In this document: piece after piece, positions 1 to 64,000 of the stretch | Numbering within the stretch: position 1 is the stretch's first letter | How the letters are laid out: the number at the start of each line of letters is the position of its first letter | Origin: a virus | Virus record (IMG/VR): IMGVR_UViG_3300047558_000137 | Span: 246,859 to 310,858 of that record | Strand: one strand, 5' to 3' | DNA: 64,000 bases | Notes under the pieces: generated by a model | Told to the model about the DNA's origin: nothing | The model's database searches: none | What the model saw: the letters and a program-made list of their open reading frames with translations, nothing else | Made by a program: the position numbers and the translations under genes

Positions 1-781
1 GAATACGCCCTGCTCCGATACCGATTCCGGCCTTTTGGCTAACGTACTTGACAATACTGCTGGCAGTAGCGTTAATGGAATCAAGACTATCATCAGACTC
101 AATAAGAACGCACGAGCTGAATTGTTTTTGCGGTGTTCGTACACCAGCCATGACAGGAGTAGGTAAAGAGATATCAAAGTTAGAGATAGCATCATAGTAG
201 TCCTTGGCCCATTGTAGGCGTGTTTCTTTTGGATAGGCCATAAACAATGTAGCCGCAATCATCATGTAGGCTACCTGTGGCGTTTCGTAGATTTCACTGG
301 TTACACGATTTTGTACAAGGTACTTGCCACGCCATTGTTCCATGGCAACATAGGTAAATGTCTCATCACGGTCATGTTTGATATAATTGCCTAGTGTGTT
401 AATTTCTTCTTCTGAATAATTTTCTAGTAGTTCTTTTGTATAGTAACCGATGTCAATATTACGTTTAACTAGATCTAACAATGGCCATGGTTTGTAACCA
501 CCGTAGACTTGTTTATAGATATGATATGTTAGCAAACGACCAGCAACGTATTGATAGTTCGGTGCGTCTTCGCTAATTAAATCTGCTGCACTTTTAATTA
601 GGGTTTCTTGAATGTCTGTGCTTTTAATGCCGTTGTAAAATTGTACATGGCTGTTGATTTCCACTTCGCTAGCACTAACTCCAGTAATTCCTTGTGTTGC
701 CCAAAACACAACCTTGTGTAATTTTTCTAGATTTAGCGGCTCTTTACGTCCGTCTCTTTTTGTGACTAATATTTGACTCAT
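1..781 (-). CDS. nrdA: Ribonucleotide reductase class Ia large subunit NrdA, N-terminal part (ATP cone onward); continues beyond window start
   Basis: Minus-strand translation from ATG at 781 gives MSQILVTKRDGRKEPLNLEKLHKVVFWATQGITGVSASEVEINSHVQFYNGIKSTDIQETLIKSAADLISEDAPNYQYVAGRLL...SLPTPVMAGVRTPQKQFSSCVLIESDDSLDSINATASSIVKYVSQKAGIGIGAGRI, near-colinear with E. coli/T4 NrdA. No stop codon before position 1. Confidence 0.9.
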   Translation of the reverse strand, partial: MSQILVTKRDGRKEPLNLEKLHKVVFWATQGITGVSASEVEINSHVQFYNGIKSTDIQETLIKSAADLISEDAPNYQYVAGRLLTYHIYKQVYGGYKPWPLLDLVKRNIDIGYYTKELLENYSEEEINTLGNYIKHDRDETFTYVAMEQWRGKYLVQNRVTSEIYETPQVAYMMIAATLFMAYPKETRLQWAKDYYDAISNFDISLPTPVMAGVRTPQKQFSSCVLIESDDSLDSINATASSIVKYVSQKAGIGIGAGRI

Positions 782-794
782 TGATTCCTCTTGC

Positions 795-1241
795 TTAATT
801 TTCTATTTGTAATTTGTCTGCGGATAACACTTGATTTAGCTTTAATGTTTTATCGAAGTGTTCTTTATTTACAACCTGACCATCAATCAAATTAAGAACA
901 TATTTCCCTTGATTAAACCAAGCTAAATTATACGCATACCTAGTTTTGGGGTCGGTATACGTTCTAAACTCTACTTCTAAATTGTTTCTATGCGTAGTTA
1001 ATGATATAGTATATATTATTCCTAGGCATTTTGCAATGTCGCAGTAGTAATTTTCTTCAATTAACTGCCAAGGGCTTGGCCAATTTTCAGGATCTTTTGG
1101 GTCTAGATAATAAGGGCTAAAGGGAGCCCGGGACCATAACTCAGCGGTTTGGTCCAAGGCTTGCTCTATAGGTAAAGAATCTAACGAAAGTCGAAAATCA
1201 CGCCAAGACCTCAATCGGTCTTCGGCTGGTAGTTTGAACAT
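795..1241 (-). CDS. hypothetical protein
   Basis: 148-aa ORF, no recognisable motif; tightly packed between nrdA and the beta-helix gene. Confidence 0.5.
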   Translation of the reverse strand: MFKLPAEDRLRSWRDFRLSLDSLPIEQALDQTAELWSRAPFSPYYLDPKDPENWPSPWQLIEENYYCDIAKCLGIIYTISLTTHRNNLEVEFRTYTDPKTRYAYNLAWFNQGKYVLNLIDGQVVNKEHFDKTLKLNQVLSADKLQIEN

Positions 1242-1244
1242 TTA

Positions 1245-2582
1245 TTATACGAATTGTTTAATACTGTATTTAAAGGTTTGGCTAGCAGTGGCAGCACAAA
1301 TTACGCTACCATTGCCATGTATCCATAAGTTAGCATTTAATGTTGTACCAGATTCGGTATACTCGTCATCAAACACTACTTCGGATCCAGTGTTGTTGAA
1401 TTTTAATACGCCATATCTGTAGTTGTTACTTGAATCATTGATCTGATAATCAATTGCGCCTGCACCTGTAGCTACAGATGTAATAGTATTGCTACCAGTA
1501 GATAGACTTGCTTGACGTCCTGTACCAACTTTTAAGGCACCACTATAGATACCTGTGCGGTCACCTGATCCAAATGTGTCGCCAAAACTATAAACATTGC
1601 CCGACATTGAAGACACTGGTGTTGCTACTGTGCTACTAAAATAGTTGTTTAGACTAACAAGGCCGGAAATAAACGTTCCCGGTTGTATACCATAAGAAGT
1701 TAAACTTGTAAATTCACAATTTACTACTCTAACAGTATCAGCATATCCTGTTGCACCAATGCCCACCAATCCACCGTCAAAAGTACAATTTCTAAAAGTA
1801 GTCGATTGTGCTGTATTCACTGAAGAAGAAAAACGTACAACTTGAAGTGTAGTTGCCGCACCACAAAACTGAACGTTTTCAAAAACAGAGTCATTGGTAC
1901 TATCAAGTACAACAACTGGACTTGTGCCACTAGTTACTTCAAACTTTATTCCAGACACAAATATATGTGTAGGCATAGCTGCACTATTTGTTCCAAAATA
2001 GGCACCAACTTGATATAAGCTATCAGTTGGCTGAATGATTGTTGTTGATGTACTTTGAATTATTGTATTTTCTTTACCATCGCCTACTAAAACACAATAT
2101 GGCGGAATTAACAGTTCGCTTGATACTATATAAGTTCCAGCTGGAAAATATATTGGTCTACGAACATTAGGATGTGTGGTTAGAACAGAAGAAACGTAGA
2201 TTTGTTGTATGGCACGATTAATCGCATCAGTATCATCTGTTGTGCCATCACCTGCGGCACCAAAATCTTTTACAGAAACGTGTTCATCTAATACGCTTTG
2301 AATACTGCGTGTAATTGGTGACAAACTTGTAGCACCTGTTTGGCTGGTATAGCCAGCATCTGTGCCTTTGAATGTGTAACTGAACAAGAAACCCAGAAAG
2401 TCACTGTACTCAGTTAAAATTTCTGTTACACCTTCTGTAGGTGCGCCTTCTGTTAGTGTGCCATTACCAATAAACAAACGGCGTTGGTCAACACTCCAGC
2501 CTAATTCAGCACTTGCCAATTGTGGCAAATCTTGCTGTAGACCGCGGCGGTGCTGAATTTTTGAGATTTGTACGATTGCCAC
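1245..2582 (-). CDS. right-handed beta-helix protein (pectate-lyase/tailspike-like; possible depolymerase)
   Basis: Motif VSVKDFGAAGDGTTDDTDAINRAIQQ is typical of the pectate lyase_3/GH28 tailspike superfamily; T/S/G/N-rich repetitive sequence fits parallel beta-helix. Confidence 0.6.
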   Translation of the reverse strand: MAIVQISKIQHRRGLQQDLPQLASAELGWSVDQRRLFIGNGTLTEGAPTEGVTEILTEYSDFLGFLFSYTFKGTDAGYTSQTGATSLSPITRSIQSVLDEHVSVKDFGAAGDGTTDDTDAINRAIQQIYVSSVLTTHPNVRRPIYFPAGTYIVSSELLIPPYCVLVGDGKENTIIQSTSTTIIQPTDSLYQVGAYFGTNSAAMPTHIFVSGIKFEVTSGTSPVVVLDSTNDSVFENVQFCGAATTLQVVRFSSSVNTAQSTTFRNCTFDGGLVGIGATGYADTVRVVNCEFTSLTSYGIQPGTFISGLVSLNNYFSSTVATPVSSMSGNVYSFGDTFGSGDRTGIYSGALKVGTGRQASLSTGSNTITSVATGAGAIDYQINDSSNNYRYGVLKFNNTGSEVVFDDEYTESGTTLNANLWIHGNGSVICAATASQTFKYSIKQFV

Positions 2583-2681
2583 TTTATTTCTCCAATTTGT
2601 TACTATATTTATCGATCCAAACCCGCTTGCCTTCCTCCATTACCCAGCTTTTACTTATATACTTATTTGAACTTTAGCCAT

Positions 2682-3392
2682 TTAGCTAGTCAGGTAGTAT
2701 AGCTCTACTCGCTTAGTCCACTCGTCTGTCCAGTGATCAAATTCGTCACCTGAGACTTCAAATTCCAGGTATTTTGGCGTCTCAAGGGTACCATCTTCTA
2801 GGGTTTTGGGCTGTACAGCCATCAAAATTACACCGTCACGTATATTGGTACCATAAGTGTGATTATGTGCCTGTGCATAGGCAGCTAATTGTAAAAAGTA
2901 ATCAGTGATATATTCACGCTTCTTAATCTTGTTACTTTGCTTGAAGTCTAGGATAGCAGGACGACCTTTCCATACACCAATACAGTCTGTGGTGCCAGCA
3001 TATAACCCACTATAATATAATGGTACTTCACTGCCCCAGAATTCTGTCACGTGACTTAGTCCATGTAGAATAACTTCTGCTGCCATAAACCAACTTGGAT
3101 GTGCATAGGGATTAGGTGGCAAGGGTTTCATATCCTCTTGCAGGATATAATGCTCAAGGTAGGCGTGCATCCGTGTTCCACGGTTAGCTGCCTCTGTAGT
3201 AATCTGTTGTGCCTGTTGCTCGCCTACACGCTTTTTCCAATTGGCCAGGGCCTGCTTTGACTCTTCACTTTTAGTTCGATCTAAGATAGTTGTAACGCTG
3301 GGAACCTTGCTACCGTCAGGAGTCATGTAATGGCGCTTGCCATCTACTGTGGTTCTGTTTAAGGGGGTGTAATCGTATGGGCTTTTAATCAT
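2682..3392 (-). CDS. PD-(D/E)XK nuclease family protein
   Basis: TTDCIG...ILDFKQSNK looks like the D...(D/E)xK catalytic core; overall similar to RecB/YqaJ-like phage exonucleases. Confidence 0.45.
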   Translation of the reverse strand: MIKSPYDYTPLNRTTVDGKRHYMTPDGSKVPSVTTILDRTKSEESKQALANWKKRVGEQQAQQITTEAANRGTRMHAYLEHYILQEDMKPLPPNPYAHPSWFMAAEVILHGLSHVTEFWGSEVPLYYSGLYAGTTDCIGVWKGRPAILDFKQSNKIKKREYITDYFLQLAAYAQAHNHTYGTNIRDGVILMAVQPKTLEDGTLETPKYLEFEVSGDEFDHWTDEWTKRVELYYLTS

Positions 3393-4378
3393 GTTTCTCT
3401 TTGTGTGCTTGAGTATTCTTTAAATATTTCTACGTTCTGTGCTGCTATCTTGTACATACGGTCAATGATAGCATCTCTATCTTTATGCCTGTGTAACTCC
3501 ATTAAACTGGACAATGCGTTATATATTCGGCCAGTGGGCGACTTGGAGTAATCATATCGTTCATCAATAACATCATGGAATGTATGAAATCCACGTAGTC
3601 TAAGTTTTTCTAAACTGTGTTGCCCGGCTATTAATATAAAAGGTTTTCCTATTGCTAGGCAGCGCCCAGTCTTTTCAGTTAACCAATAATTACTAAACGC
3701 ATCGGTTTCGGATATAATTTCAATTTTGTAATTATTACATACATCAGCATAAGTTGCAACTGATTCCTGCCAGCTCATTGCACCAGATGGGCTACGACTG
3801 TGTATATCTTGATCAAACTGTTTTGTCTCTAGCCAGTCTAGTTCTTTTTTATATAATTCTTTAACCAATGCGTATTCAGAACGAATTTGTTCGAGCTGTG
3901 GCTGGAACACTGTATAGTTGTCATCGGGAAATGCTCGATCTAATTCGTATGCTAGTCTTAGTCGTGTGGGGTTTGATCTTCCTAACAGTGTACCAACAAA
4001 TTTCCCGTTGTTGCAGTTGTGACCTTTAAAATTTAAATGTTGACCTATGCCAAGAAATATTCCAGGCAACATGACTCTACTAGGGAAAGCTGTTATATCA
4101 GGATCGTGACTTTCAATTAACACCCGATCGTGTGGTATACTAAAGCATTGACAGATATATTCTACAAACTTTATAAAGCCAGTAAACTCTACATTCTCAC
4201 CATCCCAGAAGCTGACACGCAAACTTTGCCCTTTGTAGTTTTTTGCAATGGCATCAATTATTAACTCTTTACCTACTAAAGAGAAATCCTTACGAGCAAA
4301 CAAATGCCCTTGTATGTAAATTTCTTCGTCTGTTATTTCTATGGCTTTCATATTTGCCCCAGTAAATAATCTGCCCAC
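3389..4378 (-). CDS. hypothetical protein
   Basis: 329-aa ORF overlapping neighbours by 4 and 31 nt, operon-like packing. Confidence 0.5.
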   Translation of the reverse strand: MGRLFTGANMKAIEITDEEIYIQGHLFARKDFSLVGKELIIDAIAKNYKGQSLRVSFWDGENVEFTGFIKFVEYICQCFSIPHDRVLIESHDPDITAFPSRVMLPGIFLGIGQHLNFKGHNCNNGKFVGTLLGRSNPTRLRLAYELDRAFPDDNYTVFQPQLEQIRSEYALVKELYKKELDWLETKQFDQDIHSRSPSGAMSWQESVATYADVCNNYKIEIISETDAFSNYWLTEKTGRCLAIGKPFILIAGQHSLEKLRLRGFHTFHDVIDERYDYSKSPTGRIYNALSSLMELHRHKDRDAIIDRMYKIAAQNVEIFKEYSSTQRET

Positions 4379-5115
4379 ATTCGATGCCCTTGTTCGTTGG
4401 GGTGACGACTATCTTCTTTGTAGCAGTAGTCACAAGAGTCTAATAGATCCATACGTGTTTCTGCTCGAGACATAACGTCTAACACATCAGGAAAACGTGC
4501 ATCGTAATTCATCTGTTCTATGTGTTCGCTGATAACAATGTGTGTGCCATTCTGTATCCGTTCGCCTAGCATTACTTCTAACCAGCTCTGATTGCAGGGC
4601 ATAGTGCTAACACTGTCTGTAAAATTATGACCAATGATAAACTTAACTTCAGGATGCTTTAACATCAGCATGGTTATGCGACCGTATATCTCTGCTGTTA
4701 TTTTTTCTAATACCTGTTGTTGTGTACCTAGACTGCGATCAATAAGTCTCATGTCTTCATGACGACCTGATTCAGTGAGTGTAATAACACATCTCATTGG
4801 ATCTTTCATTTCACGATAATAATCTTGTAATGTCATAGTATCTAACAGCATTTCTACCCAAGATACAATTAACGAATTAGATCCACCGGGCATGGCTAGA
4901 TTAATCCAGTTTGCCTTTAGCTCTTGGGCCATTAGATTACCGTATACATGATCTAGTCTATATACTTTATCGTCTCTGCCCAGTCTTACTTTAGTATTGC
5001 CAAGACTATCGCCGTAGGTCCAACTGTCTCCTGCTGTAACCAGCAAAGACTCGCCATCATTCCAAACAAATTCGTAAGGGTTGTCTATCATTGACCACCC
5101 GGGCACTTTAAACAT
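4348..5115 (-). CDS. SGNH/GDSL-like hydrolase (putative esterase)
   Basis: N-terminal block VTAGDSWTYGDSLG resembles the GDSx block I of SGNH hydrolases. Confidence 0.4.
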   Translation of the reverse strand: MFKVPGWSMIDNPYEFVWNDGESLLVTAGDSWTYGDSLGNTKVRLGRDDKVYRLDHVYGNLMAQELKANWINLAMPGGSNSLIVSWVEMLLDTMTLQDYYREMKDPMRCVITLTESGRHEDMRLIDRSLGTQQQVLEKITAEIYGRITMLMLKHPEVKFIIGHNFTDSVSTMPCNQSWLEVMLGERIQNGTHIVISEHIEQMNYDARFPDVLDVMSRAETRMDLLDSCDYCYKEDSRHPNEQGHRMWADYLLGQI

Positions 5116-6124
5116 AATTGCGTAGATCTAAATTGTATAGACGTTGCCACTGATTGTAAACATACGTTCTAAACTGTGCTTTGTTTGCTTGGCAGCGCCC
5201 AAAGTACTTTTGATATTCTCTGTGTGGATTGTCTATGCGGTTAATTGCATCTATTGCAATCTGTGCATATTGCAGTTGTCTGCCGTGATCGCCTAGACTA
5301 GTATCTATTCGACTATAGTCAAAGACGTCCTCAAATATGTCAAAGCCATTATCCTTAAGATGTTGTCTTAATAAAGGCTGTCCATATACAAAGAATGGAC
5401 GCATACCTATAATAGGCTTAAATGTTTTTTCGCTAGTAAAAAAATTAGATTGATTAGGGTTGTCAAATTCTGTTTCAGTTACCAGGCACAACAAACTATT
5501 ACGCCAGATATCTAAATTGCCGACACTAAAAATGTCATTGAGAATTTTCCTACTAACAAAGGTTTCGTCTACACCTAGATTACCGTACTCATCCCGAATA
5601 CCTTGCTCGTCTGCAAATTCTTCTTCTAGTGTAATGGGATTACCAGGAAGCCCAAGACTAATATAACCTTGTTCGCGATAAGGTAGTAGCTGTTCTACTA
5701 GGGCACGTCTGTGCGGATGTGGTTTACGATTCAGACAGATAAACTTACGTGCGGTATCACGTAGTTCTACATCATGTTCTTCATAATTTTGAAAGTATAG
5801 ATCGCAGACCATAGCCCAAAAGTCTAATCTATACTGTCCGGCATTGCCTAAGATAAGGTATGGTACACCGGAGGTTTCAATTGCCTCAAATATCTTTGGT
5901 ACAGCCGGATCCACAAAGTTATGGCAGATGATAAAGTCTGGGTGTTTTTCTTGTATGTCTTTTTGAATGTCATTTTCATGTAACCATGTGGGGTTAATAA
6001 TCATAACCCTGTTGACATTAAGTTGTTCTCTTGCTTTGTTTTCTAATATTGAACGTATAAGTTGTTCAACCCGACCTGCCTTCCAAGCATAAGGAAAGCC
6101 GTTGGTATGTTTGATTATTTCCAT
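5108..6124 (-). CDS. hypothetical protein
   Basis: 338-aa ORF, no clear motif. Confidence 0.5.
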   Translation of the reverse strand: MEIIKHTNGFPYAWKAGRVEQLIRSILENKAREQLNVNRVMIINPTWLHENDIQKDIQEKHPDFIICHNFVDPAVPKIFEAIETSGVPYLILGNAGQYRLDFWAMVCDLYFQNYEEHDVELRDTARKFICLNRKPHPHRRALVEQLLPYREQGYISLGLPGNPITLEEEFADEQGIRDEYGNLGVDETFVSRKILNDIFSVGNLDIWRNSLLCLVTETEFDNPNQSNFFTSEKTFKPIIGMRPFFVYGQPLLRQHLKDNGFDIFEDVFDYSRIDTSLGDHGRQLQYAQIAIDAINRIDNPHREYQKYFGRCQANKAQFRTYVYNQWQRLYNLDLRNYV

Positions 6125-6492
6125 TAAACTCTAAAACTTTCTCCGCAACCACAACGGTCACGTTCATTGGGATTGCGAAATTCAAAACCTTCATTAAGAC
6201 CTTGTCTAACATAATCTATAGTCAGACCTTGTATATATGGACAGCTTTTTGGATCTACAAATATTTTACAGTCCATACAGTCTATTGCTTGATCTTCAGG
6301 GTGAGGTTTATCTACATATTCTAGCACATAAGCTAATCCTGAGCAACCTGTAGTTTTAACTCCCACCCTTATTCCAACGCCAGTGCCACGGCGTTCTAGA
6401 GTTTGTTTAATTTTTTTATTTGCTTGTTCAGTTAGAGAGATCATGTTTTTTGCGGTAGTCTTCAACTGCTGCCTTGATAGCATCTTCGGCAA
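6124..6492 (-). CDS. iscA: IscA/HesB-family iron-sulfur cluster insertion protein
   Basis: C-terminal CGCGESF motif plus TTGCSGLAY...FVDPKS...GFEF.NPN pattern are canonical HesB/IscA; true start may be the internal Met MISLTEQ. Confidence 0.85.
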   Translation of the reverse strand: MPKMLSRQQLKTTAKNMISLTEQANKKIKQTLERRGTGVGIRVGVKTTGCSGLAYVLEYVDKPHPEDQAIDCMDCKIFVDPKSCPYIQGLTIDYVRQGLNEGFEFRNPNERDRCGCGESFRV

Positions 6493-6814
6493 GAATACTG
6501 CAATGAATCTTAACTGGGGGAAGTGCTAGCTCTTCGGCTATTGCACTGTTTTTAATTGATTCGGCTTCTTGCAGAGTTTTACCTTTAACCCATTCAGTAA
6601 CCAAGCTACTACTCGCAATAGCAGACCCGCAACCATAAGTCTTAAAACGTGCGTCGGTGATAATCCCATTGTCTACCTTTATTTGTAGTTTCATAACGTC
6701 ACCACAGGCTGGTGCGCCTACCATACCTGTACCAACATCGGCGTCCTCTTTCGCAAAGGAACCCACATTACGTGGGTTCTCATAATGATCAACTACCTTG
6801 TCGCTGTATGCCAT
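6428..6814 (-). CDS. iscU: IscU/NifU-like Fe-S cluster assembly scaffold
   Basis: HYENPRNVGS, GAPACGD, TYGCGSAIASSS, LPPVKIHCSILAEDAIKAA: the three conserved Cys and LPPVK motif of IscU. Confidence 0.9.
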   Translation of the reverse strand: MAYSDKVVDHYENPRNVGSFAKEDADVGTGMVGAPACGDVMKLQIKVDNGIITDARFKTYGCGSAIASSSLVTEWVKGKTLQEAESIKNSAIAEELALPPVKIHCSILAEDAIKAAVEDYRKKHDLSN

Positions 6815-6844
6815 ATATACCCCTTAAAGGACACTATAGCAGAA

Positions 6845-7297
6845 TTAGTCACGCTTTGCAAGAGCCCTATTGGCCATTTGTGATACAGTCTTCATTGAAG
6901 CTTCTGGATCACCACCAGCATCACCGCCGGCGGCCATTGGATCAGCATCGACTACACTTGCTTCAGATGGTGTTAGGTATACATACTTCTCACCAGTCTT
7001 TTCATCGTCCTTGATGCTTTTAATCATTGCCTTGACTTTTTCATTGTCTTTAAAGGCTGCATCAAGTAGTGCATAGTTAAATGCTTCGTTACCGGGAATG
7101 GCCTGCACTCTGCTTACAACAGTACTGGCTCTTACACGAGGTGTAACTGCACTGCTAGATTCGGCTTCTTGACGTAATAATTCTAATGCTGTAATTAAAG
7201 ATGCATCGCCACGAGTGTGGGCTTCATCTTCGATGTCAGAACTAGGAAGGTCCATTCCTGGACCCAAGTTCTCGAGAATGATCTCGTTAATACGCAT
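6845..7297 (-). CDS. hypothetical acidic protein
   Basis: 150-aa ORF, acidic with Ala/Gly-rich tail. Confidence 0.45.
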   Translation of the reverse strand: MRINEIILENLGPGMDLPSSDIEDEAHTRGDASLITALELLRQEAESSSAVTPRVRASTVVSRVQAIPGNEAFNYALLDAAFKDNEKVKAMIKSIKDDEKTGEKYVYLTPSEASVVDADPMAAGGDAGGDPEASMKTVSQMANRALAKRD

Positions 7298-7298
7298 A

Positions 7299-7988
7299 TT
7301 AACGGCGCTCTCTTCCTAATTCTTCTTCACCGCCAACAGCAGCATCAGTTGCATCAAAGCCGTCTGTGTCAAAATCGCTCATTGGCTCTTCGCCTGGCAT
7401 GCCACCTAGTGCTGGATCCATACCTGCGTCAGGTGCGCCCATACCCATGTCCATTGCCATACCAACATCTTCACCTGCTAGTGCGCGAACTGCTGTGTCG
7501 CTAGATTCACGTGCTGTGCTTAGTGCTGTGTATAGTTCTGTTAGCATTGGGCTAATAGAGCCTTTAAATTGTTCTGCTTGCTCGCTACCAATTTGATCAC
7601 GGATAGTGTCAATTAGGGCAGGAACTTGTTCGTTTTGGATCTTAGAGATTTTTTCTAGCATGTCTTGAACGCTGTCAACAATGTCCTTGGCAGCTAGAAC
7701 AGCTTCGCTACGACCCATTTCGCTTTCAAATAGACCTTGCTCGCTAGTCATCCAACGGTCTAGACCTTCTTTAACTAGCATAAGTTCCATGTACTTGGCA
7801 TTCTTTTCAACGGTGTGAGCGCCAAAAGACTTTTTAATAGCAGCCATGTTTTCTGTTAATGCTTTGCTCAGGCGTTCTGCTTTAGCATAGCTTAGATTGT
7901 CATAGTCAATAGAAAAACCGAAACGGCTTTCCATTACTTTGTTAATCTTTTGCGGTGTTACCGCTGTGTGCATTTCTGATAATCTCAT
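7299..7988 (-). CDS. hypothetical protein with acidic low-complexity C-terminus (possible scaffold-like)
   Basis: 229-aa ORF; C-terminal GMDMGMGAPDAGMDPALGGMPGEEP low-complexity region. Confidence 0.45.
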   Translation of the reverse strand: MRLSEMHTAVTPQKINKVMESRFGFSIDYDNLSYAKAERLSKALTENMAAIKKSFGAHTVEKNAKYMELMLVKEGLDRWMTSEQGLFESEMGRSEAVLAAKDIVDSVQDMLEKISKIQNEQVPALIDTIRDQIGSEQAEQFKGSISPMLTELYTALSTARESSDTAVRALAGEDVGMAMDMGMGAPDAGMDPALGGMPGEEPMSDFDTDGFDATDAAVGGEEELGRERR

Positions 7989-8024
7989 AGTGGTTTATTC
8001 CCAAACTTTATGTTGTATTTAGCC

Positions 8025-8555
8025 TCATTCCCAAACTTTGGAATACTTAGCATGTTTGTGTATTTTTGATATTTTGTCCCGAGCAAACTCTAGCTTAGAT
8101 TGGGCTATTTCTAGTCTTGCACGCCTAATATCTACAATATCATAGTCCTTTTCGCGCTGAGCTTGCTCTAAACTTCTACGCAAACTTAACATGTCTGTAT
8201 AATTTTTATTTATTTCCCGATCCCATTGCAGTATTTCATCTGCCTGCATGTATCGTTGTTTGATAGTGTAAATGGTGTATAGTATGGCGCTAACTTTGCT
8301 TTCAAAGCGGTGTAGCATTTCCCGATTAAAGTTATAAACTTCGCAGGATTTATTTGGGTGTACCTGTAAACGGTACAATCCGATTCTATACCCATTCTTT
8401 ACTGGGACACAAACGGGGTTACTATTTTCTGTGCGTAAACGTTCTAGTTCGCGGTCAGTCCACCACTTAATGTAATCAGCTGCTAGGTTGATTACCTGCG
8501 TAACTTCTGTTGGAACGTCTTTAGCGGATTTTTTTCTTGTAGATGATTTGGCCAT
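8025..8555 (-). CDS. hypothetical protein
   Basis: 176-aa ORF. Confidence 0.45.
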   Translation of the reverse strand: MAKSSTRKKSAKDVPTEVTQVINLAADYIKWWTDRELERLRTENSNPVCVPVKNGYRIGLYRLQVHPNKSCEVYNFNREMLHRFESKVSAILYTIYTIKQRYMQADEILQWDREINKNYTDMLSLRRSLEQAQREKDYDIVDIRRARLEIAQSKLEFARDKISKIHKHAKYSKVWE

Positions 8556-8730
8556 TTTCTTTCAAACGCAAAAGTACATCTTGCGCTGTTAATTGATTTG
8601 CAATTACTTGCTCGCGTTCATTTAACGCATTTTTTGATATAACTGGCTCTTCAGTGAAGCGGCCCAACAAGTCAGCCTGCTCATTAGTAATGGACAGTTG
8701 TACTGTGTTGAGCAATTCGATTATTTTCAT
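8521..8730 (-). CDS. hypothetical small protein
   Basis: 69-aa ORF overlapping neighbours. Confidence 0.3.
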   Translation of the reverse strand: MKIIELLNTVQLSITNEQADLLGRFTEEPVISKNALNEREQVIANQLTAQDVLLRLKENGQIIYKKKIR

Positions 8731-8996
8731 TTGATATGTACTATAAGTGTAATTAGTGCGCCAATAAGTGCGCCGCCAATTGTAGTTCCAATGGTTAACA
8801 TCATTTTATATGGGCCCGTGGAATCTTCTGTAGGTTTGGTTGTAGAAATTGCTCCTTTGATTTCTACAATCAAACGCTCAATGGAATCCATACGTTCGTC
8901 TAAACTTCTTAGTCGTTCGTCCAAGTTCTTATACCTTTCAGCGCAAAGTTCTACGTGCGCCTCTAGGCTTTTCTTTTCAATATCGCTGGAAGCCAT
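8727..8996 (-). CDS. small coiled-coil protein with C-terminal transmembrane helix
   Basis: MMLTIGTTIGGALIGALITLIVHIK hydrophobic C-terminus. Confidence 0.45.
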   Translation of the reverse strand: MASSDIEKKSLEAHVELCAERYKNLDERLRSLDERMDSIERLIVEIKGAISTTKPTEDSTGPYKMMLTIGTTIGGALIGALITLIVHIK

Positions 8997-9090
8997 TGCT
9001 TCAATCTCCGTTGTAGTTGTCTAATGCTGTTTGTTGTGCCAGTGTATTGCCTATGTTGTGCCTAAGTGTGCCGTAGCATCGAGTTAGTAT

Positions 9091-9543
9091 TTATTCCAAA
9101 ATATGCTGCTTAAAGTATATGTTTTTAATTGCACCATGTGGATAAAAGATGGGCAACATAAAACGTGCAGTTTCTTCTAGTCCGCAAACAATAGGAACCT
9201 GCTCAAAGTCTGTAACTAGACCAATTAGCTTTTTATCGCCTATATCATAAACATCACTTTGATCAACAGTCCAGGACCATGTCCATACTCGATGCTTTCC
9301 GCTGTATAGGTCACCAAACTGGAATCCACCAACATCCATATCTGTATATTGCGGAACAGTTATGTTTTGCGGCTGCGCCCTTAGTCCAATACATTGTAGT
9401 ACTGTTTCCCAGTTACGTTGTTGATTACGTTGTATGTCATCAACATTTTTACTACGTGTGACACCGGTAGCTGTTATATCTACTAAGGTAAAGCCTTGGA
9501 ATAATTTTAGTCCGGTGTTCATGTTAGTATTTAGCGGCCACAA
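9091..9543 (-). CDS. hypothetical protein
   Basis: 150-aa ORF. Confidence 0.45.
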   Translation of the reverse strand: MWPLNTNMNTGLKLFQGFTLVDITATGVTRSKNVDDIQRNQQRNWETVLQCIGLRAQPQNITVPQYTDMDVGGFQFGDLYSGKHRVWTWSWTVDQSDVYDIGDKKLIGLVTDFEQVPIVCGLEETARFMLPIFYPHGAIKNIYFKQHILE

Positions 9544-9566
9544 AAAAAGGCACTATAAAGTGCCTT
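9542..9566 (-). terminator. rho-independent terminator (GGCACT-loop-AGTGCC followed by T7 on minus strand)
   Basis: Perfect 6-bp GC-containing hairpin plus poly-T immediately downstream of the small structural gene 9589-10023. Confidence 0.7.
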
Positions 9567-9588
9567 CTTTGTTTAATCAATTGCTTGA

Positions 9589-10023
9589 TTAGCTTGTTGC
9601 TAGTTTCAAACCAACGTTTGTTACTGTAGCTGCGTTAGCCCAGATGTTAGAACCGCCAGCACCAACAGAAGCGTTACCCAAAGATTGGATACGTGTTTGT
9701 AGAGCTGTTGCAACGCCTGTTACTACACCACCGCTGCTTGTACCAGCACCAGTTGCTTCTAACAATACGCTCAATGAACCGCTGTTAACTTGATAAGCGA
9801 TAATTGTGCCATCGATTGCCAATTGGCGTAGGAAAGTTTCAACTACACCGCCAGTAGCTGAGTCAGCTGCTGCGAAAGTTTGAGACTTGCCCAATACGAT
9901 AGAAATTGCTGTTGGAGCCTTAGTAGCACCAGTAGCGATCAAAGTACCTAGTGTACCATCGTAAGCGCCGTCAAAGTTGTTAATACCATTTGCATCACCT
10001 GCATAACGTGTTTGGATTGCCAT
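9589..10023 (-). CDS. small Ala/Gly/Thr-rich protein, probably an abundant virion protein
   Basis: 144-aa ORF; own late-promoter-like TATAAATA box upstream and strong terminator downstream suggest high expression. Confidence 0.5.
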   Translation of the reverse strand: MAIQTRYAGDANGINNFDGAYDGTLGTLIATGATKAPTAISIVLGKSQTFAAADSATGGVVETFLRQLAIDGTIIAYQVNSGSLSVLLEATGAGTSSGGVVTGVATALQTRIQSLGNASVGAGGSNIWANAATVTNVGLKLATS

Positions 10024-10072
10024 TTTGTTTTTCCTTTAAAAATTAATGAGTTCTATACGAACTGCATGTAAT

Positions 10073-10080
10073 TATTTATA
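10073..10080 (-). promoter_or_regulatory. T4-late-promoter-like TATAAATA box
   Basis: Minus strand reads TATAAATA about 50 nt upstream of the ATG at 10023. Confidence 0.35.
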
Positions 10081-10094
10081 CAAATGACAAAAAA

Positions 10095-11192
10095 CTAGGT
10101 ATTATTGCGAGGTTTATTAAAGTGTGTGCCACCGAATCCAGTAGAATCACGGATAACCAGTTTAACTAGGCCTTGTGACCCTGGGAAAACAAAGCCTTCC
10201 CCGCCGGATTTTCCGTCTACAGTTTGTGTAAAGCCCTTAACTTGGGCGTTAAGTTGTTGTACAAGATTTACTTTTAGATTGTAAATTGCCACCCAAATAG
10301 CTTCTAATGCTTGATACCCCGTAGTGTTTTGAGGGATATATCCCGTTTGATCTTCACCAATTAACTTACGATGTTGTGCAGGGTAACCCACTAGATAGTC
10401 TTCTAGCGACTCGCTAATTTGTCCTGTAATCTTTTTGTTAAAATAGGTTTTGATTGTATCAACAGCGACCTTTGTACCAAGTCCTGCTCTAAACTCGTCT
10501 GCGGCTTCGCCGTATTGTGTAATGGCTTTTTTGGCAGTGTTTAATAATTTTGTGGGTTCGTTTAATACAAACTGATTTCCTGCTGTGGGACTAATAATAG
10601 CAACGTTTCCAGAGTTGGTTAACCCGCTAACTCCGTCCCATGGGCGATCATTGTATTTGTGTACAACAACAATGCCATCTTTGCCGGCAATAATCTTGCC
10701 CATTGGACTGTTAACTGGTACAGTATATGTTACTGTAGTTGGCTCAAAAACAAAATTACCATTAGCAGGTTTTAACTGACCTGTGTGCATTAAATCGCCC
10801 ATGAAGACACCTGGAGTATTGCCTACTGCGGCCTGCAGACCTGGCCAAATTAGCTGTAACTTAGCAGGTAAATCATCGCGCACTGCGCCACGTGTCTTTG
10901 TTTGATCATATTGCAGCCATTGTTCGGGACTAGTTGCATATATACCTTTTGGATACATGTACTTGTCTGACACAAAGAATTCACCATTGGGTGTATGTCC
11001 GAAATACAGTGCAATGCCACCGTCCCATTTAATAGTAATACGGCTAGGGTCAGCAATTACATTTGCTAGGTCCTTGACTGCACGTTCTGCTTCGGCACTG
11101 CCTGTAAAGATGCTATCTTCAGGGTGAGGAATCCTTGGGTTCTTAGAATCCAAAGTTGTTTCAAAAAGGGTATCAATAAAATCTAAACGCAT
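10095..11192 (-). CDS. hypothetical protein (possibly structural)
   Basis: 365-aa ORF. Confidence 0.5.
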   Translation of the reverse strand: MRLDFIDTLFETTLDSKNPRIPHPEDSIFTGSAEAERAVKDLANVIADPSRITIKWDGGIALYFGHTPNGEFFVSDKYMYPKGIYATSPEQWLQYDQTKTRGAVRDDLPAKLQLIWPGLQAAVGNTPGVFMGDLMHTGQLKPANGNFVFEPTTVTYTVPVNSPMGKIIAGKDGIVVVHKYNDRPWDGVSGLTNSGNVAIISPTAGNQFVLNEPTKLLNTAKKAITQYGEAADEFRAGLGTKVAVDTIKTYFNKKITGQISESLEDYLVGYPAQHRKLIGEDQTGYIPQNTTGYQALEAIWVAIYNLKVNLVQQLNAQVKGFTQTVDGKSGGEGFVFPGSQGLVKLVIRDSTGFGGTHFNKPRNNT

Positions 11193-11210
11193 GATGTATT
11201 ATAACACATC

Positions 11211-11945
11211 TTATCTTTTACCGGCTGTTGCGTTTAATTTTTGATATTCTGGGCTACCTGGCATGTAGATGCCGCCTTGTGGATTTGTCCAATAGTCCTT
11301 ACCAGCCGGTCTGGTGTAAGTTTGTCCTACTTTGTCAGTGATCTCGGTACCGCCGTCGCCTGTGGGCCTAACTCTTGCTTTGCCTGTTGAAGCGGTTGTT
11401 GCCGGAGCCGCAGGCTGTTGTGGTCTATTACTTTTCCAGACGGAAGCGCCAGCTTGTGGTGTCCAGTTGGCTGGCTTTGCTGCCTTAGGTGCAGATGGAC
11501 TCATAAGTGGCATTTGACTAACCGGAGCAGATGGAGGTGGTGGACTTACACGGTCCATTATCTGTGCAAAACGCTCTGGTGCTTCTTTACCTGTTCTAAA
11601 GTCAATCCATTTACCGTATTCATCACGTTGGAATGTATTAGTCTTGTATTGGATAGTAGGAGGATCGTTATCTACCAATTCAAACTGTTGTTGGAACTTG
11701 CTACCCGGGGCCACCATTGGTAAGTCACCCGTTTTGTGTGCTTGTCTAATAGCATCCGCCGCAGCCTGCGCCGTGTTTTGGGCTAAGTCTTTCTGGCTAC
11801 GATTGTGTTTCCAATTGCCCATGGCTGCATAATTATCAGCACCAACTAGATCGCTAGCCAGATGCCCTAACACACCTTTAGCACGGCCAGTTTTTGGGTC
11901 ATATCCCATGCCCCAGGCTTCATTGACTACTTCATTAATCTTCAC
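11211..11945 (-). CDS. hypothetical protein with Pro/Ala-rich linker
   Basis: 244-aa ORF; PPPPSAPVSQMPLMSPSAPKAAKPANWTPQ linker. Confidence 0.5.
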   Translation of the reverse strand: MKINEVVNEAWGMGYDPKTGRAKGVLGHLASDLVGADNYAAMGNWKHNRSQKDLAQNTAQAAADAIRQAHKTGDLPMVAPGSKFQQQFELVDNDPPTIQYKTNTFQRDEYGKWIDFRTGKEAPERFAQIMDRVSPPPPSAPVSQMPLMSPSAPKAAKPANWTPQAGASVWKSNRPQQPAAPATTASTGKARVRPTGDGGTEITDKVGQTYTRPAGKDYWTNPQGGIYMPGSPEYQKLNATAGKR

Positions 11946-12183
11946 TTTTCAATCTCCTAACACCTCTGCGGAATTTGTCAGGTTCTTGAGTACGGATGCT
12001 GTTAATCAATCTACGTTCAAGTTCGCCTGCTTGCTCAGCATCGTAGTTCTCACGTATATAATTGATTAGATTAATTGCCCCTTGTATAACATGGGCAGCA
12101 CGGCTTTCAACCAGACTCTCACGGTCTTTGTTGCTTAGTAACGTGTCTAATTCGTCTAAAATACTGCGAGCTCGCTTTTGCAA
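11935..12183 (-). CDS. hypothetical protein
   Basis: 82-aa ORF. Confidence 0.35.
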   Translation of the reverse strand: MQKRARSILDELDTLLSNKDRESLVESRAAHVIQGAINLINYIRENYDAEQAGELERRLINSIRTQEPDKFRRGVRRLKSED

Positions 12184-12217
12184 GATATCACTCCAAGTTA
12201 GTTATATTTAGCGAGAC

Positions 12218-13657
12218 TTAATCAGATTTTTTCAATCCGGCTAGCATCGATTTAAGTTTGGTACTTTGAGCTTCGCCTTGCACTTTAGGAGCTTGTTCCC
12301 ATGCGGGTGTACCGGTTGCACGTTCAAATTTCTTAGGATCGGATTCGTTGCCCTCGTCGGATGCGGCCTTATTCTTAATTTGATTCATGATGCTGGTAAC
12401 CTTAGGTGGGCCAAACCCAGAATCTTCGCTATCTAGTCCCGGGTCAGTAATACGCATGGTTTCAATGTTGTATTCTAGATCAATCTTTTGGCCCACACCT
12501 GTACTAGAGCGAGATTTCATACACTGAATTTGATAACGTCCACGCTCTTTCATAGCACGACTTGTAAAGATACCAAACACGTTATCCGCTGTGTTAATCT
12601 TACTAATACCGCCCGAGATATGACTATGGTCAAATTCCACTTCTTCAACAGCACTACGGTTCAATTGACTTGCTGTTACAAATAATACACCAAGCTCTTT
12701 GGCCAAGTTACGCAATTCTTCTGACACATACTTGTCCTTAACAAACAAGTCGTTGGGGCTAACCTTAGCACTAACTGGCATAATCAAGTCCAAGTAGTCA
12801 ACCATAACAAAGTCTACCTTGTTACCTGTTTGAATTTGATACTCTTTTAAGAATGCACGAATATCGTTAACGTTGCTTTGTGCAGGCAACCCTTTAACTC
12901 GATACTTGCCCGACTTCTTACCAGTTAAAGATACTTTTAAAGATGTAGTTTCAATATCTTTACGAATATCCTTAGTGCCCATACCAGTTAACATAGCATC
13001 TGTACGCAAACTACAAAGTTCTTCACTCAATTCAAGTGTAATGTAAACACCACTGAGTCCCATCTGTAACCAGCTTAGAGCAATGTTCATCATAACCAAT
13101 GACTTGCCTGAGCCCGATCCGCCAGCAAAGATGTTTAATTCTCCTCGGCTAAATCCACCATATAACAGTTTGTCTAGTTGCGGCCATCCAGTTGATACTT
13201 GACCACCTGAGCTGAAGTATTTGTTAATGCGAGACGCAGGATCAGCAAAGTAGTCCGTGCCCAGGTCTTTAGTAAGTGATATCTGTACTGCATCTTTGAT
13301 TAATTTTTCAACAGGAGTAAAGTCGCCTTTTTCCAAAAGGTCAGCAGACTTTAAAATTGCACGTTCTAGTTCTTGACGTTTAGTAAAGTTTTCGAATTCA
13401 GCAATAAACCATTCACTATGCTCATGCATTTCTACAGCAGGCTTTAGTTCTACACTGGTCGTAGCTTTAATCTGTTCGGGTGTAGGTAATGTTTTATACT
13501 TGTCGCTATATTCGCTGATAAACTTCGCTGTTTCACGTAGACTGCGATCAAAGTTTTCTGCGTTGTAAATGTTTTGGACACGCACAAAGTTCTGTGCATC
13601 CGATAACATCATTTCTAAGAATAGTCGTTGTATTTCTGCGTTATATTCTTTATTCAT
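12218..13657 (-). CDS. replicative DNA helicase, DnaB family (T4 gp41-like)
   Basis: Walker A FAGGSGSGKS, DYLDLI, and the SRAMKE...RSSTG arginine finger region typical of DnaB/gp41. Confidence 0.85.
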   Translation of the reverse strand: MNKEYNAEIQRLFLEMMLSDAQNFVRVQNIYNAENFDRSLRETAKFISEYSDKYKTLPTPEQIKATTSVELKPAVEMHEHSEWFIAEFENFTKRQELERAILKSADLLEKGDFTPVEKLIKDAVQISLTKDLGTDYFADPASRINKYFSSGGQVSTGWPQLDKLLYGGFSRGELNIFAGGSGSGKSLVMMNIALSWLQMGLSGVYITLELSEELCSLRTDAMLTGMGTKDIRKDIETTSLKVSLTGKKSGKYRVKGLPAQSNVNDIRAFLKEYQIQTGNKVDFVMVDYLDLIMPVSAKVSPNDLFVKDKYVSEELRNLAKELGVLFVTASQLNRSAVEEVEFDHSHISGGISKINTADNVFGIFTSRAMKERGRYQIQCMKSRSSTGVGQKIDLEYNIETMRITDPGLDSEDSGFGPPKVTSIMNQIKNKAASDEGNESDPKKFERATGTPAWEQAPKVQGEAQSTKLKSMLAGLKKSD

Positions 13658-13659
13658 TA

Positions 13660-14715
13660 TTAACTATGTATGCGTTTACGCATCAACTCGATCTTTAATC
13701 GGCTCGTTTGACGTCCTGCCAAAATTGCCTTTAGTGTAAATAGCTTTCCGTATTGTTCTACTGCTTCGGCTGTATCTTTAACTTCTTCGTTCCATACTGG
13801 AAAACTAACAGTCCAACCATATTCAATAGCCTGTTCTACTAGACGTTCTCCGGCCCAGACTTCTCGGCCTTTAACCGACTTCATATCAAAATCTGGAACG
13901 ACGATGACTTCACGTCCCAAACTATCGATAATATCTGCCTGCACCTCACTACACTCGTTACTAAGAACAGCAACGCCGTCCACTGCCATCGCATCAAAGG
14001 GACCTTCTGTGACAATAACAAACTTAGAGCCAGGAGCCTGATTGTCCATGTTGTATACATAGTTTGGCTCATAATCTGCGTAATACTTAGGTTTGATGTT
14101 GTCGTCCAACCGCCTGGAGGTAGACCCAATTAATTCCCCTTTCCAATAACATGGAATAGTGACACGTTTGTGCATGTTATGTTCAGTATCTTCTGTCCAA
14201 TAGAAGTCATACTTAGACATATCAACTCGTCTATCTTGGACATACTTTACTGCTTGATAAAAATCTTCAGGTGCCTGTTCAAAGTCTCCCAAGGCGTAAA
14301 ATGTTGCCAACTCAGTAAATGTTTTGGCACCCTCGGGCAATGGGCGTGGTGGGAACGAAACTTCTTCAGCTGGTTCAGTTTTTATTTCTTCTGGGTTGAC
14401 CAGCTCTTTAACACGGATAGCATCAATTACTAATCGCTTGATGGAGTTTTCATCCGCGCCAAGCCAACTCAGGAGTTTACGAAACTTATAGTTTAAGTGA
14501 CGACCTGGTGTGTAGTTGGCTTTGAAGTTACAGTTGAAACAAGCATAACTGATGCTACCGTTGGCGTTAGAAATAATCCCACCACGCCCCCGAGTATCAC
14601 GGCTTTCGCCGTTGTGCTCACAACAGACTGCGTTAAAACTGGTCCATCCGCTAGTAGATGATTTTCTCTTAGCGGGTAGATATTGTTTTACTGCATCCTG
14701 TATTGTTGTTAGCAT
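13660..14715 (-). CDS. DNA primase (T4 gp61-like: Zn ribbon plus TOPRIM)
   Basis: CCEHNGES...CFNCNF zinc ribbon, TOPRIM-like VIVTEGPFDAMAV...VVPDFD; adjacent to helicase as in T4 genes 41-61. Confidence 0.8.
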   Translation of the reverse strand: MLTTIQDAVKQYLPAKRKSSTSGWTSFNAVCCEHNGESRDTRGRGGIISNANGSISYACFNCNFKANYTPGRHLNYKFRKLLSWLGADENSIKRLVIDAIRVKELVNPEEIKTEPAEEVSFPPRPLPEGAKTFTELATFYALGDFEQAPEDFYQAVKYVQDRRVDMSKYDFYWTEDTEHNMHKRVTIPCYWKGELIGSTSRRLDDNIKPKYYADYEPNYVYNMDNQAPGSKFVIVTEGPFDAMAVDGVAVLSNECSEVQADIIDSLGREVIVVPDFDMKSVKGREVWAGERLVEQAIEYGWTVSFPVWNEEVKDTAEAVEQYGKLFTLKAILAGRQTSRLKIELMRKRIHS

Positions 14716-14736
14716 TGCACTATTATATAGTGTTTG

Positions 14737-15411
14737 CTAAGGTAGATCAAATAGTATTAGCTCAGATTCTGTGTTAACGGTAATGTTGATTTGTGATTCC
14801 TGTTCAAAGGCAAACCCGTCGCCTTCTGTAAAGTTGTGCCCATTTATAGTGCCAGTGCCAGTGACCACATAAGCATAATATTTGCGACTTTCATTAAGTG
14901 TGTAGTCAAATGGCCTAGTAAAGATACCAGCAAGTAATCTGGCATCGGCATTGATCGGCAGGCGTGCTGTTATGTTGCAGAATTGGTTTAACTTATCTGC
15001 TTTAGTAAACTGATACCAATCCCAACTTGGTGTGTAGTTTTTCTTTTCTGAACGTATCCATAGTTGTAGATAACGTATGGGTTGATCTGTAGCATTGCCT
15101 TCTGTGTGCTTTAGTCCAGATCCAGCACAGATGCGTTGTACTGCGCCAGCAGGTATATCAATTACACGACCCTGACCATCTGTGTGACGACATGCTCCGG
15201 ATACTACGTATCCAAATATTTCTCTATTGGTGTGAATATGCTGCGGAGTGTGAAAACCGGGCATAACCCGGTCATCATTTATTGTTTCAAGACTGCTGTA
15301 ATTCATGTAGCGCCAGTCACGGTATGTACCAAAGGTAAATGTACGGTAACTGGCTATACTATCAGGCAATTCAGCAAAGCCCCGTGTGTTAGCAGGGCGC
15401 TGCTGGATCAC
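14737..15411 (-). CDS. pirin-family cupin protein
   Basis: FHTPQHIHTNREIFGYVVSG...DGQG metal-binding cupin motif and bicupin length (224 aa) typical of pirins. Confidence 0.6.
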   Translation of the reverse strand: MIQQRPANTRGFAELPDSIASYRTFTFGTYRDWRYMNYSSLETINDDRVMPGFHTPQHIHTNREIFGYVVSGACRHTDGQGRVIDIPAGAVQRICAGSGLKHTEGNATDQPIRYLQLWIRSEKKNYTPSWDWYQFTKADKLNQFCNITARLPINADARLLAGIFTRPFDYTLNESRKYYAYVVTGTGTINGHNFTEGDGFAFEQESQINITVNTESELILFDLP

Positions 15412-15412
15412 T

Positions 15413-16966
15413 TTAACACCACCAATCGTAATCTTCTTCGCCGGTAATGTTGAATTCGAACTTGTACATGATACGAACTTTTAACTTGCGGCTCCACTGG
15501 CCATTCATTTGCCAGTCACTACGGTAAATCATGCCATCGTCGTCGCTGAAATAATAGAAAGGATTGTTAGTTGAATCGCCGTTCCAGATTGTATTATTTT
15601 TGTATGTGTCGTATGGATCATACGAGTTGTCGTTGTCGTTGCCGGCCCAGGCAAAATTCCACTGTGTGTACTCACTGTAGTCTTTTTCTTCAGTGTAGGT
15701 CTTGCACATAACTGTACCTTTGCCACCAGTGATACCATTGCTTCTTATAGCATTGTATTCAGGCATGTCTGTTTTGTAATCAAACCAGCGATAGCCATTG
15801 TTCCAGTTACTGTTAACGGTAGTAGGTTGATAAATGTCTAGTTCAATTCTACTGTCCCAACGATACCAGTGAACTTCGATTGTATCGCCGGTGTTCCAAG
15901 TTTGTGTTGATGCCAATTCAATTTGCCAATTCTTGTTGTCGCTGTTCTTGGCGTTCCAGAAAGTGAAATCTACAGGTTCACTGCCATTAATAGTTAAGTA
16001 ACCAGAGCGATTAGTGTCACCAGTATACTTGTTTGTACTTGTACTTTCCCAACCAAACTTAGCATAAAGTCCCCAATCAGGGATAGCACTATAAGGAATC
16101 TCTAAACTGCCTGTGCTGTTTTCGCCGCCGTTTTGAGCCTTAGTAGTAACAGTTTCTAAGTATAGGGTTTTGATTTCCAACGGAGTGCCATCAAAAGTAA
16201 TGGTGTACAGGTCGCCCTCGACTGCAACCGCAGTAATGTTACGGCTAAATGTTCTACTATAGTTCTTAAAAGTAATTGCATGTCTGCTGGTATTTGTTGT
16301 TAAGTTGGCTAAGTCAGATGACACACCATGTTCAGCGGCATCAATTGTAACTGTGTTTACTGTACCAGTTTCGCTTTGATCAGGGATTAACCAACCGTAA
16401 GTGTTAGTATACATGTCAACAGTACGAGTACCTTCGGACCAGTATTTAACTGTTAATTTTTCGCCATTATTAAAGTCGTAACCATCTATGCCAATTGTTA
16501 AAATACCATCAGCATAAGTGTTATACCCTGCGGCTATTTCGTTGCCGTATGTAGCACTTCCTTTGTAGATGGTGTAACCGTTTCCTTCGGAATCTGAGTT
16601 CCACCACATGTCAGCTACTTCGGGATAGTCCGCTACGTCCAACGCCAGTGATGTTACTCCAGTTTGACTGCTAGTATAAGTGTATTCAAACAGTTTATAA
16701 CCTTCTGTTTCAAAGTCAAATTGTTTGCTTCCAGAAACTGTAGCAATACGCCAAACGTTGTCGTTTATGCCGTCTGTCCAATCGCTAGCTACATCACTGC
16801 TGCCGCTACCGGAAATAGATTCAAGGCCAGCCCATGCAGTGACGCCATCACCAACTCGTAATTCGTTGTTGGTTGTGTCGTAACCGGGTTCGCCTAAGGC
16901 CAATACTGGATTTGCACTTGCCCAATTTGCGGCTGTATCTCTACGTAATTTAATTCTAGTTGTCAT
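15413..16966 (-). CDS. tail-fibre/baseplate-like structural protein with conserved phage N-terminal domain
   Basis: N-terminus KLRRDTAANWASANPVLALGEPGYDTTNNELRVGDGVTAWAGL matches a widespread phage tail-fibre N-terminal module; remainder rich in T/N/G/Y/W. Confidence 0.55.
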   Translation of the reverse strand: MTTRIKLRRDTAANWASANPVLALGEPGYDTTNNELRVGDGVTAWAGLESISGSGSSDVASDWTDGINDNVWRIATVSGSKQFDFETEGYKLFEYTYTSSQTGVTSLALDVADYPEVADMWWNSDSEGNGYTIYKGSATYGNEIAAGYNTYADGILTIGIDGYDFNNGEKLTVKYWSEGTRTVDMYTNTYGWLIPDQSETGTVNTVTIDAAEHGVSSDLANLTTNTSRHAITFKNYSRTFSRNITAVAVEGDLYTITFDGTPLEIKTLYLETVTTKAQNGGENSTGSLEIPYSAIPDWGLYAKFGWESTSTNKYTGDTNRSGYLTINGSEPVDFTFWNAKNSDNKNWQIELASTQTWNTGDTIEVHWYRWDSRIELDIYQPTTVNSNWNNGYRWFDYKTDMPEYNAIRSNGITGGKGTVMCKTYTEEKDYSEYTQWNFAWAGNDNDNSYDPYDTYKNNTIWNGDSTNNPFYYFSDDDGMIYRSDWQMNGQWSRKLKVRIMYKFEFNITGEEDYDWWC

Positions 16967-16975
16967 GTTGTTTCC

Positions 16976-17167
16976 TTAGGCTGTTCCGCCGTTATATTCA
17001 TCTAAAAATGTTGTTGTACTAGCACGGCCACCATCTTTGTAGTGTACCGCTGTACCGTTAGCTATTGCTGTTGCAGAACTCCAGCGATCGCCTAGCCATG
17101 TGTAAGTAACAGCGTTTTCTGCTACCCATTGTTGCCCTGTTGTGGGATTTTGTGGAAATTCTACCAT
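16976..17167 (-). CDS. small structural-like protein
   Basis: 63-aa ORF within the fibre gene block. Confidence 0.35.
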   Translation of the reverse strand: MVEFPQNPTTGQQWVAENAVTYTWLGDRWSSATAIANGTAVHYKDGGRASTTTFLDEYNGGTA

Positions 17168-17190
17168 TTTTCGTCCTTATGCTATATTTA

Positions 17191-18261
17191 TTAAACTCGT
17201 GTAATTGTTACGTATCCAGAACCATTGTTAAATGCCGCTAGATTTGAGATAGCAGAACCGTTAAATGTGCTGGATCCGTCATAGTTTCCGTCGCTAGTTG
17301 ATATACCACTTGCAGTAGATATAATGTAAGAGCCCCCGCCGCCACCTTGGCTCATATAGGCGTTAGAAGCTGGGCCGCTAACGCCACCGCCTGAATAACC
17401 GCCACCTGCACCGCCGTTGATAATGCCGTTGCCTCCGCCACCACCACCAAATCCACCATAAGTAGATGCGAAAGTAGACGGATTGCTCCACTGAGTTCCG
17501 TAAGTTCCACCAATAAATCCGCTAGCATACCCAAGTCCACCACCACCATATGTTGTGCCAGGAGCAGATGTTGCGGCTGTATTATCGCCGTTTTTGCCAT
17601 TGCCGGCCCAACCGCCGCCTGAGCCACCTTTATAGACGTGTGTTTGGGAAGTATATATTCCGCCGCCAGCGCCCGCTGTACCACCAACACCCGATGCCGC
17701 TACCGCCCCCGGGCCGCCTGAGGTTGCTGTACGTCCGTTTTCGCCTGCATATCCAGTGGGTGTACCACCAGATGCATAATAACTTCCTCCACCTGCGCCG
17801 CCAGCGGCAAGCAATAATGTAGATGTTGTGGCATTTTTAACAAACGATCCACCGCCGCCACCTAAACCATGATATCCGGCTGTGGTAATTGCGGTATCTA
17901 AGTATTGCCCGCAGATGATTTCAAGCACTTGGCCTCCTACCAAATAAACTGTGCCAGAAACAATAGCACCAAGACCTGAGGCATAAGTTTGTCCCGACGA
18001 CATTTTACCTGCACGAGCTCCTGCAGCACGAATGGTGTAGTTTCCGGAGGTAGGTACTGTCCACAATTGATATCCTTGCGTGGTCATAGTAAAATAACTA
18101 GACAACCAAACCTGACCGGCATAAGCCGTTTGACAGTTTGCAAGTGTTGGGCCATTCCTGCCAGTTATGTTAGCAGTAGTAAAAGTATAAGTAGAGAAAT
18201 CAAAGAGACTTGCTTGATCGCTAATTCTACCACCCGTAATTCTTGCGCCAGATATAATCAT
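17191..18261 (-). CDS. glycine-rich fibre-like structural protein
   Basis: Long GGGGG/GGAGGG runs (GGGGGSFV, AGGAGGGSYYASGG, GGFGGGGGGNG). Confidence 0.55.
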   Translation of the reverse strand: MIISGARITGGRISDQASLFDFSTYTFTTANITGRNGPTLANCQTAYAGQVWLSSYFTMTTQGYQLWTVPTSGNYTIRAAGARAGKMSSGQTYASGLGAIVSGTVYLVGGQVLEIICGQYLDTAITTAGYHGLGGGGGSFVKNATTSTLLLAAGGAGGGSYYASGGTPTGYAGENGRTATSGGPGAVAASGVGGTAGAGGGIYTSQTHVYKGGSGGGWAGNGKNGDNTAATSAPGTTYGGGGLGYASGFIGGTYGTQWSNPSTFASTYGGFGGGGGGNGIINGGAGGGYSGGGVSGPASNAYMSQGGGGGSYIISTASGISTSDGNYDGSSTFNGSAISNLAAFNNGSGYVTITRV

Positions 18262-18262
18262 A

Positions 18263-18796
18263 TTAGACTAAACGTTCCATAACAATAAAGTTGCCTTTAT
18301 ACCCATTGCCGATACTTAAGGTAATTCTATAGAAGCGACCGTTAGTCATATCTTGCAAGTTGTAAACTGCGTTGTCATTAGCCCATGGAAAGTCCCAACC
18401 AAATGGTTGTTGCCAGTTTGTGTTTAGTGTTTTACTTTGCCAGTAGTTGGAGCCTACGTTACCTGTTCCATTAGTAGTCCAGTAAATGATACCACTAATG
18501 TGTACGCTCATTGTTCCTGCGGTTACTCTAAACTGCAAACTTCTTGGGCTCGCTGTGTTTAGTCGTACTGCAATAGTATCTAATACAACTTCAACCCCAT
18601 CGTCTACACGGGCTGATTTAAAGCCCGGTAATTGAGGGGCACTTGCAGTGGCACCAATTTTAGTTTCTAATAGACCGGTTGGGTCAGGTAACAGAATACT
18701 GTTTGCGACATCGTCAAAGAATATTTCTGTGTATTCTTTAGCAATGTCTGCTCTGTTTTCTGTTACGTTGTTTGAGTGTATTTTTCGAATTGTCAT
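18263..18796 (-). CDS. hypothetical structural protein
   Basis: 177-aa ORF between fibre genes. Confidence 0.45.
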   Translation of the reverse strand: MTIRKIHSNNVTENRADIAKEYTEIFFDDVANSILLPDPTGLLETKIGATASAPQLPGFKSARVDDGVEVVLDTIAVRLNTASPRSLQFRVTAGTMSVHISGIIYWTTNGTGNVGSNYWQSKTLNTNWQQPFGWDFPWANDNAVYNLQDMTNGRFYRITLSIGNGYKGNFIVMERLV

Positions 18797-18799
18797 CGC

Positions 18800-21700
18800 T
18801 TATCCTATGTATGTGACACCCCAGCTGTCATTGCTGTCAAAGTTAACGTTGCCCGATAATACTTTCATTCTTAGCGTATCACCAGCAGACATTTGAGCAT
18901 ATCCAGTTAAACTAAAATGCACGGCCGTACCTGTGTTAGTATCTGTTTCCCAGAACGCAACAACGTTGGCACCTGAGGTGTTGTTATTTTTCACAATAGT
19001 CACTTGATTCAATCCATTGTTAGTAGCTACACGCACAGTACCGTAGGCATGATATAGCCCCGATGCTGGAGCTGTAAATATGCCTGTGCTGTTGTTATAG
19101 TAGTTACCCTGATTGTAATCAACAGCTTGAGTACTAATTGTGGTGTTTGCTGTGTATACAGTTGAAGTGTTGCCATATACACGGAACGCCGGTCTATTAG
19201 GTGCATAGAATGGAGCAATACCACTAGCAGTAACGTTACCCGCAACAGTAACGTTAGGCATAGTCACTGTGCCCACGTTATTAAATGTTGAAGTGTAACC
19301 ACCAGCAACGATGTCTACGTTTGGAGTTGTGCCAGTTACGTTACCAGTTAACGTTCCAGTTACATTACCTGTAACAGTCCCAACTAAGTTGCCAATAAAG
19401 TTAGCGGCTGTAATGTTAGCAGTATAAGTTGCAGTAGTACCAATAGTATTACCGTAGTGTGTGCCTGTCACGTTACCTGCTGTAATGTTACCTGTTGTGG
19501 TAAATGTAGCAGTAGTTAAGTATGCAGCCACATTAGTATTACTGTATGTACCAGTTTGCGGGTTAGCAACTAGATAGCTTGCCACGTTGCTATTGCTATA
19601 CGTACCTGCCTGTGGGTTAGCTACTAGATAACTTGCCACGTTAGCATTGCTATAGATACCAGCTTGTGGGTTAGCTACTAGATAACTTGCCACGTTGGCA
19701 TTGCTATATGTGCTACTTGCTGCAACTGTGCTTAAAATGCTCACGCCGTTAGCAAACTTAAAGTCTGTGCCAATTACTGTACCTAACTCTAGATCGTCTA
19801 GTACTGCATTTGTAAAGTCAACCGTGTTGCCTGGTTGAGTGGTTACATTGCTAAACAGTTTCCAATTGCCAGCACTAGTATCGCGAACCAGACCTGTATG
19901 TTGTAACACACTGCCAACTGTGCGATGTGCAACAAATCCCAAGTCTAACGTGTCAGCTGGGTTGTTAGCGGCAATTTGTATAACGTTGTCTTCTACAGAA
20001 TAGCTTGCTGTAGAGATAGTTGTAGTTGTGCCATTAACAAACAAGTTGCCAACTGTTAAGTTGCCTATGATACTTACTGGCTCATGTGTGGGAAATGTTG
20101 TACTACCATTTGCTCCAAAGATCCAAGTACTCGATCCGGCCTTTAATGTTAGATCAGTTGGTGTTGCTAGTGCATAGTCAGGACTTGTGAATACATAAGT
20201 TCTACCACCCGAGTTGGGCCAATTAACACTAGTGGTTTTAATGGCGCCACCAAATGGGTCGTTTACACTTAAAATTGTATCAGTAAATCCTTGATTGTCT
20301 GTAACTGTCCAACCAGCCGCAACATCATTAAACGCACCCACTGAGAAATCACCACCAATGAATACCGCTAGTGTACCACCGTATCCATAACTTGGTTCGC
20401 CAGCGGTTGCTGTTGAGCCTGCAGCAGGAATAGTTCTAGCTACAACACTACCGCTACCAATTGTTAAGTTGCCGTCGACCCAAGCTGCTGTTACGTTGCC
20501 GCTGTTTAGATAGGTTGCTACATTAGAATTTGTGTACTGCGGATTAGCTGTTAAGTATGCCGCAACTTGTGTGTTGCCGTAAGCTGAGCCCGTGTAAGCT
20601 GTAGTTTGAACGGTATTGTCTGGGAATGTTATACCTGCGTTAGCAAATGTATATTTGCGTACACCTTGGTTGTAAAACTTAATGCCGTCGCTACCTGCGC
20701 CAGTGTTAAACCATGTGTAACCACTTTCAATACCTATACCATAACTCCAGTCTCCAGGGATAGGATATAGGTTAATTCTATCTTTAGTTCCACCAATTGC
20801 AGGAGCACCAATATCGTTCTGATCAAATATTAACCCGTAACCCCCAGACACTTTAATGTTGCCACCAACTTCTAGTCTTTCAGTTGGAGTAGTAAGGTTA
20901 TCACCAATACCAACTTTGCCATCGGCAGCAATATAAACTTCCGTTGTAAGAGATCCAGCAGATGCTTGTGTAATATCTGTTTCAGCAGTACGACCGATAC
21001 GAATTGGCACTGCACTATTATGTGTTAGTGCTCCTTCGATACCGTAGTATTTCATGAAGCCAAAACGCTTTTCGTTGCCAGCATCAACAATTAGACCTTT
21101 GCCTTCACTGTTGATATAGATAGTTCCAGATGTTGTTAAGGTTCCACCTGCACCAAAAGTCCATTGATGTGCTGAACCGTCATAGGAACTAATTTCTATA
21201 CTACCATCAGTTACTGTCTTAACATATTGATAGTCATTACCAATATACAATTCGCCGCCTTCGCCCGCTGTAATGTGTACATGAGGATAATCAAATGCGT
21301 TTGTTGGATAAATGTTAACCCACTGACCGTTACTGTATAACGAATCATTGGGCACTAATTCAATTGAACCCGGGTCTATTATGCTTCCATCGCCAATAAT
21401 TTTTACGCCAGAGAATGTAATATCGCCGGTATTCGCAGATCCAGCTGTGATTCCTTGTAGAATACTTTGTCCGTTGGCCCAAGTTATGTAGCTGTCCTCA
21501 GGTAATACAATGTTGCCATCTGTAAATGTAACTGCATTTTCTGCAACTACTGCTGGGTTAGTGTCAACCCATACGTTGCCAATCTTGCTGTACAATCTAC
21601 CATCTTCGGTATTGTACCATATACCGGATAATGGTGCTGTAGTTCCAGGGTTTAAATTAAACGCTGTAGTTTGTTCTGTAGTGTCTAGGAATACTAAGTT

Positions 21701-23338
21701 GCCACGCAATTCGATTGAGTTGTCGCTTTCATACTCAACCATGTTTCCGGGAATCGTTTGCGGATTTGCGTCAGCCCATTGAGTGCCATCCGCAACGTAC
21801 AGTCTACCATCGTCGGTGTTATACCATAGCGATCCTGCATTAGGTGGTTGTCCGATGTTGTCCACTAATACAATTGGATCACCTTGTTCTGTATTATCGC
21901 CTGTGTACGCTGTGTTTTGTACAGTACCGTCACCAAATACAATGTTACCGCCAATGTGGCTTGCGGGGCTTGAAGTAAAGTCCACTATAGTCGGTAATAC
22001 TAAATTGCCATCGGCAGTGAATAGCCACTTGGTGCCATCCTCATCTGTATTAATAACTACGCAATTACCACCACTGAGTCTGAGTGCATCCCCATCAATA
22101 TCTTGGTCTTGATCGATATACCCATACTCAAGCCAAATCGCACCACCAGTAGGTAAAATTAAGCTACCGTTACTATCCAAAACTGCTTCGTATTCACCAT
22201 TGGTAATTCTATCAGTTTGTACACCCCCAGTTTGGTCTACCCATTCAGTGTGATAATCGTCCCCGTCAACTTTAGCTAACACTTGCCCGGCTGTGCCACC
22301 CGATGGGACACCAACACCGGCTTCGCCCTGAATACCCTGGTCGCCTTGTGGGCCAGGATCTCCCTGCGGCCCTTGTTCACCTTGTGGGCCAGGTTCACCC
22401 TGGGGGCCAGTCTCTCCCTGTATACCCTGTTCGCCCTGTGGTCCTTGGTTACCTTGTATACCTTGTTCGCCCTGAACTCCTTGTGGTCCAATATCGCCTT
22501 GGACACCTTGCTCTCCCTGTGGCCCTTGTGGTCCAGTTTCGCCCTGTACACCCGGTTCGCCTTGGATACCTTGCTCACCAGTATCGCCTTTGTCACCACG
22601 TGGGCCAACAATAGGACCAATGTCGGCCCAACTACTAATAGTAGTGTTCCAGAAAAACAAGTTGCCTGTACTAGTAACAATATATGCTTCGCCGGCGTTG
22701 CCGCCGAAATTTAAATCCTCAGGTAATGCTACGTTACCAACTAGTGTTACGCTGACGCCTTGGTCACCTCGATCGCCTTTGATACCCTGAATGCCCTGTA
22801 TGCCTTGTGCGCCAACATTACCTTGTATACCTTGTATCCCTTGTGCGCCTACATTTCCCTGAATACCTTGTGGGCCTACATTTCCCTGAATACCTTGTGC
22901 GCCTTGTGGTCCAATGTTTCCGCGGATACCCTGAATGCCCTGTATGCCTTGTGGGCCTACATTTCCCTGAATGCCTTGTATACCTTGTTCGCCACGTGGC
23001 CCGGCATTGCCTTGGATACCCTGAATGCCTTGGATACCCTGGATACCCTGATCTCCCTGCGGGCCTTGTGGCCCGATAACATAACCAGCATCAATAGTAC
23101 TGTTATCACCTAATGTAAGTACTAAATTACCGGTTGCAACGTTTGCACTAGTAATAGTGCTGTCGCCACCGTTTGTTTGAATAATGTAACCACCCGGTGT
23201 TGACCCGTCTTGAATACGGAGAGTTTGCAATCCTGTATCAATAATTACTTCGCCGAGTGGTCCAGTATAAGAAGAGGCTGCGGCGGTATTTCCGCGTTTT
23301 AATAGGATTTGTGAAATTCTTACGTTTGCTGTTGCCAT
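18800..23338 (-). CDS. giant collagen-like repeat fibre protein (1512 aa)
   Basis: Two long Gly-X-Y tracts ([16 protein letters not shown]..., about nt 22290-23070) and C-terminal tandem [17 protein letters not shown] repeats; N-terminal [30 protein letters not shown] resembles phage fibre N-termini. Confidence 0.85.
19500..19725. repeat. intragenic tandem repeat, about 57-bp unit x about 4 (encodes repeated 19-aa motif)
   Basis: gggttagc(a/t)actagata(g/a)cttgccacgtt..attgctata..tacc.gc.tgtgg recurs head-to-tail. Confidence 0.7.
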
Positions 23339-23832
23339 TATAATGTTCCGCCGTCTACTACAATATCATTTGTTAAAGGCGCTGGTGTTGTTGTTGCATA
23401 GTATGCCGGAAGGATTTCCAAATCCAACGGAACGCCATAATTGTCATCTACATACACAGGCTTTTCTGCATCTGTGTCTTGGTTAATTGTTCTAAAAGTT
23501 AATTTATAAAACCGTTGCTCAAGACTATTCACAGTAGTACTGTCAATTGTGAACTGCCCCTGTCCTAATTGTATGTTTGCCCAAGTTACTGCATAGCTAC
23601 TAATAGTAACTTGATTAGTAGGATCTTGTATGTCTGCTTGCATAGCATATCCTGTTAAGTTAACCTTTTTCTGATCTTGGTTCTTAACGACTACTTGGAT
23701 AGGGTTGTCAATACCCTGATAAACTTTAATTGGGCGGCTGTACACTTGTCTGTTCCTCACAGTGAATATGGATGTGTCCAAAATTTGGACCTCCACTTGT
23801 TGGTCATATAAATATGCTTTGATAGTCTGCAT
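23338..23832 (-). CDS. hypothetical structural protein
   Basis: 164-aa ORF; stop/start overlap with fibre gene. Confidence 0.45.
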   Translation of the reverse strand: MQTIKAYLYDQQVEVQILDTSIFTVRNRQVYSRPIKVYQGIDNPIQVVVKNQDQKKVNLTGYAMQADIQDPTNQVTISSYAVTWANIQLGQGQFTIDSTTVNSLEQRFYKLTFRTINQDTDAEKPVYVDDNYGVPLDLEILPAYYATTTPAPLTNDIVVDGGTL

Positions 23833-23865
23833 TTTGATTATCTTTTAACATATTTAGCGGAAACT

Positions 23866-24240
23866 GTGGAAGATCACTACAAGCAATTATTAGCAAAATA
23901 CCCCTTTATTAGCTACGTTACCTATGGCGGTAACGACTACATTGGTATAATACAGAACTCAGATGAGTTAATTACAACAATTTACGACTTTGGATTGTTG
24001 AAATCAGATGACGTCAAGAAAGTTTTTCTTGAGCTTGGCGAGATGTGGTGGTGGGAAAGTAACCGACTAATCCCGATTAATGTGTTTTTAAAACAGGATT
24101 GGGCAGTGTTCAAAGTGTGCTTACGCACAATGAACAGCAAGGATGTTGAAATAAAGATGGGGCCTTACGTTAGCCTCAAAGAAATGGCTACTAAACGTAG
24201 CAAACGTAAATCAATTACACTGGTACGTAAGATTAACTAA
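23866..24240 (+). CDS. hypothetical protein (plus strand)
   Basis: 124-aa ORF, divergent from the minus-strand block; basic C-terminus. Confidence 0.45.
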   Translation: MEDHYKQLLAKYPFISYVTYGGNDYIGIIQNSDELITTIYDFGLLKSDDVKKVFLELGEMWWWESNRLIPINVFLKQDWAVFKVCLRTMNSKDVEIKMGPYVSLKEMATKRSKRKSITLVRKIN

Positions 24241-24826
24241 ATCCATAACTAATCTGTTCGCAGATTAGATTCATGTGTACTGCAACAAGATGTGCGTAAC
24301 TAACGGCGTGCGCTTTCTTAAAGAAATAACTATCATCGGTGGGCTTTTCCCAAACAGTCTTGGCAACGTCTGCCCATTTAGAACCAATTAAGTGTCGTTT
24401 AGCTGGACGAATTACACTTAGAAACATGGCCATACGCGGAATGCTGTCTACAGGCTCGGGCATCTTAATCATAGTATCGTAGTGATTACCAATGTGTATT
24501 AGCTGTTGACAAAACTCGGGCTGTAATAGTAAATCCCACAATGGCTCCTGCGACATTAACTGTTTGAGATGTTCTTCATTCTTTATCTGGGTATATAATG
24601 AAACATTCAAAAAGTCCAGTTTAGCATAGCCACGTGCTTCTGCTGTGTTGTAGTCAATGCTAGCAATACCTGTAAATGGATCTTCGGGCACATCTGTTAC
24701 ATAAACACCTGTGTTGTGCTTAATTAACTTACCATCACGAATAATGCCCGCAGGTGTGTGTTTGATTAGCTGTAGTGCAGCATCTCTATTACCAAAGTCA
24801 ATATCAATATCACTGTTAAATTTCAT
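24233..24826 (-). CDS. hypothetical protein
   Basis: 197-aa ORF. Confidence 0.45.
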   Translation of the reverse strand: MKFNSDIDIDFGNRDAALQLIKHTPAGIIRDGKLIKHNTGVYVTDVPEDPFTGIASIDYNTAEARGYAKLDFLNVSLYTQIKNEEHLKQLMSQEPLWDLLLQPEFCQQLIHIGNHYDTMIKMPEPVDSIPRMAMFLSVIRPAKRHLIGSKWADVAKTVWEKPTDDSYFFKKAHAVSYAHLVAVHMNLICEQISYGFS

Positions 24827-25031
24827 GTCCTGCCCACTTTAATTGAAATAATGTTGCGTAACTTTCGCAATGGTCTTTGAAGTAAAATACTGTTACTTTT
24901 TGTTCTGGTACAAAATGCCACTGATAGTCAACGTTTTGATTAAGCCCTTGCTCATTACACCATTTACTAAGTTCCATTGAAAATGTTGCACCATTGCGCT
25001 GATCATTCCATGGAATTTCAACTCTAATCAC
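24816..25031 (-). CDS. hypothetical small protein
   Basis: 71-aa ORF. Confidence 0.35.
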   Translation of the reverse strand: MIRVEIPWNDQRNGATFSMELSKWCNEQGLNQNVDYQWHFVPEQKVTVFYFKDHCESYATLFQLKWAGHEI

Positions 25032-25714
25032 AAGCCTGCCTTATTAAGAATATCTTTAACCCATTCTGTGTCAGCAAGGTAATCTCGAAACTTACGTTGC
25101 CAATAGTCAGGTTCAATATAAGGCAGAATTATTGCAACTTGGTCTTCGGTAAGGTTCTCCAAGAACTCCACGCCTGTGCTGCAATTAAAAACAACCCAAG
25201 GACTAATCCTGCCACTGACAATATGGTGACAAATACGATTGCCATTGCCATACTTAAAATAGTCTCTAAAACCATTCTTAAGATCTGGATGATTATCTGC
25301 ATAATCTTGCATCTCCTTTAGAGCACGTTCCAGTGCATCTTGCACCGCTTCTTTTTGTAGGTAAGTGTGCATCCACTCTGTGTATAGTGTGTCTTTGCAC
25401 CAATAGTCTAGTTTCTTATTGTTTTTCAACAACCAATCAACAAAGTTAGCAAAGTTAATACAACGAATACCTACACAGTAACGACCAAACTTAACAAAGG
25501 CTGCATAGTAAGGACTCTTAGCAAAGTCCACATAAGTTTTTAATTTGGCGCTACCCTGGCTCATTTCATAGAAACGCAGATACGCTTGGAATCCAAGCTG
25601 TACTCCCTTTTCTGTTTCTTGTTGTGCCCTACGTTTTTGCTCACAGAGATGTGCAGTAAGTGTTGACTCCTTACTGAATCCTTTTTCACAATAACGACAC
25701 TTATATTCGCTCAA
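25028..25714 (-). CDS. hypothetical protein with N-terminal C2H2-like Cys pair
   Basis: MSEYKCRYCEKGFSKESTLTAHLCEQ. Confidence 0.45.
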   Translation of the reverse strand: MSEYKCRYCEKGFSKESTLTAHLCEQKRRAQQETEKGVQLGFQAYLRFYEMSQGSAKLKTYVDFAKSPYYAAFVKFGRYCVGIRCINFANFVDWLLKNNKKLDYWCKDTLYTEWMHTYLQKEAVQDALERALKEMQDYADNHPDLKNGFRDYFKYGNGNRICHHIVSGRISPWVVFNCSTGVEFLENLTEDQVAIILPYIEPDYWQRKFRDYLADTEWVKDILNKAGL

Positions 25715-26366
25715 TTAACTTGTGTTCCTTGATATAGTTGGCCAGATGCTTAACTAATATTATAACATCACTTGAATAATGATGTCTTGCGTTTGCGGGT
25801 AGATCGTCATCTAAGTAAAAATGCTCGCAACCCTGCGCTTCCATGTACTCATTTGCAACAAAATCAAATGGAACAATGCCTGCATCATCGTATAGATCCG
25901 TTGCCTTGTGATGGCGGTCGCAGGTATTAAAAATACAGTAACCAATGTCTCGATATTTTAAGTAAGCCGTAAACATTTTTAAGTCAAGATACAATGCATC
26001 TAAGTAATGCTCGTTAATATCGTATTTGTAACGATCAATGACATAGCGACTGAGCAGTTGGTATTCTGCCGGAGATTCATAATCGTTAACGTCAGAAAAA
26101 ACAGCCTGTATACCTTGACTGTTATAGCTAACCCATGGATCTGATTTGTTAACAAATGGACTTTCTTGACGATCATAAAAGGTAAGCCCAAGTAAAACGA
26201 AATCTACATTGTTCTTATCAATATAATCAACCGTGGTTCTAATTATACGTCTATTAGAGCTGCCAGCTCGTGCTATGTTAGTAACTTCTGCCGACATTAC
26301 ATCTTTAAAGGCCTGTATGTAATGGAAGTTATCCATGAAGCTGCAACCATTAATTAGTAATTTCAT
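25701..26366 (-). CDS. hypothetical protein (possibly SGNH-like hydrolase)
   Basis: 221-aa ORF; N-terminal LINGCSFMDNF is only loosely GDSL-like. Confidence 0.35.
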   Translation of the reverse strand: MKLLINGCSFMDNFHYIQAFKDVMSAEVTNIARAGSSNRRIIRTTVDYIDKNNVDFVLLGLTFYDRQESPFVNKSDPWVSYNSQGIQAVFSDVNDYESPAEYQLLSRYVIDRYKYDINEHYLDALYLDLKMFTAYLKYRDIGYCIFNTCDRHHKATDLYDDAGIVPFDFVANEYMEAQGCEHFYLDDDLPANARHHYSSDVIILVKHLANYIKEHKLIERI

Positions 26367-26851
26367 AGATACTCTTTAATTTTCCGATCTTCCCATCCGT
26401 GCTTACGTGCCAGTTCTTTGAGAGCCGCTTTATCGTTTATCTTGGCCAATAAAGCAATTTCATCTTCCTTAGCTGTGGGATATAATTCACGTAAGAAGTT
26501 TAAAATTTTATTTTGTGCTGGATCAGTTTTTTGTTTACCTAACCATTTGTAATACTGTTTGCCCATGCCTGGACTAACTGTAGTGGCCAGTAACCACTGT
26601 AGTTTTTTGTGATGTGTTGTACTAATATCAAAGAAGTTTTTGTTTAGTCGTTCGTTACAACTTAACAGTTGATATGCCTGTAGATCATAGCTACCTGTAG
26701 TACAAGCAGACCAACGTATCATCATAAAGGGACTTAGTTGTTTTGCTTCGTCTGCGTCTAGATTATCTAGAAAGTCTCTATCTTTATTATCCAACGCTGT
26801 TAGCACACGGCTAATTTCTAATCTCTTTTTTTCTGTCATACTGGATGCCAC
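26363..26851 (-). CDS. hypothetical protein
   Basis: 162-aa ORF. Confidence 0.45.
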   Translation of the reverse strand: MASSMTEKKRLEISRVLTALDNKDRDFLDNLDADEAKQLSPFMMIRWSACTTGSYDLQAYQLLSCNERLNKNFFDISTTHHKKLQWLLATTVSPGMGKQYYKWLGKQKTDPAQNKILNFLRELYPTAKEDEIALLAKINDKAALKELARKHGWEDRKIKEYL

Positions 26852-27111
26852 ATTACTTCATCTTTTGACTCTAATAGTCTATAGTAAACTATAACACGTT
26901 CTAGTTCTTCTGCCAAGCCTGTATGGGTTTCGGCCTTGCGGCGTATTTCTCCCCATAGCTTATCTTCTTTAATCTGATCTAATTTACTGCGGGCCTTACA
27001 TGTTTGCCCAATTAGTATGCGTTCGTTAGTGCCTGCTTCTCTAGCGTAGACTGATTCGCCGCCGTCTGGGCTTTCGTAAATGTATGTTGCACCAGGTTTA
27101 AGCTGTCCCAT
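26836..27111 (-). CDS. hypothetical protein
   Basis: 91-aa ORF. Confidence 0.4.
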   Translation of the reverse strand: MGQLKPGATYIYESPDGGESVYAREAGTNERILIGQTCKARSKLDQIKEDKLWGEIRRKAETHTGLAEELERVIVYYRLLESKDEVMWHPV

Positions 27112-27452
27112 TAGTGATTCCTTGCGCCTTGGAATATGCAGTTAAAGATCATATTCATTTCGCCATCGTTAATTACTTTGTGAAACGCACCATCGGGAAT
27201 CATAATAATATCACCAGGAGCAACATCAAACGGCTCATCTGTTTCTTCGCCAACAATCATTTTACCATAGCCCTGCACAACAATATATACTTCCTCTTGT
27301 CCTGCGTGTCTATGTCCGCGAGTTTCTTTGCCGCGGTACAACTTAGTTGAACTTAACACTAGGTTTTTTAATGTCTTGTTGTCTTTGATAACGTAGGTTT
27401 CGTTGTCTTTAATAATGTTTCCACCTACATCAAACTCAGTTACCTTATCCAT
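27111..27452 (-). CDS. cupin-domain protein
   Basis: GHRHAGQEEVYIVVQGYGKMIVG...PGDIIMIPDGAFHKVIN, the two-His plus Glu cupin_2 motif. Confidence 0.6.
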   Translation of the reverse strand: MDKVTEFDVGGNIIKDNETYVIKDNKTLKNLVLSSTKLYRGKETRGHRHAGQEEVYIVVQGYGKMIVGEETDEPFDVAPGDIIMIPDGAFHKVINDGEMNMIFNCIFQGARNH

Positions 27453-27480
27453 ATTACCACACCTTTTTATACCTTATAAA

Positions 27481-27984
27481 CTACCAAACTTTGGAGTAAT
27501 CTACGACCTCGCTTTGTCTACTAATATCTTTAACAAAATAAACACATAATGGTTTTGATGTACCTGACTCTAGCGGAACTGCTAACATCTGTCCGGGTTT
27601 AAGTTTTGGAAAATACCATTTAACGTCTTGATAGATATCTACAATCTCCACTGGCTTAAATTCGGGCTTAAAACTACTTAACGGATTAAAACAAAATACA
27701 TTAAAACCTCTGTCATTGATACTAGTTAACGGAACAACTTCAAGGTCTCCTAAATCTGGTTCACCAATTAGCAATTGCCAATCCACTGGCATCTTAATAA
27801 GATGTGTGCCTATCTTTAAGACTAATGCAGGTGCATTAAAACTTTCTAAGAAGATTAAGGGTATATAAAAGTAATCGGGATTTTTTGGATCGCTATTATC
27901 TAGTACTGCAAAACGCAAATCTTCAATTTCGTCGGGAATTTCATTAAGTTCGTATGCTGTGTTTTCTAATGTTAAAATTTTCAT
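27481..27984 (-). CDS. hypothetical protein
   Basis: 167-aa ORF. Confidence 0.45.
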   Translation of the reverse strand: MKILTLENTAYELNEIPDEIEDLRFAVLDNSDPKNPDYFYIPLIFLESFNAPALVLKIGTHLIKMPVDWQLLIGEPDLGDLEVVPLTSINDRGFNVFCFNPLSSFKPEFKPVEIVDIYQDVKWYFPKLKPGQMLAVPLESGTSKPLCVYFVKDISRQSEVVDYSKVW

Positions 27985-27987
27985 TTA

Positions 27988-29514
27988 TTATTGCCATTCT
28001 ACTTTCTCAACCGCGAAAGGATAGTTCGCCTCTTTGTAAAAGGCCTTACGCTTAGTGAGGTGTCGCTTCGCAAACTTGCATGTCGAAGTGACATCCCAGA
28101 TTTGTACGAAGTCTTTGTCTTCTGCTTTTCTAATGCCGCGCCCAATGCTTTGTATAACTCGGACAAAGCTCTTTCCGGGTTCCACAAGAACCAAATTAAA
28201 AATCCTAGGGATATTAATACCCACAGCGGCCACACCATAAGTCGCCACAATAATCTTGTTATTAGCAGTTGCAACGTCGTCATACTCTTCTTTCCGGTCT
28301 GTGGCTTTAGTTGATCCACTGACAAATGCCACATCGGGTTTATCACTTAATAGACTAAACAAGGTGCTTAATTCTGCCTGTAGCATTTTACCTGTTTCAA
28401 TGCGATCCACTAGAACCAGTGTATTGCCGCCGTCTTTGATCTTATCAATTAAACGTGCCATATAGGCAATGCGGGCTGCTGTGGTAGTTAGATATTTTAA
28501 TTCGCTTTGATAGTCTTTATACTCAACGTGGTCTTGTAATTGTACTATATTTACATGGCACTGTGCAAGGTGACCGGCTTCTTGAAGTTCGCTTGCACTT
28601 AGTTTGCCTACTACTGCACCTAAACTACAGTAGATACTAACGGCTGCATATTCTTCTTTTGGCACGGTACCAGTTAGACCCCAGCGAATAGGTACACGAG
28701 CAAACACGCTGGTTAGTAATGTCTTTAGTGCATCTGCTTTGGCCATGTGTACTTCGTCTACCATAACTAAGGCAACACCATCCACTAGATCTCCAATGAT
28801 GTAATCTGTAGGATCTTTAATTAATCTGAGACTAGCAGGCTCATCTTCGGTGTTGCGACCTTCGCTGTTCTTTAGCAAGATGTTTAGACTCTGCCAGGTG
28901 CAGATAGTATGTGTATGACCGACTTCTTTACGATCACCAAAGTAAACGCCTACGTCTAGTCCTAGGTTGCGATAGTCTGCTTCTGTTTGCTTTACTAGAT
29001 CTTTGTTAGGTACAATAACAACACTCTTACCATAGCGTTCTGCCATTAGACTCAGTGCCGCAGTCATAATAGTCTTGCCTGCGCCTGTGGCAATTTCCTG
29101 TACGCTTTGCGGATTCTGTAAAAAGTTGTTTATGATTTCAACTTGATAATCCCTGAACATAATAGGCTGTCCAGCAGAGGGATGCCCTGCGGGCCAGGTC
29201 TTATGTGCAAAGGTATCTTCTTTGAACTCGTCAAATACAATTTCTCTATTGTAAGTGCGTAGGTCTTCTAGTTCAATGTCGTAGCCTTCGCTGTCTATAA
29301 TAGCGAGTATATCGGGTAATAGATTAATATAACTACTTCCGCCAAGTTGAAAGTAGCTTACTTTACCATCCCAGCGACCTAATCTAACTGCGGGCAAATA
29401 ACGTGCGCCCGGTATTTCATACTTAAATCTATCTACTAGTTTTTTGCGAGTACTAACGTCTAGGCCTTCTATCTTAACGTTTACTTCGTCTTTAATTATT
29501 AGTTTTGCTTGCAA
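27988..29514 (-). CDS. superfamily II DExH-box helicase (UvsW-like)
   Basis: Walker A ATGAGKT, DEVH box (MVDEVHMAKA), TGT motif, C-terminal helicase domain ending QSIGRGIRK. Confidence 0.75.
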   Translation of the reverse strand: MQAKLIIKDEVNVKIEGLDVSTRKKLVDRFKYEIPGARYLPAVRLGRWDGKVSYFQLGGSSYINLLPDILAIIDSEGYDIELEDLRTYNREIVFDEFKEDTFAHKTWPAGHPSAGQPIMFRDYQVEIINNFLQNPQSVQEIATGAGKTIMTAALSLMAERYGKSVVIVPNKDLVKQTEADYRNLGLDVGVYFGDRKEVGHTHTICTWQSLNILLKNSEGRNTEDEPASLRLIKDPTDYIIGDLVDGVALVMVDEVHMAKADALKTLLTSVFARVPIRWGLTGTVPKEEYAAVSIYCSLGAVVGKLSASELQEAGHLAQCHVNIVQLQDHVEYKDYQSELKYLTTTAARIAYMARLIDKIKDGGNTLVLVDRIETGKMLQAELSTLFSLLSDKPDVAFVSGSTKATDRKEEYDDVATANNKIIVATYGVAAVGINIPRIFNLVLVEPGKSFVRVIQSIGRGIRKAEDKDFVQIWDVTSTCKFAKRHLTKRKAFYKEANYPFAVEKVEWQ

Positions 29515-30700
29515 GTTTAACTACCTTCCGGGTTTTATTTCCGGCCGATCCTCCTGTATTATATACTTCGGCTGCAACATAAACAATCTTCTCACTAGCC
29601 TGAGACATATACTGTTTGTCGCCGCCAAATATCATTCCAGCACTACTAATTAACATAGGAATACGCTCTAGACTACGTAAAGGCTTGTGCGTATGAATAA
29701 ACTTCTTGCTGGGATCGATCACTGGTTTTTTCATGTTACCTACTGTTAAGATATCTTCTGCAGGATATAATTTACGTAACTGTAACAGCAAACGTTCACT
29801 TAAATCTGGCTCATAAATTACAACAGGCAACCTATTTACCTGCACAGCATAGTCTAACACACTTGCTAGGTCATCGTCAACCGTTTGTGCATCTGGGTTT
29901 ACTCGTACTTCGGTATTGCTGGCCAGCTGAAGGAACCTACTTCCCCAGTTCTGGTTAATAACTGTACGAAGATCGTCTTCGATTGTAATACCCAATAGGC
30001 TACTTGAATCTACTAACCGCAATAAATTATCGTGTGCAAACCCACCTAAGTGTTCATTAACATAGTCGCGCAGGCTCGAAGGGCAATTGGTTATCTCTAA
30101 CTGCTCGGGCCCATATTGTAATTCGATACTGTAGGGTGTTTGTTCTGCTGTTAAGATTACAGAATTGAGATCATCAATTTCTTTGGAGATTTCAAACTCA
30201 TTTGCCGATGCCCATGTATGCAACCAATTAACATTATATTCACTTAATCCAATACGCCAGGCTTTTGCATCTCTATCAAATCTTGCACTACCCTGACAGG
30301 ACTGTCTAAATGACCTAATATCATCAATTAGCTTAGTGTTAAAAGGAAAGCGAAGAACAATCTTATCATTTTCAATTGATAATCTTCTTGTATAGTCCAT
30401 TTGTCTGGGACGCACTCGCCAGACAGGAGTTTCCACTGGACTAACATCAATTCCGTGTGCAGCAAACTGACGTTGATACTTTAGTAGTATCTTGCACAAT
30501 AATCCTGCTTGTTTTTCTGTTAGGGGCTTGTTGCCAATAACCGTTTCGGACATGCTAGTCAATACATTCACATCATATCTAGCCAAGCTGATGATAGGGT
30601 CAAAATTAAAAAACCAATTAGTATTAACTTTAGTGGTTACAGAGTCTCTGTAACCGGCTAACACTTCAAGATATTCTTCTACTGTGCTGTATTTTTTCAT
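29492..30700 (-). CDS. hypothetical protein, translationally coupled to the SF2 helicase
   Basis: 402-aa ORF overlapping helicase start by 23 nt. Confidence 0.5.
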   Translation of the reverse strand: MKKYSTVEEYLEVLAGYRDSVTTKVNTNWFFNFDPIISLARYDVNVLTSMSETVIGNKPLTEKQAGLLCKILLKYQRQFAAHGIDVSPVETPVWRVRPRQMDYTRRLSIENDKIVLRFPFNTKLIDDIRSFRQSCQGSARFDRDAKAWRIGLSEYNVNWLHTWASANEFEISKEIDDLNSVILTAEQTPYSIELQYGPEQLEITNCPSSLRDYVNEHLGGFAHDNLLRLVDSSSLLGITIEDDLRTVINQNWGSRFLQLASNTEVRVNPDAQTVDDDLASVLDYAVQVNRLPVVIYEPDLSERLLLQLRKLYPAEDILTVGNMKKPVIDPSKKFIHTHKPLRSLERIPMLISSAGMIFGGDKQYMSQASEKIVYVAAEVYNTGGSAGNKTRKVVKLASKTNN

Positions 30701-30743
30701 AATAGTATTTTAACAGAGTTGGCCGTTTAAGTCAAAGAAAAAG

Positions 30744-30770
30744 CCCCCAGTTACGGGGGCAAAAATTGCG
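30744..30770 (-). terminator. rho-independent terminator (GCCCCC-loop-GGGGGC followed by T-run on minus)
   Basis: 6-bp G/C stem with 6-nt loop followed by TTTTTCTTT on the minus strand. Confidence 0.6.
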
Positions 30771-30809
30771 GTATACAAGGAGCTAAATGAAAAATGCCCG
30801 CAATTAAAT

Positions 30810-31112
30810 TTATTCTTCGTCTACAATGGGCAGGCCGTTACTGTGACGATCACGTTGTTCTTCAACGTCTTGAAATAATCTATGTTCTTGTGCTGTTAAC
30901 TTGTCTTTGTGTGTTTTGCGTGGATTCCCACAGAGGTAACAATTGGGATTACCACAATCCATGGCATGATGTTTTGCTAGCCTATGTGGCTGCTTAATAT
31001 TTGCCCGATTGTATGTACCATGTGATTTTGCAATGCGTACTTGTCTAGCAATTGCTACGTCAGTTTTATGACGTCTACGTGAGTTTAAAAATTTTGCTGT
31101 ATCGTTACTCAT
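30810..31112 (-). CDS. basic Cys/His-containing small protein (putative zinc-binding)
   Basis: HAMDCGNPNCYLCGNPRKTH. Confidence 0.4.
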   Translation of the reverse strand: MSNDTAKFLNSRRRHKTDVAIARQVRIAKSHGTYNRANIKQPHRLAKHHAMDCGNPNCYLCGNPRKTHKDKLTAQEHRLFQDVEEQRDRHSNGLPIVDEE

Positions 31113-31120
31113 ACAAATAT

Positions 31121-31378
31121 TTAATGATTAGCAACACGCCCGTTTAATTTCTTAGAAATTTCAACACGCCGTTCTTTTTGTTTCTTTGCTCGAACATTAT
31201 CTGGATGGTCTTCGCAACTAAACGAGTCACACATCTCTTCAGGGTCTTTGTGTTCTTTGTGTTTCCTGCACCAGCCGTTATCTGTGTATACATTTTCTTT
31301 ATCTGGATTAAAGTCATAGTGTACACAGAAGTCACAGCAGACGTATGCAGGGTCTCCACAAGATTTACAAAGTTTCAT
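31121..31378 (-). CDS. cysteine-rich small protein (putative zinc finger)
   Basis: CKSCGDPAYVCCDFCVH...WCRKH...CDSFSCEDH. Confidence 0.4.
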   Translation of the reverse strand: MKLCKSCGDPAYVCCDFCVHYDFNPDKENVYTDNGWCRKHKEHKDPEEMCDSFSCEDHPDNVRAKKQKERRVEISKKLNGRVANH

Positions 31379-31575
31379 TCCCAGAGAACCCTCATATTAA
31401 AATAGTCAGCAACTGGTCGGACGAGTAGCGGTAACATCAGTACTAGAATCCACGCAATTTGAATGTATTCTGATTCAGTAAACTTATATACAAAGATGTT
31501 AAACATACCTGTAAAGAAGTAAACAAAGCCAGTCCAGAACAAATAGTAACCGCCAGTGCGTCCAAACAGTTTCAT
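31375..31575 (-). CDS. small integral membrane protein
   Basis: 66-aa ORF with two hydrophobic segments. Confidence 0.4.
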   Translation of the reverse strand: MKLFGRTGGYYLFWTGFVYFFTGMFNIFVYKFTESEYIQIAWILVLMLPLLVRPVADYFNMRVLWE

Positions 31576-31576
31576 T

Positions 31577-32419
31577 TTATTTTCCTACATTAATGAAAGG
31601 CATAGCACCTGACATAACATTGGGCAAGTTACCATCCCACTTTTCAATTGCCTTCAATTGCACGTAAGCCGCGCCACCTTGGTTCTGAATAGCACTGGCT
31701 TGAATAGCAATAGCTTTAGCTTCACCTTCGGCCTGTGCAATACGGCTTTGTGCTTCAACTTTGATACGCTCTAAGTCCTGTTCAGCTTTTTGCTTTTGCT
31801 GAGTAGCAATAACTTTAGCTTCAATGGCCTTTTGGTATTCTGCTGAGAATCCAAAGTTCACTAAACTAATACCTTGCACATCAATGTCAAACGGAGCAAC
31901 CTTTGCACGAACATGGTTAAGGATTTCTGCACTAACTTGATCACGCTTGGTAATCAGTTCTTCACTGTTATAGTGAGCAGTTACAGCCTTGAACGCTTCG
32001 TTAACACCGGGGCCCAGAATCTTGTCATCCACATTAAGACCAAACTGGCTGTAGATAGTAGGAACCTTTTCGGGGCTCATACGATACTGAATAACAATAT
32101 CGGTATGCACAGACTGCAAGTCTTTGGTACCTGCTTGTGCTTCTTTCAAGTCCGCACGTTTAACTCGAATTTCAACATTTCGCACACTTGAAATTGGGTT
32201 AACAAAATTAACACCGGGTTGTAATGCAACAGGATTAACTGTACCCATTGTAACTTGAACACCCACGTGTCCTGGAGGCACAATAGTGAAACATTCAAAT
32301 ACAAAGGCAACTGCAAATACTACAGCACCTACCACAATGCCTAGTGTTCGTTGTGCAAACAAAAAGCCCCCAACGACTGCAACAATGGCAAGAAAAATAC
32401 CAAGAAAAATTCCAAACAT
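31577..32419 (-). CDS. SPFH/Band-7 (prohibitin/HflK-C-like) domain membrane protein
   Basis: N-terminal transmembrane segment; SPFH core (VQVTMGTVNP...VRNVEIRVKR...VHTDIVIQYR) and C-terminal A/E/Q-rich coiled coil typical of band-7 proteins. Confidence 0.8.
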   Translation of the reverse strand: MFGIFLGIFLAIVAVVGGFLFAQRTLGIVVGAVVFAVAFVFECFTIVPPGHVGVQVTMGTVNPVALQPGVNFVNPISSVRNVEIRVKRADLKEAQAGTKDLQSVHTDIVIQYRMSPEKVPTIYSQFGLNVDDKILGPGVNEAFKAVTAHYNSEELITKRDQVSAEILNHVRAKVAPFDIDVQGISLVNFGFSAEYQKAIEAKVIATQQKQKAEQDLERIKVEAQSRIAQAEGEAKAIAIQASAIQNQGGAAYVQLKAIEKWDGNLPNVMSGAMPFINVGK

Positions 32420-32422
32420 TAT

Positions 32423-32578
32423 TTAACTCCACAGGCCATGTTGATTTTGTCTGCTTCGACGCCGGCCTTAATAGCTTCGATGCGACACTGGTATTTGCTG
32501 TATTCCATAATGCCAACGGGTGCAAACAATGCGCCTATAACACCAACACAACAAATTGCAATCCATTTATCCATTGTT
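32423..32578 (-). CDS. small membrane protein (51 aa; below the ORF-track cutoff)
   Basis: MDKWIAICCVGVIGALFAPVGIMEYSKYQCRIEAIKAGVEADKINMACGVK read directly from the minus strand; fills the gap after the SPFH gene. Confidence 0.3.
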
Positions 32579-32848
32579 TTCTCCTTTAAGAACTTCCATT
32601 AGATTGTTGTTTTCGTATGCTTGCATTGTAGCACGAACAATCTTATTCATGTATTCAGCATATTCTTCTGCACGTTGTTCTTGATCACGTCGAGGATACA
32701 AGATACTAACCGGAAATGACATCAACACCGGGCGTTCGTCTAGTTCGTCATTGTCGTGTGCATCTGTGATAAAGTATCCAGTAATGTCACCTTTACCCTG
32801 ATCTCCCTTGGTGTGGGCTACTTTATATTCACGTTTAATTGGTTTCAC
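32567..32848 (-). CDS. hypothetical protein (probably GTG-initiated; track ORF 32567-33073 is over-extended)
   Basis: AAGAGGA Shine-Dalgarno then GTG at 32848, immediately after the stop of the upstream gene at 32853; C-terminal part (KREYKVAHTKGDQGKGD...) looks genuine. Confidence 0.4.
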   Translation of the reverse strand: MKPIKREYKVAHTKGDQGKGDITGYFITDAHDNDELDERPVLMSFPVSILYPRRDQEQRAEEYAEYMNKIVRATMQAYENNNLMEVLKGENNG

Positions 32849-32852
32849 TTCA

Positions 32853-33116
32853 TTATTCCTCTTTAAGACGGTTAAAAGTACGGACCACGGCTTCTTCATA
32901 GCCTTTTGCACGTTCAACGCACCCGATAATGTAAAACGGCCCCATGCAGATTGCACCAAATGCCATGCCTCCAAAAAATCCAAATACTTTTCCGTTTTTA
33001 ATCCCAGCAAGACCACAACAAAGAATAAACACTGCCAAAAGTAGTGTCCCAGGATGATGCCCGTATCCTTCAAGATAGCCTGCCCCTTTTATTACACGTC
33101 GAAAAAATTTAAACAT
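32853..33116 (-). CDS. small membrane protein
   Basis: 87-aa ORF with two hydrophobic helices (LLLAVFILCCGLAGI; GFFGGMAFGAICMGPFYIIG). Confidence 0.45.
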   Translation of the reverse strand: MFKFFRRVIKGAGYLEGYGHHPGTLLLAVFILCCGLAGIKNGKVFGFFGGMAFGAICMGPFYIIGCVERAKGYEEAVVRTFNRLKEE

Positions 33117-33528
33117 GTTCTTTATTTTTTAGAAACGGATTGTGCATTTCCCAAATAACGTTTGCGGCATCGGGGCACTTTGTCAACATCCATTGGTATT
33201 TGCTTTGAAGGTTTGAATAAGCGACGCGGCCACGTTTCCAAACATTGTGATCGTCGCTGTACTCATAATACCAATCGTGTTCTCGGCACATCTGCTCAAA
33301 CATTTCCAAAGCAAATGTTTCTAGAGACCAACATGCGTCACTGTAGAACTTTTTGCGAACTTCACCTTTGTCATGTTTCCAAACAGAAATGTAGACCTGT
33401 GGGTTTGTATCACCTTTGGCCAACCCTTCAGCAAATGAGTTCATCTGGTTTGGGTATTTGATATCCAGTGTTGGCGGGACGTCAATGATAGTTCCGTCAA
33501 GAGTTTCAACATGCATATTGTAGTTCAT
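33109..33528 (-). CDS. hypothetical protein
   Basis: 139-aa ORF. Confidence 0.45.
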   Translation of the reverse strand: MNYNMHVETLDGTIIDVPPTLDIKYPNQMNSFAEGLAKGDTNPQVYISVWKHDKGEVRKKFYSDACWSLETFALEMFEQMCREHDWYYEYSDDHNVWKRGRVAYSNLQSKYQWMLTKCPDAANVIWEMHNPFLKNKEHV

Positions 33529-33878
33529 TAAGCCAACTCCTCAATCTTTTCATCCTTTAGTCGGCGCACCAAGTTTTCGTTGCGACGATCTTGTTCTCGA
33601 CGGGCACGTTTCTTTTCATCACTAACACGAGTAACCATGTCGTATGAACGGGCCCATTCAATACCAATGATCCAAGTTTCAAGTTGGTTAAGTGTGCCTG
33701 TAAACAGACATGCATCACGAGCATAAACAGGCAGTTCTTCATCACGTGGATATACAGACAGCATATCTTCTTGCTCTACACCATGCCAACCAGACTGATG
33801 CTGGCCCCAACGCATACCTAGTCGATGCAATGTGTCTTCAAGACGTTTGACTTTTAGTATCAAGTTGTAGCCACTCAT
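33528..33878 (-). CDS. hypothetical protein
   Basis: 116-aa ORF. Confidence 0.45.
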   Translation of the reverse strand: MSGYNLILKVKRLEDTLHRLGMRWGQHQSGWHGVEQEDMLSVYPRDEELPVYARDACLFTGTLNQLETWIIGIEWARSYDMVTRVSDEKKRARREQDRRNENLVRRLKDEKIEELA

Positions 33879-33880
33879 TG

Positions 33881-34357
33881 TTATCTCCGATTCATTCTAA
33901 CTTTAATGCCGCCGCCTAGATCGATGATTTCATCGTCGGAGTATTCAGCATCTGGATCATGCACGTTTAAATCAATTATATTTTCATCCTCATCTTCATT
34001 GAAGCTGATATCTTCAACTACTGCAGGTTTCTTAGAACGCTTTTTTGGTGCTATGCCCAATATCTCACGTTCTTCGCTAGATAGTTTAGCTAATGCTTCT
34101 GCTTTAACACGCTCTTTGCGTTCAATCTCAGCAACTCGTGCCTGCTCACGGGCATCATCTTCTTTGTGCTTTTTCCACCATGCACGGACTTCATCGTCTT
34201 TAAGTAGTAGCAGATCTTCTACGCCGTTTGCTTCAAGCTCAGTAAGTGCTTTGCAGGCAATACGTGCCAGCATGTCAGCTTCTTTTTTAAGTGCTTTGAG
34301 TTTTCTGGAGGAATCGTTTTCACGGGTCCAATCATCACCATAACTTTGGCAAGGCAT
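33881..34357 (-). CDS. Lys/Glu-rich coiled-coil protein
   Basis: KEADMLARIACKALTELEANG...AREQARVAEIERKERVKAEALAKLSSEEREILG. Confidence 0.45.
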   Translation of the reverse strand: MPCQSYGDDWTRENDSSRKLKALKKEADMLARIACKALTELEANGVEDLLLLKDDEVRAWWKKHKEDDAREQARVAEIERKERVKAEALAKLSSEEREILGIAPKKRSKKPAVVEDISFNEDEDENIIDLNVHDPDAEYSDDEIIDLGGGIKVRMNRR

Positions 34358-34623
34358 TACTGTACTCCTAAATCTTTCATGTAGTCTGCATCAAGTCTGA
34401 TGTGACCGTAGTTGTTTTCACGTAGTGTACTTGACACTGAGTTACTCGGGCATTTAGTTGAGAACACTGTTTGGTGTACACCCCACTTGGTTTCACGTCC
34501 AGTAATGCGAGTATTGTTTACATACACTGCACCCTGGTTTGTAACTTCAATTGTAACAGTTTTTTGTTTCATTTTGACACAGCTATTAAAAAAATAAACA
34601 ATGCAACAAAAGGATGCCCACAC
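34357..34623 (-). CDS. hypothetical small protein
   Basis: 88-aa ORF. Confidence 0.35.
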   Translation of the reverse strand: MWASFCCIVYFFNSCVKMKQKTVTIEVTNQGAVYVNNTRITGRETKWGVHQTVFSTKCPSNSVSSTLRENNYGHIRLDADYMKDLGVQ

Positions 34624-34662
34624 ATAAGTGCAAACATCGCTAGTATTGTACCAAAGAACTCT

Positions 34663-34908
34663 TTATCGGAGCCCATTATCGCACCTTACGCCTTTGCCAA
34701 ACTCATCTAGAATTTGACGGGTGCTGTCTTGTGTAATGATAAACTTGTATCCTTCGATACAACGGCTTTCGGTCATACCGTTAATGCCCCAGCTAACAGA
34801 AGAACCTACTGCCGCGCCCATTACAATGTTAACCACTGTAATGCCCACAATACCGATTATCACAATGACAACCATTAGTTCAATAAGTGTAAAGCCACGC
34901 TGTTTCAT
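34663..34908 (-). CDS. type IV pilin/pseudopilin-like protein (prepilin N-terminal methylation motif)
   Basis: MKQRGFTLIELMVVIVIIGIVGI is the class III signal: K/R-G-FTLIELM plus hydrophobic helix. Confidence 0.65.
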   Translation of the reverse strand: MKQRGFTLIELMVVIVIIGIVGITVVNIVMGAAVGSSVSWGINGMTESRCIEGYKFIITQDSTRQILDEFGKGVRCDNGLR

Positions 34909-35060
34909 TGTGCAACTCCTTCAATTTGATCAGCAATATTGGCAATCTGTTCGGCCATATCTTGCAGATCATCTGCATAGTTAGGATCGCACACTTGCAA
35001 AACTTGTTGAATCAACAAAGCGGCTTCTGCCAGCATTGTAATTTGTCCATACTTATCCAT
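34905..35060 (-). CDS. small hypothetical protein (51 aa; below track cutoff)
   Basis: MDKYGQITMLAEAALLIQQVLQVCDPNYADDLQDMAEQIANIADQIEGVAQ read from the minus strand; stop overlaps the pilin-like gene start. Confidence 0.25.
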   Translation of the reverse strand: MDKYGQITMLAEAALLIQQVLQVCDPNYADDLQDMAEQIANIADQIEGVAQ

Positions 35061-35229
35061 ACGTCACCGCCTTTACAGTAAAGCCTTCTTCAATGTACAT
35101 ATCAGCTTCGTCGCTGTTATCTACACTAAACATAAACAAATCACCGTCCCAAATTTGATACATAAGTTTCTCCAAAAAGTTGGGGACTTATTGACATTGC
35201 CCCATAACACCGCTCACCTACAAAAACTA

Positions 35230-36273
35230 TTAAGCCGGCTTCATACAAGTCTTAGCCATACGCATCCAAGTTTCAGGAAAGCTCTGACGCAACTGTGCAA
35301 CCTTAATTGCCATACGCAAGCTCATTTCACGCAACTTGTTTTGATTTGTTTCCATAAATGCAATGACTTCGTCTTGTGCAATCTGCTCAAGATCCATGTC
35401 AGCAAACAGTGCGCCATCCTTAGCGATCTGTTTAATACGCAGAATCTTGTCACGCATAGTGTCAAGAGTCAAGTCAAGATAGTGACAACGTGATTGCAAG
35501 GCTTCAAGGTGATCTTTGAGCTTTTGCGATTTCATGTGGTCGAACTTGATGTTACTGATAAAGATAACACTGCCACGGAACTCAAACTGTGTAGGGATGC
35601 CTTCGCGGCGCAACAGGCTACTGTCGCTCAACCAACTAATCTTACGCTTCTTACCCGAGTCCAACGCACCTTTGAGCAAGTTCAACGAAACATCGTCAAG
35701 CAAAATGCTGTCGCAGTCATCAAACACAACCACGCAGTTAGGGTCGCTGTATTTGTAAAGTGTTTGATACAGGCCAATGGGAGTGGCCGCACCTTTGATA
35801 ACTTCTGCACGAAGACGGCGCCCAGCGATTTGATCCAGCAGTGTGGCTTTTTCGATTTCTTGTTCAACACCGAAACTCTTACCCACACCAGGGGGGCCAC
35901 TAACAATCATAGCACGGATGTCGCCATTGACTGTGGCCTTGGTCATCTCATGCAGTATTTCAAAGTTATCACGAATACGATCCATTGCTTGTTCGTCTGT
36001 TTCTACAGGTGCAGAATTTGCAACTTGTGCATCTGCGATAAATCCAATTGCGTTACTCACGTGGTGTCCTTCATTACCAACAAAGTTGTAGCTGTCGATC
36101 CCATCGACTTTGACACGAATCTGCTCTGGGAAGCCAGGAAAGGCTCCGCCGTTTGCAACGGTTACGTATCCACCGCGAGCAGTTTGTTTGTACTGCTCTA
36201 CTAACTCAAACACTTTTCCCGAAACATCAAAAGTGCGGTATGCACCTTTAATAATCTGAATGTGTGCTGTCAT
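35230..36273 (-). CDS. AAA+ ATPase
   Basis: Walker A VSGPPGVGKS, Walker B VVVFDDCDS, sensor region; 347 aa. Confidence 0.7.
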   Translation of the reverse strand: MTAHIQIIKGAYRTFDVSGKVFELVEQYKQTARGGYVTVANGGAFPGFPEQIRVKVDGIDSYNFVGNEGHHVSNAIGFIADAQVANSAPVETDEQAMDRIRDNFEILHEMTKATVNGDIRAMIVSGPPGVGKSFGVEQEIEKATLLDQIAGRRLRAEVIKGAATPIGLYQTLYKYSDPNCVVVFDDCDSILLDDVSLNLLKGALDSGKKRKISWLSDSSLLRREGIPTQFEFRGSVIFISNIKFDHMKSQKLKDHLEALQSRCHYLDLTLDTMRDKILRIKQIAKDGALFADMDLEQIAQDEVIAFMETNQNKLREMSLRMAIKVAQLRQSFPETWMRMAKTCMKPA

Positions 36274-36342
36274 TTCTAGCTCCTGTGCTGTGTTAATAAG
36301 TCACTATTATAGCACAGAATCCATTTTGGGCCTGTTGCATTT

Positions 36343-36576
36343 TCACAACAAATTGTAATACTTTAGTATTAAACCCGCTATACCCGTTGCAGTCATTACG
36401 CTGTTTACTACAATTAAACTGGCTTCACGCCAGCGTATACTAACAACTAGCCAAAGCAGGCCGCCAACGGCCAAGATTATTGGACCAGCAGGGTAGTAGC
36501 CCAAACTGTTAACTGCTGTTCCTACGATAAGAATAGCTGTTGCAGTCCATTTTAAATACCAATTTAGATCTTTCAT
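36343..36576 (-). CDS. small membrane protein
   Basis: 77-aa ORF, two transmembrane helices. Confidence 0.4.
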   Translation of the reverse strand: MKDLNWYLKWTATAILIVGTAVNSLGYYPAGPIILAVGGLLWLVVSIRWREASLIVVNSVMTATGIAGLILKYYNLL

Positions 36577-36860
36577 GAGGCTGCTAACATAACAAGTAGT
36601 GCATCTTCTTTAGAACGAAGTCCGATGTAATGACGTCTGTTCCATTGTCGACTTCCATTTTCTACACTATCCCAATAGGCTTTGCCACTGTGGCTGTACC
36701 AATCAGCGCGGCCACCGGACCACATACCGTCGGGCCCACGATTAGCTTCTAACCATCGCCTTACACGATTGTATTCGTCGTTGTAACCTTCAAACCGCAG
36801 GGCCACACGATATCCATATTGGTGTAGCTTCATGCGGTCATGCACTGTTATTAATTTCAT
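36573..36860 (-). CDS. hypothetical protein, paralog A of a tandem pair
   Basis: Shares a G-Y-x-VA-x-RF...W-L-x-x-NRGP-D/E framework with the next gene. Confidence 0.45.
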   Translation of the reverse strand: MKLITVHDRMKLHQYGYRVALRFEGYNDEYNRVRRWLEANRGPDGMWSGGRADWYSHSGKAYWDSVENGSRQWNRRHYIGLRSKEDALLVMLAAS

Positions 36861-37153
36861 AATGATTCTGCCAATGTTAACAAAATTACTGTAACGTCTG
36901 TTTCTTCTTTAAGACCAATAAAATAGGTATTAGAATCTCTCCAGGTTTTTCCACGAGCCATATGGGTTGTCCACCGATAGTCTTCGTGCTCATCGTGGAA
37001 TGAAAAATGTGCTTCGGGGCCGCGATTATCTTTTAACCAATTGGTAATCATGCTGTATTGTTTTGGTAAAAGTCCCCGTGGCTTAAATCGAAAAGCAACA
37101 GGATATCCACGTCGGCCTAATACCCAATTTTTGTGTGTTTTTACAACTTTCAT
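36857..37153 (-). CDS. hypothetical protein, paralog B of a tandem pair
   Basis: Shares RGYPVAFRF...NWLKDNRGPE...YFIGLK framework with the previous gene; ATGA stop-start overlap. Confidence 0.45.
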   Translation of the reverse strand: MKVVKTHKNWVLGRRGYPVAFRFKPRGLLPKQYSMITNWLKDNRGPEAHFSFHDEHEDYRWTTHMARGKTWRDSNTYFIGLKEETDVTVILLTLAESL

Positions 37154-37192
37154 GCCATAATTGTAACACAGAAATCTTTTTCATAAAAAAAC

Positions 37193-37216
37193 CCGCCGAA
37201 GCGGGTTAGTTATGGT
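37193..37216 (-). terminator. rho-independent terminator (CCCGC-TTCG-GCGGG followed by T7 on minus)
   Basis: GC hairpin with tetraloop followed by TTTTTTTAT. Confidence 0.7.
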
Positions 37217-37225
37217 TTAACCAAT

Positions 37226-37480
37226 TTATAGTGTGTATGCCAAAATAGCGTTTACACCAACTGCCAACTGTGTGCAGGTGATGTCACCTGACATATCATC
37301 TTGTTTGTGACCAATGTCAAATAAAACTGGTAAATTATTTAGGTTATGTTGTGCCACTACAACTTTTGCATCTTCATTTAAATCTGCAAAATATAATGCC
37401 ACTTCTTTTTCCTGACTCCAACGCATCAATGCTTCAATGCCTTCTTGGTCTTGTGTACTGTTTACATATAAATTAATCAT
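37226..37480 (-). CDS. hypothetical protein
   Basis: 84-aa ORF between two copies of the same terminator hairpin. Confidence 0.4.
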   Translation of the reverse strand: MINLYVNSTQDQEGIEALMRWSQEKEVALYFADLNEDAKVVVAQHNLNNLPVLFDIGHKQDDMSGDITCTQLAVGVNAILAYTL

Positions 37481-37510
37481 GGGTTGCTCCGTTACTGTAT
37501 TTATGCACCC

Positions 37511-37536
37511 AAAAGAAAACCCGCCGAAGCGGGTTT
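37511..37536 (-). terminator. rho-independent terminator (AAACCCGC-TTCG-GCGGGTTT followed by T-run on minus), downstream of groEL
   Basis: Same hairpin core as the 37193 terminator. Confidence 0.65.
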
Positions 37537-37551
37537 AGGGGTGATGTGTTA

Positions 37552-39469
<1,918 letters not shown>

Positions 39470-39554
39470 CATAAACTCCTTTAAAATAAAAATGTGATTA
39501 TATAATAGAAAATGCGAGTCTGTCAACAACACAACCCGCAAAATTATTTATACT

Positions 39555-40325
39555 TTAGAAATACTGAACATTAGTTCTTGGAAAGAAACACTCGTTGTTT
39601 TGTAGAGGTTTCATTTTCATTGTTTCAAGTACAGTGTCTTTGCCTAGACCCATTGCTAGACTGTAAATGAAACTTTGATTGCATATTACCAGCTGGGCAC
39701 CGGCAATAACGTTAGCGAGTTCTAGGAACCCGTTAATAGGACACAAAGGTACATCAACACCAATGTCCCTAATAAACTCTTGACGCTCAGATTCAACACC
39801 AACAAATGTTCCATTGCTGGCTAGGTCAACGTCTTTAACAATATCTTTCCATGCAGCAATGCCTTCTGGATCATTGTATCTACTAGATCTATAAACTACA
39901 ATTGGCGCCACAGGATTGGGGTCTGCTTCTAACCAGGGCTCGTCATAGTCGGACATGTTAAAAGGAATATTGAATGCAAGATGATATCCCTGCACATAGT
40001 TTCCCTCAAAAGTTCTAAACTGTACGCTACGAAAGTGATCTAGATCTACATCAGGTTCGGCATCACCTTTGTGCCACATACTAGTTGTCTGTATGTAAGG
40101 CTGACGCTCTAGCAATGGCTTGAGTTTATAGTAGTCGCTTTCTTTAAAGCGGCCAACATGTGCAGGATCTACTCGTGCCCACTCGGGATTGCCACAGCTA
40201 TACTTGGCTACACATTCTTCAATGTTGTTAATAGCAACTTTATATTCGCCACCACCCATCTTTTTAACAATGGGAAGGCTGTAGATAAGATCGCCTAGTG
40301 TTCCAGAATGCTTAAACGTTTGCAT
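39555..40325 (-). CDS. putative glycosyltransferase (GT9-like C-terminal motif)
   Basis: VICNQSFIYSLAMGLGKDTV resembles the xNDSGxxHLAAALGxP motif of heptosyltransferase-family (GT9) enzymes. Confidence 0.4.
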   Translation of the reverse strand: MQTFKHSGTLGDLIYSLPIVKKMGGGEYKVAINNIEECVAKYSCGNPEWARVDPAHVGRFKESDYYKLKPLLERQPYIQTTSMWHKGDAEPDVDLDHFRSVQFRTFEGNYVQGYHLAFNIPFNMSDYDEPWLEADPNPVAPIVVYRSSRYNDPEGIAAWKDIVKDVDLASNGTFVGVESERQEFIRDIGVDVPLCPINGFLELANVIAGAQLVICNQSFIYSLAMGLGKDTVLETMKMKPLQNNECFFPRTNVQYF

Positions 40326-40692
40326 AGCTCTTTTCTTCTACGATAGTGCTGCCGCAGAGACTGTTAATTTCACGTTTGATACGGGCACGTTCGTCGTTCA
40401 TTTGATATACTTGTCTTGCGGCACGAATAAATTCACTGCTAAAATCCTGCTCTTGTTCGCAGCGGCGTTTGAAATCTTCAATCATCCAGAGATCAGCATT
40501 GACATAGCCCAAGTCTTTCTTTAACTGTGTAATGTCCGGAAGATCTAACTTAGACAAGATAGTTTTTAATTCATCTAATTCGCGTTCTACGTTTTTTAAT
40601 TTTGCAGAGTCACGAATATTAACCATTTTGATCTCTAAGATTGTAATCTTATCAATTAATTCGCCAATGCTGATTGGTGCTAGTACTATCAT
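40312..40692 (-). CDS. hypothetical coiled-coil protein
   Basis: 126-aa ORF. Confidence 0.4.
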   Translation of the reverse strand: MIVLAPISIGELIDKITILEIKMVNIRDSAKLKNVERELDELKTILSKLDLPDITQLKKDLGYVNADLWMIEDFKRRCEQEQDFSSEFIRAARQVYQMNDERARIKREINSLCGSTIVEEKSYANV

Positions 40693-41585
40693 AGTTGTTT
40701 TAATATAGCCGCTGCTATATCCTTTGAGTTAAAATTGCTTGAGCAAGGTGTGTTGCCCTTGCTACATACTAACTGTCTCACTGGACGAGCCTGTACGTCA
40801 TTGCACCCGCGACAATCTTCTAGTGTCTGTACCACTGTGGTATTGTATCCCAGCTGGTTGTTACGATAAGGCAAGATTACTTCGGGTCGCAGATGTGTTA
40901 GCAGTGCAACTATGTGCGTCGAACTGGCACTTGCAGCCCAATAAGGACCTGAATCAATGCCAACAAATGCTTTTGCACCGTCACATAGGACCTTTAACTG
41001 TTGATCATTGAACTTAGTACGTGCATCAACAAATAGTGGATGGTCTTCGATAAACAGGTCTGTTTCGCCGCCCACTGTTACAATCTTAAAGTCTGTGCGA
41101 GTTTCAAACAGTTGTGCAAAAACTTCAAACCAAATGTCGGCATTAATGTTTTTTGCAGTCCAATGCCAGTTACGCATATGAATAACAATATAACTATCTA
41201 GTTCATTCTGGTAAGCAAAGTTCAATACCTTAGTGGAATCTTCTTCTGTGGGGAATAATTCTGTTGATTGATCTAGACCTAGTTGCCCAAATGCACGATA
41301 GAAGTAGTTGTCTACATAGTGTTCTGTTGGATTAAGTTCATATGCATCGTCGAGATTAATATAAACATCATATCTATTGTTTACTGCTGGTATTTGGTCT
41401 ACAGGAAAGACGTTACGTATGTGCGGATTATTTCTATAAATGCCCGCAAAGTCTGTGGCAACGTCAATATTGGCATTGCTACCATAACGTGCCTTTAGTT
41501 CTCTAACTACCCCAGTGGTCATTACTACATCGCCAATTGCAGCACGGCGTTGTAATAGTATGTTAATTGACTTTTCTAATTTCAT
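40689..41585 (-). CDS. glycosyltransferase family 9-like (heptosyltransferase-like)
   Basis: FVGIDSGPYWAASASSTHIVALL matches GT9 GxDSGPxHLAAA motif; N-terminal ILLQRRAAIGDVVMTT matches the GT9 LxxxRxGDxVxxxP start. Confidence 0.6.
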   Translation of the reverse strand: MKLEKSINILLQRRAAIGDVVMTTGVVRELKARYGSNANIDVATDFAGIYRNNPHIRNVFPVDQIPAVNNRYDVYINLDDAYELNPTEHYVDNYFYRAFGQLGLDQSTELFPTEEDSTKVLNFAYQNELDSYIVIHMRNWHWTAKNINADIWFEVFAQLFETRTDFKIVTVGGETDLFIEDHPLFVDARTKFNDQQLKVLCDGAKAFVGIDSGPYWAASASSTHIVALLTHLRPEVILPYRNNQLGYNTTVVQTLEDCRGCNDVQARPVRQLVCSKGNTPCSSNFNSKDIAAAILKQL

Positions 41586-42790
41586 CGTTCTATTCTAATA
41601 TTAGGGAAGTAGGTCATGAAACGATCATTTAGATTATTTCTTGTTTTAAGTATCTTAGATTTAATTTCACGATAGAAATTCCATGCCAATGGTATAAACA
41701 ATACCTGTTCATCTTCTGCAAGACGTTCAAGATAGTTAATACTTACAACAGGAATGTCTGCGCCCGGGCATAAAGTTCCTTGTTTTAAAGGATTATCGTC
41801 TACAACTGCATCTAACTCAATACCACTTGCATTAATTACAGTCATGCCCTTAGCTGCCGCACCATATCCCACAATCTTATACCCTTGTGATCTATAGTCT
41901 GCTACCGTATCACGTAGATCCCCAATAAGAGTTGCAACATCCGATGCCCAACCTCTATAGGTATTGGGATCAGTTAATCCTGCAGCCGCTTCCATTGCTA
42001 GAATGTTTTCAACTCTTTGTGTATTCTTAGGCCGTCTAGCTAGAATAAAGATATAACTGGTGCCATGTATGGGTGTTTTAACTACATCAATTAAGTGTAG
42101 ACCTGCACGTTCTGCTAATGCCTGCATACTTGTGGCGTTGTAGAAACTAATGTGTTCGTGATAGATAGTATCAAACTCACTATTGACAACCATATCGGCT
42201 TGACTTGTGCTGATAAAAATCATTCCGGTATTGGTCATACGCTGTCTAGCGGCCAATAACCAATTTAAGGGATTTGGATTGTGTGCAAAACTGTTCTGTG
42301 CGGTAATAACATCAAACTGTGTATCAAAGCCTTGATCAGTTGGCCAGAAGTCGCATATAACTTGATGTCCTTTTGCTACTGTGTCTGCGTGTAGATTCTT
42401 TGCAGGATCCACACCATATGTTTTAAACCCTAAACGTTTAAATGCATCAAGTTGACTACCATCATTGCAGCCAATATCTAGTACTGTAGTGGGCCAATGA
42501 TCGAACTGTTCACGTACAAAACGTGCATACCAATCCATGTATTCAACATAAGTCCGACTTGTGCCACTAACATAGAGATAGTGGGTATAGATTAGTGCAG
42601 GATCTACTGCGTGTGTTAGCTGTAGATGATTGCAATCGTTGCAACGGTTAATGGCCAACGGATAACGTGGCTCAACTGCTGTGGTAGACCTGAAGTTATT
42701 GGCCAATGGCTGCTCACCTAGATCTAATGTAGGTGTTAAATCTGTGCTGCCACAGGCCACACAACTGGTAATAGGATCGCAATTATTCAT
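41582..42790 (-). CDS. SAM-dependent C-methyltransferase, TylCIII/NDP-hexose 3-C-methyltransferase-like, with N-terminal Zn ribbon
   Basis: N-terminal CVACGS...CNDCNH zinc-binding domain, class I SAM motif VLDIGCNDGSQL, length 402 aa as in sugar C-methyltransferases. Confidence 0.6.
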   Translation of the reverse strand: MNNCDPITSCVACGSTDLTPTLDLGEQPLANNFRSTTAVEPRYPLAINRCNDCNHLQLTHAVDPALIYTHYLYVSGTSRTYVEYMDWYARFVREQFDHWPTTVLDIGCNDGSQLDAFKRLGFKTYGVDPAKNLHADTVAKGHQVICDFWPTDQGFDTQFDVITAQNSFAHNPNPLNWLLAARQRMTNTGMIFISTSQADMVVNSEFDTIYHEHISFYNATSMQALAERAGLHLIDVVKTPIHGTSYIFILARRPKNTQRVENILAMEAAAGLTDPNTYRGWASDVATLIGDLRDTVADYRSQGYKIVGYGAAAKGMTVINASGIELDAVVDDNPLKQGTLCPGADIPVVSINYLERLAEDEQVLFIPLAWNFYREIKSKILKTRNNLNDRFMTYFPNIRIER

Positions 42791-43506
42791 TAGTTCTTAA
42801 TCTGTACGCCGTTTGGTGCAATATGTCCTTCGACCCCAAGCAAAGGTTCGTTGTGTACGTGTTCTTGTGGTAAGAATTTATACAATACATGTTCAATGTC
42901 TACATACCCGCCATTAGCAAGGCGTTCAGCAAAGAAGTTAAAGCTATCTAGGTAAACTTGTATAACTTCATCGGTCATTGTAGTAGGCCAAGACCATAGA
43001 CGTGCCATGTATTGCAACGGTACTTGTGTAACTTCAGGCGGGAATTGACTAGGTTGTGCAGGGCCAATAACAATCTTATCTTTAATATCATCACGTTCGT
43101 AAAGATCTAATTTAAAATCATCATTGAGCAGATATCTTCCTGATACTTTGTGTACACGGTCAAATCCATTTAACATGTTTTCTTGTTGTAAGATACCAAG
43201 TACGCGACTAAAGCACATGATCTCTGTACCGTTCTTAACTACGTCCCAGTTGTCATTGTCGTATAGAGCTTGTACATCTTCATCTGTACTGCAATCAATG
43301 AACACATGGCATACTTCTTTAAGTTGATTGGCTTGTAAATCCTTAATAGGTGTGCCGCAGACTTCCATAACAACAATCAACGCATCGGGCACACGTTGTT
43401 TAATTGTGGCGATAGTGTTTAGTGTTTGGTCTAAACGCTCACGTGGACTGTATACTCCAAATTTACTGTTAATTGCGCTGGTTACGATAAATGCATGTTT
43501 AGTCAT
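42790..43506 (-). CDS. hypothetical protein in sugar island
   Basis: 238-aa ORF coupled to flanking sugar genes. Confidence 0.45.
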   Translation of the reverse strand: MTKHAFIVTSAINSKFGVYSPRERLDQTLNTIATIKQRVPDALIVVMEVCGTPIKDLQANQLKEVCHVFIDCSTDEDVQALYDNDNWDVVKNGTEIMCFSRVLGILQQENMLNGFDRVHKVSGRYLLNDDFKLDLYERDDIKDKIVIGPAQPSQFPPEVTQVPLQYMARLWSWPTTMTDEVIQVYLDSFNFFAERLANGGYVDIEHVLYKFLPQEHVHNEPLLGVEGHIAPNGVQIKN

Positions 43507-43519
43507 AATATATTCTACT

Positions 43520-44704
43520 TTAATAATCTCTGTTAGTCAATTCAATTTTAACTCGTTTACGATACGTGGCCAATGCACTACCAATAACTTGGTGCATGTC
43601 GTAGTACATGTATTCGCCTAAGCGGCCGCCGAAGATCACGTTGGGCTCTTTTTCTGTTAAACTACGGTATTGTGCAAACATTTCCATATCCTCTGGTGTC
43701 TTAACAGGATAATAAGGAACGTCATCTTGTGTTGCAGTGCGGCTAAACTCTCTACCAATTACCGTTTTTCCATCAGCTACACGACGTTCAGGATGAAAGT
43801 GTCGATGTTCTACTTCACGTGTCCACTTTACATCCGTGTCGGGATAATTTAATACAGCGACACCCTGGTAGTCGTTGGTATTTTCTGTACGGTATTCAAA
43901 ATCTAGTGTGCGCCAATTTAGTTGGCCATAGCAATAATCATAGAAAGCATCAATTGGGCCAGTGTAGACCACCAACTTTTCACGTGCCAGATGTTTTACA
44001 TCTTCCCAACAAGTGTTTAAGTGTACTGTAACGTTGTCATGTGCCAACATCTTTTCAAATATTGGTGTGTAACCGTCAACTGGTATGCCTTGATATCTAT
44101 TGTTGTTAGGATAGTAGTCTGTTCGGTAGTCTGTATAAACAGGTAAACGTTTAGCAACACTAGCAGGTAGTTCTTTAGGATCAGTTTCCCACTGCTTTTG
44201 TGTGTATCCCTGCACAAACGCATGATACAATTTAGAACCTAGCAAACTTAGTGCTTGCTCTTCAAAGTTCTTAGGATCATCATAGTGTACTTTTTGTTCT
44301 TCTAACCAACGAGCTGCGTCTGCAGGGTTAAACTCATTACCAGTAAACTTGTTTATTGTATCCAAGTTAATAGGCATGGGGTAAACTACACCTTGATGAC
44401 TTGTTTTGCAGATATGTCGGTAGTTGTTAAACTCAGTAAATTGATTTACATAGTCCCAGATTTCTTTATTATCTGTATGAAATATATGAGAACCATAACG
44501 ATGTACATTTATACCAGTCTCCGGATCAAACTCAGTATAACAGTTGCCACCAATATGATTGCGACTATCAATCACAGCAACCTGAAAGCCATCTCGGCTA
44601 GCCTGTTCAGCAACTACGCTACCAAAGAAGCCGGCACCAACTACAACTAAATCAACGTTTTTAAACATTACTTGCTTAACCAGCGTGTGTTTTCTAGGGT
44701 CCAC
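43520..44704 (-). CDS. glf: UDP-galactopyranose mutase
   Basis: N-terminal FAD fold VVGAGFFGSVVAEQ, then NHIGGNCYTE...YGSHIFHTDNKEIWDYVN...QGYTQKQW...YQGIPVDGYT...IFGGRLGEYMYYDMHQVIGSAL, colinear with E. coli Glf. Confidence 0.9.
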   Translation of the reverse strand: MDPRKHTLVKQVMFKNVDLVVVGAGFFGSVVAEQASRDGFQVAVIDSRNHIGGNCYTEFDPETGINVHRYGSHIFHTDNKEIWDYVNQFTEFNNYRHICKTSHQGVVYPMPINLDTINKFTGNEFNPADAARWLEEQKVHYDDPKNFEEQALSLLGSKLYHAFVQGYTQKQWETDPKELPASVAKRLPVYTDYRTDYYPNNNRYQGIPVDGYTPIFEKMLAHDNVTVHLNTCWEDVKHLAREKLVVYTGPIDAFYDYCYGQLNWRTLDFEYRTENTNDYQGVAVLNYPDTDVKWTREVEHRHFHPERRVADGKTVIGREFSRTATQDDVPYYPVKTPEDMEMFAQYRSLTEKEPNVIFGGRLGEYMYYDMHQVIGSALATYRKRVKIELTNRDY

Positions 44705-45708
44705 TTAGTCATTTCAGCAATGCGTTCGCTAAGTTTAATACGTGGTTCCCAACCTAGATCTTTAAGTAGGCCACCGTCTAGTGCGTAACGCAGGTCATGT
44801 CCCGGACGACTACTATGAAAATCTACCATTTCGTAGTTTAACTCTCGACCTTGCGCTTCCGCAATCCACTTAGCAAGTGTTAGATTATCAACCTCTTCTG
44901 TGCCTACTAGGTTGAACTTAGGGCAGTGTGCGTGTCCGTAATCGCCTGTGTGTTTATAGTCCTTAGGCAAGTTTTGCAAAATAAACATTAGACCTTCAGC
45001 TACATCCCTTGCATGTATGTACATTCGTGTACCAGCTTCTGTTTTCTCTGGGTTAGAGTGAATAAAAACTTTCTCACCATCACGGGCACGTTGGATGCAC
45101 ATAGGAATAAACTTCTCGGGATGCTGACGTTCGCCAAACACGTTCATAGTGTGTGTAACTACAATAGGCATCTTATAAGTGTTTTCGTACGCCACACAAA
45201 ATTCTTCGGCTGCTGCCTTGCTCGCGCTATACGGGTTGGTGCTGTTGTACCGATCATACTCTTTATAAGATACCCCGGGTGGAGCAACCCCAAAAATTTC
45301 GTCTGTTGAAAAGTAAACGAAACGTTCGAGGTTAGGTAAATTTTTTCTAGCATAATCTAACATGTTAACAGTACCAACGGTATTGTCTAACACAAACTCC
45401 ATAGGGTAAGTAATTGAACGATCTACATGCGATGATGCAGCTAGATGCAAAACAATGTCTACTGGACCAATATCTTTAACGATCATTTCGTTTAGTTCTG
45501 CCTTGATATCATGGAATATGATACGCATACGCTTGGCTATTACTGCAGGGTCATGTTCCTTTAACATGTCGTGTAATCGATTTAGATTACCACTAATGTC
45601 AAGTCTATCAAGACTAACGATATTCCAGTCTGTACTAAGTAGGATTTTATCTATAACGTGGTGGGCAATAAAACCTGCGCCACCAGTTATCAAAACTGTT
45701 TTGCTCAT
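44668..45708 (-). CDS. NDP-sugar 4,6-dehydratase (RmlB-like) / NAD-dependent epimerase-dehydratase family
   Basis: Rossmann TGGAGFIAHHV, catalytic YSASKAAAE (YxxxK), PEKFIPMCIQRARDGEKVFI matches RmlB PEKLIP...GKPLPIYG block. Confidence 0.75.
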   Translation of the reverse strand: MSKTVLITGGAGFIAHHVIDKILLSTDWNIVSLDRLDISGNLNRLHDMLKEHDPAVIAKRMRIIFHDIKAELNEMIVKDIGPVDIVLHLAASSHVDRSITYPMEFVLDNTVGTVNMLDYARKNLPNLERFVYFSTDEIFGVAPPGVSYKEYDRYNSTNPYSASKAAAEEFCVAYENTYKMPIVVTHTMNVFGERQHPEKFIPMCIQRARDGEKVFIHSNPEKTEAGTRMYIHARDVAEGLMFILQNLPKDYKHTGDYGHAHCPKFNLVGTEEVDNLTLAKWIAEAQGRELNYEMVDFHSSRPGHDLRYALDGGLLKDLGWEPRIKLSERIAEMTKWTLENTRWLSK

Positions 45709-45734
45709 TGAAACTCCGAGATTATTGAATAATA

Positions 45735-46586
45735 CTATTTATTATACGGGTATGGCGGTAAGAAATCAATTATCTTCTCACCAGAATTGGCCAATATAAA
45801 GTCTGTGTACTGCCGACAGCTGGCAGGAAAGTAGTTGTCTAGGTCAACTATCTTATATGTAGCATCAGCTGAACGATTCCATTCTTTGCCTTCGGCAATA
45901 CTTTTATCTAAATCAATCTGTGCCAGGAACTCAGGTGTATTGACTTCTGTGTGACTAAAACTCTGTGCTTTATCACGTAGGTAGTCGTTGTCGCCCATGT
46001 AACCAAAATGCCATCCAGCATGTTCAATGACTTCGCAACCTTGGTTCTTGTGTTGATATTCGGCACCAAAGAAGTTAAAACGGAAATTACGCAATTGGTT
46101 AGGTGTTATTTCTTTAAACACACTGCCCCTGCCGGCCATTGCCCAAACATCATAACGTGCTGGCTCAAAGCGCATATAGTTAAATTTAAAGTTGCTTAAT
46201 GTCATACGCATGGCAAAGATTATTTGATCTGATTGGCGTATGTATTCAACTGCTGCCGGACGAGGTATTTCATCAACATCAGATACGATCATAATGTCAT
46301 CATCTTCTGCATCAGTTAGGCAATGCAATATTGCATTACGTTGTGCTTCTTCGTTTACCCATGGATTTGGGTCTCCGGGTAAGTTGACAGGCAAATACCT
46401 AATCTTATCTGCATAAGGTTTAAATCTATCATAATGTTGTGGAAATAACGGAGTGCGAGCACGATTGGTAAATGTACTAGTGCCTTCAACAATGACAAAC
46501 ACATCCACTGTGTTGTATAATTCTTTAAGGCGTATTTCTAATAGATCGAGTTCATTGTAAAATGTAAAGCAGTCAAATATACGCAT
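45735..46586 (-). CDS. glycosyltransferase family 17-like (beta-1,4-N-acetylglucosaminyltransferase-like)
   Basis: N-terminus MRIFDCFTFYNELDLLEIRLKELYNTVDVFVIVEG matches the conserved GT17 start IxDCFxFxNELDxLExRL. Confidence 0.55.
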   Translation of the reverse strand: MRIFDCFTFYNELDLLEIRLKELYNTVDVFVIVEGTSTFTNRARTPLFPQHYDRFKPYADKIRYLPVNLPGDPNPWVNEEAQRNAILHCLTDAEDDDIMIVSDVDEIPRPAAVEYIRQSDQIIFAMRMTLSNFKFNYMRFEPARYDVWAMAGRGSVFKEITPNQLRNFRFNFFGAEYQHKNQGCEVIEHAGWHFGYMGDNDYLRDKAQSFSHTEVNTPEFLAQIDLDKSIAEGKEWNRSADATYKIVDLDNYFPASCRQYTDFILANSGEKIIDFLPPYPYNK

Positions 46587-46593
46587 ATAAATA
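46586..46593 (+). promoter_or_regulatory. T4-late-promoter-like TATAAATA box
   Basis: Exact TATAAATA 30 nt upstream of the ATG of the plus-strand methyltransferase gene. Confidence 0.45.
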
Positions 46594-46623
46594 TTTATTA
46601 ATCAATATATTGTAACAAAAACA

Positions 46624-47208
46624 ATGCAACAATTCAATACTCTAGATGGTATCCAGGTTGATGAGGCACACGTGGCCTTAATCAATGGTATCGTCAAAAG
46701 CCAAAAACCTCAACGCATACTAGAATTAGGTTTAGGATCTGGTACTACTACTGATGCAATACTAGAAGCCCTACAGTTTAATCAGCAACCGTTTGAGTTT
46801 ACTCTAGTAGACTTATGGTTAGAACGTGCCTGGGGCGGTGACCCGGATACTATGCGATCGGGCACATGCCCTCCTGAAGCTGTAGAAAAGTACAGCCAAT
46901 ATATCAACATTGTTACCAGTGACGAACGCGAGTATGTATTCAATTGTGGCAAAACATTTGATTTTATCATGAGTGATGCTGATCACCATAATACACAAAA
47001 ATGGTTTGAATACGTCTACGCAGAAGTACTAGAAGCCGGCGGCACGTTAATCTATCATGACGTAACTGACCGTAGCTTTACAAACCTAAGAGAGATATAC
47101 GAAAAATGTAAACTGTTTAATTTACGCTTTACATTGTTCAACAAGAATAGCCGCAGTGACGAACGTTGTGACCGTGGCCTGTTAGTAATCTATAAACCCG
47201 AAGAATAA
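46624..47208 (+). CDS. class I SAM-dependent methyltransferase (O-methyltransferase-like)
   Basis: RILELGLGSGTTTD motif I; 194 aa. Confidence 0.6.
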   Translation: MQQFNTLDGIQVDEAHVALINGIVKSQKPQRILELGLGSGTTTDAILEALQFNQQPFEFTLVDLWLERAWGGDPDTMRSGTCPPEAVEKYSQYINIVTSDEREYVFNCGKTFDFIMSDADHHNTQKWFEYVYAEVLEAGGTLIYHDVTDRSFTNLREIYEKCKLFNLRFTLFNKNSRSDERCDRGLLVIYKPEE

Positions 47209-47217
47209 GGAATCAAT

Positions 47218-47913
47218 ATGTACGCTGTAGTAAGCATGAGCACCCATAGTATCGCCGACCTGGCAGATCAAACAGATGGACTAAAGAAGGAATACTGTGA
47301 CCATAATGGTTATGAATTCTTTGCTATCAAAGACGAAGACTTTAAAGTATTTACTAAACCATATAGTAGCTTTATGGACTGGAACAAGGCGTTCTACGTA
47401 AACGATTTGCTAAAGTCACGCCCAGACATCGAATGGGTATTGATTAGCGAAGCAGATGCTACTATCACTAACATGACTACACGCATGGAAGATAAAGTTG
47501 ATAACAATTATCACGTTATTATTCCAGTAGACGTAAACAACTTAAACGGCGGTAACTGGTTACTTCGTAATAGCGAAGAAGGTCGTGCTTACATTCAAAT
47601 GATGGTTGATGTTGTTGAGGACTACAGAGAAGATCAAAGTCCTGATGGTAAACTAAAAGACAAATGGGGACTACAACAGGTAATGATTGATACTATTGGT
47701 CAATACGAAGCGATTGTTAAGATTGTTCCACAAAAGCACATGAACAGCTACGAACCAGAAATCTATGACTACTTAGATGTTCGCACAGACATCCTAGGAA
47801 CATCTGGCGTATGGGAAAAGGGCGATTGGATTATTCACTGGCCCGGTATTAGGCACAATGTTCGACTTGATAGAGTTAAACGATTAGAAGACGAACAAAT
47901 GATTGTTCGATAG
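47218..47913 (+). CDS. hypothetical protein (possible nucleotide-sugar transferase)
   Basis: 231-aa ORF with good AAGGA Shine-Dalgarno; co-transcribed with methyltransferase. Confidence 0.45.
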   Translation: MYAVVSMSTHSIADLADQTDGLKKEYCDHNGYEFFAIKDEDFKVFTKPYSSFMDWNKAFYVNDLLKSRPDIEWVLISEADATITNMTTRMEDKVDNNYHVIIPVDVNNLNGGNWLLRNSEEGRAYIQMMVDVVEDYREDQSPDGKLKDKWGLQQVMIDTIGQYEAIVKIVPQKHMNSYEPEIYDYLDVRTDILGTSGVWEKGDWIIHWPGIRHNVRLDRVKRLEDEQMIVR

Positions 47914-47923
47914 TCACAAAAAA

Positions 47924-47947
47924 GCCCGCCTAAGCGGGCTATTTTTT
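47924..47947 (+). terminator. rho-independent terminator (GCCCGC-CTAA-GCGGGC followed by ATTTTTT)
   Basis: Closes the two-gene plus-strand cassette. Confidence 0.7.
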
Positions 47948-47948
47948 A

Positions 47949-48110
47949 ATCTTGATCTTCGTTAGTTACTTTTTCACCTAGATACTGTTTAACACTACGC
48001 ATAAGTTTGCGTTCAGTGTCGTAAACATATTCACGTGAGTCATCTTCAGTGTTAACGACTAAGATGTAGCCATTGGCTGCTTTTCTAATTTCTAAACTTT
48101 CAAACATAGT
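47949..48110 (-). CDS. small hypothetical protein (53 aa; below track cutoff)
   Basis: MFESLEIRKAANGYILVVNTEDDSREYVYDTERKLMRSVKQYLGEKVTNEDQD read from the minus strand. Confidence 0.25.
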
Positions 48111-48394
48111 GTTTCCTTGGTTGGTTGAATAATAGGTTTGAGCACATTACATTTGCTTTCCGACCGTGGACCACATTGATAAGAATAATGACTTCCTATC
48201 TAACCACCCCTGGGTGATATTTTTCATGGTCTCGAGACTCGTTCGCGGTTCTTAAATCAATTGTACCCTCGGAAGCATCCGATATAGTCTTTCCAGGACA
48301 ACGGGGCCGGTTTGCCTTGCGGCTACACGCTAATAGAACTACCACTGGTATCAAATAGTCGCCACACTATGTGCTCAAACTTATTACATGCTAA

Positions 48395-49018
48395 TTATAA
48401 CGCAGTTGTTGTTTGTAGGTCTAGTAGATATTTGTCCAATGATTCGTTTGGCCAAACATTTTTATAAAATATTAATTTTACCAATCTTTCAGACCTAGAG
48501 AAAAACAATAAACTAGGTATCCATAATACCAAATTTGGGTCTTCATTGATCAGATGGTAACCACGTTCTTTTACAAAACCTGGGTCTGCTTTTATTGCAT
48601 CCTTAATTGGATTATCAATCGACGAATCAGCAAAGTGTACTAGTTTGCCATTTTCAAACAGTGCTTGAAAGTTCCAATATGATGCTAAAAAATTAACATC
48701 ACGATTTGTGATATTTCTTAATTGCTTCAGGTGGGCTATAAATGTCTTGTCACTGTTATATAACAACGGTATTGTTATACCTTCTCTTGCATGGTACGAA
48801 TGTAGCAATGTTTTACCGGTGATACAGTTAATAAAGTAAACTTTATCAATGTGAAGATCGTTTACTTTACTATGTATGTATTGCACATACAGATCGGAAA
48901 TATTATCGTATGGGCGAGTTAGTGAACAAATCAATACTCGCCCATTTGCGGCTATATCCTGAAATTTTATTTGCTTAATATTACCATTGTCGAGATATAA
49001 AAATTCTATATCTTCCAT
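48395..49018 (-). CDS. hypothetical protein
   Basis: 207-aa ORF. Confidence 0.45.
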   Translation of the reverse strand: MEDIEFLYLDNGNIKQIKFQDIAANGRVLICSLTRPYDNISDLYVQYIHSKVNDLHIDKVYFINCITGKTLLHSYHAREGITIPLLYNSDKTFIAHLKQLRNITNRDVNFLASYWNFQALFENGKLVHFADSSIDNPIKDAIKADPGFVKERGYHLINEDPNLVLWIPSLLFFSRSERLVKLIFYKNVWPNESLDKYLLDLQTTTAL

Positions 49019-49028
49019 TGGATCCTAA

Positions 49029-49985
49029 TTATGCTTTTAAAATCCCATTAATTAAACCAGGGGAAAATACATCTTCGTACTTAGTGTACAAAGGCTCAAC
49101 TATATCTCTCATTTTTGCAATTTCGGAATCGCTAAATTTGTAATAGCTAACCCCCAACTCATCATGGCGAGCTTGGTTAACTGCGTAGTCCTCTGCTTCT
49201 GCAACACTTTCTTCGCGTTCACGAACCGCAGCAACACGGGCAGCTTGTCTTACAAATTCTTGATCTTCAGAATCTAAACTATTCCAGAAATCTTTAGAAA
49301 TTAAGATGCTTGTTAAGTACATGCTATGTTTAGTATCAACAATGTGCTTTTGAACAGCGGTATTAGCTTCGTATTCGTAACGTGGTAATGTAGTTTCTAC
49401 TGTGTAACCATTCTTTTGTAATACTTCGCTCTTGGCATCATAGTTACGTGCGCTGATAGCAAGTGGTTCGCATCCAAAAATCTTAGCTGTATCTACCATT
49501 ACTGGGTTTGGTGCAGTAACTAGTTTAATTCCCTTTAAGTCCTCAAAGGAATTAATCTTTTTATCTGACGCTAGGCATCTATACCCGCCACTATATGTAA
49601 ATGCTAGACCATGAACAGGAGTGTTTTTTTGTAGACTATCTAATAGTCCTCGACCAATTTCTCCGTCTAGAACACGAGTTGCATGATCGTGGTCTTTAAA
49701 CAAATATGGCATTTCTAATGCAAAAAAGTCCGGTGCATTCCATACACCAATAAGGTTAGTTTGCATCTGGCTCATTTCTACGTCATTATTTTGTATCAAT
49801 GACAATGGCTCGTGTTTTACGCCATTTTTAAATTTATCTGAATATTCTTCAAGTGTGTACACTTCCACATTGATTCTGTCTCCGGTTAAGCGGGCAATTT
49901 CTTGAGAAAATGCTTTAGCAGTACGGACAAACAAGTGGATAGGTTCGTGATATAATACCCAACGTATTGTGTGATTCTTTTTCAT
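49029..49985 (-). CDS. TRAP-transporter DctP-like solute-binding protein homolog (no signal peptide)
   Basis: VHGLAFTYSGGYRCLASDKKINSFEDLKGIKLVTAPNPVMVDTAKIFGCEPLAIS colinear with DctP GLAFWDNGFK...LKMRIQSS...ALGA.P region; N-terminus lacks secretion signal. Confidence 0.6.
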   Translation of the reverse strand: MKKNHTIRWVLYHEPIHLFVRTAKAFSQEIARLTGDRINVEVYTLEEYSDKFKNGVKHEPLSLIQNNDVEMSQMQTNLIGVWNAPDFFALEMPYLFKDHDHATRVLDGEIGRGLLDSLQKNTPVHGLAFTYSGGYRCLASDKKINSFEDLKGIKLVTAPNPVMVDTAKIFGCEPLAISARNYDAKSEVLQKNGYTVETTLPRYEYEANTAVQKHIVDTKHSMYLTSILISKDFWNSLDSEDQEFVRQAARVAAVREREESVAEAEDYAVNQARHDELGVSYYKFSDSEIAKMRDIVEPLYTKYEDVFSPGLINGILKA

Positions 49986-50025
49986 GTGTGATTTCCTCTG
50001 AATAAGAGCTAAGTCTATAGTGTAT

Positions 50026-50463
50026 TTATATTTTAATTAGATATTCGTAATTAACAGAAGACTCGTTTTCGCGCATAATTATTGCCCCATTTTTTAAATG
50101 GAATCTGCGGGCCATTTCAGTTTTGGGACTTAGAGTAACAAATCTAGTAATAGTTGGGTAGCGGTTGCGTATTTCGTTGACTGTTTCTCTGAGTAGCTCT
50201 ACCCCTGCGCCCGGGGCATAACTCCATATAGTGTAAAAGATTGCTGTAGTTGGTTGCTCAGCATCGCGAGAAAGATCATCAACATCTGCTGGTACAAAGT
50301 CATGCAGACTAACACAAACGATTGCTCTAGGTTTTTCATCGACTAACGCACTAATAAACCTTTTACCTTGTACACGAAACTCTGCAGGAATTTCAGGGCG
50401 AACGGGGTCGTCCTTTATGTAGGAAAGTATTGGGCTTTGTGGGTCAGTGATAATCGATAGCAT
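50026..50463 (-). CDS. hypothetical protein (possible GNAT-fold)
   Basis: 145-aa ORF; weak acetyltransferase-like YTIWSYAPGAGVELL. Confidence 0.3.
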   Translation of the reverse strand: MLSIITDPQSPILSYIKDDPVRPEIPAEFRVQGKRFISALVDEKPRAIVCVSLHDFVPADVDDLSRDAEQPTTAIFYTIWSYAPGAGVELLRETVNEIRNRYPTITRFVTLSPKTEMARRFHLKNGAIIMRENESSVNYEYLIKI

Positions 50464-50508
50464 ACAAACTTACTTATGATTTGATTTTCAAAAGCACCAT
50501 GTTTATGA

Positions 50509-51135
50509 TTATGTAAGGGTTGTTAATACATATGGCCAACATAAAGGGCCGGGTTTCGTAACAGGACCGGTCAATCGTTGATGTGCTGTATACCAACTTT
50601 TATGTATTAATTTTGCATCATCAAAGTTTATATTGAAGTTACCATAATGGCATATCTGAGAATAAAGTAATTCATCTAGATCTTCAGTGTATAAATCTGC
50701 TGTATCAAGTAAAAGTCCAGAGCAATTGCCTACATATAATTCTGCTTGTTGACGTTCATACCGCACTGTATTGAAGTATAAGTTTCGATCTACATGTGTG
50801 AATTTTTTATATAAGTCTAATGTCACCAGTGGATCTGTTGGATATAAGAAATAGTTAACATTGCTATCAAATTGCCCTGGTCTATTTTCCCACCCCGGGT
50901 CAAAATTGGTATGAGCAAATTTAATCTGTTCATTTAAGACCTGTCTATACTTAAACTCATAACTAAACCAATTTTTACAGTTACGCTCTGCAGGATAAAC
51001 ATTTGACAGTATATAGTCAACTTTATCCGCAACAGGGCCACGATCAAAAAGAAGAAAACCGGGGTCGAGTAGTAGCAACCACCTTAAATGATTACCACAC
51101 CCGCCCCGGCAACTATGCACAATAGCACGATGCAT
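50509..51135 (-). CDS. hypothetical protein
   Basis: 208-aa ORF, stop/start overlap with phosphoesterase. Confidence 0.45.
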   Translation of the reverse strand: MHRAIVHSCRGGCGNHLRWLLLLDPGFLLFDRGPVADKVDYILSNVYPAERNCKNWFSYEFKYRQVLNEQIKFAHTNFDPGWENRPGQFDSNVNYFLYPTDPLVTLDLYKKFTHVDRNLYFNTVRYERQQAELYVGNCSGLLLDTADLYTEDLDELLYSQICHYGNFNINFDDAKLIHKSWYTAHQRLTGPVTKPGPLCWPYVLTTLT

Positions 51136-51740
51136 TACATTGTAGGCCCATTGCCATTACGCATACCAACTGTACCACCTTCTGCTGTAATGCGCTTGAT
51201 GACATCTTCAAACAGGATGGGAGCGAAGTCCGGGGTCTGTTCTACACACACGCAGTGGTAGCGGACATCGTTCTCATTACTGTACAAGACTTCACCGGTT
51301 TTGACATTATATCCACGCATCTTCTTTACACGATTAGTATGCAAGTGTCCGTGAATGTTCGTGCCAAAGCGGCCCAACGAAGCTTCGTGTACCGGAATAT
51401 GACTAAGAATCATTCCGTTCATTACATGGTATGCACGTAGTTCACGAAAGTATTCACGATATTCTTCATCACGAAAGATATCATGGTTGCCACGGATCAA
51501 GACTTTATCACCGTTTAGGCGGGCAAGCGTTTTCAAAGCCCGTCTATTGATAACAACATCGCCTAGGTGATAGACTTTGTCGTTGGGCCTTACACGGTCA
51601 TTCCAGGCCTTGACCATGGCTTCATCCATTTCATCCGGATCTGTCCACGGACGTATTTTTGTAACACCGTCCGCTTCAGTAAAGCGACATACACCGGCAT
51701 GGCCAAAGTGCGTATCGCTAACTAAGAATACTGCTGGCAT
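51135..51740 (-). CDS. calcineurin-like metallophosphoesterase
   Basis: DTHFGH, GDVV, GNHD, ...GHLH motifs in canonical order. Confidence 0.8.
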   Translation of the reverse strand: MPAVFLVSDTHFGHAGVCRFTEADGVTKIRPWTDPDEMDEAMVKAWNDRVRPNDKVYHLGDVVINRRALKTLARLNGDKVLIRGNHDIFRDEEYREYFRELRAYHVMNGMILSHIPVHEASLGRFGTNIHGHLHTNRVKKMRGYNVKTGEVLYSNENDVRYHCVCVEQTPDFAPILFEDVIKRITAEGGTVGMRNGNGPTM

Positions 51741-51822
51741 ATTCGCCTCCTTTCTGTTGCAATGACTTATTATAGCACAATTTTAAGTCAAAAAAAAGTA
51801 GTACTTAGGTACTACTTGTGTT

Positions 51823-51896
51823 TGGAGCGGGATAGCGGAATCGAACCGCTGACTTGAACTTGGAAGGATCTCGTTTTACCATTAAACTAATCCCGC
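51823..51896 (-). tRNA. tRNA, probably Gly(TCC); anticodon stem imperfect
   Basis: Cloverleaf with T-arm AGCGG-TTCGATT-CCGCT, acceptor GCGGGAT/ATCCCGC, encoded CCA; loop CTTCCAA but only 3/5 stem pairs. Confidence 0.6.
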
Positions 51897-51903
51897 ATAA
51901 ACT

Positions 51904-51978
51904 TGGTACCTTGTGACAGTTTCGAACTGCCGACCCTCTCGGTGTAAACGAGACGCTCTACCCCTGAGCTAACAAGGC
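51904..51978 (-). tRNA. tRNA-Val(TAC)
   Basis: GCCTTGT-TA-GCTCAGGGGTAGAGC-G-TCTCG-TTTACAC-CGAGA...TTCGAAA; CCA encoded. Confidence 0.8.
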
Positions 51979-52081
51979 AACTATTTTTTGTACTCTTGCA
52001 AGTACTGATTTCTTTTTGAAATCTTTTTATATCTACTTCCTTTGCCTTTACTACCAAAGTTTTCTGTTTGACTATGGCAAA

Positions 52082-52157
<76 letters not shown>

Positions 52158-52161
52158 CATA

Positions 52162-52238
52162 TTGGTTGCAGAGGCTGGATTCGAACCAGCGGCCTCCAGG
52201 TTATGAGCCTAGCGGGATGACCAACTTCCCTACCCTGC
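52162..52238 (-). tRNA. tRNA-Met(CAT), initiator-like (C1 opposite A72)
   Basis: CGCAGGG...CTAGG-CTCATAA-CCTGG...GCTGGTTCGAATCCAGC-CTCTGCA-A-CCA; unpaired 1:72 is the bacterial initiator hallmark. Confidence 0.75.
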
Positions 52239-52246
52239 GTCAATAT

Positions 52247-52882
52247 TTATACCAGCTGCTCTGCTACTAACAGAGAAACTGTATCAGCATCCAATTCGAT
52301 TTCGGTGCGAACATTAAGTTCCAACACCCGATCATTGATGCTTTGTTTTTCTTTTTTCAGGCTACGCATTTCTGCCTTGTAACCTTCAATTTGTTCTGCT
52401 GTCAACACGCCAGTGTCAACTGTGTCGCTGTACCCATACATACGGGTCTTTGAATCGCTGTCGCGAAGTTTCCGCAACTTGCCAGACAACACTTTTTCCG
52501 ATTCAACAACTTTGCCTTCGGTTAGGCTTTTTAGTTGGCCAATACGCTTATCAACGTAAGCGGCTTCTGTGAGCAAGTCTGCTACACCACTTGCGGCATT
52601 AGCACGACCAACTTGGGCACGAATTGCGTACAAGGCCTTTGTCAGCTTGTTACGGCGTGCATCGTTAGCAACAACGCCTTCACGAGCACAAGCCAACTCT
52701 TTAGCTGGATCCTGGAACTCGTTTAGTGAAAACGATGTAGTCACTTCAATGGTTTTTGTGTGTTCCTGGATTGTGTTTTGTAATGCGTTTGCTTTGCGAA
52801 GTGTAATCTTCATAATCGAGTCCCTTTCTGATTGAATTATAGCAGTGAGCGTATGGCAAGTCAATTGCCGGACAATGTGCAA
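52247..52882 (-). CDS. hypothetical coiled-coil protein (start possibly at internal MKITLRK)
   Basis: 211-aa ORF directly downstream of tRNA-Met. Confidence 0.45.
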   Translation of the reverse strand: MHIVRQLTCHTLTAIIQSERDSIMKITLRKANALQNTIQEHTKTIEVTTSFSLNEFQDPAKELACAREGVVANDARRNKLTKALYAIRAQVGRANAASGVADLLTEAAYVDKRIGQLKSLTEGKVVESEKVLSGKLRKLRDSDSKTRMYGYSDTVDTGVLTAEQIEGYKAEMRSLKKEKQSINDRVLELNVRTEIELDADTVSLLVAEQLV

Positions 52883-53108
52883 AATACATTAGCGGTTAGA
52901 CATTTTTAGGCGCCTAAATTACTAAAGCAAAATACAAGAGACAGAGGATACCAATATTCGTGAGTGTCAACAAACAAGGCAATTACGCCGGGGTCTCACA
53001 TCACTGGATCACGATTGTTAATGCAATATTTCCGTTCAAGGGAATATTACGGTGCAATCTCTCATCTCCATACACATCACCGTCCTGTTTTAATAAACAG
53101 GCAAAATC

Positions 53109-53291
53109 TTAACAATGTTCTTTAAACAACGCCTTGCGCTTTTCTTGGCCCAATGTGTTATCTAAAACATCTTTGCATCTATTCATCATACCAAAACATA
53201 AAATCAATAACTCATTCTGGTCATCGCACATCATAATCTGCTGTTCGATGGGTTGCATAAGTTCTTTTAATTTTTGATCAATAGGATGCAT
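53109..53291 (-). CDS. small hypothetical protein (track ORF 53109-53366 runs into tRNA-Cys; shortened to internal Met)
   Basis: MHPIDQKLKELMQPIEQQIMMCDDQNELLILCFGMMNRCKDVLDNTLGQEKRKALFKEHC. Confidence 0.3.
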   Translation of the reverse strand: MHPIDQKLKELMQPIEQQIMMCDDQNELLILCFGMMNRCKDVLDNTLGQEKRKALFKEHC

Positions 53292-53296
53292 AAACT

Positions 53297-53372
53297 TGGA
53301 GCACGGTGTAGGAGTTGAACCTACCTCATACCGGGTTTGCAATCCAGCGCATAACCGCTCTGCCAACCGTGC
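53297..53372 (-). tRNA. tRNA-Cys(GCA)
   Basis: GCACGGT...D-loop AGCGGTTA identical to E. coli tRNA-Cys, loop TTGCAAA, T-arm GTAGG-TTCAACT-CCTAC, CCA encoded. Confidence 0.75.
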
Positions 53373-53504
53373 ATAATTCTTTGTTTAGTGGGCTACCCCT
53401 CATGTTCTCTTACTCTTGGGTAACGTGACCAGATCGCATAGCACCGAAGAACAATCCGTACTATACTAGGCTCCCTCGCTAAAGGCATCACTAAACAAAA
53501 ACTT

Positions 53505-53596
53505 ATATGTAAACACACTACCACGGCGTTATACTGCTGTATCGCAAGCAATACTACCATGTCTACCCATTGTGCATGTAATGTGTTTGCATATAA
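53505..53596 (-). repeat. copy A of about 90-nt conserved hairpin element (arms ATGTAAACACACT / AATGTGTTTGCATAT)
   Basis: Second copy at 56129-56207 abuts the 3' end of tRNA-Lys; arms are inverted repeats of each other, inner region partly conserved (AATACTACC / AGTATTGCTACC). Confidence 0.55.
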
Positions 53597-53597
53597 G

Positions 53598-53670
53598 TGG
53601 AGGACTGAGATTACATCTCTCCCAATAGCACCTCGAGCATTATACTGCACCTTGCGAGCACAGCTTCTCT
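53598..53670 (-). pseudogene. degenerate tRNA-like remnant (3' end CTCAGTCCTCCA resembles tRNA-Lys 3' end) attached to repeat copy A
   Basis: No canonical T-loop; same junction with the hairpin element as the intact tRNA-Lys copy. Confidence 0.25.
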
Positions 53671-53928
53671 CGACATCCACGGTAACCCTTGCGGTATTAC
53701 TGTCTGCTATCAGCATCGCCGTTTTTAACGTCAGGCAGTAGACGTGTCGCTATCAGCTACTCTGTACCTTATTTCCCGTTGACCTTTAGAGCCATTCACA
53801 GTCGCTAAACTGTTACGAAACTTCTAGTACAAACCAATTTCACCTTGCGAGTTACGTTGGACTTGATTCACTTGCGTGTCAAGCATTAGATGCTTTTCAC
53901 TGATAACCGTGTCAGACTTTGCGTTTTT

Positions 53929-54000
53929 CGATGTTAGCTGGGATCGAACCAGCAGTCTATTTCTTAGAAGGAAATCGGCCTACCATTAGCCTATAACAAC
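53929..54000 (-). tRNA. tRNA-Arg(TCT), no encoded CCA, one acceptor mismatch
   Basis: GTTGTTA-TA-GGCTAATGGTAGGCC-G-ATTTC-CTTCTAA-GAAAT...GCTGGTTCGATCCCAGC-TAACATC. Confidence 0.6.
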
Positions 54001-54735
54001 CTACTATGATGAGCTGACACAGTTGATCCATACACTTTTGGTATACAGAATACAACTCACCACGTACCTTTCCTCTCGCGGAGTAATCAGTCGTTTTTTG
54101 CGATCAATGTCTACGCTAACACGTAACCACCAACCACTCAAACTGCACTACAACCCTTAGGAGCGACCCCTCGGATCATAACGCTACCCTTTCTCATACT
54201 AACTGACAAGTTGGTTTTGCTGTGAAGTCGGCACCACCCGTTACTTTCCACACACCCGAGTTCCCTTTGATGCGATCTCTGGCTCGACGATATGCGTTCT
54301 TCCCACAGCACTTGCTTCATTGTTACATCCACCGGTCTTATCAGTGAACGCTACCTCACGGTAGTGAGCAGGCTTGCTTAAATGAACTATTGCTAGCGGA
54401 GTTGCGTAGGCTTACCTCCTTTGGCTGTGTCACCACAGTTATTCTTTGTCTAGCCGGGCGAACCGACTCTACAGGACATTAAGCTGCCCTTAAATTCTTA
54501 TACAACTGCACACTCACAGGAATTGAACCTGTCTACCTGGCGACCATTTGTTCATCCAGGCTGCAATCCGCTACATCTGCGTGGCCTACGCATTTGTGTG
54601 CATGTGTATAAGAACTTCTTATACTTTAACTTTTTAAAGAACATTTTCGTCAGTTATTGCTAACTGTCTAAGTATCTATTGTTACATAAAAAACATTTAT
54701 TGTCAACTGTTTTTTAGATAAAAATAAAAATATTT

Positions 54736-54810
54736 TGGTCCGGCGTGCAGGAATCGAACCCACATTCGCGAGGTAGAAGCTCGCTGTATTATCCATTATA
54801 CTAACGCCAG
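54736..54810 (-). tRNA. tRNA-Arg(TCT), second copy; paralogous to tRNA-Arg(ACG) at 58222
   Basis: CTGGCGT-TA-GTATAATGGATAATAC-A-GCGAG-CTTCTAC-CTCGC...GTGGGTTCGATTCCTGC-ACGCCGG-A-CCA. Confidence 0.75.
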
Positions 54811-54830
54811 TTAGATATAAGTATTATACT

Positions 54831-55385
54831 ATGAGTCACCTTTATAGCCAAGAATTAAAAACATGGAACGAGCATCTTTTTCAAAGTGACTACGGCTGGG
54901 GCAACAATCAAACGTACCTCTTTCCACTTAATGCCGATACCATACTAAAAGATAACGACATTATAAAGCTAATTAAACCAAAATCAATATTAGATTATGG
55001 TTGCGGTAATGGTTTAGTATTACAAAATATTTGTCAAACTTTCCCTCATATACACGCTGTTGGCTATGACCCTTTTGTAGGAAAATACGCAGAATTTCCA
55101 CAAGGTGAGTTTGATCTAGTGTTGTCCTACCATGCAATTAACAACGTTGAGTATGACTACTGGGACGAGACCATCTCTAAGTTACAACAACTCTGCAAGT
55201 CTAATGCATTTTTTAAAGTAGTCCTAACTGGCCGATATCCAGAAAGAACCTTTAGCTGGTACAATGACGAATTTAGCAAATATTTTAAGATACGGCGTAG
55301 TTTCCATGACACTATTCCAACTACACGAAGCTCGGTGTTTGAAAACAAGACGGTGTTCTTTGGAACATTTTGGCTTACTAGATAG
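54831..55385 (+). CDS. class I SAM-dependent methyltransferase
   Basis: ILDYGCGNGLVLQNI motif I, acidic motif II GYDPF; only plus-strand gene inside the tRNA island. Confidence 0.65.
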   Translation: MSHLYSQELKTWNEHLFQSDYGWGNNQTYLFPLNADTILKDNDIIKLIKPKSILDYGCGNGLVLQNICQTFPHIHAVGYDPFVGKYAEFPQGEFDLVLSYHAINNVEYDYWDETISKLQQLCKSNAFFKVVLTGRYPERTFSWYNDEFSKYFKIRRSFHDTIPTTRSSVFENKTVFFGTFWLTR

Positions 55386-55468
55386 TGGTACCCCCGGTCA
55401 GATTCGAACTGACATATTATACTCCTCTGTTTGAGAGAGGCGACTTTACCAAATTTGTCCACAGGGGC
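55386..55468 (-). tRNA. tRNA-Leu(CAA), class II long variable arm
   Basis: GCCCCTG...CCTCT-CTCAAAC-AGAGG plus 12-nt variable arm, GTCAGTTCGAATCTGAC, CCA encoded. Confidence 0.75.
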
Positions 55469-55474
55469 ATTTAT

Positions 55475-55550
55475 TGGTGGCAAGGACTGGGGTCGAACCA
55501 GTGACACACGGATTTTCAATCCGCTGCTCTACCAACTGAGCTACATTGCC
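55475..55550 (-). tRNA. tRNA-Phe(GAA)
   Basis: GGCAATG-TA-GCTCAGTTGGTAGAGC-A-GCGGA-TTGAAAA-TCCGT...ACTGGTTCGACCCCAGT; CCA encoded. Confidence 0.8.
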
Positions 55551-55752
55551 ATATAGAAGCACTCTCAAATGCAGGCCTAGGAGGAGTCAAGCTCTGAAAC
55601 CGTTGCGTATGCATCCACTTGGGTCTCATCTCCCGCTTTGTCTTACGCCAAGAATACTTCTATATGAGCTCCACCGTTAACTGACGCTTGTCCTAGCTTT
55701 ATTTTGTGTCGGTTAATGCACGGTGGACACACATGCCGACAGATTTTTATGC

Positions 55753-55833
55753 GAACTCATTGTAGGCAGGACTCGAACCTGCAAGCGGCGACGGCTAGTC
55801 CCCGATGTCTACCAATTTCATCACTACGAGTTC
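55753..55833 (-). pseudogene. tRNA-like sequence with canonical T-arm (GCAGGTTCGAGTCCTGC) but non-canonical acceptor/anticodon geometry
   Basis: Could be a degenerate or interrupted tRNA; not foldable by hand into a standard cloverleaf. Confidence 0.3.
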
Positions 55834-56128
55834 CTGGAGTTAATTACTCCCCAGTATGGATGTTACCTGCAGATAACATTAACCATATAAAAGACAACTA
55901 CGAATATTGTGTTGCTAGCCCGGCGTTGGTCGCGAAAACCCTTTCCTTGCTACTTGGCACAATAGACTTCCAAACTACTTAGGCGCCGGCCGACGTTTTA
56001 TTTCGTAAGTTAATTGTCTTTTATATGGCGGTACATGAGTTAACCTAAAGCTAGTCTAATATCGTGGCCACAATATTTCGTCTATGTCTTAGGATATACA
56101 CGTTGGTACCTTGCGTACCTCACGCACC

Positions 56129-56207
56129 ATATGTAAACACACTGACTCTCCAGTATTGCTACCTTCACCGAGTTTGACGTCTTAGGTCGTGCAATGTGTT
56201 TGCATAT
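56129..56207 (-). repeat. copy B of the about 90-nt hairpin element, immediately 3' of tRNA-Lys(TTT)
   Basis: ATGTAAACACACT ... AATGTGTTTGCATAT, same arms as copy A. Confidence 0.55.
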
Positions 56208-56282
56208 GGTAGGACTGCCCGGACTCGAACCGGGAATTGACGGATTAAAAGTCCGCTGTGATAACCATTTCACTACAATCCC
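56207..56282 (-). tRNA. tRNA-Lys(TTT)
   Basis: GGGATTG-TA-GTGAAATGGTTATCAC-A-GCGGA-CTTTTAA-TCCGT...CCCGGTTCGAGTCCGGG; CCA encoded. Confidence 0.8.
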
Positions 56283-56286
56283 ATAT

Positions 56287-56361
56287 TGGTCCCTAACGAA
56301 GGATTCGAACCTTCAACTCGAGGATTAAGAGTCCTGTACGTTACCATTACGCCAGTTAGGG
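56287..56361 (-). tRNA. tRNA-Lys(CTT) (tentative anticodon)
   Basis: CCCTAAC-TG-GCGTAATGGTAACGT-A-CAGGA-CTCTTAA-TCCTC...GAAGGTTCGAATCCTTC-GTTAGGG-A-CCA. Confidence 0.65.
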
Positions 56362-56454
56362 TTAGTGTATTACGTTTTGTTTAACGTGCTAACCCAGACC
56401 AATACGGGATCTGAGTCAACACTAACGTTTACCACGTTTCATGTTGTTCTCCTG

Positions 56455-57078
56455 TTACATGTTTTTAAATTGAATTGTTCGCCAAGACTCAGGGTCTGGC
56501 TGCTCGTTTTCATCGTATGTCCAACCTAGTGCTTTCATCATCTTGTGCTTAACACGCAAGTTAGGAATACGAGTCTTTTCAGTGTCCTGAAAGCCCATCA
56601 TAATCCCAACTTCCGCTACTGCACCACTACGACACAAGCCAGCCATACAGTGTACTACAACACCCATTTTATTGTCAAGTGCATGTTGCAAGAGTCGCAC
56701 AATTTCTTGTGCTTGCTCATCGCTAATTTTACACTCTTCTGGGAAGTTATCCCGATCCTCAACATCCAGAAACTCAAACCTATGTGTTTCTTTAAATTTG
56801 TGTACTGGTGTGGGCCACCAGCTGGTAGCTGTATCCATGATTTGGATAAGCATACTATTCTCCCCGCAGTCATGATGAAAGCGAGCGGGAATATCGGCAG
56901 CAGCCACATTTTCGATAAAAGGCATCATACATCCTTCATTACTTGATAGAGAACAAACATTATAACACATACCAGAATTAGTACACTCATTGATGTTCTC
57001 CTTTTTGTTGGTGCCCCAGGTCGGACTCGAACCGACACGCCTCACAGCAATGGTTTCTAAGACCATCGTGGCTACCAT
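56455..57078 (-). CDS. dual-specificity (Cys-based) protein/RNA phosphatase
   Basis: Active-site VVHCMAGLCRSGAV (HCx5R P-loop) with upstream Asp; 207 aa. Confidence 0.75.
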   Translation of the reverse strand: MVATMVLETIAVRRVGSSPTWGTNKKENINECTNSGMCYNVCSLSSNEGCMMPFIENVAAADIPARFHHDCGENSMLIQIMDTATSWWPTPVHKFKETHRFEFLDVEDRDNFPEECKISDEQAQEIVRLLQHALDNKMGVVVHCMAGLCRSGAVAEVGIMMGFQDTEKTRIPNLRVKHKMMKALGWTYDENEQPDPESWRTIQFKNM

Positions 57079-57092
57079 TACACCACCGGGGC
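57009..57092 (-). tRNA. tRNA-Leu(TAG), class II
   Basis: GCCCCGG...ATGGT-CTTAGAA-ACCAT plus long variable arm, GTCGGTTCGAGTCCGAC, CCA encoded. Confidence 0.75.
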
Positions 57093-57106
57093 AGATAAAT
57101 ACTTAC

Positions 57107-57661
57107 ATGAAATTCTCTGAAATTATACAAGAAGCCCGTAACCCAGAATGGGAATACGAAGACTTTGAAAACAAAGTGATCCTACGTTTAGAAGGGTACG
57201 ATAGTCAATTTGTGACTAAACTTGCTAAATCTTTCCAAGACGTTGCTGAAGCAAAAGAAAAACTAGCTGCTCTTGAAGAAATTCATAAGCAACAGATACG
57301 TGATCTACACGAATTGTTTGATGCTGCTGATGCGCTTAAAACTCGAGAAATTGAAACAAAGAGTCTTGTTGTACAAATTAGTAAAGACCCAGCTCCTACT
57401 AAAACTCCAAAGTATAAAGAAATCTTAACTCAAATCATGACACACATGAATCCTGAGTTATTAGCAATGACTAAAAGTTTAATTGAAACTATTGTAACTG
57501 TTGTACAAAAGCCCGCGGGCGTAAAAGTTAAACCACTCGATGAGAGTACAATGAATGCCCTACTTGCATTTGCACATCAAGTAAAAGCCAAAGTACTTAA
57601 CTGGGCTAATAGTTACGATCAGAAGTTGTTAATGTTAAAAAACGCGATAGCGCGAGCTTAA
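57107..57661 (+). CDS. hypothetical coiled-coil protein (track ORF 56990-57661 trimmed to Met after the tRNA)
   Basis: MKFSEIIQEARNPEWEYEDFENKVILRLEGYD... Confidence 0.4.
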   Translation: MKFSEIIQEARNPEWEYEDFENKVILRLEGYDSQFVTKLAKSFQDVAEAKEKLAALEEIHKQQIRDLHELFDAADALKTREIETKSLVVQISKDPAPTKTPKYKEILTQIMTHMNPELLAMTKSLIETIVTVVQKPAGVKVKPLDESTMNALLAFAHQVKAKVLNWANSYDQKLLMLKNAIARA

Positions 57662-58129
57662 ATTACTTTTGTCTTTAACCATGCGGTCAAATTGGCCGCT
57701 GCGTCCATCCATATAAAACCCACTAGGATCTAAAATACGTCCACGTATTTCTACCCAACTGTGTGGTATCCAACGAAACTCATCTTCTAAGTTGTTGTTC
57801 TTTATATAGGCAACACGATCCGACTTTTTACGTGGATCTAGCTGTTGCTCACGCATGGCTAATACGTCTTTCTTTTCAAGTGCATCATATGATGTATCTG
57901 CTACATCAACATAGATCCACCCGCCGGATTTGCGTCCGTTGTGTACACGCCCAATTGGAACTATTTCTGCATTACCGTATCCTTGATTACTTAGAAAGTC
58001 TTCAAAGTCTTGGCTTGCCCCAAAGCAGTTATCTTGTACAAAATAATACTGCATCTGCTCAGGACTTGCCTGACGCCAGAAGTCTACTAGCAATGGGTCA
58101 AAAGATTGTGTAAATTCAAAAAGGCGCAT
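57635..58129 (-). CDS. hypothetical protein
   Basis: 164-aa ORF. Confidence 0.45.
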   Translation of the reverse strand: MRLFEFTQSFDPLLVDFWRQASPEQMQYYFVQDNCFGASQDFEDFLSNQGYGNAEIVPIGRVHNGRKSGGWIYVDVADTSYDALEKKDVLAMREQQLDPRKKSDRVAYIKNNNLEDEFRWIPHSWVEIRGRILDPSGFYMDGRSGQFDRMVKDKSNLSSRYRVF

Positions 58130-58139
58130 AGTATATTTA

Positions 58140-58214
58140 TGGGTTGACGTATGAGAATCGAACTCATGATAGCGGAATCACAACCCGCGGTTTTGCCATT
58201 AAACTAACGCCAAC
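58140..58214 (-). tRNA. tRNA-His(GTG) with genomically encoded G-1
   Basis: G-TTGGCGT...GCGGG-TTGTGAT-TCCGC...ATGAGTTCGATTCTCAT-ACGTCAA-C-CCA; G(-1) opposite C73. Confidence 0.8.
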
Positions 58215-58221
58215 ATAAAAC

Positions 58222-58296
58222 TGGAGCCGCTGTATGGAATCGAACCACAATTCCCACGTTCGTAGCGTAGTGTATTATCCATTATACTACAGCGAC
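58222..58296 (-). tRNA. tRNA-Arg(ACG)
   Basis: GTCGCTG-TA-GTATAATGGATAATAC-A-CTACG-CTACGAA-CGTGG...TGTGGTTCGATTCCATA; CCA encoded. Confidence 0.8.
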
Positions 58297-58302
58297 ATTA
58301 TT

Positions 58303-58378
58303 TGGTGCTCCTAGATGGAGTCGAACCATCGACTTCTCCTTACCATGGAGATGTTTTACCGTTTCAAACTATGGGAGC
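58303..58378 (-). tRNA. tRNA-Thr(GGT)
   Basis: GCTCCCA-TA-GTTTGAAACGGTAAAAC-A-TCTCC-ATGGTAA-GGAGA...GATGGTTCGACTCCATC; CCA encoded. Confidence 0.75.
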
Positions 58379-58479
58379 ATGATGCTCTGTGGGCTGTCCA
58401 CTCAAGTCCGAGCAAGACATACGTTAGTATGTTATATTTCGTCTAACGTACATTCCGGTTACGCCGGTTCGTTGAAAAC

Positions 58480-58556
58480 TGGTCGGCCCTAGAGGATTCG
58501 AACCTCTAACCAACGATTTCGAAGACCGCTACTCTATCCAGTTGAGCCAAGGGCCG
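58480..58556 (-). tRNA. tRNA-Arg(TCG) (tentative)
   Basis: CGGCCCT-TG-GCTCAACTGGATAGAGT-A-GCGGT-CTTCGAA-ATCGT...AGAGGTTCGAATCCTCT-AGGGCCG-A-CCA. Confidence 0.65.
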
Positions 58557-59706
58557 AGAATGTTACATCCAATGTGTGCTTCTTCATAATAGCCTGAAAG
58601 TCTTCAAACTTATCAGCTTTTGGCGCACAGTATCCGCACAAACACGATGATTTCTTACATTGTATAACTGGCTTAATTTCATTAGAAAGCAAATTTAATT
58701 GATCATCTAATATAGCCTGATAGTTTGACAAATTACCAATGGGTTTTGTGGTGCCATTGAAGTTCATACGACAGTCTTTGTTGTAATATACATTACCGTT
58801 AACTTGTTTGATATACAAAAAATACCAATTAACACTACAGTACCAATCAAAGAATCCTGCTTCGGGCATAAATGCCACAGGATGTTTTAAATCTTGATTG
58901 CCACATAACTTGCGGCCACCACAACAACTACGACCAACATTGCCCATCCCAACTGTTTCAGACTCAACTGCATCCATTACATCGCCAATAATGTATCTAC
59001 TGCGAGCAACAGTATTAGATTGATAATACTCTTTAAAGAATACAAATTGTTCTTTAGTATATTGCCATCCTGGTCCCGGGTAATCGTTAGCTTTGATTAC
59101 ATACTTAATATTTTGTTGTTTACAAAACTCTACTGCCGATTGACTAATATCCCATTTATCAGGATCATTATGCATAACAAAAACAATCTTTTGTCTACGA
59201 TCAATTGATTTATTGTACAAAATATTATCAAATATCTGCCGACGCTGTTTAGGTAATGCTGTACTATGAAAACTAATTGTAAATTCATCAATTAAATTTG
59301 CGACTTGTTTCCATAACACTGGGCCTGCTACTGCATTGGTTGTGCATGTCACTGTCAGTGGCCAACGATCTGCATACTTCTTGTGCCTAACACGAACTTG
59401 TTCTAATATTTCAACAATGTTGGGATGAAAAATGCTTTCGCCGCCATAGACATTTAAGATAACCATACGTTGCCACGCAGGCTTTAGTTGCATGTATCGA
59501 TCAGCATACTCATACATAAAGTCGATTGTACGCAAACAATCTTCTAACGGTGGGTGCTGAGTGCTGTTATCATGTCCACCTGTTTCAATATCATTTAAAC
59601 AATAGTCGCAATCTAAATTGCACTTCATTGTTAATTCCCAATCTAATAGAAAGGTGGGTCTATTAGACGGGTCAATGGCCGGTTCAATTGAAATGATTTT
59701 TTTCAT
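58534..59706 (-). CDS. radical SAM domain protein (with additional C-terminal Cys clusters)
   Basis: CNLDCDYC (CxxxCxxC) near N-terminus; further CCGGRKLC and CKKSSCLCGYC clusters at C-terminus suggest auxiliary Fe-S (SPASM-like) sites. Confidence 0.7.
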   Translation of the reverse strand: MKKIISIEPAIDPSNRPTFLLDWELTMKCNLDCDYCLNDIETGGHDNSTQHPPLEDCLRTIDFMYEYADRYMQLKPAWQRMVILNVYGGESIFHPNIVEILEQVRVRHKKYADRWPLTVTCTTNAVAGPVLWKQVANLIDEFTISFHSTALPKQRRQIFDNILYNKSIDRRQKIVFVMHNDPDKWDISQSAVEFCKQQNIKYVIKANDYPGPGWQYTKEQFVFFKEYYQSNTVARSRYIIGDVMDAVESETVGMGNVGRSCCGGRKLCGNQDLKHPVAFMPEAGFFDWYCSVNWYFLYIKQVNGNVYYNKDCRMNFNGTTKPIGNLSNYQAILDDQLNLLSNEIKPVIQCKKSSCLCGYCAPKADKFEDFQAIMKKHTLDVTFSALGSTG

Positions 59707-59711
59707 ATAAA

Positions 59712-59789
59712 TGGTCGGAGTTGAGGGATTCGAACCCCCGACCCTCTGGTCCCAAACCAGATGCGCTAGCCAGACTGCGCTAAACTCCG
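59712..59789 (-). tRNA. tRNA-Pro(TGG)
   Basis: CGGAGTT-TA-GCGCAGTCTGGCTAGCGC-A-TCTGG-TTTGGGA-CCAGA...GGGGGTTCGAATCCCTC; CCA encoded. Confidence 0.8.
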
Positions 59790-59793
59790 AAAC

Positions 59794-59884
59794 TGGTGGA
59801 AAGCGTGGGAATCGAACCCACTGACCTGCTCATCACAAGTCTACACCTTAGCAGGGTGCTGCATTACCGGCCTGCCCGCTTTCC
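59794..59884 (-). tRNA. tRNA-Ser(GCT), class II with 6-bp variable stem
   Basis: GGAAAGC...GCACC-CTGCTAA-GGTGT, variable arm GACTTG-TGATGAG-CAGGTC, GTGGGTTCGATTCCCAC; CCA encoded. Confidence 0.75.
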
Positions 59885-59900
59885 TAATTTTGGTGGAGAG

Positions 59901-60287
59901 TTAACGTTTTAACCCTCTGGCTGTTCTTCCTTTGCCTTTATTTTTAGCAACAAACGTATCTGTTTGACTATGACAATTAGGACATAACAGTCTTAAATTC
60001 TTTGGCTTATCATTTCCTGCATTACCATCTATGTGATCTAATTGTAACACAAGAGGTCTATTTTTGTGAGTCCCAGTGTTGCCACACTCAATGCATTTAT
60101 ACCCATGAAGATGTGTTAAACATCTTATAAGAGTTCTTCTAGTAGAAATTTCTCCCTTTAAAAACTTTGGTAATGTTTCTGTTTTAAACTGAAATTGTTG
60201 TTGGCAAGTATTATTGCAAAACTTATTTGTGTGATTTCGTTTTACTATATTCTCTTTGCCGCAGCATAAACAATTGAAATTATTCAT
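59901..60287 (-). CDS. HNH endonuclease (homing-endonuclease-like), paralog 1
   Basis: N-terminal Cys-rich zinc finger (CLCCGKE...CNNTCQ), C-terminal LQLDHIDGNAGNDKPKNLRLLCPNCHSQT HNH motif. Confidence 0.75.
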   Translation of the reverse strand: MNNFNCLCCGKENIVKRNHTNKFCNNTCQQQFQFKTETLPKFLKGEISTRRTLIRCLTHLHGYKCIECGNTGTHKNRPLVLQLDHIDGNAGNDKPKNLRLLCPNCHSQTDTFVAKNKGKGRTARGLKR

Positions 60288-60304
60288 AATGTAGTCCTCT
60301 ACAT

Positions 60305-60312
60305 TATTTATA
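60305..60312 (-). promoter_or_regulatory. TATAAATA late-promoter-like box upstream of HNH gene
   Basis: Minus strand reads TATAAATA 18 nt upstream of the ATG at 60287; spacing short, so tentative. Confidence 0.25.
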
Positions 60313-60336
60313 CAGAACTCTACATTTTTAAGTAGT

Positions 60337-60411
60337 TGGTGGAGGATAGCGGGGTCGAACCGCTGACTGAAGCTTGCAAAGCTACCGTGTTCCCAACTAT
60401 ACCAATCCCCC
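60337..60411 (-). tRNA. tRNA-Ala(TGC) with G3:U70
   Basis: GGGGGAT...GTAGC-TTTGCAA-GCTTC...AGCGGTTCGACCCCGCT-ATCCTCC-A-CCA; G3-T70 wobble is the Ala identity element. Confidence 0.75.
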
Positions 60412-60464
60412 GAATTCGTGACAGACTACTTATCTCATTATACTCCGCCTGTCAGGGAGAGTTT

Positions 60465-60540
60465 TGGTGCCCCTTGTCCGACTCGAACAGACCACCTACT
60501 GATTACAAATCAGTTGCTCTACCAGATGAGCTAAAGGGGC
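60465..60540 (-). tRNA. tRNA-Thr(TGT)
   Basis: GCCCCTT-TA-GCTCATCTGGTAGAGC-A-ACTGA-TTTGTAA-TCAGT...; CCA encoded. Confidence 0.8.
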
Positions 60541-60626
60541 GAAATACTTCCAACTGTTAGCTTACGCTCTCTCCGTTGGCGATTGAGCAGCCGACATTCT
60601 TAAAGTCTTCTCGGAACTGACTTGTT

Positions 60627-60702
60627 TGGCTCCCCAGCGTGGGATCGAACCACGGACACCTTGATTAACAGTCAAGTGCAACTACCGCTGTGCTACTGGG
60701 GA
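60627..60702 (-). tRNA. tRNA-Asn(GTT)
   Basis: TCCCCAG...CTTGA-CTGTTAA-TCAAG...CGTGGTTCGATCCCACG-CTGGGGA-G-CCA. Confidence 0.8.
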
Positions 60703-60747
60703 ATAATACAATTATATATGACAAATTATTGTTGTCAATATAAATTT

Positions 60748-60822
60748 TGGTGTCCAGGGAGAATTTCGAAATCTCGACCTATGCGTTATCAACACATTGC
60801 TCTTCCTCTGAGCTACCCGGAC
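60748..60822 (-). tRNA. tRNA-Ile(GAT)
   Basis: GTCCGGG-TA-GCTCAGAGGAAGAGC-A-ATGTG-TTGATAA-CGCAT...; CCA encoded. Confidence 0.8.
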
Positions 60823-60827
60823 ATATT

Positions 60828-61214
60828 CTAATACCACGGAAGTCCTCTGCTGCCTCTTCCGTTACCTTTATTTTTTGCTTTATGTGTTGGAGTTTTAGCA
60901 TGACAATTAGGACACAATAGCCGCAAATTTTTGGGCCGGTTATCTCCTGCATTGCCATCAATGTGATCTAACTCAAGTGGTATAGGCTCACCTAGCCACT
61001 CAGTGTTATCACAACACATGCATTTCCATCCATGGATATCAACCATATGGGCTTTCATCCATCCACGGTTTACCATCTTACCATCTAAGAAATTTTGTCG
61101 CCTATCTTTCTTTTGCCCTTCTTTAGAACAAGATACACTACAATATGTCCCAGTGGAACTTCCTATTTTAAACTTAAATTCGGTATTACAATTTTTACAA
61201 GTTGCTATTGCCAT
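60828..61214 (-). CDS. HNH endonuclease, paralog 2
   Basis: ATCKNCNTEFKF...CSVSC zinc finger plus LELDHIDGNAGDNRPKNLRLLCPNCHAKT; about 45 percent identical to paralog 1 in the HNH core. Confidence 0.75.
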   Translation of the reverse strand: MAIATCKNCNTEFKFKIGSSTGTYCSVSCSKEGQKKDRRQNFLDGKMVNRGWMKAHMVDIHGWKCMCCDNTEWLGEPIPLELDHIDGNAGDNRPKNLRLLCPNCHAKTPTHKAKNKGNGRGSRGLPWY

Positions 61215-61423
61215 GGTACGATCTCCGTCTACTTGTATTTATGCTCGTACCGCATTTTTAATTGCCAATAAATACTGTATGGAAAAGATTATCAACGAAA
61301 TGCGACAACTCTACGAATATGCCAAAGGCGAATATCGCCGAGGTCCCACGCACGTTTGTACAAATGAATATACTAATACATTTCCAAAAAAACTACCGCC
61401 TGCAATTGATCTAGACAAAACAC

Positions 61424-61663
61424 TTGTTAAGTCTGAGTTTATTACAGATGGATTACCACCGCAATACCATGGCAAACAAACGCACACTAGAGTTGATCGA
61501 AACATATATAGACCAACTCGCTAAACAGCGAACGTTTAACACACGCAGTGAATACCTAGCGTGGCGTAGTGGTGTCCTTGCAGGTTTAATTGCAACGATT
61601 GCAGATCAAGATTCCCTAATACGATCTGCACTAATATCAATAGTACGACGATCTATTAAGTAA
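61424..61663 (+). CDS. small hypothetical protein(s) on plus strand (alternative overlapping frame 61282-61524 also open)
   Basis: Two mutually overlapping plus-strand ORFs between HNH gene and tRNA-Gln; which one is real cannot be decided from sequence alone. Confidence 0.25.
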   Translation: MLSLSLLQMDYHRNTMANKRTLELIETYIDQLAKQRTFNTRSEYLAWRSGVLAGLIATIADQDSLIRSALISIVRRSIK

Positions 61664-61737
61664 TGGCACGGGAACTAGGGATCGAACCTAGGACGACAGA
61701 GTCAAAGTCTGTTGTGTTACCTCTACACCATTCCCGA
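61664..61737 (-). tRNA. tRNA-Gln(TTG)
   Basis: TCGGGAA-TG-GTGTAGAGGTAACAC-A-ACAGA-CTTTGAC-TCTGT...CTAGGTTCGATCCCTAG-TTCCCGT-G-CCA; weak 1:72 pair as in bacterial tRNA-Gln. Confidence 0.7.
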
Positions 61738-61906
61738 ACAAATTTGGCTGAGCGTATGGAGTTGTACCCCAGGCATTAATCGGCTTTTATAGCCCCCACT
61801 CAAGTAGGACCACCGTACCTCTGTTCTTTCTGCAGAAACTCTCGAGCAGTGTACACTACTGCCCTCCACTCCTAGACTAGTGTGTACATGTCTACGAATA
61901 GTACCT

Positions 61907-61982
61907 TGGCGCCCCGTAGGGGTTTCGATCCCCTTGCCTCGACAGTGACAGTGTCGCGCTCTCCCAATTGAGCTAACGGAGC
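61907..61982 (-). tRNA. tRNA-Asp(GTC)
   Basis: GCTCCGT-TA-GCTCAATTGGGAGAGC-G-CGACA-CTGTCAC-TGTCG...AGGGGATCGAAACCCCT; CCA encoded. Confidence 0.8.
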
Positions 61983-62623
61983 AATTTTAATTCTTTGCAA
62001 ATATAATCATAGATAACTCTATGACCTTTTCTATTTGGATGATAACCATCGGGAAAGAAATATTCTTTGTTATCACCTAACGATAACTGATGGTCTTTCA
62101 TTACTATGATACGATCTAATTCATTTAGATCAAATTGCCGATCAATTTTATTCATCCAGTCACTGACCCAAATTGGAGGATGCTGGAACTCGGGCCATAT
62201 TAATCTAGTAACACTAGGTATAATGGGCACAAGATTTTTAAAATCTTTAATTAAGTCTAGATTAATTTCACTACACCCGCCAATACAGTGTATAACAACA
62301 CCCATGCTGTTTAATCTAGTATAGGCATCAATTAAACATTCACGACTTTTTTCTAGTAACTTATCTATAGTATTGTATTGTTCAAACTTATGATAAGGTC
62401 TTAAATCGCGAAGTGGGTCTGATTGAAACCAAAAGATGTAATCAAATTTGTATGTAGGAATCAGCGATGAAGATATTTTATTGCTAAATCCCACACGAGA
62501 TACATTTTTTACATCTGCACCTGCTTCTGCAAAATACTGGGCAAGTCCTTGGTGTTCAACTGCACCATTAGGTGCGCCTAGCTCACCAACTCCCCAACTG
62601 TCTCCTGCTATACAAATTTTCAT
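61973..62623 (-). CDS. SGNH/GDSL-family hydrolase
   Basis: N-terminal MKICIAGDSWGVGELG block I; C-terminal DGYHPNRKGH matches block V DxxH. Confidence 0.6.
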   Translation of the reverse strand: MKICIAGDSWGVGELGAPNGAVEHQGLAQYFAEAGADVKNVSRVGFSNKISSSLIPTYKFDYIFWFQSDPLRDLRPYHKFEQYNTIDKLLEKSRECLIDAYTRLNSMGVVIHCIGGCSEINLDLIKDFKNLVPIIPSVTRLIWPEFQHPPIWVSDWMNKIDRQFDLNELDRIIVMKDHQLSLGDNKEYFFPDGYHPNRKGHRVIYDYICKELKLLR

Positions 62624-62634
62624 ACTATGTTAAA

Positions 62635-62719
62635 TGGTGGATGCGGCTGGAGTCGAACCAGCAGTGCCAGGGGCGGCGGATTTACAGTCCACTGGGGTTA
62701 CCAATTTTCCTACACATCC
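62635..62719 (-). tRNA. tRNA-Tyr(GTA), class II long variable arm
   Basis: GGATGTG...GTGGA-CTGTAAA-TCCGC plus 13-nt variable region, GCTGGTTCGACTCCAGC-CGCATCC-A-CCA. Confidence 0.7.
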
Positions 62720-62724
62720 AAATT

Positions 62725-63111
62725 TTATCTAACTGCTTTTGCTCTAGCTGTGACCATATCATCGATGTTGCCTTTAATAACAACATTGGTGTAAGTATCG
62801 ACTAGACCGCTAGCATGATCAGTAACCCTATTGTCAGGTTCGTGATACGTTCTAATACGTTCCTCGCCTGCTTGATAGCGTTCTGTATCTTTATGGAAAT
62901 GCGCTTGTACCCTACTAAGGCATGTTATATACGCATTTCGTTTATTGTCTTCACGACTCCTACTGCTAGTACCATTGGCTTTTATTCCAGTGGGTACGTG
63001 AATGCAACGACAACAGTTTTGATGTTTGTTACGGTGCTGACCTCCTTTACCGGTGCCAGAATACCATTCATATATAAATTGTTCTTCCGTAACTTTCATA
63101 ACTGCTTCCAT
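62725..63111 (-). CDS. peptidyl-tRNA hydrolase domain protein (RF-1 family GGQ; ArfB/PrfH-like ribosome rescue or release factor fragment)
   Basis: [26 protein letters not shown] = GGQ loop as in [42 protein letters not shown] = release-factor IRTYNFPQGRVTDHRI block; 128 aa, no codon-recognition domains. Confidence 0.8.
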   Translation of the reverse strand: [128 protein letters not shown]

Positions 63112-63116
63112 AAAAT

Positions 63117-63192
63117 GGTACTCGGTACGGGAATCGAACCCGTCTTACTAACGTGAAAGGCTAGTGTCCTAAACCGATAGACGAACCGAGCA
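63117..63192 (-). tRNA. tRNA-Glu(TTC)
   Basis: GCTCGGT-TC-GTCTATCGGTTTAGGAC-A-CTAGC-CTTTCAC-GTTAG...ACGGGTTCGATTCCCGT-ACCGAGT-A-CCA. Confidence 0.75.
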
Positions 63193-63994
63193 TGTTTTCT
63201 AAATCAAGTCTTTGATAAGGTCTTGTTTTAAACAGTTCCTTATTGTACTCGATAATTCTTTTATTGTCAATCCACCATTGACGCCATTGATCTATATTGG
63301 TGTTTAACAATCTTTTAACTTCATTACTGTATGCGGCCCAACGTTGGTCATTGTCAGTTATATCATCATAACTGTAATCAATGAACTCCGGGAAAGCAAA
63401 CCCATAATATGTTTTTAATCTATTAATAAACTTTGCAGTACTAAAAGGCAAAATAAAATGTCCCATAATCAATGGAGAAAAAGTCTTCTCGGTCACCGAT
63501 ATGGTATTGCCATACTCAATTGATTCTCCGTATATAGAAACAAATGTATTCCTATAGTATTCTCTATGTGGTGGTGCGTATACAATTGGTCTGTGACGAC
63601 TTATACCACGCTCTAATTCTGCAACATCTCTGCACATAGGTCTTTCTGACTGCGGAAATAGTGCTCTTGGAGGGTTGCTGTCAACGCTTCCTATATAGCC
63701 ACGATCATTAAACGATTGCAAAAGATCAACTAACATAGTCCTGTATTTTCTAGGACGATCTGTATTACGATATGTTGTGTTAGTTGAAACAAAAATTTTG
63801 TTTTTCTGCATTGCATCAGGATGATCAACTGATTCATAATCACTTGGATGACTATAGTGCAATACATGTGAACTATCACTATATTTGTAATGTTCATAAT
63901 ATGATTTGGTCATATTATATAGATAATCCAAGTAGATGATCTTAGGATGTTCTACATTTGGATCATAGGCACTAGTAAATGTTAAATCATGCAC
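63161..63994 (-). CDS. hypothetical protein (C-terminus overlaps tRNA-Glu by about 30 nt; start near window edge)
   Basis: 277-aa ORF, Tyr/Asn-rich. Confidence 0.4.
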   Translation of the reverse strand: MHDLTFTSAYDPNVEHPKIIYLDYLYNMTKSYYEHYKYSDSSHVLHYSHPSDYESVDHPDAMQKNKIFVSTNTTYRNTDRPRKYRTMLVDLLQSFNDRGYIGSVDSNPPRALFPQSERPMCRDVAELERGISRHRPIVYAPPHREYYRNTFVSIYGESIEYGNTISVTEKTFSPLIMGHFILPFSTAKFINRLKTYYGFAFPEFIDYSYDDITDNDQRWAAYSNEVKRLLNTNIDQWRQWWIDNKRIIEYNKELFKTRPYQRLDLENMLGSSIGLGH

Positions 63995-64000
63995 TGACCC

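What the first reader, a model, noticed from the sequence alone, without database searches (positions are those of the whole stretch)
53505..53596. About 90-nt conserved hairpin element present twice (second copy 56129-56207), each time fused to the 3' end of a tRNA or tRNA remnant
Both copies start, in minus sense, right after a ...CAGTCCT(A/C)CCA tRNA 3' end with ATATGCAAACACATT. They end with AGTGTGTTTACAT, the inverted complement, so the unit folds into a long-range stem enclosing about 60 nt with partly conserved inner sequence. Copy B follows an intact tRNA-Lys(TTT); copy A follows a decayed tRNA-like sequence, implying duplication of a tRNA-plus-element unit. The element may be a processing site, a terminator, or a small tRNA-linked ncRNA.
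Basis: seen in the sequence. Interest (0 to 1): 0.6.

Follow-up and report, generated by a model that had tools for sequence, protein, structure and literature searches.

The report
Conserved spacer hairpins in phage tRNA array
The two copies are real and belong to a large, apparently undescribed family of long-stem RNA hairpins that sit between tRNA genes and a giant GOLLD RNA in uncultured jumbo phages, with a conserved stem and a freely exchanged loop.

Summary
Both copies exist as described. The arms ATATGCAAACACATT / AGTGTGTTTACATAT are exact in each and occur nowhere else in the window. The stems are longer than reported (21 and 20 bp).

The inner 60 and 49 nt are unrelated. The sequence upstream of copy A is not a decayed tRNA but the 3' end of a GOLLD RNA (Rfam RF02032, 191.7 bits) with tRNA-Arg embedded.

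The hairpin is widespread in uncultured, mostly large, phage contigs and absent from 50,697 GenBank phage records. Sampling by context alone, 82 of 113 tRNA-Lys(UUU) 3' ends and 42 of 66 GOLLD 3' ends are followed at once by a hairpin, almost all of this family. The stem starts on the NCCA tail of the upstream RNA and often ends at +1 of the next tRNA.

The stem covaries (13 of 19 pairs). It keeps a core duplex AAACACAUU/AGUGUGUUU and an A·C opposition at stem position 9. Loops are swapped: L091 and L117 share a 98-100% identical 420-nt block except for the loop.

Best reading: an RNA-level punctuation or processing hairpin whose stem is the functional part. The cleaving or binding factor is unknown. 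No Rfam family or paper matches it.

The parts
53501..53598 (-). Copy A, whole hairpin with a 21-bp stem. 5' arm 53594-53580 (ATATGCAAACACATT). Loop 53579-53520 (60 nt). 3' arm 53519-53505 (AGTGTGTTTACATAT). Outer pairs ACTT (53598-53595) with AAGT (53504-53501).
56125..56211 (-). Copy B, whole hairpin with a 20-bp stem. 5' arm 56207-56193. Loop 56192-56144 (49 nt). 3' arm 56143-56129. Outer pairs TACC (56211-56208, the discriminator and CC of tRNA-Lys) with GGTG (56128-56125).
53602..54063 (-). GOLLD RNA, conserved 3' domain (Rfam RF02032), with tRNA-Arg(UCU) 53929-54000 embedded in its linker. It ends ..GAUGUAAUCUCAGUCC followed by UCCA, and copy A follows 3 nt later.
   Evidence: 191.7 bits, gathering score 150, E 3.9e-53; the same arrangement in 7 loci
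56207..56282 (-). tRNA-Lys(UUU). Its 3' ACCA forms the bottom of copy B's stem.
56026..56128 (-). 103-nt cloverleaf-like RNA that starts right after copy B and ends in GCCA, followed at once by the next hairpin. It has an 8-9-bp terminal stem.
   Evidence: conserved in L088 and L143, with compensatory changes read from the listed sequences; -31.2 kcal/mol, z -2.63
55882..56029 (-). Diverged member of the same hairpin family. Arms GCCATATAAAAGACAATTA / TAGTTGTCTTTTATATGGT, 19 bp, 110-nt loop.
   Evidence: I8; an L141 homologue has compensated arms
55549..55667 (-). Diverged member. Arms TCATATAGAAGTATTCTTGG / TTGAGAGTGCTTCTATATGG, 20 bp, 79-nt loop. It ends at the first base of tRNA-Phe.
   Evidence: I21; the same arms occur in L133 and L143
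53372..53507 (-). Long-stem hairpin (19 bp, 98-nt loop) that fills the space between copy A and tRNA-Cys (53297-53372).
   Evidence: I11; L147 homologue

Best explanation
The two copies belong to one large family of RNA hairpins that punctuate the polycistronic tRNA / GOLLD / tRNA-like transcripts of a clade of uncultured jumbo phages.

Shown:
- The functional part is the stem. It is about 19-23 bp long.
- Its bottom pairs involve the NCCA tail of the upstream RNA and the first nucleotides after the hairpin.
- It carries a conserved core duplex, 5'-AAACACAUU / AGUGUGUUU-3'.
- It carries an A.C opposition at position 9 from the base.
- The loop (29-121 nt) is not conserved and is exchanged between copies and between phages.

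Inferred mechanism: the stem is a recognition and cleavage module.
- On its 3' side, RNase P (when a tRNA or tRNA-like RNA follows) or another endonuclease cuts after ..ACAUAU.
- On its 5' side, a cut or trimming leaves the upstream RNA ending in CCA.
- This releases mature tRNA-Lys(UUU) or GOLLD, plus a discrete and probably stable stem-loop RNA of about 80-130 nt.
- The length of the helix fits a double-strand-specific nuclease of the RNase III type. The conserved core sequence and the conserved mismatch suggest a more specific, still unidentified factor.
- Because many copies share the same arms, the arms also act as short homologies at which loops and neighbouring RNA genes are shuffled.
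For: Structure:
- 65 elements collected with the canonical arms are 94.6% paired against 87.5% in shuffles. There are 111 double-change cells against 38.8 expected (0/500 shuffles reach this). The three pairs outside the arms switch CG<->UA, and there are 14 G.U against 1 A.C.
- A set chosen only by the tRNA-Lys 3' end gives 13 of 19 pairs with changes on both sides, against 4.6 expected (0/500).

Position:
- 82 of 113 tRNA-Lys(UUU)-type 3' ends are followed at once by a hairpin of at least 16/19 pairs that includes the ACCA.
- 42 of 66 GOLLD 3' ends are followed by such a hairpin, and 39 of 66 carry NCCA.
- In a census of 199 long stems, 48 overlap a tRNA 3' end by 1-7 nt, with a peak at 3-4 nt.
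- 10 canonical copies are followed within 1-7 nt by a tRNA (6 of them at +1).
- In the window the RNAs and hairpins abut without gaps from 56442 to 53297.

Sequence constraint:
- The 3' core AGUGUGUUU is kept in 35/51 distinct arm pairs and the 5' core in 21/51. 5'-arm C->U changes give G.U pairs.
- An A.C or C.A opposition is found at position 9 in 37/51.

Loops are exchangeable:
- L091 and L117 are 98-100% identical over about 420 nt, except for unrelated loops of 51 and 58 nt.
- 7 pairs have the same upstream sequence with a different loop and downstream sequence. 3 pairs have the same loop with different flanks on both sides, including window copy A and L078.

Other points:
- It is not a terminator.
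- All 27 tRNAs and the GOLLD RNA are on the same strand.
- Loops are GC-richer than the genome (48.6% against 41.3%) and weakly structured (mean z -0.56).
Against: - No cleavage or transcript data exist; every processing step is inferred.
- No RNase III or other candidate nuclease was found among the ORFs tested in the window. Only 64 kb of a genome that may be several hundred kb (the element-bearing contigs reach about 365 kb) is in hand.
- General RNase III enzymes do not need a specific 9-bp sequence, so conservation of the core is not explained by that enzyme alone.
- The bottom pairs compete with the acceptor stem of a downstream tRNA.
- G.U against A.C asymmetry over all stems is only 375:232. 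The conserved A.C would be a G.U on the other strand, so strand assignment rests mainly on gene orientation and on the flank pairs.
- The first collections were made with exact arms, which inflates apparent arm identity.
- In the second set the 3' partner was chosen for best pairing, which favours paired cells.
Confidence: 0.5

Rival explanations
1. Trans-acting small RNAs on a constant scaffold. The conserved stem is a handle for a protein (as the Ro-binding stem is for Y RNAs), or for processing and stability. The variable loops are the effectors: decoys, sponges, aptamers or guides. They are released from the tRNA transcript by tRNA-processing enzymes, as in the tRNA-linked pre-miRNA hairpins of murine gammaherpesvirus 68.
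For: - The core sequence and the A.C mismatch are conserved beyond what pairing needs.
- Individual loop types are kept at 90-100% identity in different contexts.
- Loops are GC-rich, slightly structured, and more so on the sense strand.
- Loops never shrink below about 28 nt.
- Some loops carry T-arm-like 16-19-mers identical to real tRNA T arms.
Against: - No feature is shared by all loops; there are about 38 similarity groups among 63 loops.
- No antisense target was found in the window or in the fetched loci.
- There is no Rfam hit, including YrlA, at the elements.
- No partner protein was identified.
- Structure z-scores are weak.
Confidence: 0.2
2. DNA-level element. The inverted arms are sites for recombination or transposition (MITE-like, attC-like or PeSL-like), and the RNA fold is incidental.
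For: - Loops and flanking modules are shuffled exactly at the arms.
- The arms are nearly palindromic, with TA/ATAT at both ends.
- HNH endonuclease genes lie in the tRNA array.
- The tRNA arrays are mosaic.
Against: - The bases outside the arms are complementary rather than direct repeats, and they covary with G.U tolerated on the sense strand.
- Copies do not share their interior, as MITE copies do.
- The loop is linked to neither the upstream nor the downstream gene, unlike an attC site.
- No GTTRRRY-type core is evident in the arm sequences.
- Positions are precise with respect to RNA 3' and 5' ends.
- The arms are conserved at orthologous positions across diverged tRNA-Lys genes.
- No promoter accompanies the stem, unlike PeSLs.
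Confidence: 0.15
3. Transcription-level signal. The hairpin is either an intrinsic terminator or attenuator, or a nut/put-like element that modifies RNA polymerase for read-through of the long untranslated array.
For: - The 3' arm is GU-rich (from memory, this resembles boxC of nut sites).
- The array is long and untranslated.
- An RpoZ-like ORF is common near the arrays (identification by eye only).
Against: - There is no U tract and no terminator-like match on the minus strand.
- Genes follow immediately after the hairpin.
- Nothing resembling boxA or boxB was noticed by eye; no search was run.
- The variable loop and the many copies per array are not typical of such elements.
Confidence: 0.05

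Closest known systems
RNase III processing stems: phage T7 early-region sites, rRNA operon stems, and 23S rRNA intervening sequences (IVS; PMC4990558)
   Same: - A long helix formed by inverted sequences that flank or separate mature RNAs in a polycistronic transcript.
- Repeated within one genome, with family resemblance between the copies.
- The interior is variable and sporadically exchanged, as in IVSs.
- It is excised without religation.
   Different: - Cleavage has not been shown here.
- The stem base is built on the CCA tail of a tRNA or GOLLD RNA.
- A specific 9-bp core and an A.C mismatch are conserved across many phages, which RNase III substrates do not require.
tRNA-linked hairpins of murine gammaherpesvirus 68 (TMERs; from my own knowledge; PMC3482243 covers non-canonical miRNAs in the same virus)
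   Same: A hairpin is fused directly to the 3' end of a viral tRNA-like gene, so tRNA-processing enzymes can release it.
   Different: TMERs are eukaryotic, transcribed by RNA polymerase III, and processed by tRNase Z and Dicer. Here the tRNA is a real one with an encoded CCA, the host is bacterial, and the loop is 29-121 nt.
PeSL cassettes of T4-type phages (PMC2839356, PMC4122927)
   Same: Short conserved stem-loop motifs repeated between genes, which serve as the boundaries of modular shuffling.
   Different: PeSLs combine an early promoter with a terminator-like stem and flank protein genes. Here there is no promoter or terminator, the elements flank RNA genes, and it is the loop itself that is exchanged.
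Y RNAs / YrlA
   Same: A conserved terminal stem formed by the 5' and 3' ends, a variable interior that sometimes carries tRNA-like modules, and occurrence in phages.
   Different: There is no Rfam YrlA match at the elements, the stem sequence is different, and no Ro/Rsr gene was looked for or found.
GOLLD RNA (RF02032; PMC12286853, PMC5737381)
   Same: Copy A is physically attached to a GOLLD RNA, and the hairpin is found after most GOLLD RNAs of this clade. GOLLD is known to lie in tRNA islands and to carry tRNAs in its linker.
   Different: The hairpin lies outside the Rfam model, which ends at 53602. It also occurs after tRNAs with no GOLLD nearby.

Membership tests
tRNA or tRNA remnant (upstream of copy A) | Cloverleaf detected by ARAGORN or by the Rfam tRNA model | tested here: not met
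   No tRNA call between 53373 and 53928. The stretch is the 3' end of GOLLD.
GOLLD RNA (upstream of copy A) | Covariance-model score above the Rfam gathering threshold over the full model | tested here: met
   191.7 bits against 150, model positions 1-416 of 416, at 53602-54063.
GOLLD RNA (the hairpin as part of it) | Hairpin lies inside the family model | tested here: not met
   The model ends at 53602 and the hairpin stem begins at 53598.
GOLLD RNA | Assembly into a 14-mer cage | not testable with these tools
   Cage assembly was shown by cryo-EM for another member (PMC12286853).
Intrinsic terminator | GC-rich short stem followed by a U tract | tested here: not met
   No minus-strand terminator-like site in 53000-57200. 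The arms are 27% GC, and ACATATGGT / ACATATAAGT follows the stem.
RNase III processing site | About two turns of mostly uninterrupted double helix between mature RNAs | tested here: met
   Stems of 20-21 bp, each with a single C.A opposition that the search tolerated, flush with tRNA-Lys or GOLLD and with the next RNA.
RNase III processing site | Staggered cleavage in the helix by RNase III | not testable with these tools
   Needs an enzyme assay or RNA end mapping.
MITE / transposon | Copies share their interior; direct target-site duplication | tested here: not met
   The interiors are unrelated. The flanks are complementary and covary; they are not direct repeats. A TA on both sides is part of the palindrome, so it is uninformative.
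Integron attC site | Hairpin linked to the upstream cassette gene | tested here: not met
   The same upstream tRNA-Lys occurs with different loops, and the same loop occurs with different flanks.
Integron attC site | R''/R' cores (RYYYAAC / GTTRRRY) | not tested
   No dedicated motif search was run. From the arm sequences as read, ATATGCAAACACATT / AGTGTGTTTACATAT carry no such core.
Integron attC site | Integrase nearby | not tested
   No integrase was seen among the 20 window ORFs scanned against Pfam. No dedicated search was made.
Y RNA / YrlA | Match to the Rfam model | tested here: not met
   The only weak YrlA hit (23 bits against 69) lies on tRNAs at 52130-52198.
Y RNA / YrlA | Adjacent Ro/Rsr gene | not tested
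   No search for a Ro/Rsr gene was made.
CRISPR / TIGR-type arrays | Tandem direct repeats with spacers of uniform size | tested here: not met
   The arms are inverted, not direct. The copies are 2.6 kb apart with genes between them, and loops range from 29 to 121 nt.
PeSL shuffling cassette | Early promoter joined to a stem-loop | tested here: not met
   No promoter-like site at either copy.
PeSL shuffling cassette | Boundaries of exchanged modules | tested here: met
   Breakpoints fall at the arms.

The most novel reading that the evidence does not exclude
The core duplex AAACACAUU/AGUGUGUUU with its A.C mismatch is the handle of a dedicated, still unknown factor. The loops are a recombining library of small-RNA payloads. 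This would be a natural scaffold that co-expresses dozens of different small RNAs with tRNA-Lys(UUU) and with the GOLLD cage RNA, possibly as cargo or tethers for the cage, or as decoys against host defences that attack tRNA-Lys.
Probability: 0.15. Interest if true: 0.85.

Novelty: new variant of a known kind. Interest (0 to 1): 0.6.

Why it matters
- GOLLD is one of the largest bacterial and phage non-coding RNAs and its function is unknown. This family shows that, in a large phage clade, GOLLD ends in an NCCA tail and is followed by the same conserved hairpin that follows tRNA-Lys(UUU). That points to GOLLD being matured like a tRNA, and it gives a defined 3' boundary to test.
- The hairpin is a clean case of a conserved stem with a swappable loop. 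That pattern implies a specific recognition factor, and it explains how the RNA-gene arrays of jumbo phages become mosaic.
- The hairpin also flags a dense set of unannotated structured RNAs around it.

Tried and rejected
- Megablast of the 3.1-kb region against GenBank phages found only tRNA fragments.
- Blastn of copy B at E up to 10 found no element in 50,697 phage records.
- The first collection scan used one 15-mer and returned mostly chance hits. About 26 of 119 loci were real.
- A scan of one genome per bacterial species gave one hit, a 3.9-kb tRNA-only contig in a Polynucleobacter MAG that is probably phage DNA.
- Guide hypothesis: a short-query blast of all loops against the window and the loci found no antisense targets, only copies of the same loops and tRNA T-arm words.
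- Partner protein: clustering ORFs from 46 element-bearing loci gave a DSP-type phosphatase, an unknown 211-aa protein, a small RpoZ-like ORF and a metallophosphatase as the most frequent neighbours, but no nuclease.
- Pfam on 20 window ORFs found no RNase III, RNA ligase or recombinase.
- Literature searches by topic and by the arm sequences themselves found nothing on this motif.
- One Pfam call failed because of wrong coordinates.
- Not used: structure prediction, large protein searches and the metagenome scan. No candidate protein justified them.

Full report
**1. Setting**

The window from about 51.8 to 63.2 kb is a phage tRNA array. ARAGORN finds 27 tRNAs, all on the minus strand, and the Rfam tRNA model confirms 26 of them. 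The rest of the window encodes phage proteins: a DnaB-like helicase, a UvsW-like helicase, a GroEL-type chaperonin and fibre proteins with Mtd_N domains. The UvsW-like protein is about 50% identical to those of the jumbo phages Phosso, Atu_ph07 and PA5oct. No GenBank phage is close at the DNA level.

**2. The observation**

On the minus strand, ATATGCAAACACATT and AGTGTGTTTACATAT occur exactly at the stated places in both copies and nowhere else in the window. They pair 14/15, with one U.G and one C.A opposition.

- Copy A has 21 bp (53598-53501) around a 56-nt unpaired loop.
- Copy B has 20 bp (56211-56125) around a 47-nt unpaired loop.
- The interiors between the arms are 60 nt (A) and 49 nt (B).
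- Predicted energies are -29.6 kcal/mol (z -2.9) and -19.0 kcal/mol (z -1.55).

The two interiors are not related. Their alignment score equals that of shuffled sequences (z 0.12).

Copy B starts on the CCA of tRNA-Lys(UUU). Copy A does not follow a tRNA remnant. Rfam places a full-length match to GOLLD at 53602-54063 (191.7 bits, gathering score 150, E 3.9e-53), with tRNA-Arg(UCU) embedded in it. The 'tRNA-like' end is GOLLD's last hairpin followed by UCCA. tRNAs in the GOLLD linker and GOLLD's location in tRNA islands are known (PMC12286853, PMC5737381).

**3. The element elsewhere**

- A scan of IMG/VR for both arms (gap 30-60) found 53 contigs, up to 354 kb long.
- With the first scan, I collected 65 sense-strand elements in 44 loci plus the window. 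They carry 63 different loops of 29-99 nt, falling into about 38 similarity groups.
- 29 of the 65 sit exactly after tRNA-Lys(UUU), which itself follows tRNA-Lys(CUU).
- About ten follow a GOLLD 3' end.
- Others follow CCA-ending tRNA-like RNAs.
- Ten are followed within 1-7 nt by a tRNA (Met, His, Glu, Lys or Ile), six of them at +1.
- Rfam confirmed GOLLD with an embedded tRNA in 7 loci and recognised nothing at the hairpins.
- The element is absent from 50,697 GenBank phage records at E up to 10.
- Among one genome for each of 185,579 bacterial and archaeal species, it occurs only on a 3.9-kb, tRNA-only contig of a Polynucleobacter MAG.

**4. Removing the ascertainment bias**

Those collections required exact arms, so I sampled again by context alone.
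- Of 113 distinct contexts ending in a tRNA-Lys(UUU)-type 3' end, 82 are followed at once by a hairpin with at least 16/19 pairs that includes the ACCA. 76 of these belong to one family (51 distinct arm pairs).
- The commonest 5' arm in that set is AUAUAAAAACACAUU. The window's AUAUGCAAACACAUU is second.
- Of 66 distinct contexts ending in the GOLLD 3' motif, 42 are followed within 12 nt by such a hairpin, nearly all with the same core. 39 carry NCCA right after the motif.
- A census of stems of at least 17 bp in 440 kb of element-bearing loci found 199, about one per 2.2 kb. Of these, 69 have the canonical core and many others are graded variants.
- The window itself has at least three further members or relatives, at 55882-56029, 55549-55667 and 53372-53507.

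**5. The stem is selected; its sequence is partly constrained**

- In the arm-selected set, the three pairs outside the arms are 90-98% paired and switch between CG and UA, with 14 G.U against 1 A.C. The first pair inside is paired in 85%.
- In the context-selected set, 13 of 19 pairs show changes on both sides against 4.6 in shuffles (0/500). The slid controls collapse to 27-59% pairing.
- One caveat applies to that set: the 3' partner was picked for best pairing.
- The core is nevertheless conserved. AGUGUGUUU is kept in 35/51 distinct arm pairs and AAACACAUU in 21/51. The 5'-arm C->U changes give G.U pairs.
- Position 9 from the base is an A.C or C.A opposition in 37/51.
- Over all stems, G.U exceeds A.C by 375:232. 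This is modest support for folding on the tRNA-sense strand. The main argument is that all RNA genes are on that strand.

**6. The loops are exchanged**

- L091 and L117 share a block of about 420 nt that is 98-100% identical. It runs leader, tRNA-Lys(CUU), tRNA-Lys(UUU), hairpin, tRNA-Met. The exception is the loop, which is 51 nt in one and 58 nt in the other, and unrelated. Outside the block there is no similarity.
- Seven further pairs share the upstream tRNA-Lys but not the loop or the downstream sequence.
- Three pairs share the loop but neither flank. One of these pairs is window copy A, which follows GOLLD, and L078, where the same loop follows another RNA and precedes tRNA-Met.
- Arms can change by compensation while the loop stays identical. 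Example: L142 has TTGAAACACATT/AGTGTGTTTCAA and L065 has TTGAAGCACATT/AGTGTGCTTCAA.
- Loops are GC-richer than the genome (48.6% against 41.3%) and weakly but significantly structured (mean z -0.56, p 3e-6), more so on the sense strand (p 0.02).
- Loops have no antisense matches in the data held. Some contain 16-19-mers identical to real tRNA T arms.

**7. Interpretation**

- The hairpins fill the spaces between mature RNAs exactly. From the leader at 56442 to tRNA-Cys at 53297, RNA genes and hairpins abut each other. The single interruption is a plus-strand methyltransferase gene.
- There is no U tract, and no terminator or promoter match at either copy.
- The most economical reading is a cis-acting RNA punctuation or processing module. 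The stem marks the CCA end of the upstream RNA and the 5' end of the downstream one, and its excision yields a discrete stem-loop RNA.
- The closest precedents are the repeated RNase III sites of phage T7 and the rRNA processing stems and intervening sequences (PMC4990558).
- The conserved core and mismatch go beyond what a general double-strand nuclease needs. They point to an unidentified specific factor.
- A trans-acting role of the excised RNA is compatible with the data and is not excluded.
- A purely DNA-level element is less likely. The flanks are complementary and covarying rather than duplicated, copies do not share interiors, and the loop is linked to neither neighbour.
- The shuffling at the arms resembles what PeSL motifs do in T4-type phages (PMC2839356, PMC4122927).
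- No protein partner was found.

**8. Novelty**

No Rfam family matches at E up to 1. No paper in the library holds the arm sequences or describes such a motif. I rate it a new variant of a known kind: an inter-RNA processing stem with an unusual combination of conserved core, CCA-anchored base and exchangeable loop, linked to GOLLD.

Noticed in passing
window 56442-56277 (-); also L007, L020, L055, L082, L091, L094, L114, L117, L128, L131, L132, L134, L138, L143 and others: - A conserved mini-ORF with a Shine-Dalgarno site (AGGAG at 56453-56449) reads ATG AAA CGT GGT AAA CGT TAG = MKRGKR* at 56442-56422.
- About 10 nt later comes a 16-nt leader arm, GATCCCGTATTGGTCT (56411-56396).
- This arm pairs with GGACCAATATGGGATT (56292-56277), which is the 3' end of tRNA-Lys(CUU), the ATAT spacer and the 5' end of tRNA-Lys(UUU).
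- The same ORF (MKRSGKR, MKRAKR, MKRKSRKL ...; two Lys codons plus Arg codons; synonymous changes) sits at the same distance in more than 20 loci. The leader/junction helix covaries between loci.
- It looks like a leader-peptide sensor carrying Lys codons in front of tRNA-Lys genes.
   Followed up: partly
window 53602-54063 (-), probably extending to about 54700: A GOLLD RNA with tRNA-Arg(UCU) embedded. A promoter-like TTGACA-17-AACAAT lies at 54706-54678. The 640 nt between that site and the Rfam match are non-coding and full of GNRA-type hairpins, and are probably the variable 5' domain. In this clade GOLLD ends in NCCA in 39 of 66 contexts.
   Followed up: partly
window 54492-54617 (-): A 22-bp stem (AAGTTCTTATACACATGCACAC / GTGTGCAGTTGTATAAGAATTT) encloses an 82-nt tRNA-like sequence. 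That sequence has a 7-bp acceptor-like stem (TGCACAC/GTGTGCA) and a T-arm-like AGGTTCAATTCCT. Neither ARAGORN nor Rfam calls it a tRNA. L055 has a possible relative: a 22-bp stem (74-nt loop) with similar arms.
   Followed up: no
window 56026-56128 (-); L088 6391-6493; L143 11798-11900: A 103-nt four-arm RNA with an 8-9-bp terminal stem and a GCCA 3' end lies between two hairpins. It is conserved in two other contigs, with compensatory changes in the terminal stem and in an internal hairpin (UGUGG/CCACG against UGCGG/CCGCG). Its folding z-score is -2.63 and it has no Rfam match.
   Followed up: partly
window 55758-55830 (-): ARAGORN calls a tRNA-Ala(AGC) here, but the Rfam tRNA model does not, even at E up to 1. 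It is probably a tRNA-like or degenerate gene. A similar 3' end precedes a hairpin in L055.
   Followed up: no
window 59901-60287 and 60828-61214 (-), repeats 59914-60041 / 60844-60971: Two paralogous 128-aa ORFs lie inside the tRNA array: the first has a Pfam HNH-endonuclease match, the second carries the same HNH motif by eye (not scanned). About 79% identical DNA repeats cover their 3' parts.
   Followed up: no
window 62725-63111, 56455-57078, 51135-51740 (-), 54831-55385 (+): - Protein genes are interleaved with the tRNAs: an RF-1-domain (ArfB-like, GGQ) protein, a DSP-type phosphatase directly upstream of the Lys leader, a metallophosphatase, and a SAM methyltransferase on the opposite strand.
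- The phosphatase is conserved next to the array in 15 loci.
- An ORF of about 77 aa that looks RpoZ-like by eye recurs in 14 loci, but not in the part of the window examined.
   Followed up: no
L154 (CAYYOB010000099.1, 3945 bp): This contig, binned as uncultured Polynucleobacter, is the only hit among the bacterial species genomes. It consists almost entirely of tRNA genes plus the hairpin. It is probably phage DNA in the bin, and possibly a hint about the host.
   Followed up: no
L088 7391-7487, L091 2545-2644, L131 12579-12675, and several contexts: A second, unrelated hairpin family also follows tRNA 3' ends. Its arms are of the type (A)AACTTCTTTGGTGTGGC / GTCACCCCAAAGAAGTTT, or ACCAGTTTTCTTTGGTGTG / CACCCCAAAGAAAATTG.
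   Followed up: no
window 61344-61491 (-): A 19-bp stem with a 110-nt loop (TCTAGTGTGCGTTTGTTTG / TGTACAAACGTGCGTGGGA) lies between tRNA-Gln and an HNH gene. It is not of the canonical family.
   Followed up: no

Follow-up and report, generated by a model that had tools for sequence, protein, structure and literature searches.

A gene for a short protein with a GGQ loop, placed between two tRNA genes of a phage, raises the question of which kind of release or rescue factor it encodes and what such a factor does within a tRNA array. The window (the whole 64-kb stretch of DNA that was analysed) belongs to a jumbo phage with a genome of roughly 370 kb and encodes tail fibres, UvsW and DnaB helicases, and a phage GroEL. 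The gene, here called mini release factor (mini-RF), is located on the minus strand in an array of 27 co-oriented tRNAs (51823..63191, minus strand), which was described with ARAGORN, Pfam, and Rfam. Immediately upstream lies a tRNA-Glu(ttc) (63116..63191, minus strand; Rfam tRNA score of 54.5 bits) and immediately downstream a tRNA-Tyr(gta) (62635..62719, minus strand; 47.4 bits). ARAGORN places both tRNAs 5 nt from the open reading frame at 62725-63111, confirming the initial annotation of a gene wedged between tRNA-Tyr and tRNA-Glu in a tRNA cluster. The array also contains a GOLLD RNA, two HNH endonuclease genes (59901-60287 and 60828-61214), a metallophosphoesterase, a Cys-phosphatase-like protein, and a radical-SAM protein.

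The mechanical open reading frame of 128 amino acids (62725..63111, minus strand) is present exactly as first described, but its relatives point to the ATG at codon 5 (bases 63097-63099) as the conserved start, giving a protein of 124 amino acids. Nearly all close relatives share the sequence ATG-AAA-RTY at codon 5, and an upstream in-frame ATG is missing from many of them; 124 amino acids is the modal length, found for 100 of the 120 top homologues. The conserved ATG, the homologue lengths, and purifying selection make 62725..63099 (minus strand; 124 codons plus the TAA stop) the most likely coding sequence. With this start, the encoded CCA end of tRNA-Glu lies 16 nt before the ATG, and tRNA-Tyr starts 5 nt after the stop codon. 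Sequence inspection shows a weak Shine-Dalgarno-like GGAAG (63105..63109, minus strand) 5 nt upstream of the conserved ATG; at this position, relatives carry AGGAG in some lineages and no such motif in others. The comparison of the gene with its homologues yields a median pN of 0.157 versus a median pS of 0.81, indicating strong purifying selection. Because of these values and the hundreds of homologues, the mini-RF is not a chance open reading frame.

A consensus scan indicates a sigma-70-like promoter candidate (TTGACA-17-TACAAT, 11/12; 63242..63270, minus strand) about 50 nt upstream of tRNA-Glu, from which a co-transcript of tRNA-Glu, mini-RF, and tRNA-Tyr could be driven. In total, the region has no more promoter-like sites than shuffled sequences do, so this site is a candidate only. 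The search for terminator-like sites on the minus strand between 60.5 and 64 kb gave none.

The protein was initially proposed to be a stand-alone phage GGQ protein of the RF-1 family without codon-recognition domains, a proposal that hinged on a significant RF-1 domain match and on the alignment of the catalytic glutamine, and both bear it out. The RF-1 domain (Pfam ID PF00472) matches residues 5-99 with a score of 52.1 bits (cutoff of 35; E value of 7.7e-14; residue numbers follow the 128-amino-acid frame), and Q25 aligns with the catalytic Q235 of the E. coli RF1 GGQ motif. Neither Pfam nor NCBIfam nor an HMM of full-length release factors detects a PCRF or codon-recognition domain in the mini-RF, the last matching it at positions 215-347 of 358 only.

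According to the PF00472 match, the AF2 model, and the RF1 alignment, residues 5-72 (62896..63099, minus strand) form the catalytic GGQ domain (RF domain 3), which aligns to RF1 residues 215-286 and ends in the 20-residue helix alpha7. The GGQ motif itself (GGA GGT CAG; residues 23-25; 63037..63045, minus strand) is present in all 120 close homologues. The following linker (residues 73-86; 62854..62895, minus strand) corresponds in the alignment and the AF2 model to the C-terminal part of alpha7 and the switch loop of RF1 and RF2, the latter having a described role in RF2 (PMC5378476). Helix alpha7 and the switch loop of RF1 are about 11 residues shorter in the mini-RF, seen as an alignment gap in the linker, whose columns are variable. 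The C-terminal module (residues 87-128; 62728..62853, minus strand) is similar to RF domain 4 in both the alignment and the AF2 model, with a beta-hairpin carrying the RTY and RVTDH motifs followed by two helices, and aligns to RF1 residues 306-343 and RF2 residues of about 324-363. A comparison of 51 diverse family members, with identities as low as 28%, shows no exchange at eight residues (G23, G24, Q25, N56, A60, R87, Y89, and D98), and V96 is nearly invariant among them.

The AF2 model has a mean pLDDT of 86 and a pTM of 0.52, the relative orientation of the two domains being uncertain. The GGQ domain is composed of strands at residues 12-17, 33-38, and 44-47 and helices at 24-27 and 53-72. 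The linker is predicted without secondary structure (pLDDT of about 67), and the C-terminal module is predicted with a pLDDT above 90, comprising strands 87-90 and 95-98 and helices 107-112 and 117-127. The top 47 PDB matches in a fold search of the model are RF1, RF2, or mtRF1/mtRF1a chains, aligned over about 130 columns.

RF1 and RF2 are thus the best sequence, profile, and fold matches of the mini-RF, with RF2 slightly more distant than RF1. RF1 (PrfA) is homologous across the whole mini-RF (residues 215-343 of 360, 30% identity); hhalign of the family profile against this RF1 region gives an E value of 1.3e-27 over 118 columns, and BLASTP aligns the mini-RF to residues 227-341 of E. coli RF1 with an E value of 4e-14. 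The features kept are the GGQ loop, the RSxxxN start of the helix, and the RTY and RVTDH motifs of domain 4, whereas the L11-stalk-contacting domain 1 and the domain 2 with the PxT codon reader are missing. Judged by its sequence, the gene product is an N-terminally truncated RF1-type factor consisting of domain 3, a shortened linker, and domain 4.

The four-domain architecture of RF1 and RF2, with PCRF and the PxT/SPF loop, is not found in the mini-RF, and its scores against the NCBIfam models prfA (62 bits versus cutoffs of 400-423) and prfB (47.8 bits versus 370) are below both. Because domains 1 and 2 are absent and the equivalog score is far below the cutoff, the mini-RF is not a stop-codon-specific terminator. 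JGI names members of the family "peptide chain release factor 1", and RF1 and RF2 have been reported in huge phages (PMC7162821), which would fit a decaying RF1 fragment, one half of a split release factor, or a release factor tied to stop-codon reassignment. The probability of any of these is next to negligible. Decay is at odds with the hundreds of homologues of constant length under strong purifying selection. A split gene is ruled out within the window: among its 359 open reading frames of at least 40 amino acids, the full-length release factor HMM matched the mini-RF only, leaving no frame that matches RF domains 1-2. Recoding is ruled out by stop usage, coding density, and the lack of suppressor tRNAs, as the three stop codons are all in use, the frames beyond each stop are soon closed, code 11 yields 79% coding sequence in the window, and 0 of the 27 tRNAs are suppressors.

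The initial annotation recognized in the protein the architecture of ArfB/YaeJ-type rescue factors. In factors of the ArfB/YaeJ/ICT1 type, the GGQ domain is tethered to a basic C-terminal helix, which explores the mRNA entry channel left empty in non-stop ribosomes. The mini-RF resembles ArfB and ICT1 in being a stand-alone GGQ protein of about 130-140 amino acids without codon recognition, presumably a codon-independent hydrolase, its size is similar (124 versus 140 amino acids), and it is basic overall (pI of 9.1). The homology to ArfB is, however, limited to the GGQ core, and the C-terminus is RF domain 4 instead. BLASTP to E. coli ArfB covers 26 residues only, and hhalign covers 69 columns only, with the ArfB insertion of about 23 residues in the GGQ domain absent from the family profile. 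The long linker with the basic C-terminal helix is absent as well: the C-terminal 40 residues include 5 K/R and 6 D/E, compared to 16 K/R in ArfB, and are predicted to fold into the domain-4 hairpin and two helices. The NCBIfam ArfB model NF006718 (cutoff of 100 bits) has no match at an E value of ≤1, and no ArfB or ICT1 chain is found among the top 50 PDB fold matches. The block IRTY...RVTDH, taken as a sign of ArfB, is indeed present (IRTY at residues 86-89, RVTDH at 95-99) and is a release factor block, but it belongs to domain 4 of RF1 and RF2. As the insertion, the basic tail, and the NCBIfam match are all lacking, membership in the ArfB family is contradicted, and an ArfB-type factor is a very remote prospect. 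A tblastn search with E. coli ArfB for a true ArfB in phages returned host contamination only.

PrfH is a second known factor to which the mini-RF can be compared, being likewise an N-terminally truncated release factor without stop-codon motifs. Its decoding-site module binds rRNA and S12 and not mRNA, which makes PrfH the precedent for a release factor guided by the state of the ribosome and not by a codon (PMC9304027). PrfH has about 200 amino acids and keeps a domain-2-like recognition domain, whereas the mini-RF has none. With the PrfH model TIGR03072, the score is 49.7 bits (cutoff of 166.65), and only the GGQ domain is aligned (residues 5-81, model positions 101-177); the PDB chains of PrfH align to the same domain only, and the PrfH chain in the fold search ranks only 48th. 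PrfH membership is therefore rejected, with the score below the cutoff and the domain-2-like recognition domain absent. A PrfH-like specificity, that is, the rescue of ribosomes with a damaged decoding centre (such as a colicin-E3-type 16S rRNA cut) or jammed by cleaved tRNAs, would be conceivable for a truncated factor sensing rRNA rather than mRNA, as PrfH does (PMC9304027), and such a rescue from jamming after tRNA cleavage has been invoked in the comparative genomics of jumbo phages (PMC7824862). In addition, the metallophosphoesterase and the Cys-phosphatase-like protein of the array, together with a P-loop kinase at some related loci, resemble an RNA-repair gene set, and the GGQ context HRNKHQN resembles that of bacterial truncated RF1-like proteins, which look PrfH-like by eye but score far below the PrfH cutoff. 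The operon partner of PrfH is the RNA ligase RtcB2; RtcB was found neither among the 30 open reading frames of the window scanned with Pfam nor among the recurrent neighbours of 81 related loci. With this and the match confined to the GGQ domain, we regard a PrfH-like specificity as distinctly unlikely.

The GGQ sequence context and the RTY...D domain 4 of the mini-RF are shared by truncated RF1-like proteins of intermediate length (155-195 amino acids) from alphaproteobacterial genomes and metagenomes. These proteins still possess the final strands of domain 2, with a PPT/PxT-like loop (QRVPPTERRGRVHTS) among them, whereas the mini-RF has no part of this.

The most likely function of the mini-RF, held with moderate confidence, is a ribosome-dependent, codon-independent hydrolysis of peptidyl-tRNA, that is, ribosome rescue. 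From the sequence, we infer its catalytic activity, its dependence on the ribosome, and the ribosomal state that it recognizes. The factor would have arisen from an RF1-type class-I release factor by loss of domain 1 and of domain 2 with the PxT stop-codon reader. Its domain-4 module and linker would dock at the A site of the 30S subunit, and the GGQ loop would reach into the peptidyl-transferase centre to hydrolyse the peptidyl-tRNA, freeing nascent chains from ribosomes stalled during infection. Stalling may result from degraded host mRNA, from host nucleases acting on tRNA, mRNA, or rRNA, or from codon starvation. The ribosomal state would differ from the empty mRNA channel that ArfB-type factors sense with their basic tail. 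The functions initially suggested, namely the hydrolysis of peptidyl-tRNA on stalled ribosomes without a stop codon or a defence against host toxins, seem plausible. Domain 4 normally packs on domain 2, and a hypothetical binding of domain 4 alone to the ribosome may take place here. Because alpha7 and the linker are shortened, a reach to both the peptidyl-transferase centre and the canonical decoding site is uncertain.

A factor blind to both codon and ribosomal state would cause harmful premature termination, and therefore some mechanism of selectivity must exist. One solution would be a partner-dependent factor, in which a phage or host adaptor on the exposed domain 4 and linker picks the ribosomes, as ArfA, BrfA, and ArfT do with RF2 or RF1, or in which the partner supplies a domain-2-like sheet. 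Domains 4 and 2 of RF1 and RF2 form a superdomain, and ArfA binds the switch loop and the domain-2 sheet of RF2 (PMC5378476); the domain-4 motifs of the mini-RF family are invariant though the codon reader is gone, and the intermediate-length relatives keep a piece of domain 2. The gene neighbourhood, on the other hand, offers no candidate: clustering of the same-strand neighbours in 81 loci shows no conserved partner gene, the most frequent family occurring in 14 of 81, and the window, 64 kb of the genome, encodes no protein similar to RF domains 1-2. Taken together, the two variants of partner dependence are unlikely.

The mini-RF family comprises at least 688 clusters at 90% identity, mainly from uncultured phages, and short proteins with GGQ and domain 4 make up 75 of the top 150 clusters at 50% identity. 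A megablast search of the region from 61.5 to 64 kb against 50,697 phage records gave no close cultured relative, and tblastn of the mini-RF against the phage records gave only matches below 40% identity, mostly full-length RF1 or RF2 on host-contaminated records. In the plasmid collection, the tblastn matches are mostly full-length RF1 genes of chromids. A match on a Bosea megaplasmid was dropped, as it is unannotated, lies opposite another CDS, and is located in a defence island.

The linkage to tRNAs extends to the relatives. In a set of 47 non-identical close relatives, tRNAs occur within 5 kb of the mini-RF gene in 38; at least one side of the gene has a co-oriented tRNA at a distance of 35 nt or less in 27, and both sides do in 20. 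All 379 tRNAs near the genes of the relatives share the orientation of the gene, and the flanking tRNA species vary from phage to phage. As about 20% of the close relatives and most of the distant ones (40-55% identity) have no nearby tRNAs, the link is not obligatory. At one related locus (L062), Rfam matched a tmRNA adjoining the mini-RF homologue, which ARAGORN did not confirm. The arrangement suggests that the mini-RF gene is probably transcribed together with the tRNAs of the array and that tRNA processing would excise its mRNA, giving a "tRNA-punctuated" organization. The placement in the array, the co-orientation, and the expected co-expression suggest a role that supports translation and speak against a manipulation of translation, in which the mini-RF would compete with host RF1 and RF2 for the A site or shut off the host by triggering premature release on its messages. 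Without codon recognition any A site would in principle be open to such a protein, but the invariant GGQ argues for selected catalysis and not mere competition, and there is no sign of selectivity for host messages, making such manipulation highly unlikely.

RF-1-domain genes are known from mycobacterial tRNA arrays (PMC5966550) and from tRNA-rich actinophages (PMC9583779, PMC8092301), where they have been noted at the annotation level only. These genes (PHROG 3122 / 20323, "RF-1 domain peptide chain release factor") likewise encode short GGQ proteins of mobile elements or phages with large tRNA sets. In the mycobacterial arrays, they are accompanied by HNH endonucleases and GOLLD RNA, as in the phage array (PMC5966550, PMC6582537). 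Like the G1 arrays of Morgado & Vicente (2018), in which an RF-1-domain CDS lies within a dense tRNA array alongside HNH endonuclease genes, the locus combines the mini-RF gene, 27 tRNAs, and two HNH genes in one co-oriented array. The likeness to the mycobacterial array protein is drawn from its published description; tblastn at E values of ≤1e-3 to 1e-5 found no mycobacterial match in the phage and plasmid collections. The family phrog_3122 matches the GGQ half of the mini-RF only (residues 2-63, E value of 1.8e-7), and the structures of cultured phages in BFVD align over about 65-75 residues only. The C-termini of the cultured-phage RF-1 proteins appear to be different, for example in Tunturi_3 gp125 with 112 amino acids.

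A broader reading, which we offer tentatively and with considerable doubt, would place the mini-RF in a so far uncharacterised class of factors for codon-independent release or rescue, one anchored in the A site by domain 4 and a short linker only and selecting its substrates in a way unlike ArfB, ArfA-RF2, and PrfH. Under the same reading, the mini-RF, tRNA arrays, GOLLD, and HNH genes would form a recurrent mobile "translation-maintenance island", whose mRNA would be excised by tRNA processing and which would keep ribosomes running while the host attacks tRNA, mRNA, or rRNA.

If active, the mini-RF would represent a fourth structural solution for stop-codon-independent release in bacteria, after ArfB, ArfA/BrfA with RF2, and PrfH, and the smallest version derived from RF1. 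Its abundance in uncultured jumbo phages and the repeated linkage to tRNA arrays give a concrete starting point for testing what large phages gain from these arrays, which may supply the clearance of stalled ribosomes besides decoding capacity. The tight packing of tRNA, gene, and tRNA is proposed as an example of tRNA-punctuated mRNA production in a bacterial virus.

GOLLD is an RNA nanocage of unknown function, for which a ribosome pull-down has been reported. The mini-RF sharing an array with it may help to put GOLLD into a translational context. The GOLLD RNA in the mini-RF array is full-length. A gene of the truncated RF1-like class of intermediate length is also located in a tRNA array of Gemmobacter caeni, representing an independent recurrence.

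The open reading frame (ORF) at 62725 to 63111 on the minus strand encodes 128 residues, and its product, a mini release factor (mini-RF), contains the GGQ region and the IRTY and RVTDH motifs that had been read from the sequence. The proposed position between tRNA-Tyr and tRNA-Glu is confirmed by ARAGORN, which places both tRNAs 5 nt from the ORF: tRNA-Glu(ttc) (63116 to 63191, minus strand) ends 5 nt before it, and tRNA-Tyr(gta) (62635 to 62719, minus strand) begins 5 nt after its stop. They belong to an array of 27 ARAGORN tRNA genes between 51.8 and 63.2 kb, every one on the minus strand. The start codon reads ATG-AAA-RTY at codon 5 in nearly all close relatives, which often carry AGGAG 5 to 8 nt upstream of this ATG and no in-frame upstream ATG; the counterpart of this AGGAG in the window is GGAAG. 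Because the codon-5 ATG is conserved, the real product most likely has 124 residues, with 62725 to 63099 (minus strand) as the likely true coding sequence.

Membership of the RF-1 family (Pfam ID PF00472), a check set beforehand, is supported by a match of 52.1 bits against a cutoff of 35 (E value, 7.7e-14), and BLASTP aligns Q25 with Q235 in the GGQ motif of E. coli RF1 (annotated K-12 record), so that the GGQ context is conserved. The initial annotation was thus right in part: a GGQ factor does stand alone within the tRNA array of this phage, and the ArfB/YaeJ-type architecture assigned to it has to be replaced by that of a truncated RF1. Sequence, profile, and structure comparisons agree in identifying mini-RF as an RF1-type release factor reduced to its C-terminal third, and not as ArfB. 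It matches the NCBIfam prfA model at positions 217 to 345 of 361 (62 bits, far under the equivalog cutoff) and a hidden Markov model (HMM) built from seven full-length release factors only at positions 215 to 347 of 358. The best PDB sequence match is RF1 (PDB ID 1zbt, residues 236 to 356), with an 11-residue deletion. A family profile of 51 diverse members aligns to E. coli RF1 residues 215 to 343 over 118 columns (E value, 1.3e-27) and to E. coli ArfB over 69 columns, covering the GGQ core only and lacking the internal insertion of ArfB; in BLASTP, mini-RF and ArfB share just 26 residues around GGQ. The defining basic tail of ArfB is also missing, the last 40 residues containing 5 K/R and 6 D/E in mini-RF versus 16 K/R in ArfB. 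A true ArfB-type action is therefore highly improbable.

The AlphaFold2 model, predicted from the family alignment, is confident (mean pLDDT, 86.4) and consists of the domain 3 sheet with the GGQ loop, a 20-residue helix alpha7, a 14-residue linker of lower confidence than the rest, a beta-hairpin bearing RTY and RVTDH, and two helices. In a Foldseek search of the PDB, the first 47 places go to chains of RF1, RF2, and mitochondrial RF1-type factors, which align over about 130 columns; PrfH comes 48th, and chains of ArfB or ICT1 are missing from the top 50. The linker is a shortened, variable segment corresponding to the switch loop of RF1 and RF2, followed by the domain 4 counterpart. From the RF1-matching region, the fold matches, and the missing N-terminal part, mini-RF consists of domain 3 joined by a shortened linker to domain 4 and lacks domains 1 and 2. 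The full-length release factor HMM finds no other ORF in the window resembling domains 1 and 2, which rules out a split gene within the window. Stop-codon recoding is rejected because all three stops terminate ORFs (TAA 46, TAG 11, and TGA 8), further stops follow shortly behind each of them in frame, and the 27 tRNAs of the window include no suppressor. The idea that mini-RF is a remnant, one half of a split gene, or a product of recoding is hence rejected on the window evidence and is barely credible.

The family is large and conserved. The homologue search yielded at least 688 clusters at 90% identity, and the top 120 homologues are 74 to 100% identical to mini-RF, with GGQ in 120 of 120 and a length of exactly 124 residues in 100. 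HMMER was run exhaustively over 1.84 billion cluster representatives and gave 2082 matches at an E value of ≤1e-3. Of the 150 best representatives at 50% identity, short proteins (median, 136 residues) with GGQ and the RTY...D domain 4 motif make up 75, and 35 are short with GGQ and without that motif; a further 15 are of mid-length (160 to 195 residues) and also retain the final strands of domain 2, with a PPT/PxT-like loop among them. G23, G24, Q25, N56, A60, R87, Y89, and D98 are invariant in 51 members, down to 28% identity. Codon comparisons indicate strong purifying selection, with a median divergence from 58 relatives (≥70% identity) of 0.157 at non-synonymous and 0.81 (saturated) at synonymous sites.

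Mini-RF thus combines an intact and invariant catalytic GGQ domain and a domain 4 module retained under selection with the loss of all stop-codon-reading elements. GGQ domains of the RF-1 superfamily hydrolyze peptidyl-tRNA in the ribosomal peptidyl-transferase center, and ArfB picks its ribosomes via its tail, a non-codon-reading module. PrfH does so via an rRNA/S12-binding domain (PMC9304027). On these sequence features, we lean toward mini-RF being a ribosome-dependent, codon-independent peptidyl-tRNA hydrolase, with domain 4 and the linker docked at the A site of the 30S subunit; co-expressed with the phage tRNAs, it would serve ribosome rescue in infection. Helix alpha7 and the linker, 11 residues shorter than in RF1, would still have to bridge the decoding site and the peptidyl-transferase center. 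Mini-RF is not PrfH itself: it scores 49.7 bits against a PrfH cutoff of 166.65 and aligns over the GGQ domain only, and RtcB was not found among the 30 window ORFs scanned. A PrfH-like specificity for damaged ribosomes is doubtful, and inhibition of host translation seems slightly less probable still.

tRNAs and junctions were examined by script in 80 IMG/VR loci. tRNAs lie within 5 kb of the gene in 38 of 47 non-identical close relatives; 27 of the 47 have a co-oriented tRNA no more than 35 nt away on one side or both, and 20 have one on both sides. All 379 tRNAs of the analyzed close-relative loci are on the strand of the mini-RF gene. The encoded CCA of the upstream tRNA typically ends 10 to 18 nt before the start codon, and the downstream tRNA starts 0 to 8 nt past the TAA stop, the distance being 0 nt in loci L006, L008, L024, L026, and L042. 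The flanking tRNA species vary by phage, being Glu/Tyr in the window and Met/Arg(tct), in a group without a Shine-Dalgarno sequence, Leu(taa)/Pro(ggg), Ser/Ser, or Val/Leu elsewhere, which shows that the gene was kept within the arrays as these were reshuffled around it. Most of the more distant relatives (40 to 55% identity) have no tRNAs nearby; the link, though strong in this clade, is thus not obligatory.

A candidate sigma-70-like promoter (11/12) lies about 50 nt upstream of tRNA-Glu (63242 to 63270), and a promoter and terminator scan of 60.5 to 64 kb gave no terminator-like site on the mini-RF strand, which fits a tRNA-Glu/mini-RF/tRNA-Tyr co-transcript. RNase P and the enzymes that mature tRNA 3' ends would then cut out the mini-RF mRNA, leaving a 16-nt leader and a 3' end 5 nt past the stop. 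The junctions, 62720 to 62727 and 63100 to 63115, are tRNA punctuated as in the related loci L004 to L060. With such "tRNA punctuation," RNase P cleavage would leave an mRNA that terminates at its stop codon or only slightly beyond it and so comes near to being a non-stop mRNA. The promoter-like site lies inside a 277-aa ORF (63161 to 63994, minus strand) without Pfam or PHROG matches, the 3' end of which overlaps the tRNA-Glu gene by 31 nt.

No protein neighbor is conserved across 81 loci, the commonest, a metallophosphoesterase, a Cys-phosphatase-like protein, a P-loop kinase, and radical-SAM proteins, being found in at most 14. Partner-dependent action is accordingly unlikely. The window array encodes a calcineurin-like metallophosphoesterase (51135 to 51740, minus strand), a dual-specificity/Cys-phosphatase-like protein (56455 to 57078, minus strand), a radical-SAM protein (58534 to 59706, minus strand), and an opposite-strand methyltransferase (54831 to 55385, plus strand). 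Homologues of the first two, and the P-loop kinase, recur in the neighborhood of mini-RF, in 14 of the 81 loci at most, and together they may be a gene set for RNA repair or RNA modification. Two 128-aa HNH endonucleases (59901 to 60287 and 60828 to 61214, both minus strand) lie between array tRNAs, as reported for other tRNA arrays. A 216-aa ORF (61973 to 62623, minus strand) between tRNA-Tyr and tRNA-Asp, conserved beside the mini-RF gene in the related locus L001, has no match in family searches; by eye, its GDS(W)G start and DGYHPN end recall SGNH/GDSL hydrolases.

The same array contains a full-length GOLLD RNA (53602 to 54063, minus strand; Rfam ID RF02032, 191.7 bits against a cutoff of 150, E value 1.8e-52, model positions 1 to 416 of 416) with an embedded tRNA-Arg(tct) (53929 to 54000). 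Among 14 related loci checked, one (L053) has a GOLLD RNA beside the mini-RF homologue (4448 to 4914, plus strand, 215.6 bits), ending 87 nt upstream of it (5001 to 5351). GOLLD is a phage and prophage RNA of unknown function, often near tRNA islands, that forms a 14-mer nanocage and is reported to pull down ribosomes (PMC12286853). Mycobacterial GOLLD sits in a 32-tRNA cluster with HNH endonucleases (PMC6582537), and an RF-1-domain gene is the reported core of one mycobacterial tRNA array type (PMC5966550). tRNAs, GOLLD, HNH endonucleases, and an RF-1-domain protein occur together in this aquatic jumbo phage, and the same components are reported from actinobacterial arrays across two papers, for array types that may or may not be the same (PMC5966550, PMC6582537).

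The species-representative genome scan found mini-RFs in several metagenome-assembled genomes, and isolates with truncated RF1-like proteins of 155 to 173 residues (RF1 model positions 180 to 334), which score far below the PrfH cutoff and are not PrfH. Those of alphaproteobacterial isolates keep a PxT-like domain 2 loop fragment, e.g., RVPPTERRGRVHTS; they include Gemmobacter caeni DSM 21823 (L095, NZ_QBKP01000002.1, 2878 to 3351), with 8 tRNAs within 6.3 kb, and loci L092 and L096. A third short type of 108 to 120 residues (L094, L097, L102, L103, and L104, the last being Tunturiibacter phage Tunturi_3 gp125, 3983 to 4321) has a mini-RF-like GGQ context and a helical C-terminus without RTY/DH. 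GGQ-domain-only proteins of 64 to 136 residues are found in cultured phages such as Acinetobacter phage 133, phiPsa347, and Mycobacterium phage Phabba. Locus L062 has an Rfam tmRNA-family match (5701 to 5782, plus strand, 61.6 bits) some 350 nt downstream of its mini-RF, which is 55% identical; the match is only 82 nt long, ARAGORN calls no tmRNA there, and it is probably a tRNA-like element.

RF-1 release factors are annotated in cluster C mycobacteriophages and in an M. abscessus prophage with 21 tRNAs and a tmRNA (PMC9583779, PMC8092301), RF1 and RF2 are said to be encoded by huge phages (PMC7162821), and additional rescue factors were suggested to go with additional tRNAs in tRNA arrays (PMC5966550). 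At the annotation level, phages with short GGQ proteins and tRNA arrays with RF-1-domain genes are already known. The PHROGs "RF-1 domain peptide chain release factor" families match only the GGQ half of mini-RF, and BFVD contains the full architecture in a single uncultured-phage protein (A0A6J5T9T2), its cultured-phage entries matching over the 65- to 75-residue GGQ domain only. The mini-RF form is not described in the release factor survey of Burroughs and Aravind or in their jumbo-phage survey, and no functional study of the family was found in the literature searched. We found no earlier description of the domain 3 plus 4 architecture, its abundance in uncultured jumbo phages, or its tRNA-punctuated packing.

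The window is phage DNA, encoding tail fibers of collagen/C1q and Mtd_N type, UvsW-like and DnaB-like helicases, and a phage-type GroEL chaperonin (37552 to 39171, minus strand; phrog_5725, E value 1.6e-181), and a 374-kb contig carries a protein identical to mini-RF. Judged by its helicases (about 50% similarity), the window is nearest, among cultured phages, to jumbo myoviruses of the Atu_ph07, Phosso, PA5oct, and RaK2 type; at the DNA level, no cultured phage among the 50,697 phage records compared is close. One tail fiber of 1512 residues (18800 to 23338, minus strand) combines collagen repeats, an Mtd_N domain, and a C-terminal C1q domain. The window further encodes a DctP-type solute-binding protein (49029 to 49985) and a sugar-modification cluster (40689 to 45708, minus strand) with a GT9-like glycosyltransferase, a C-methyltransferase, a UDP-galactopyranose mutase, and an NDP-sugar dehydratase/epimerase.
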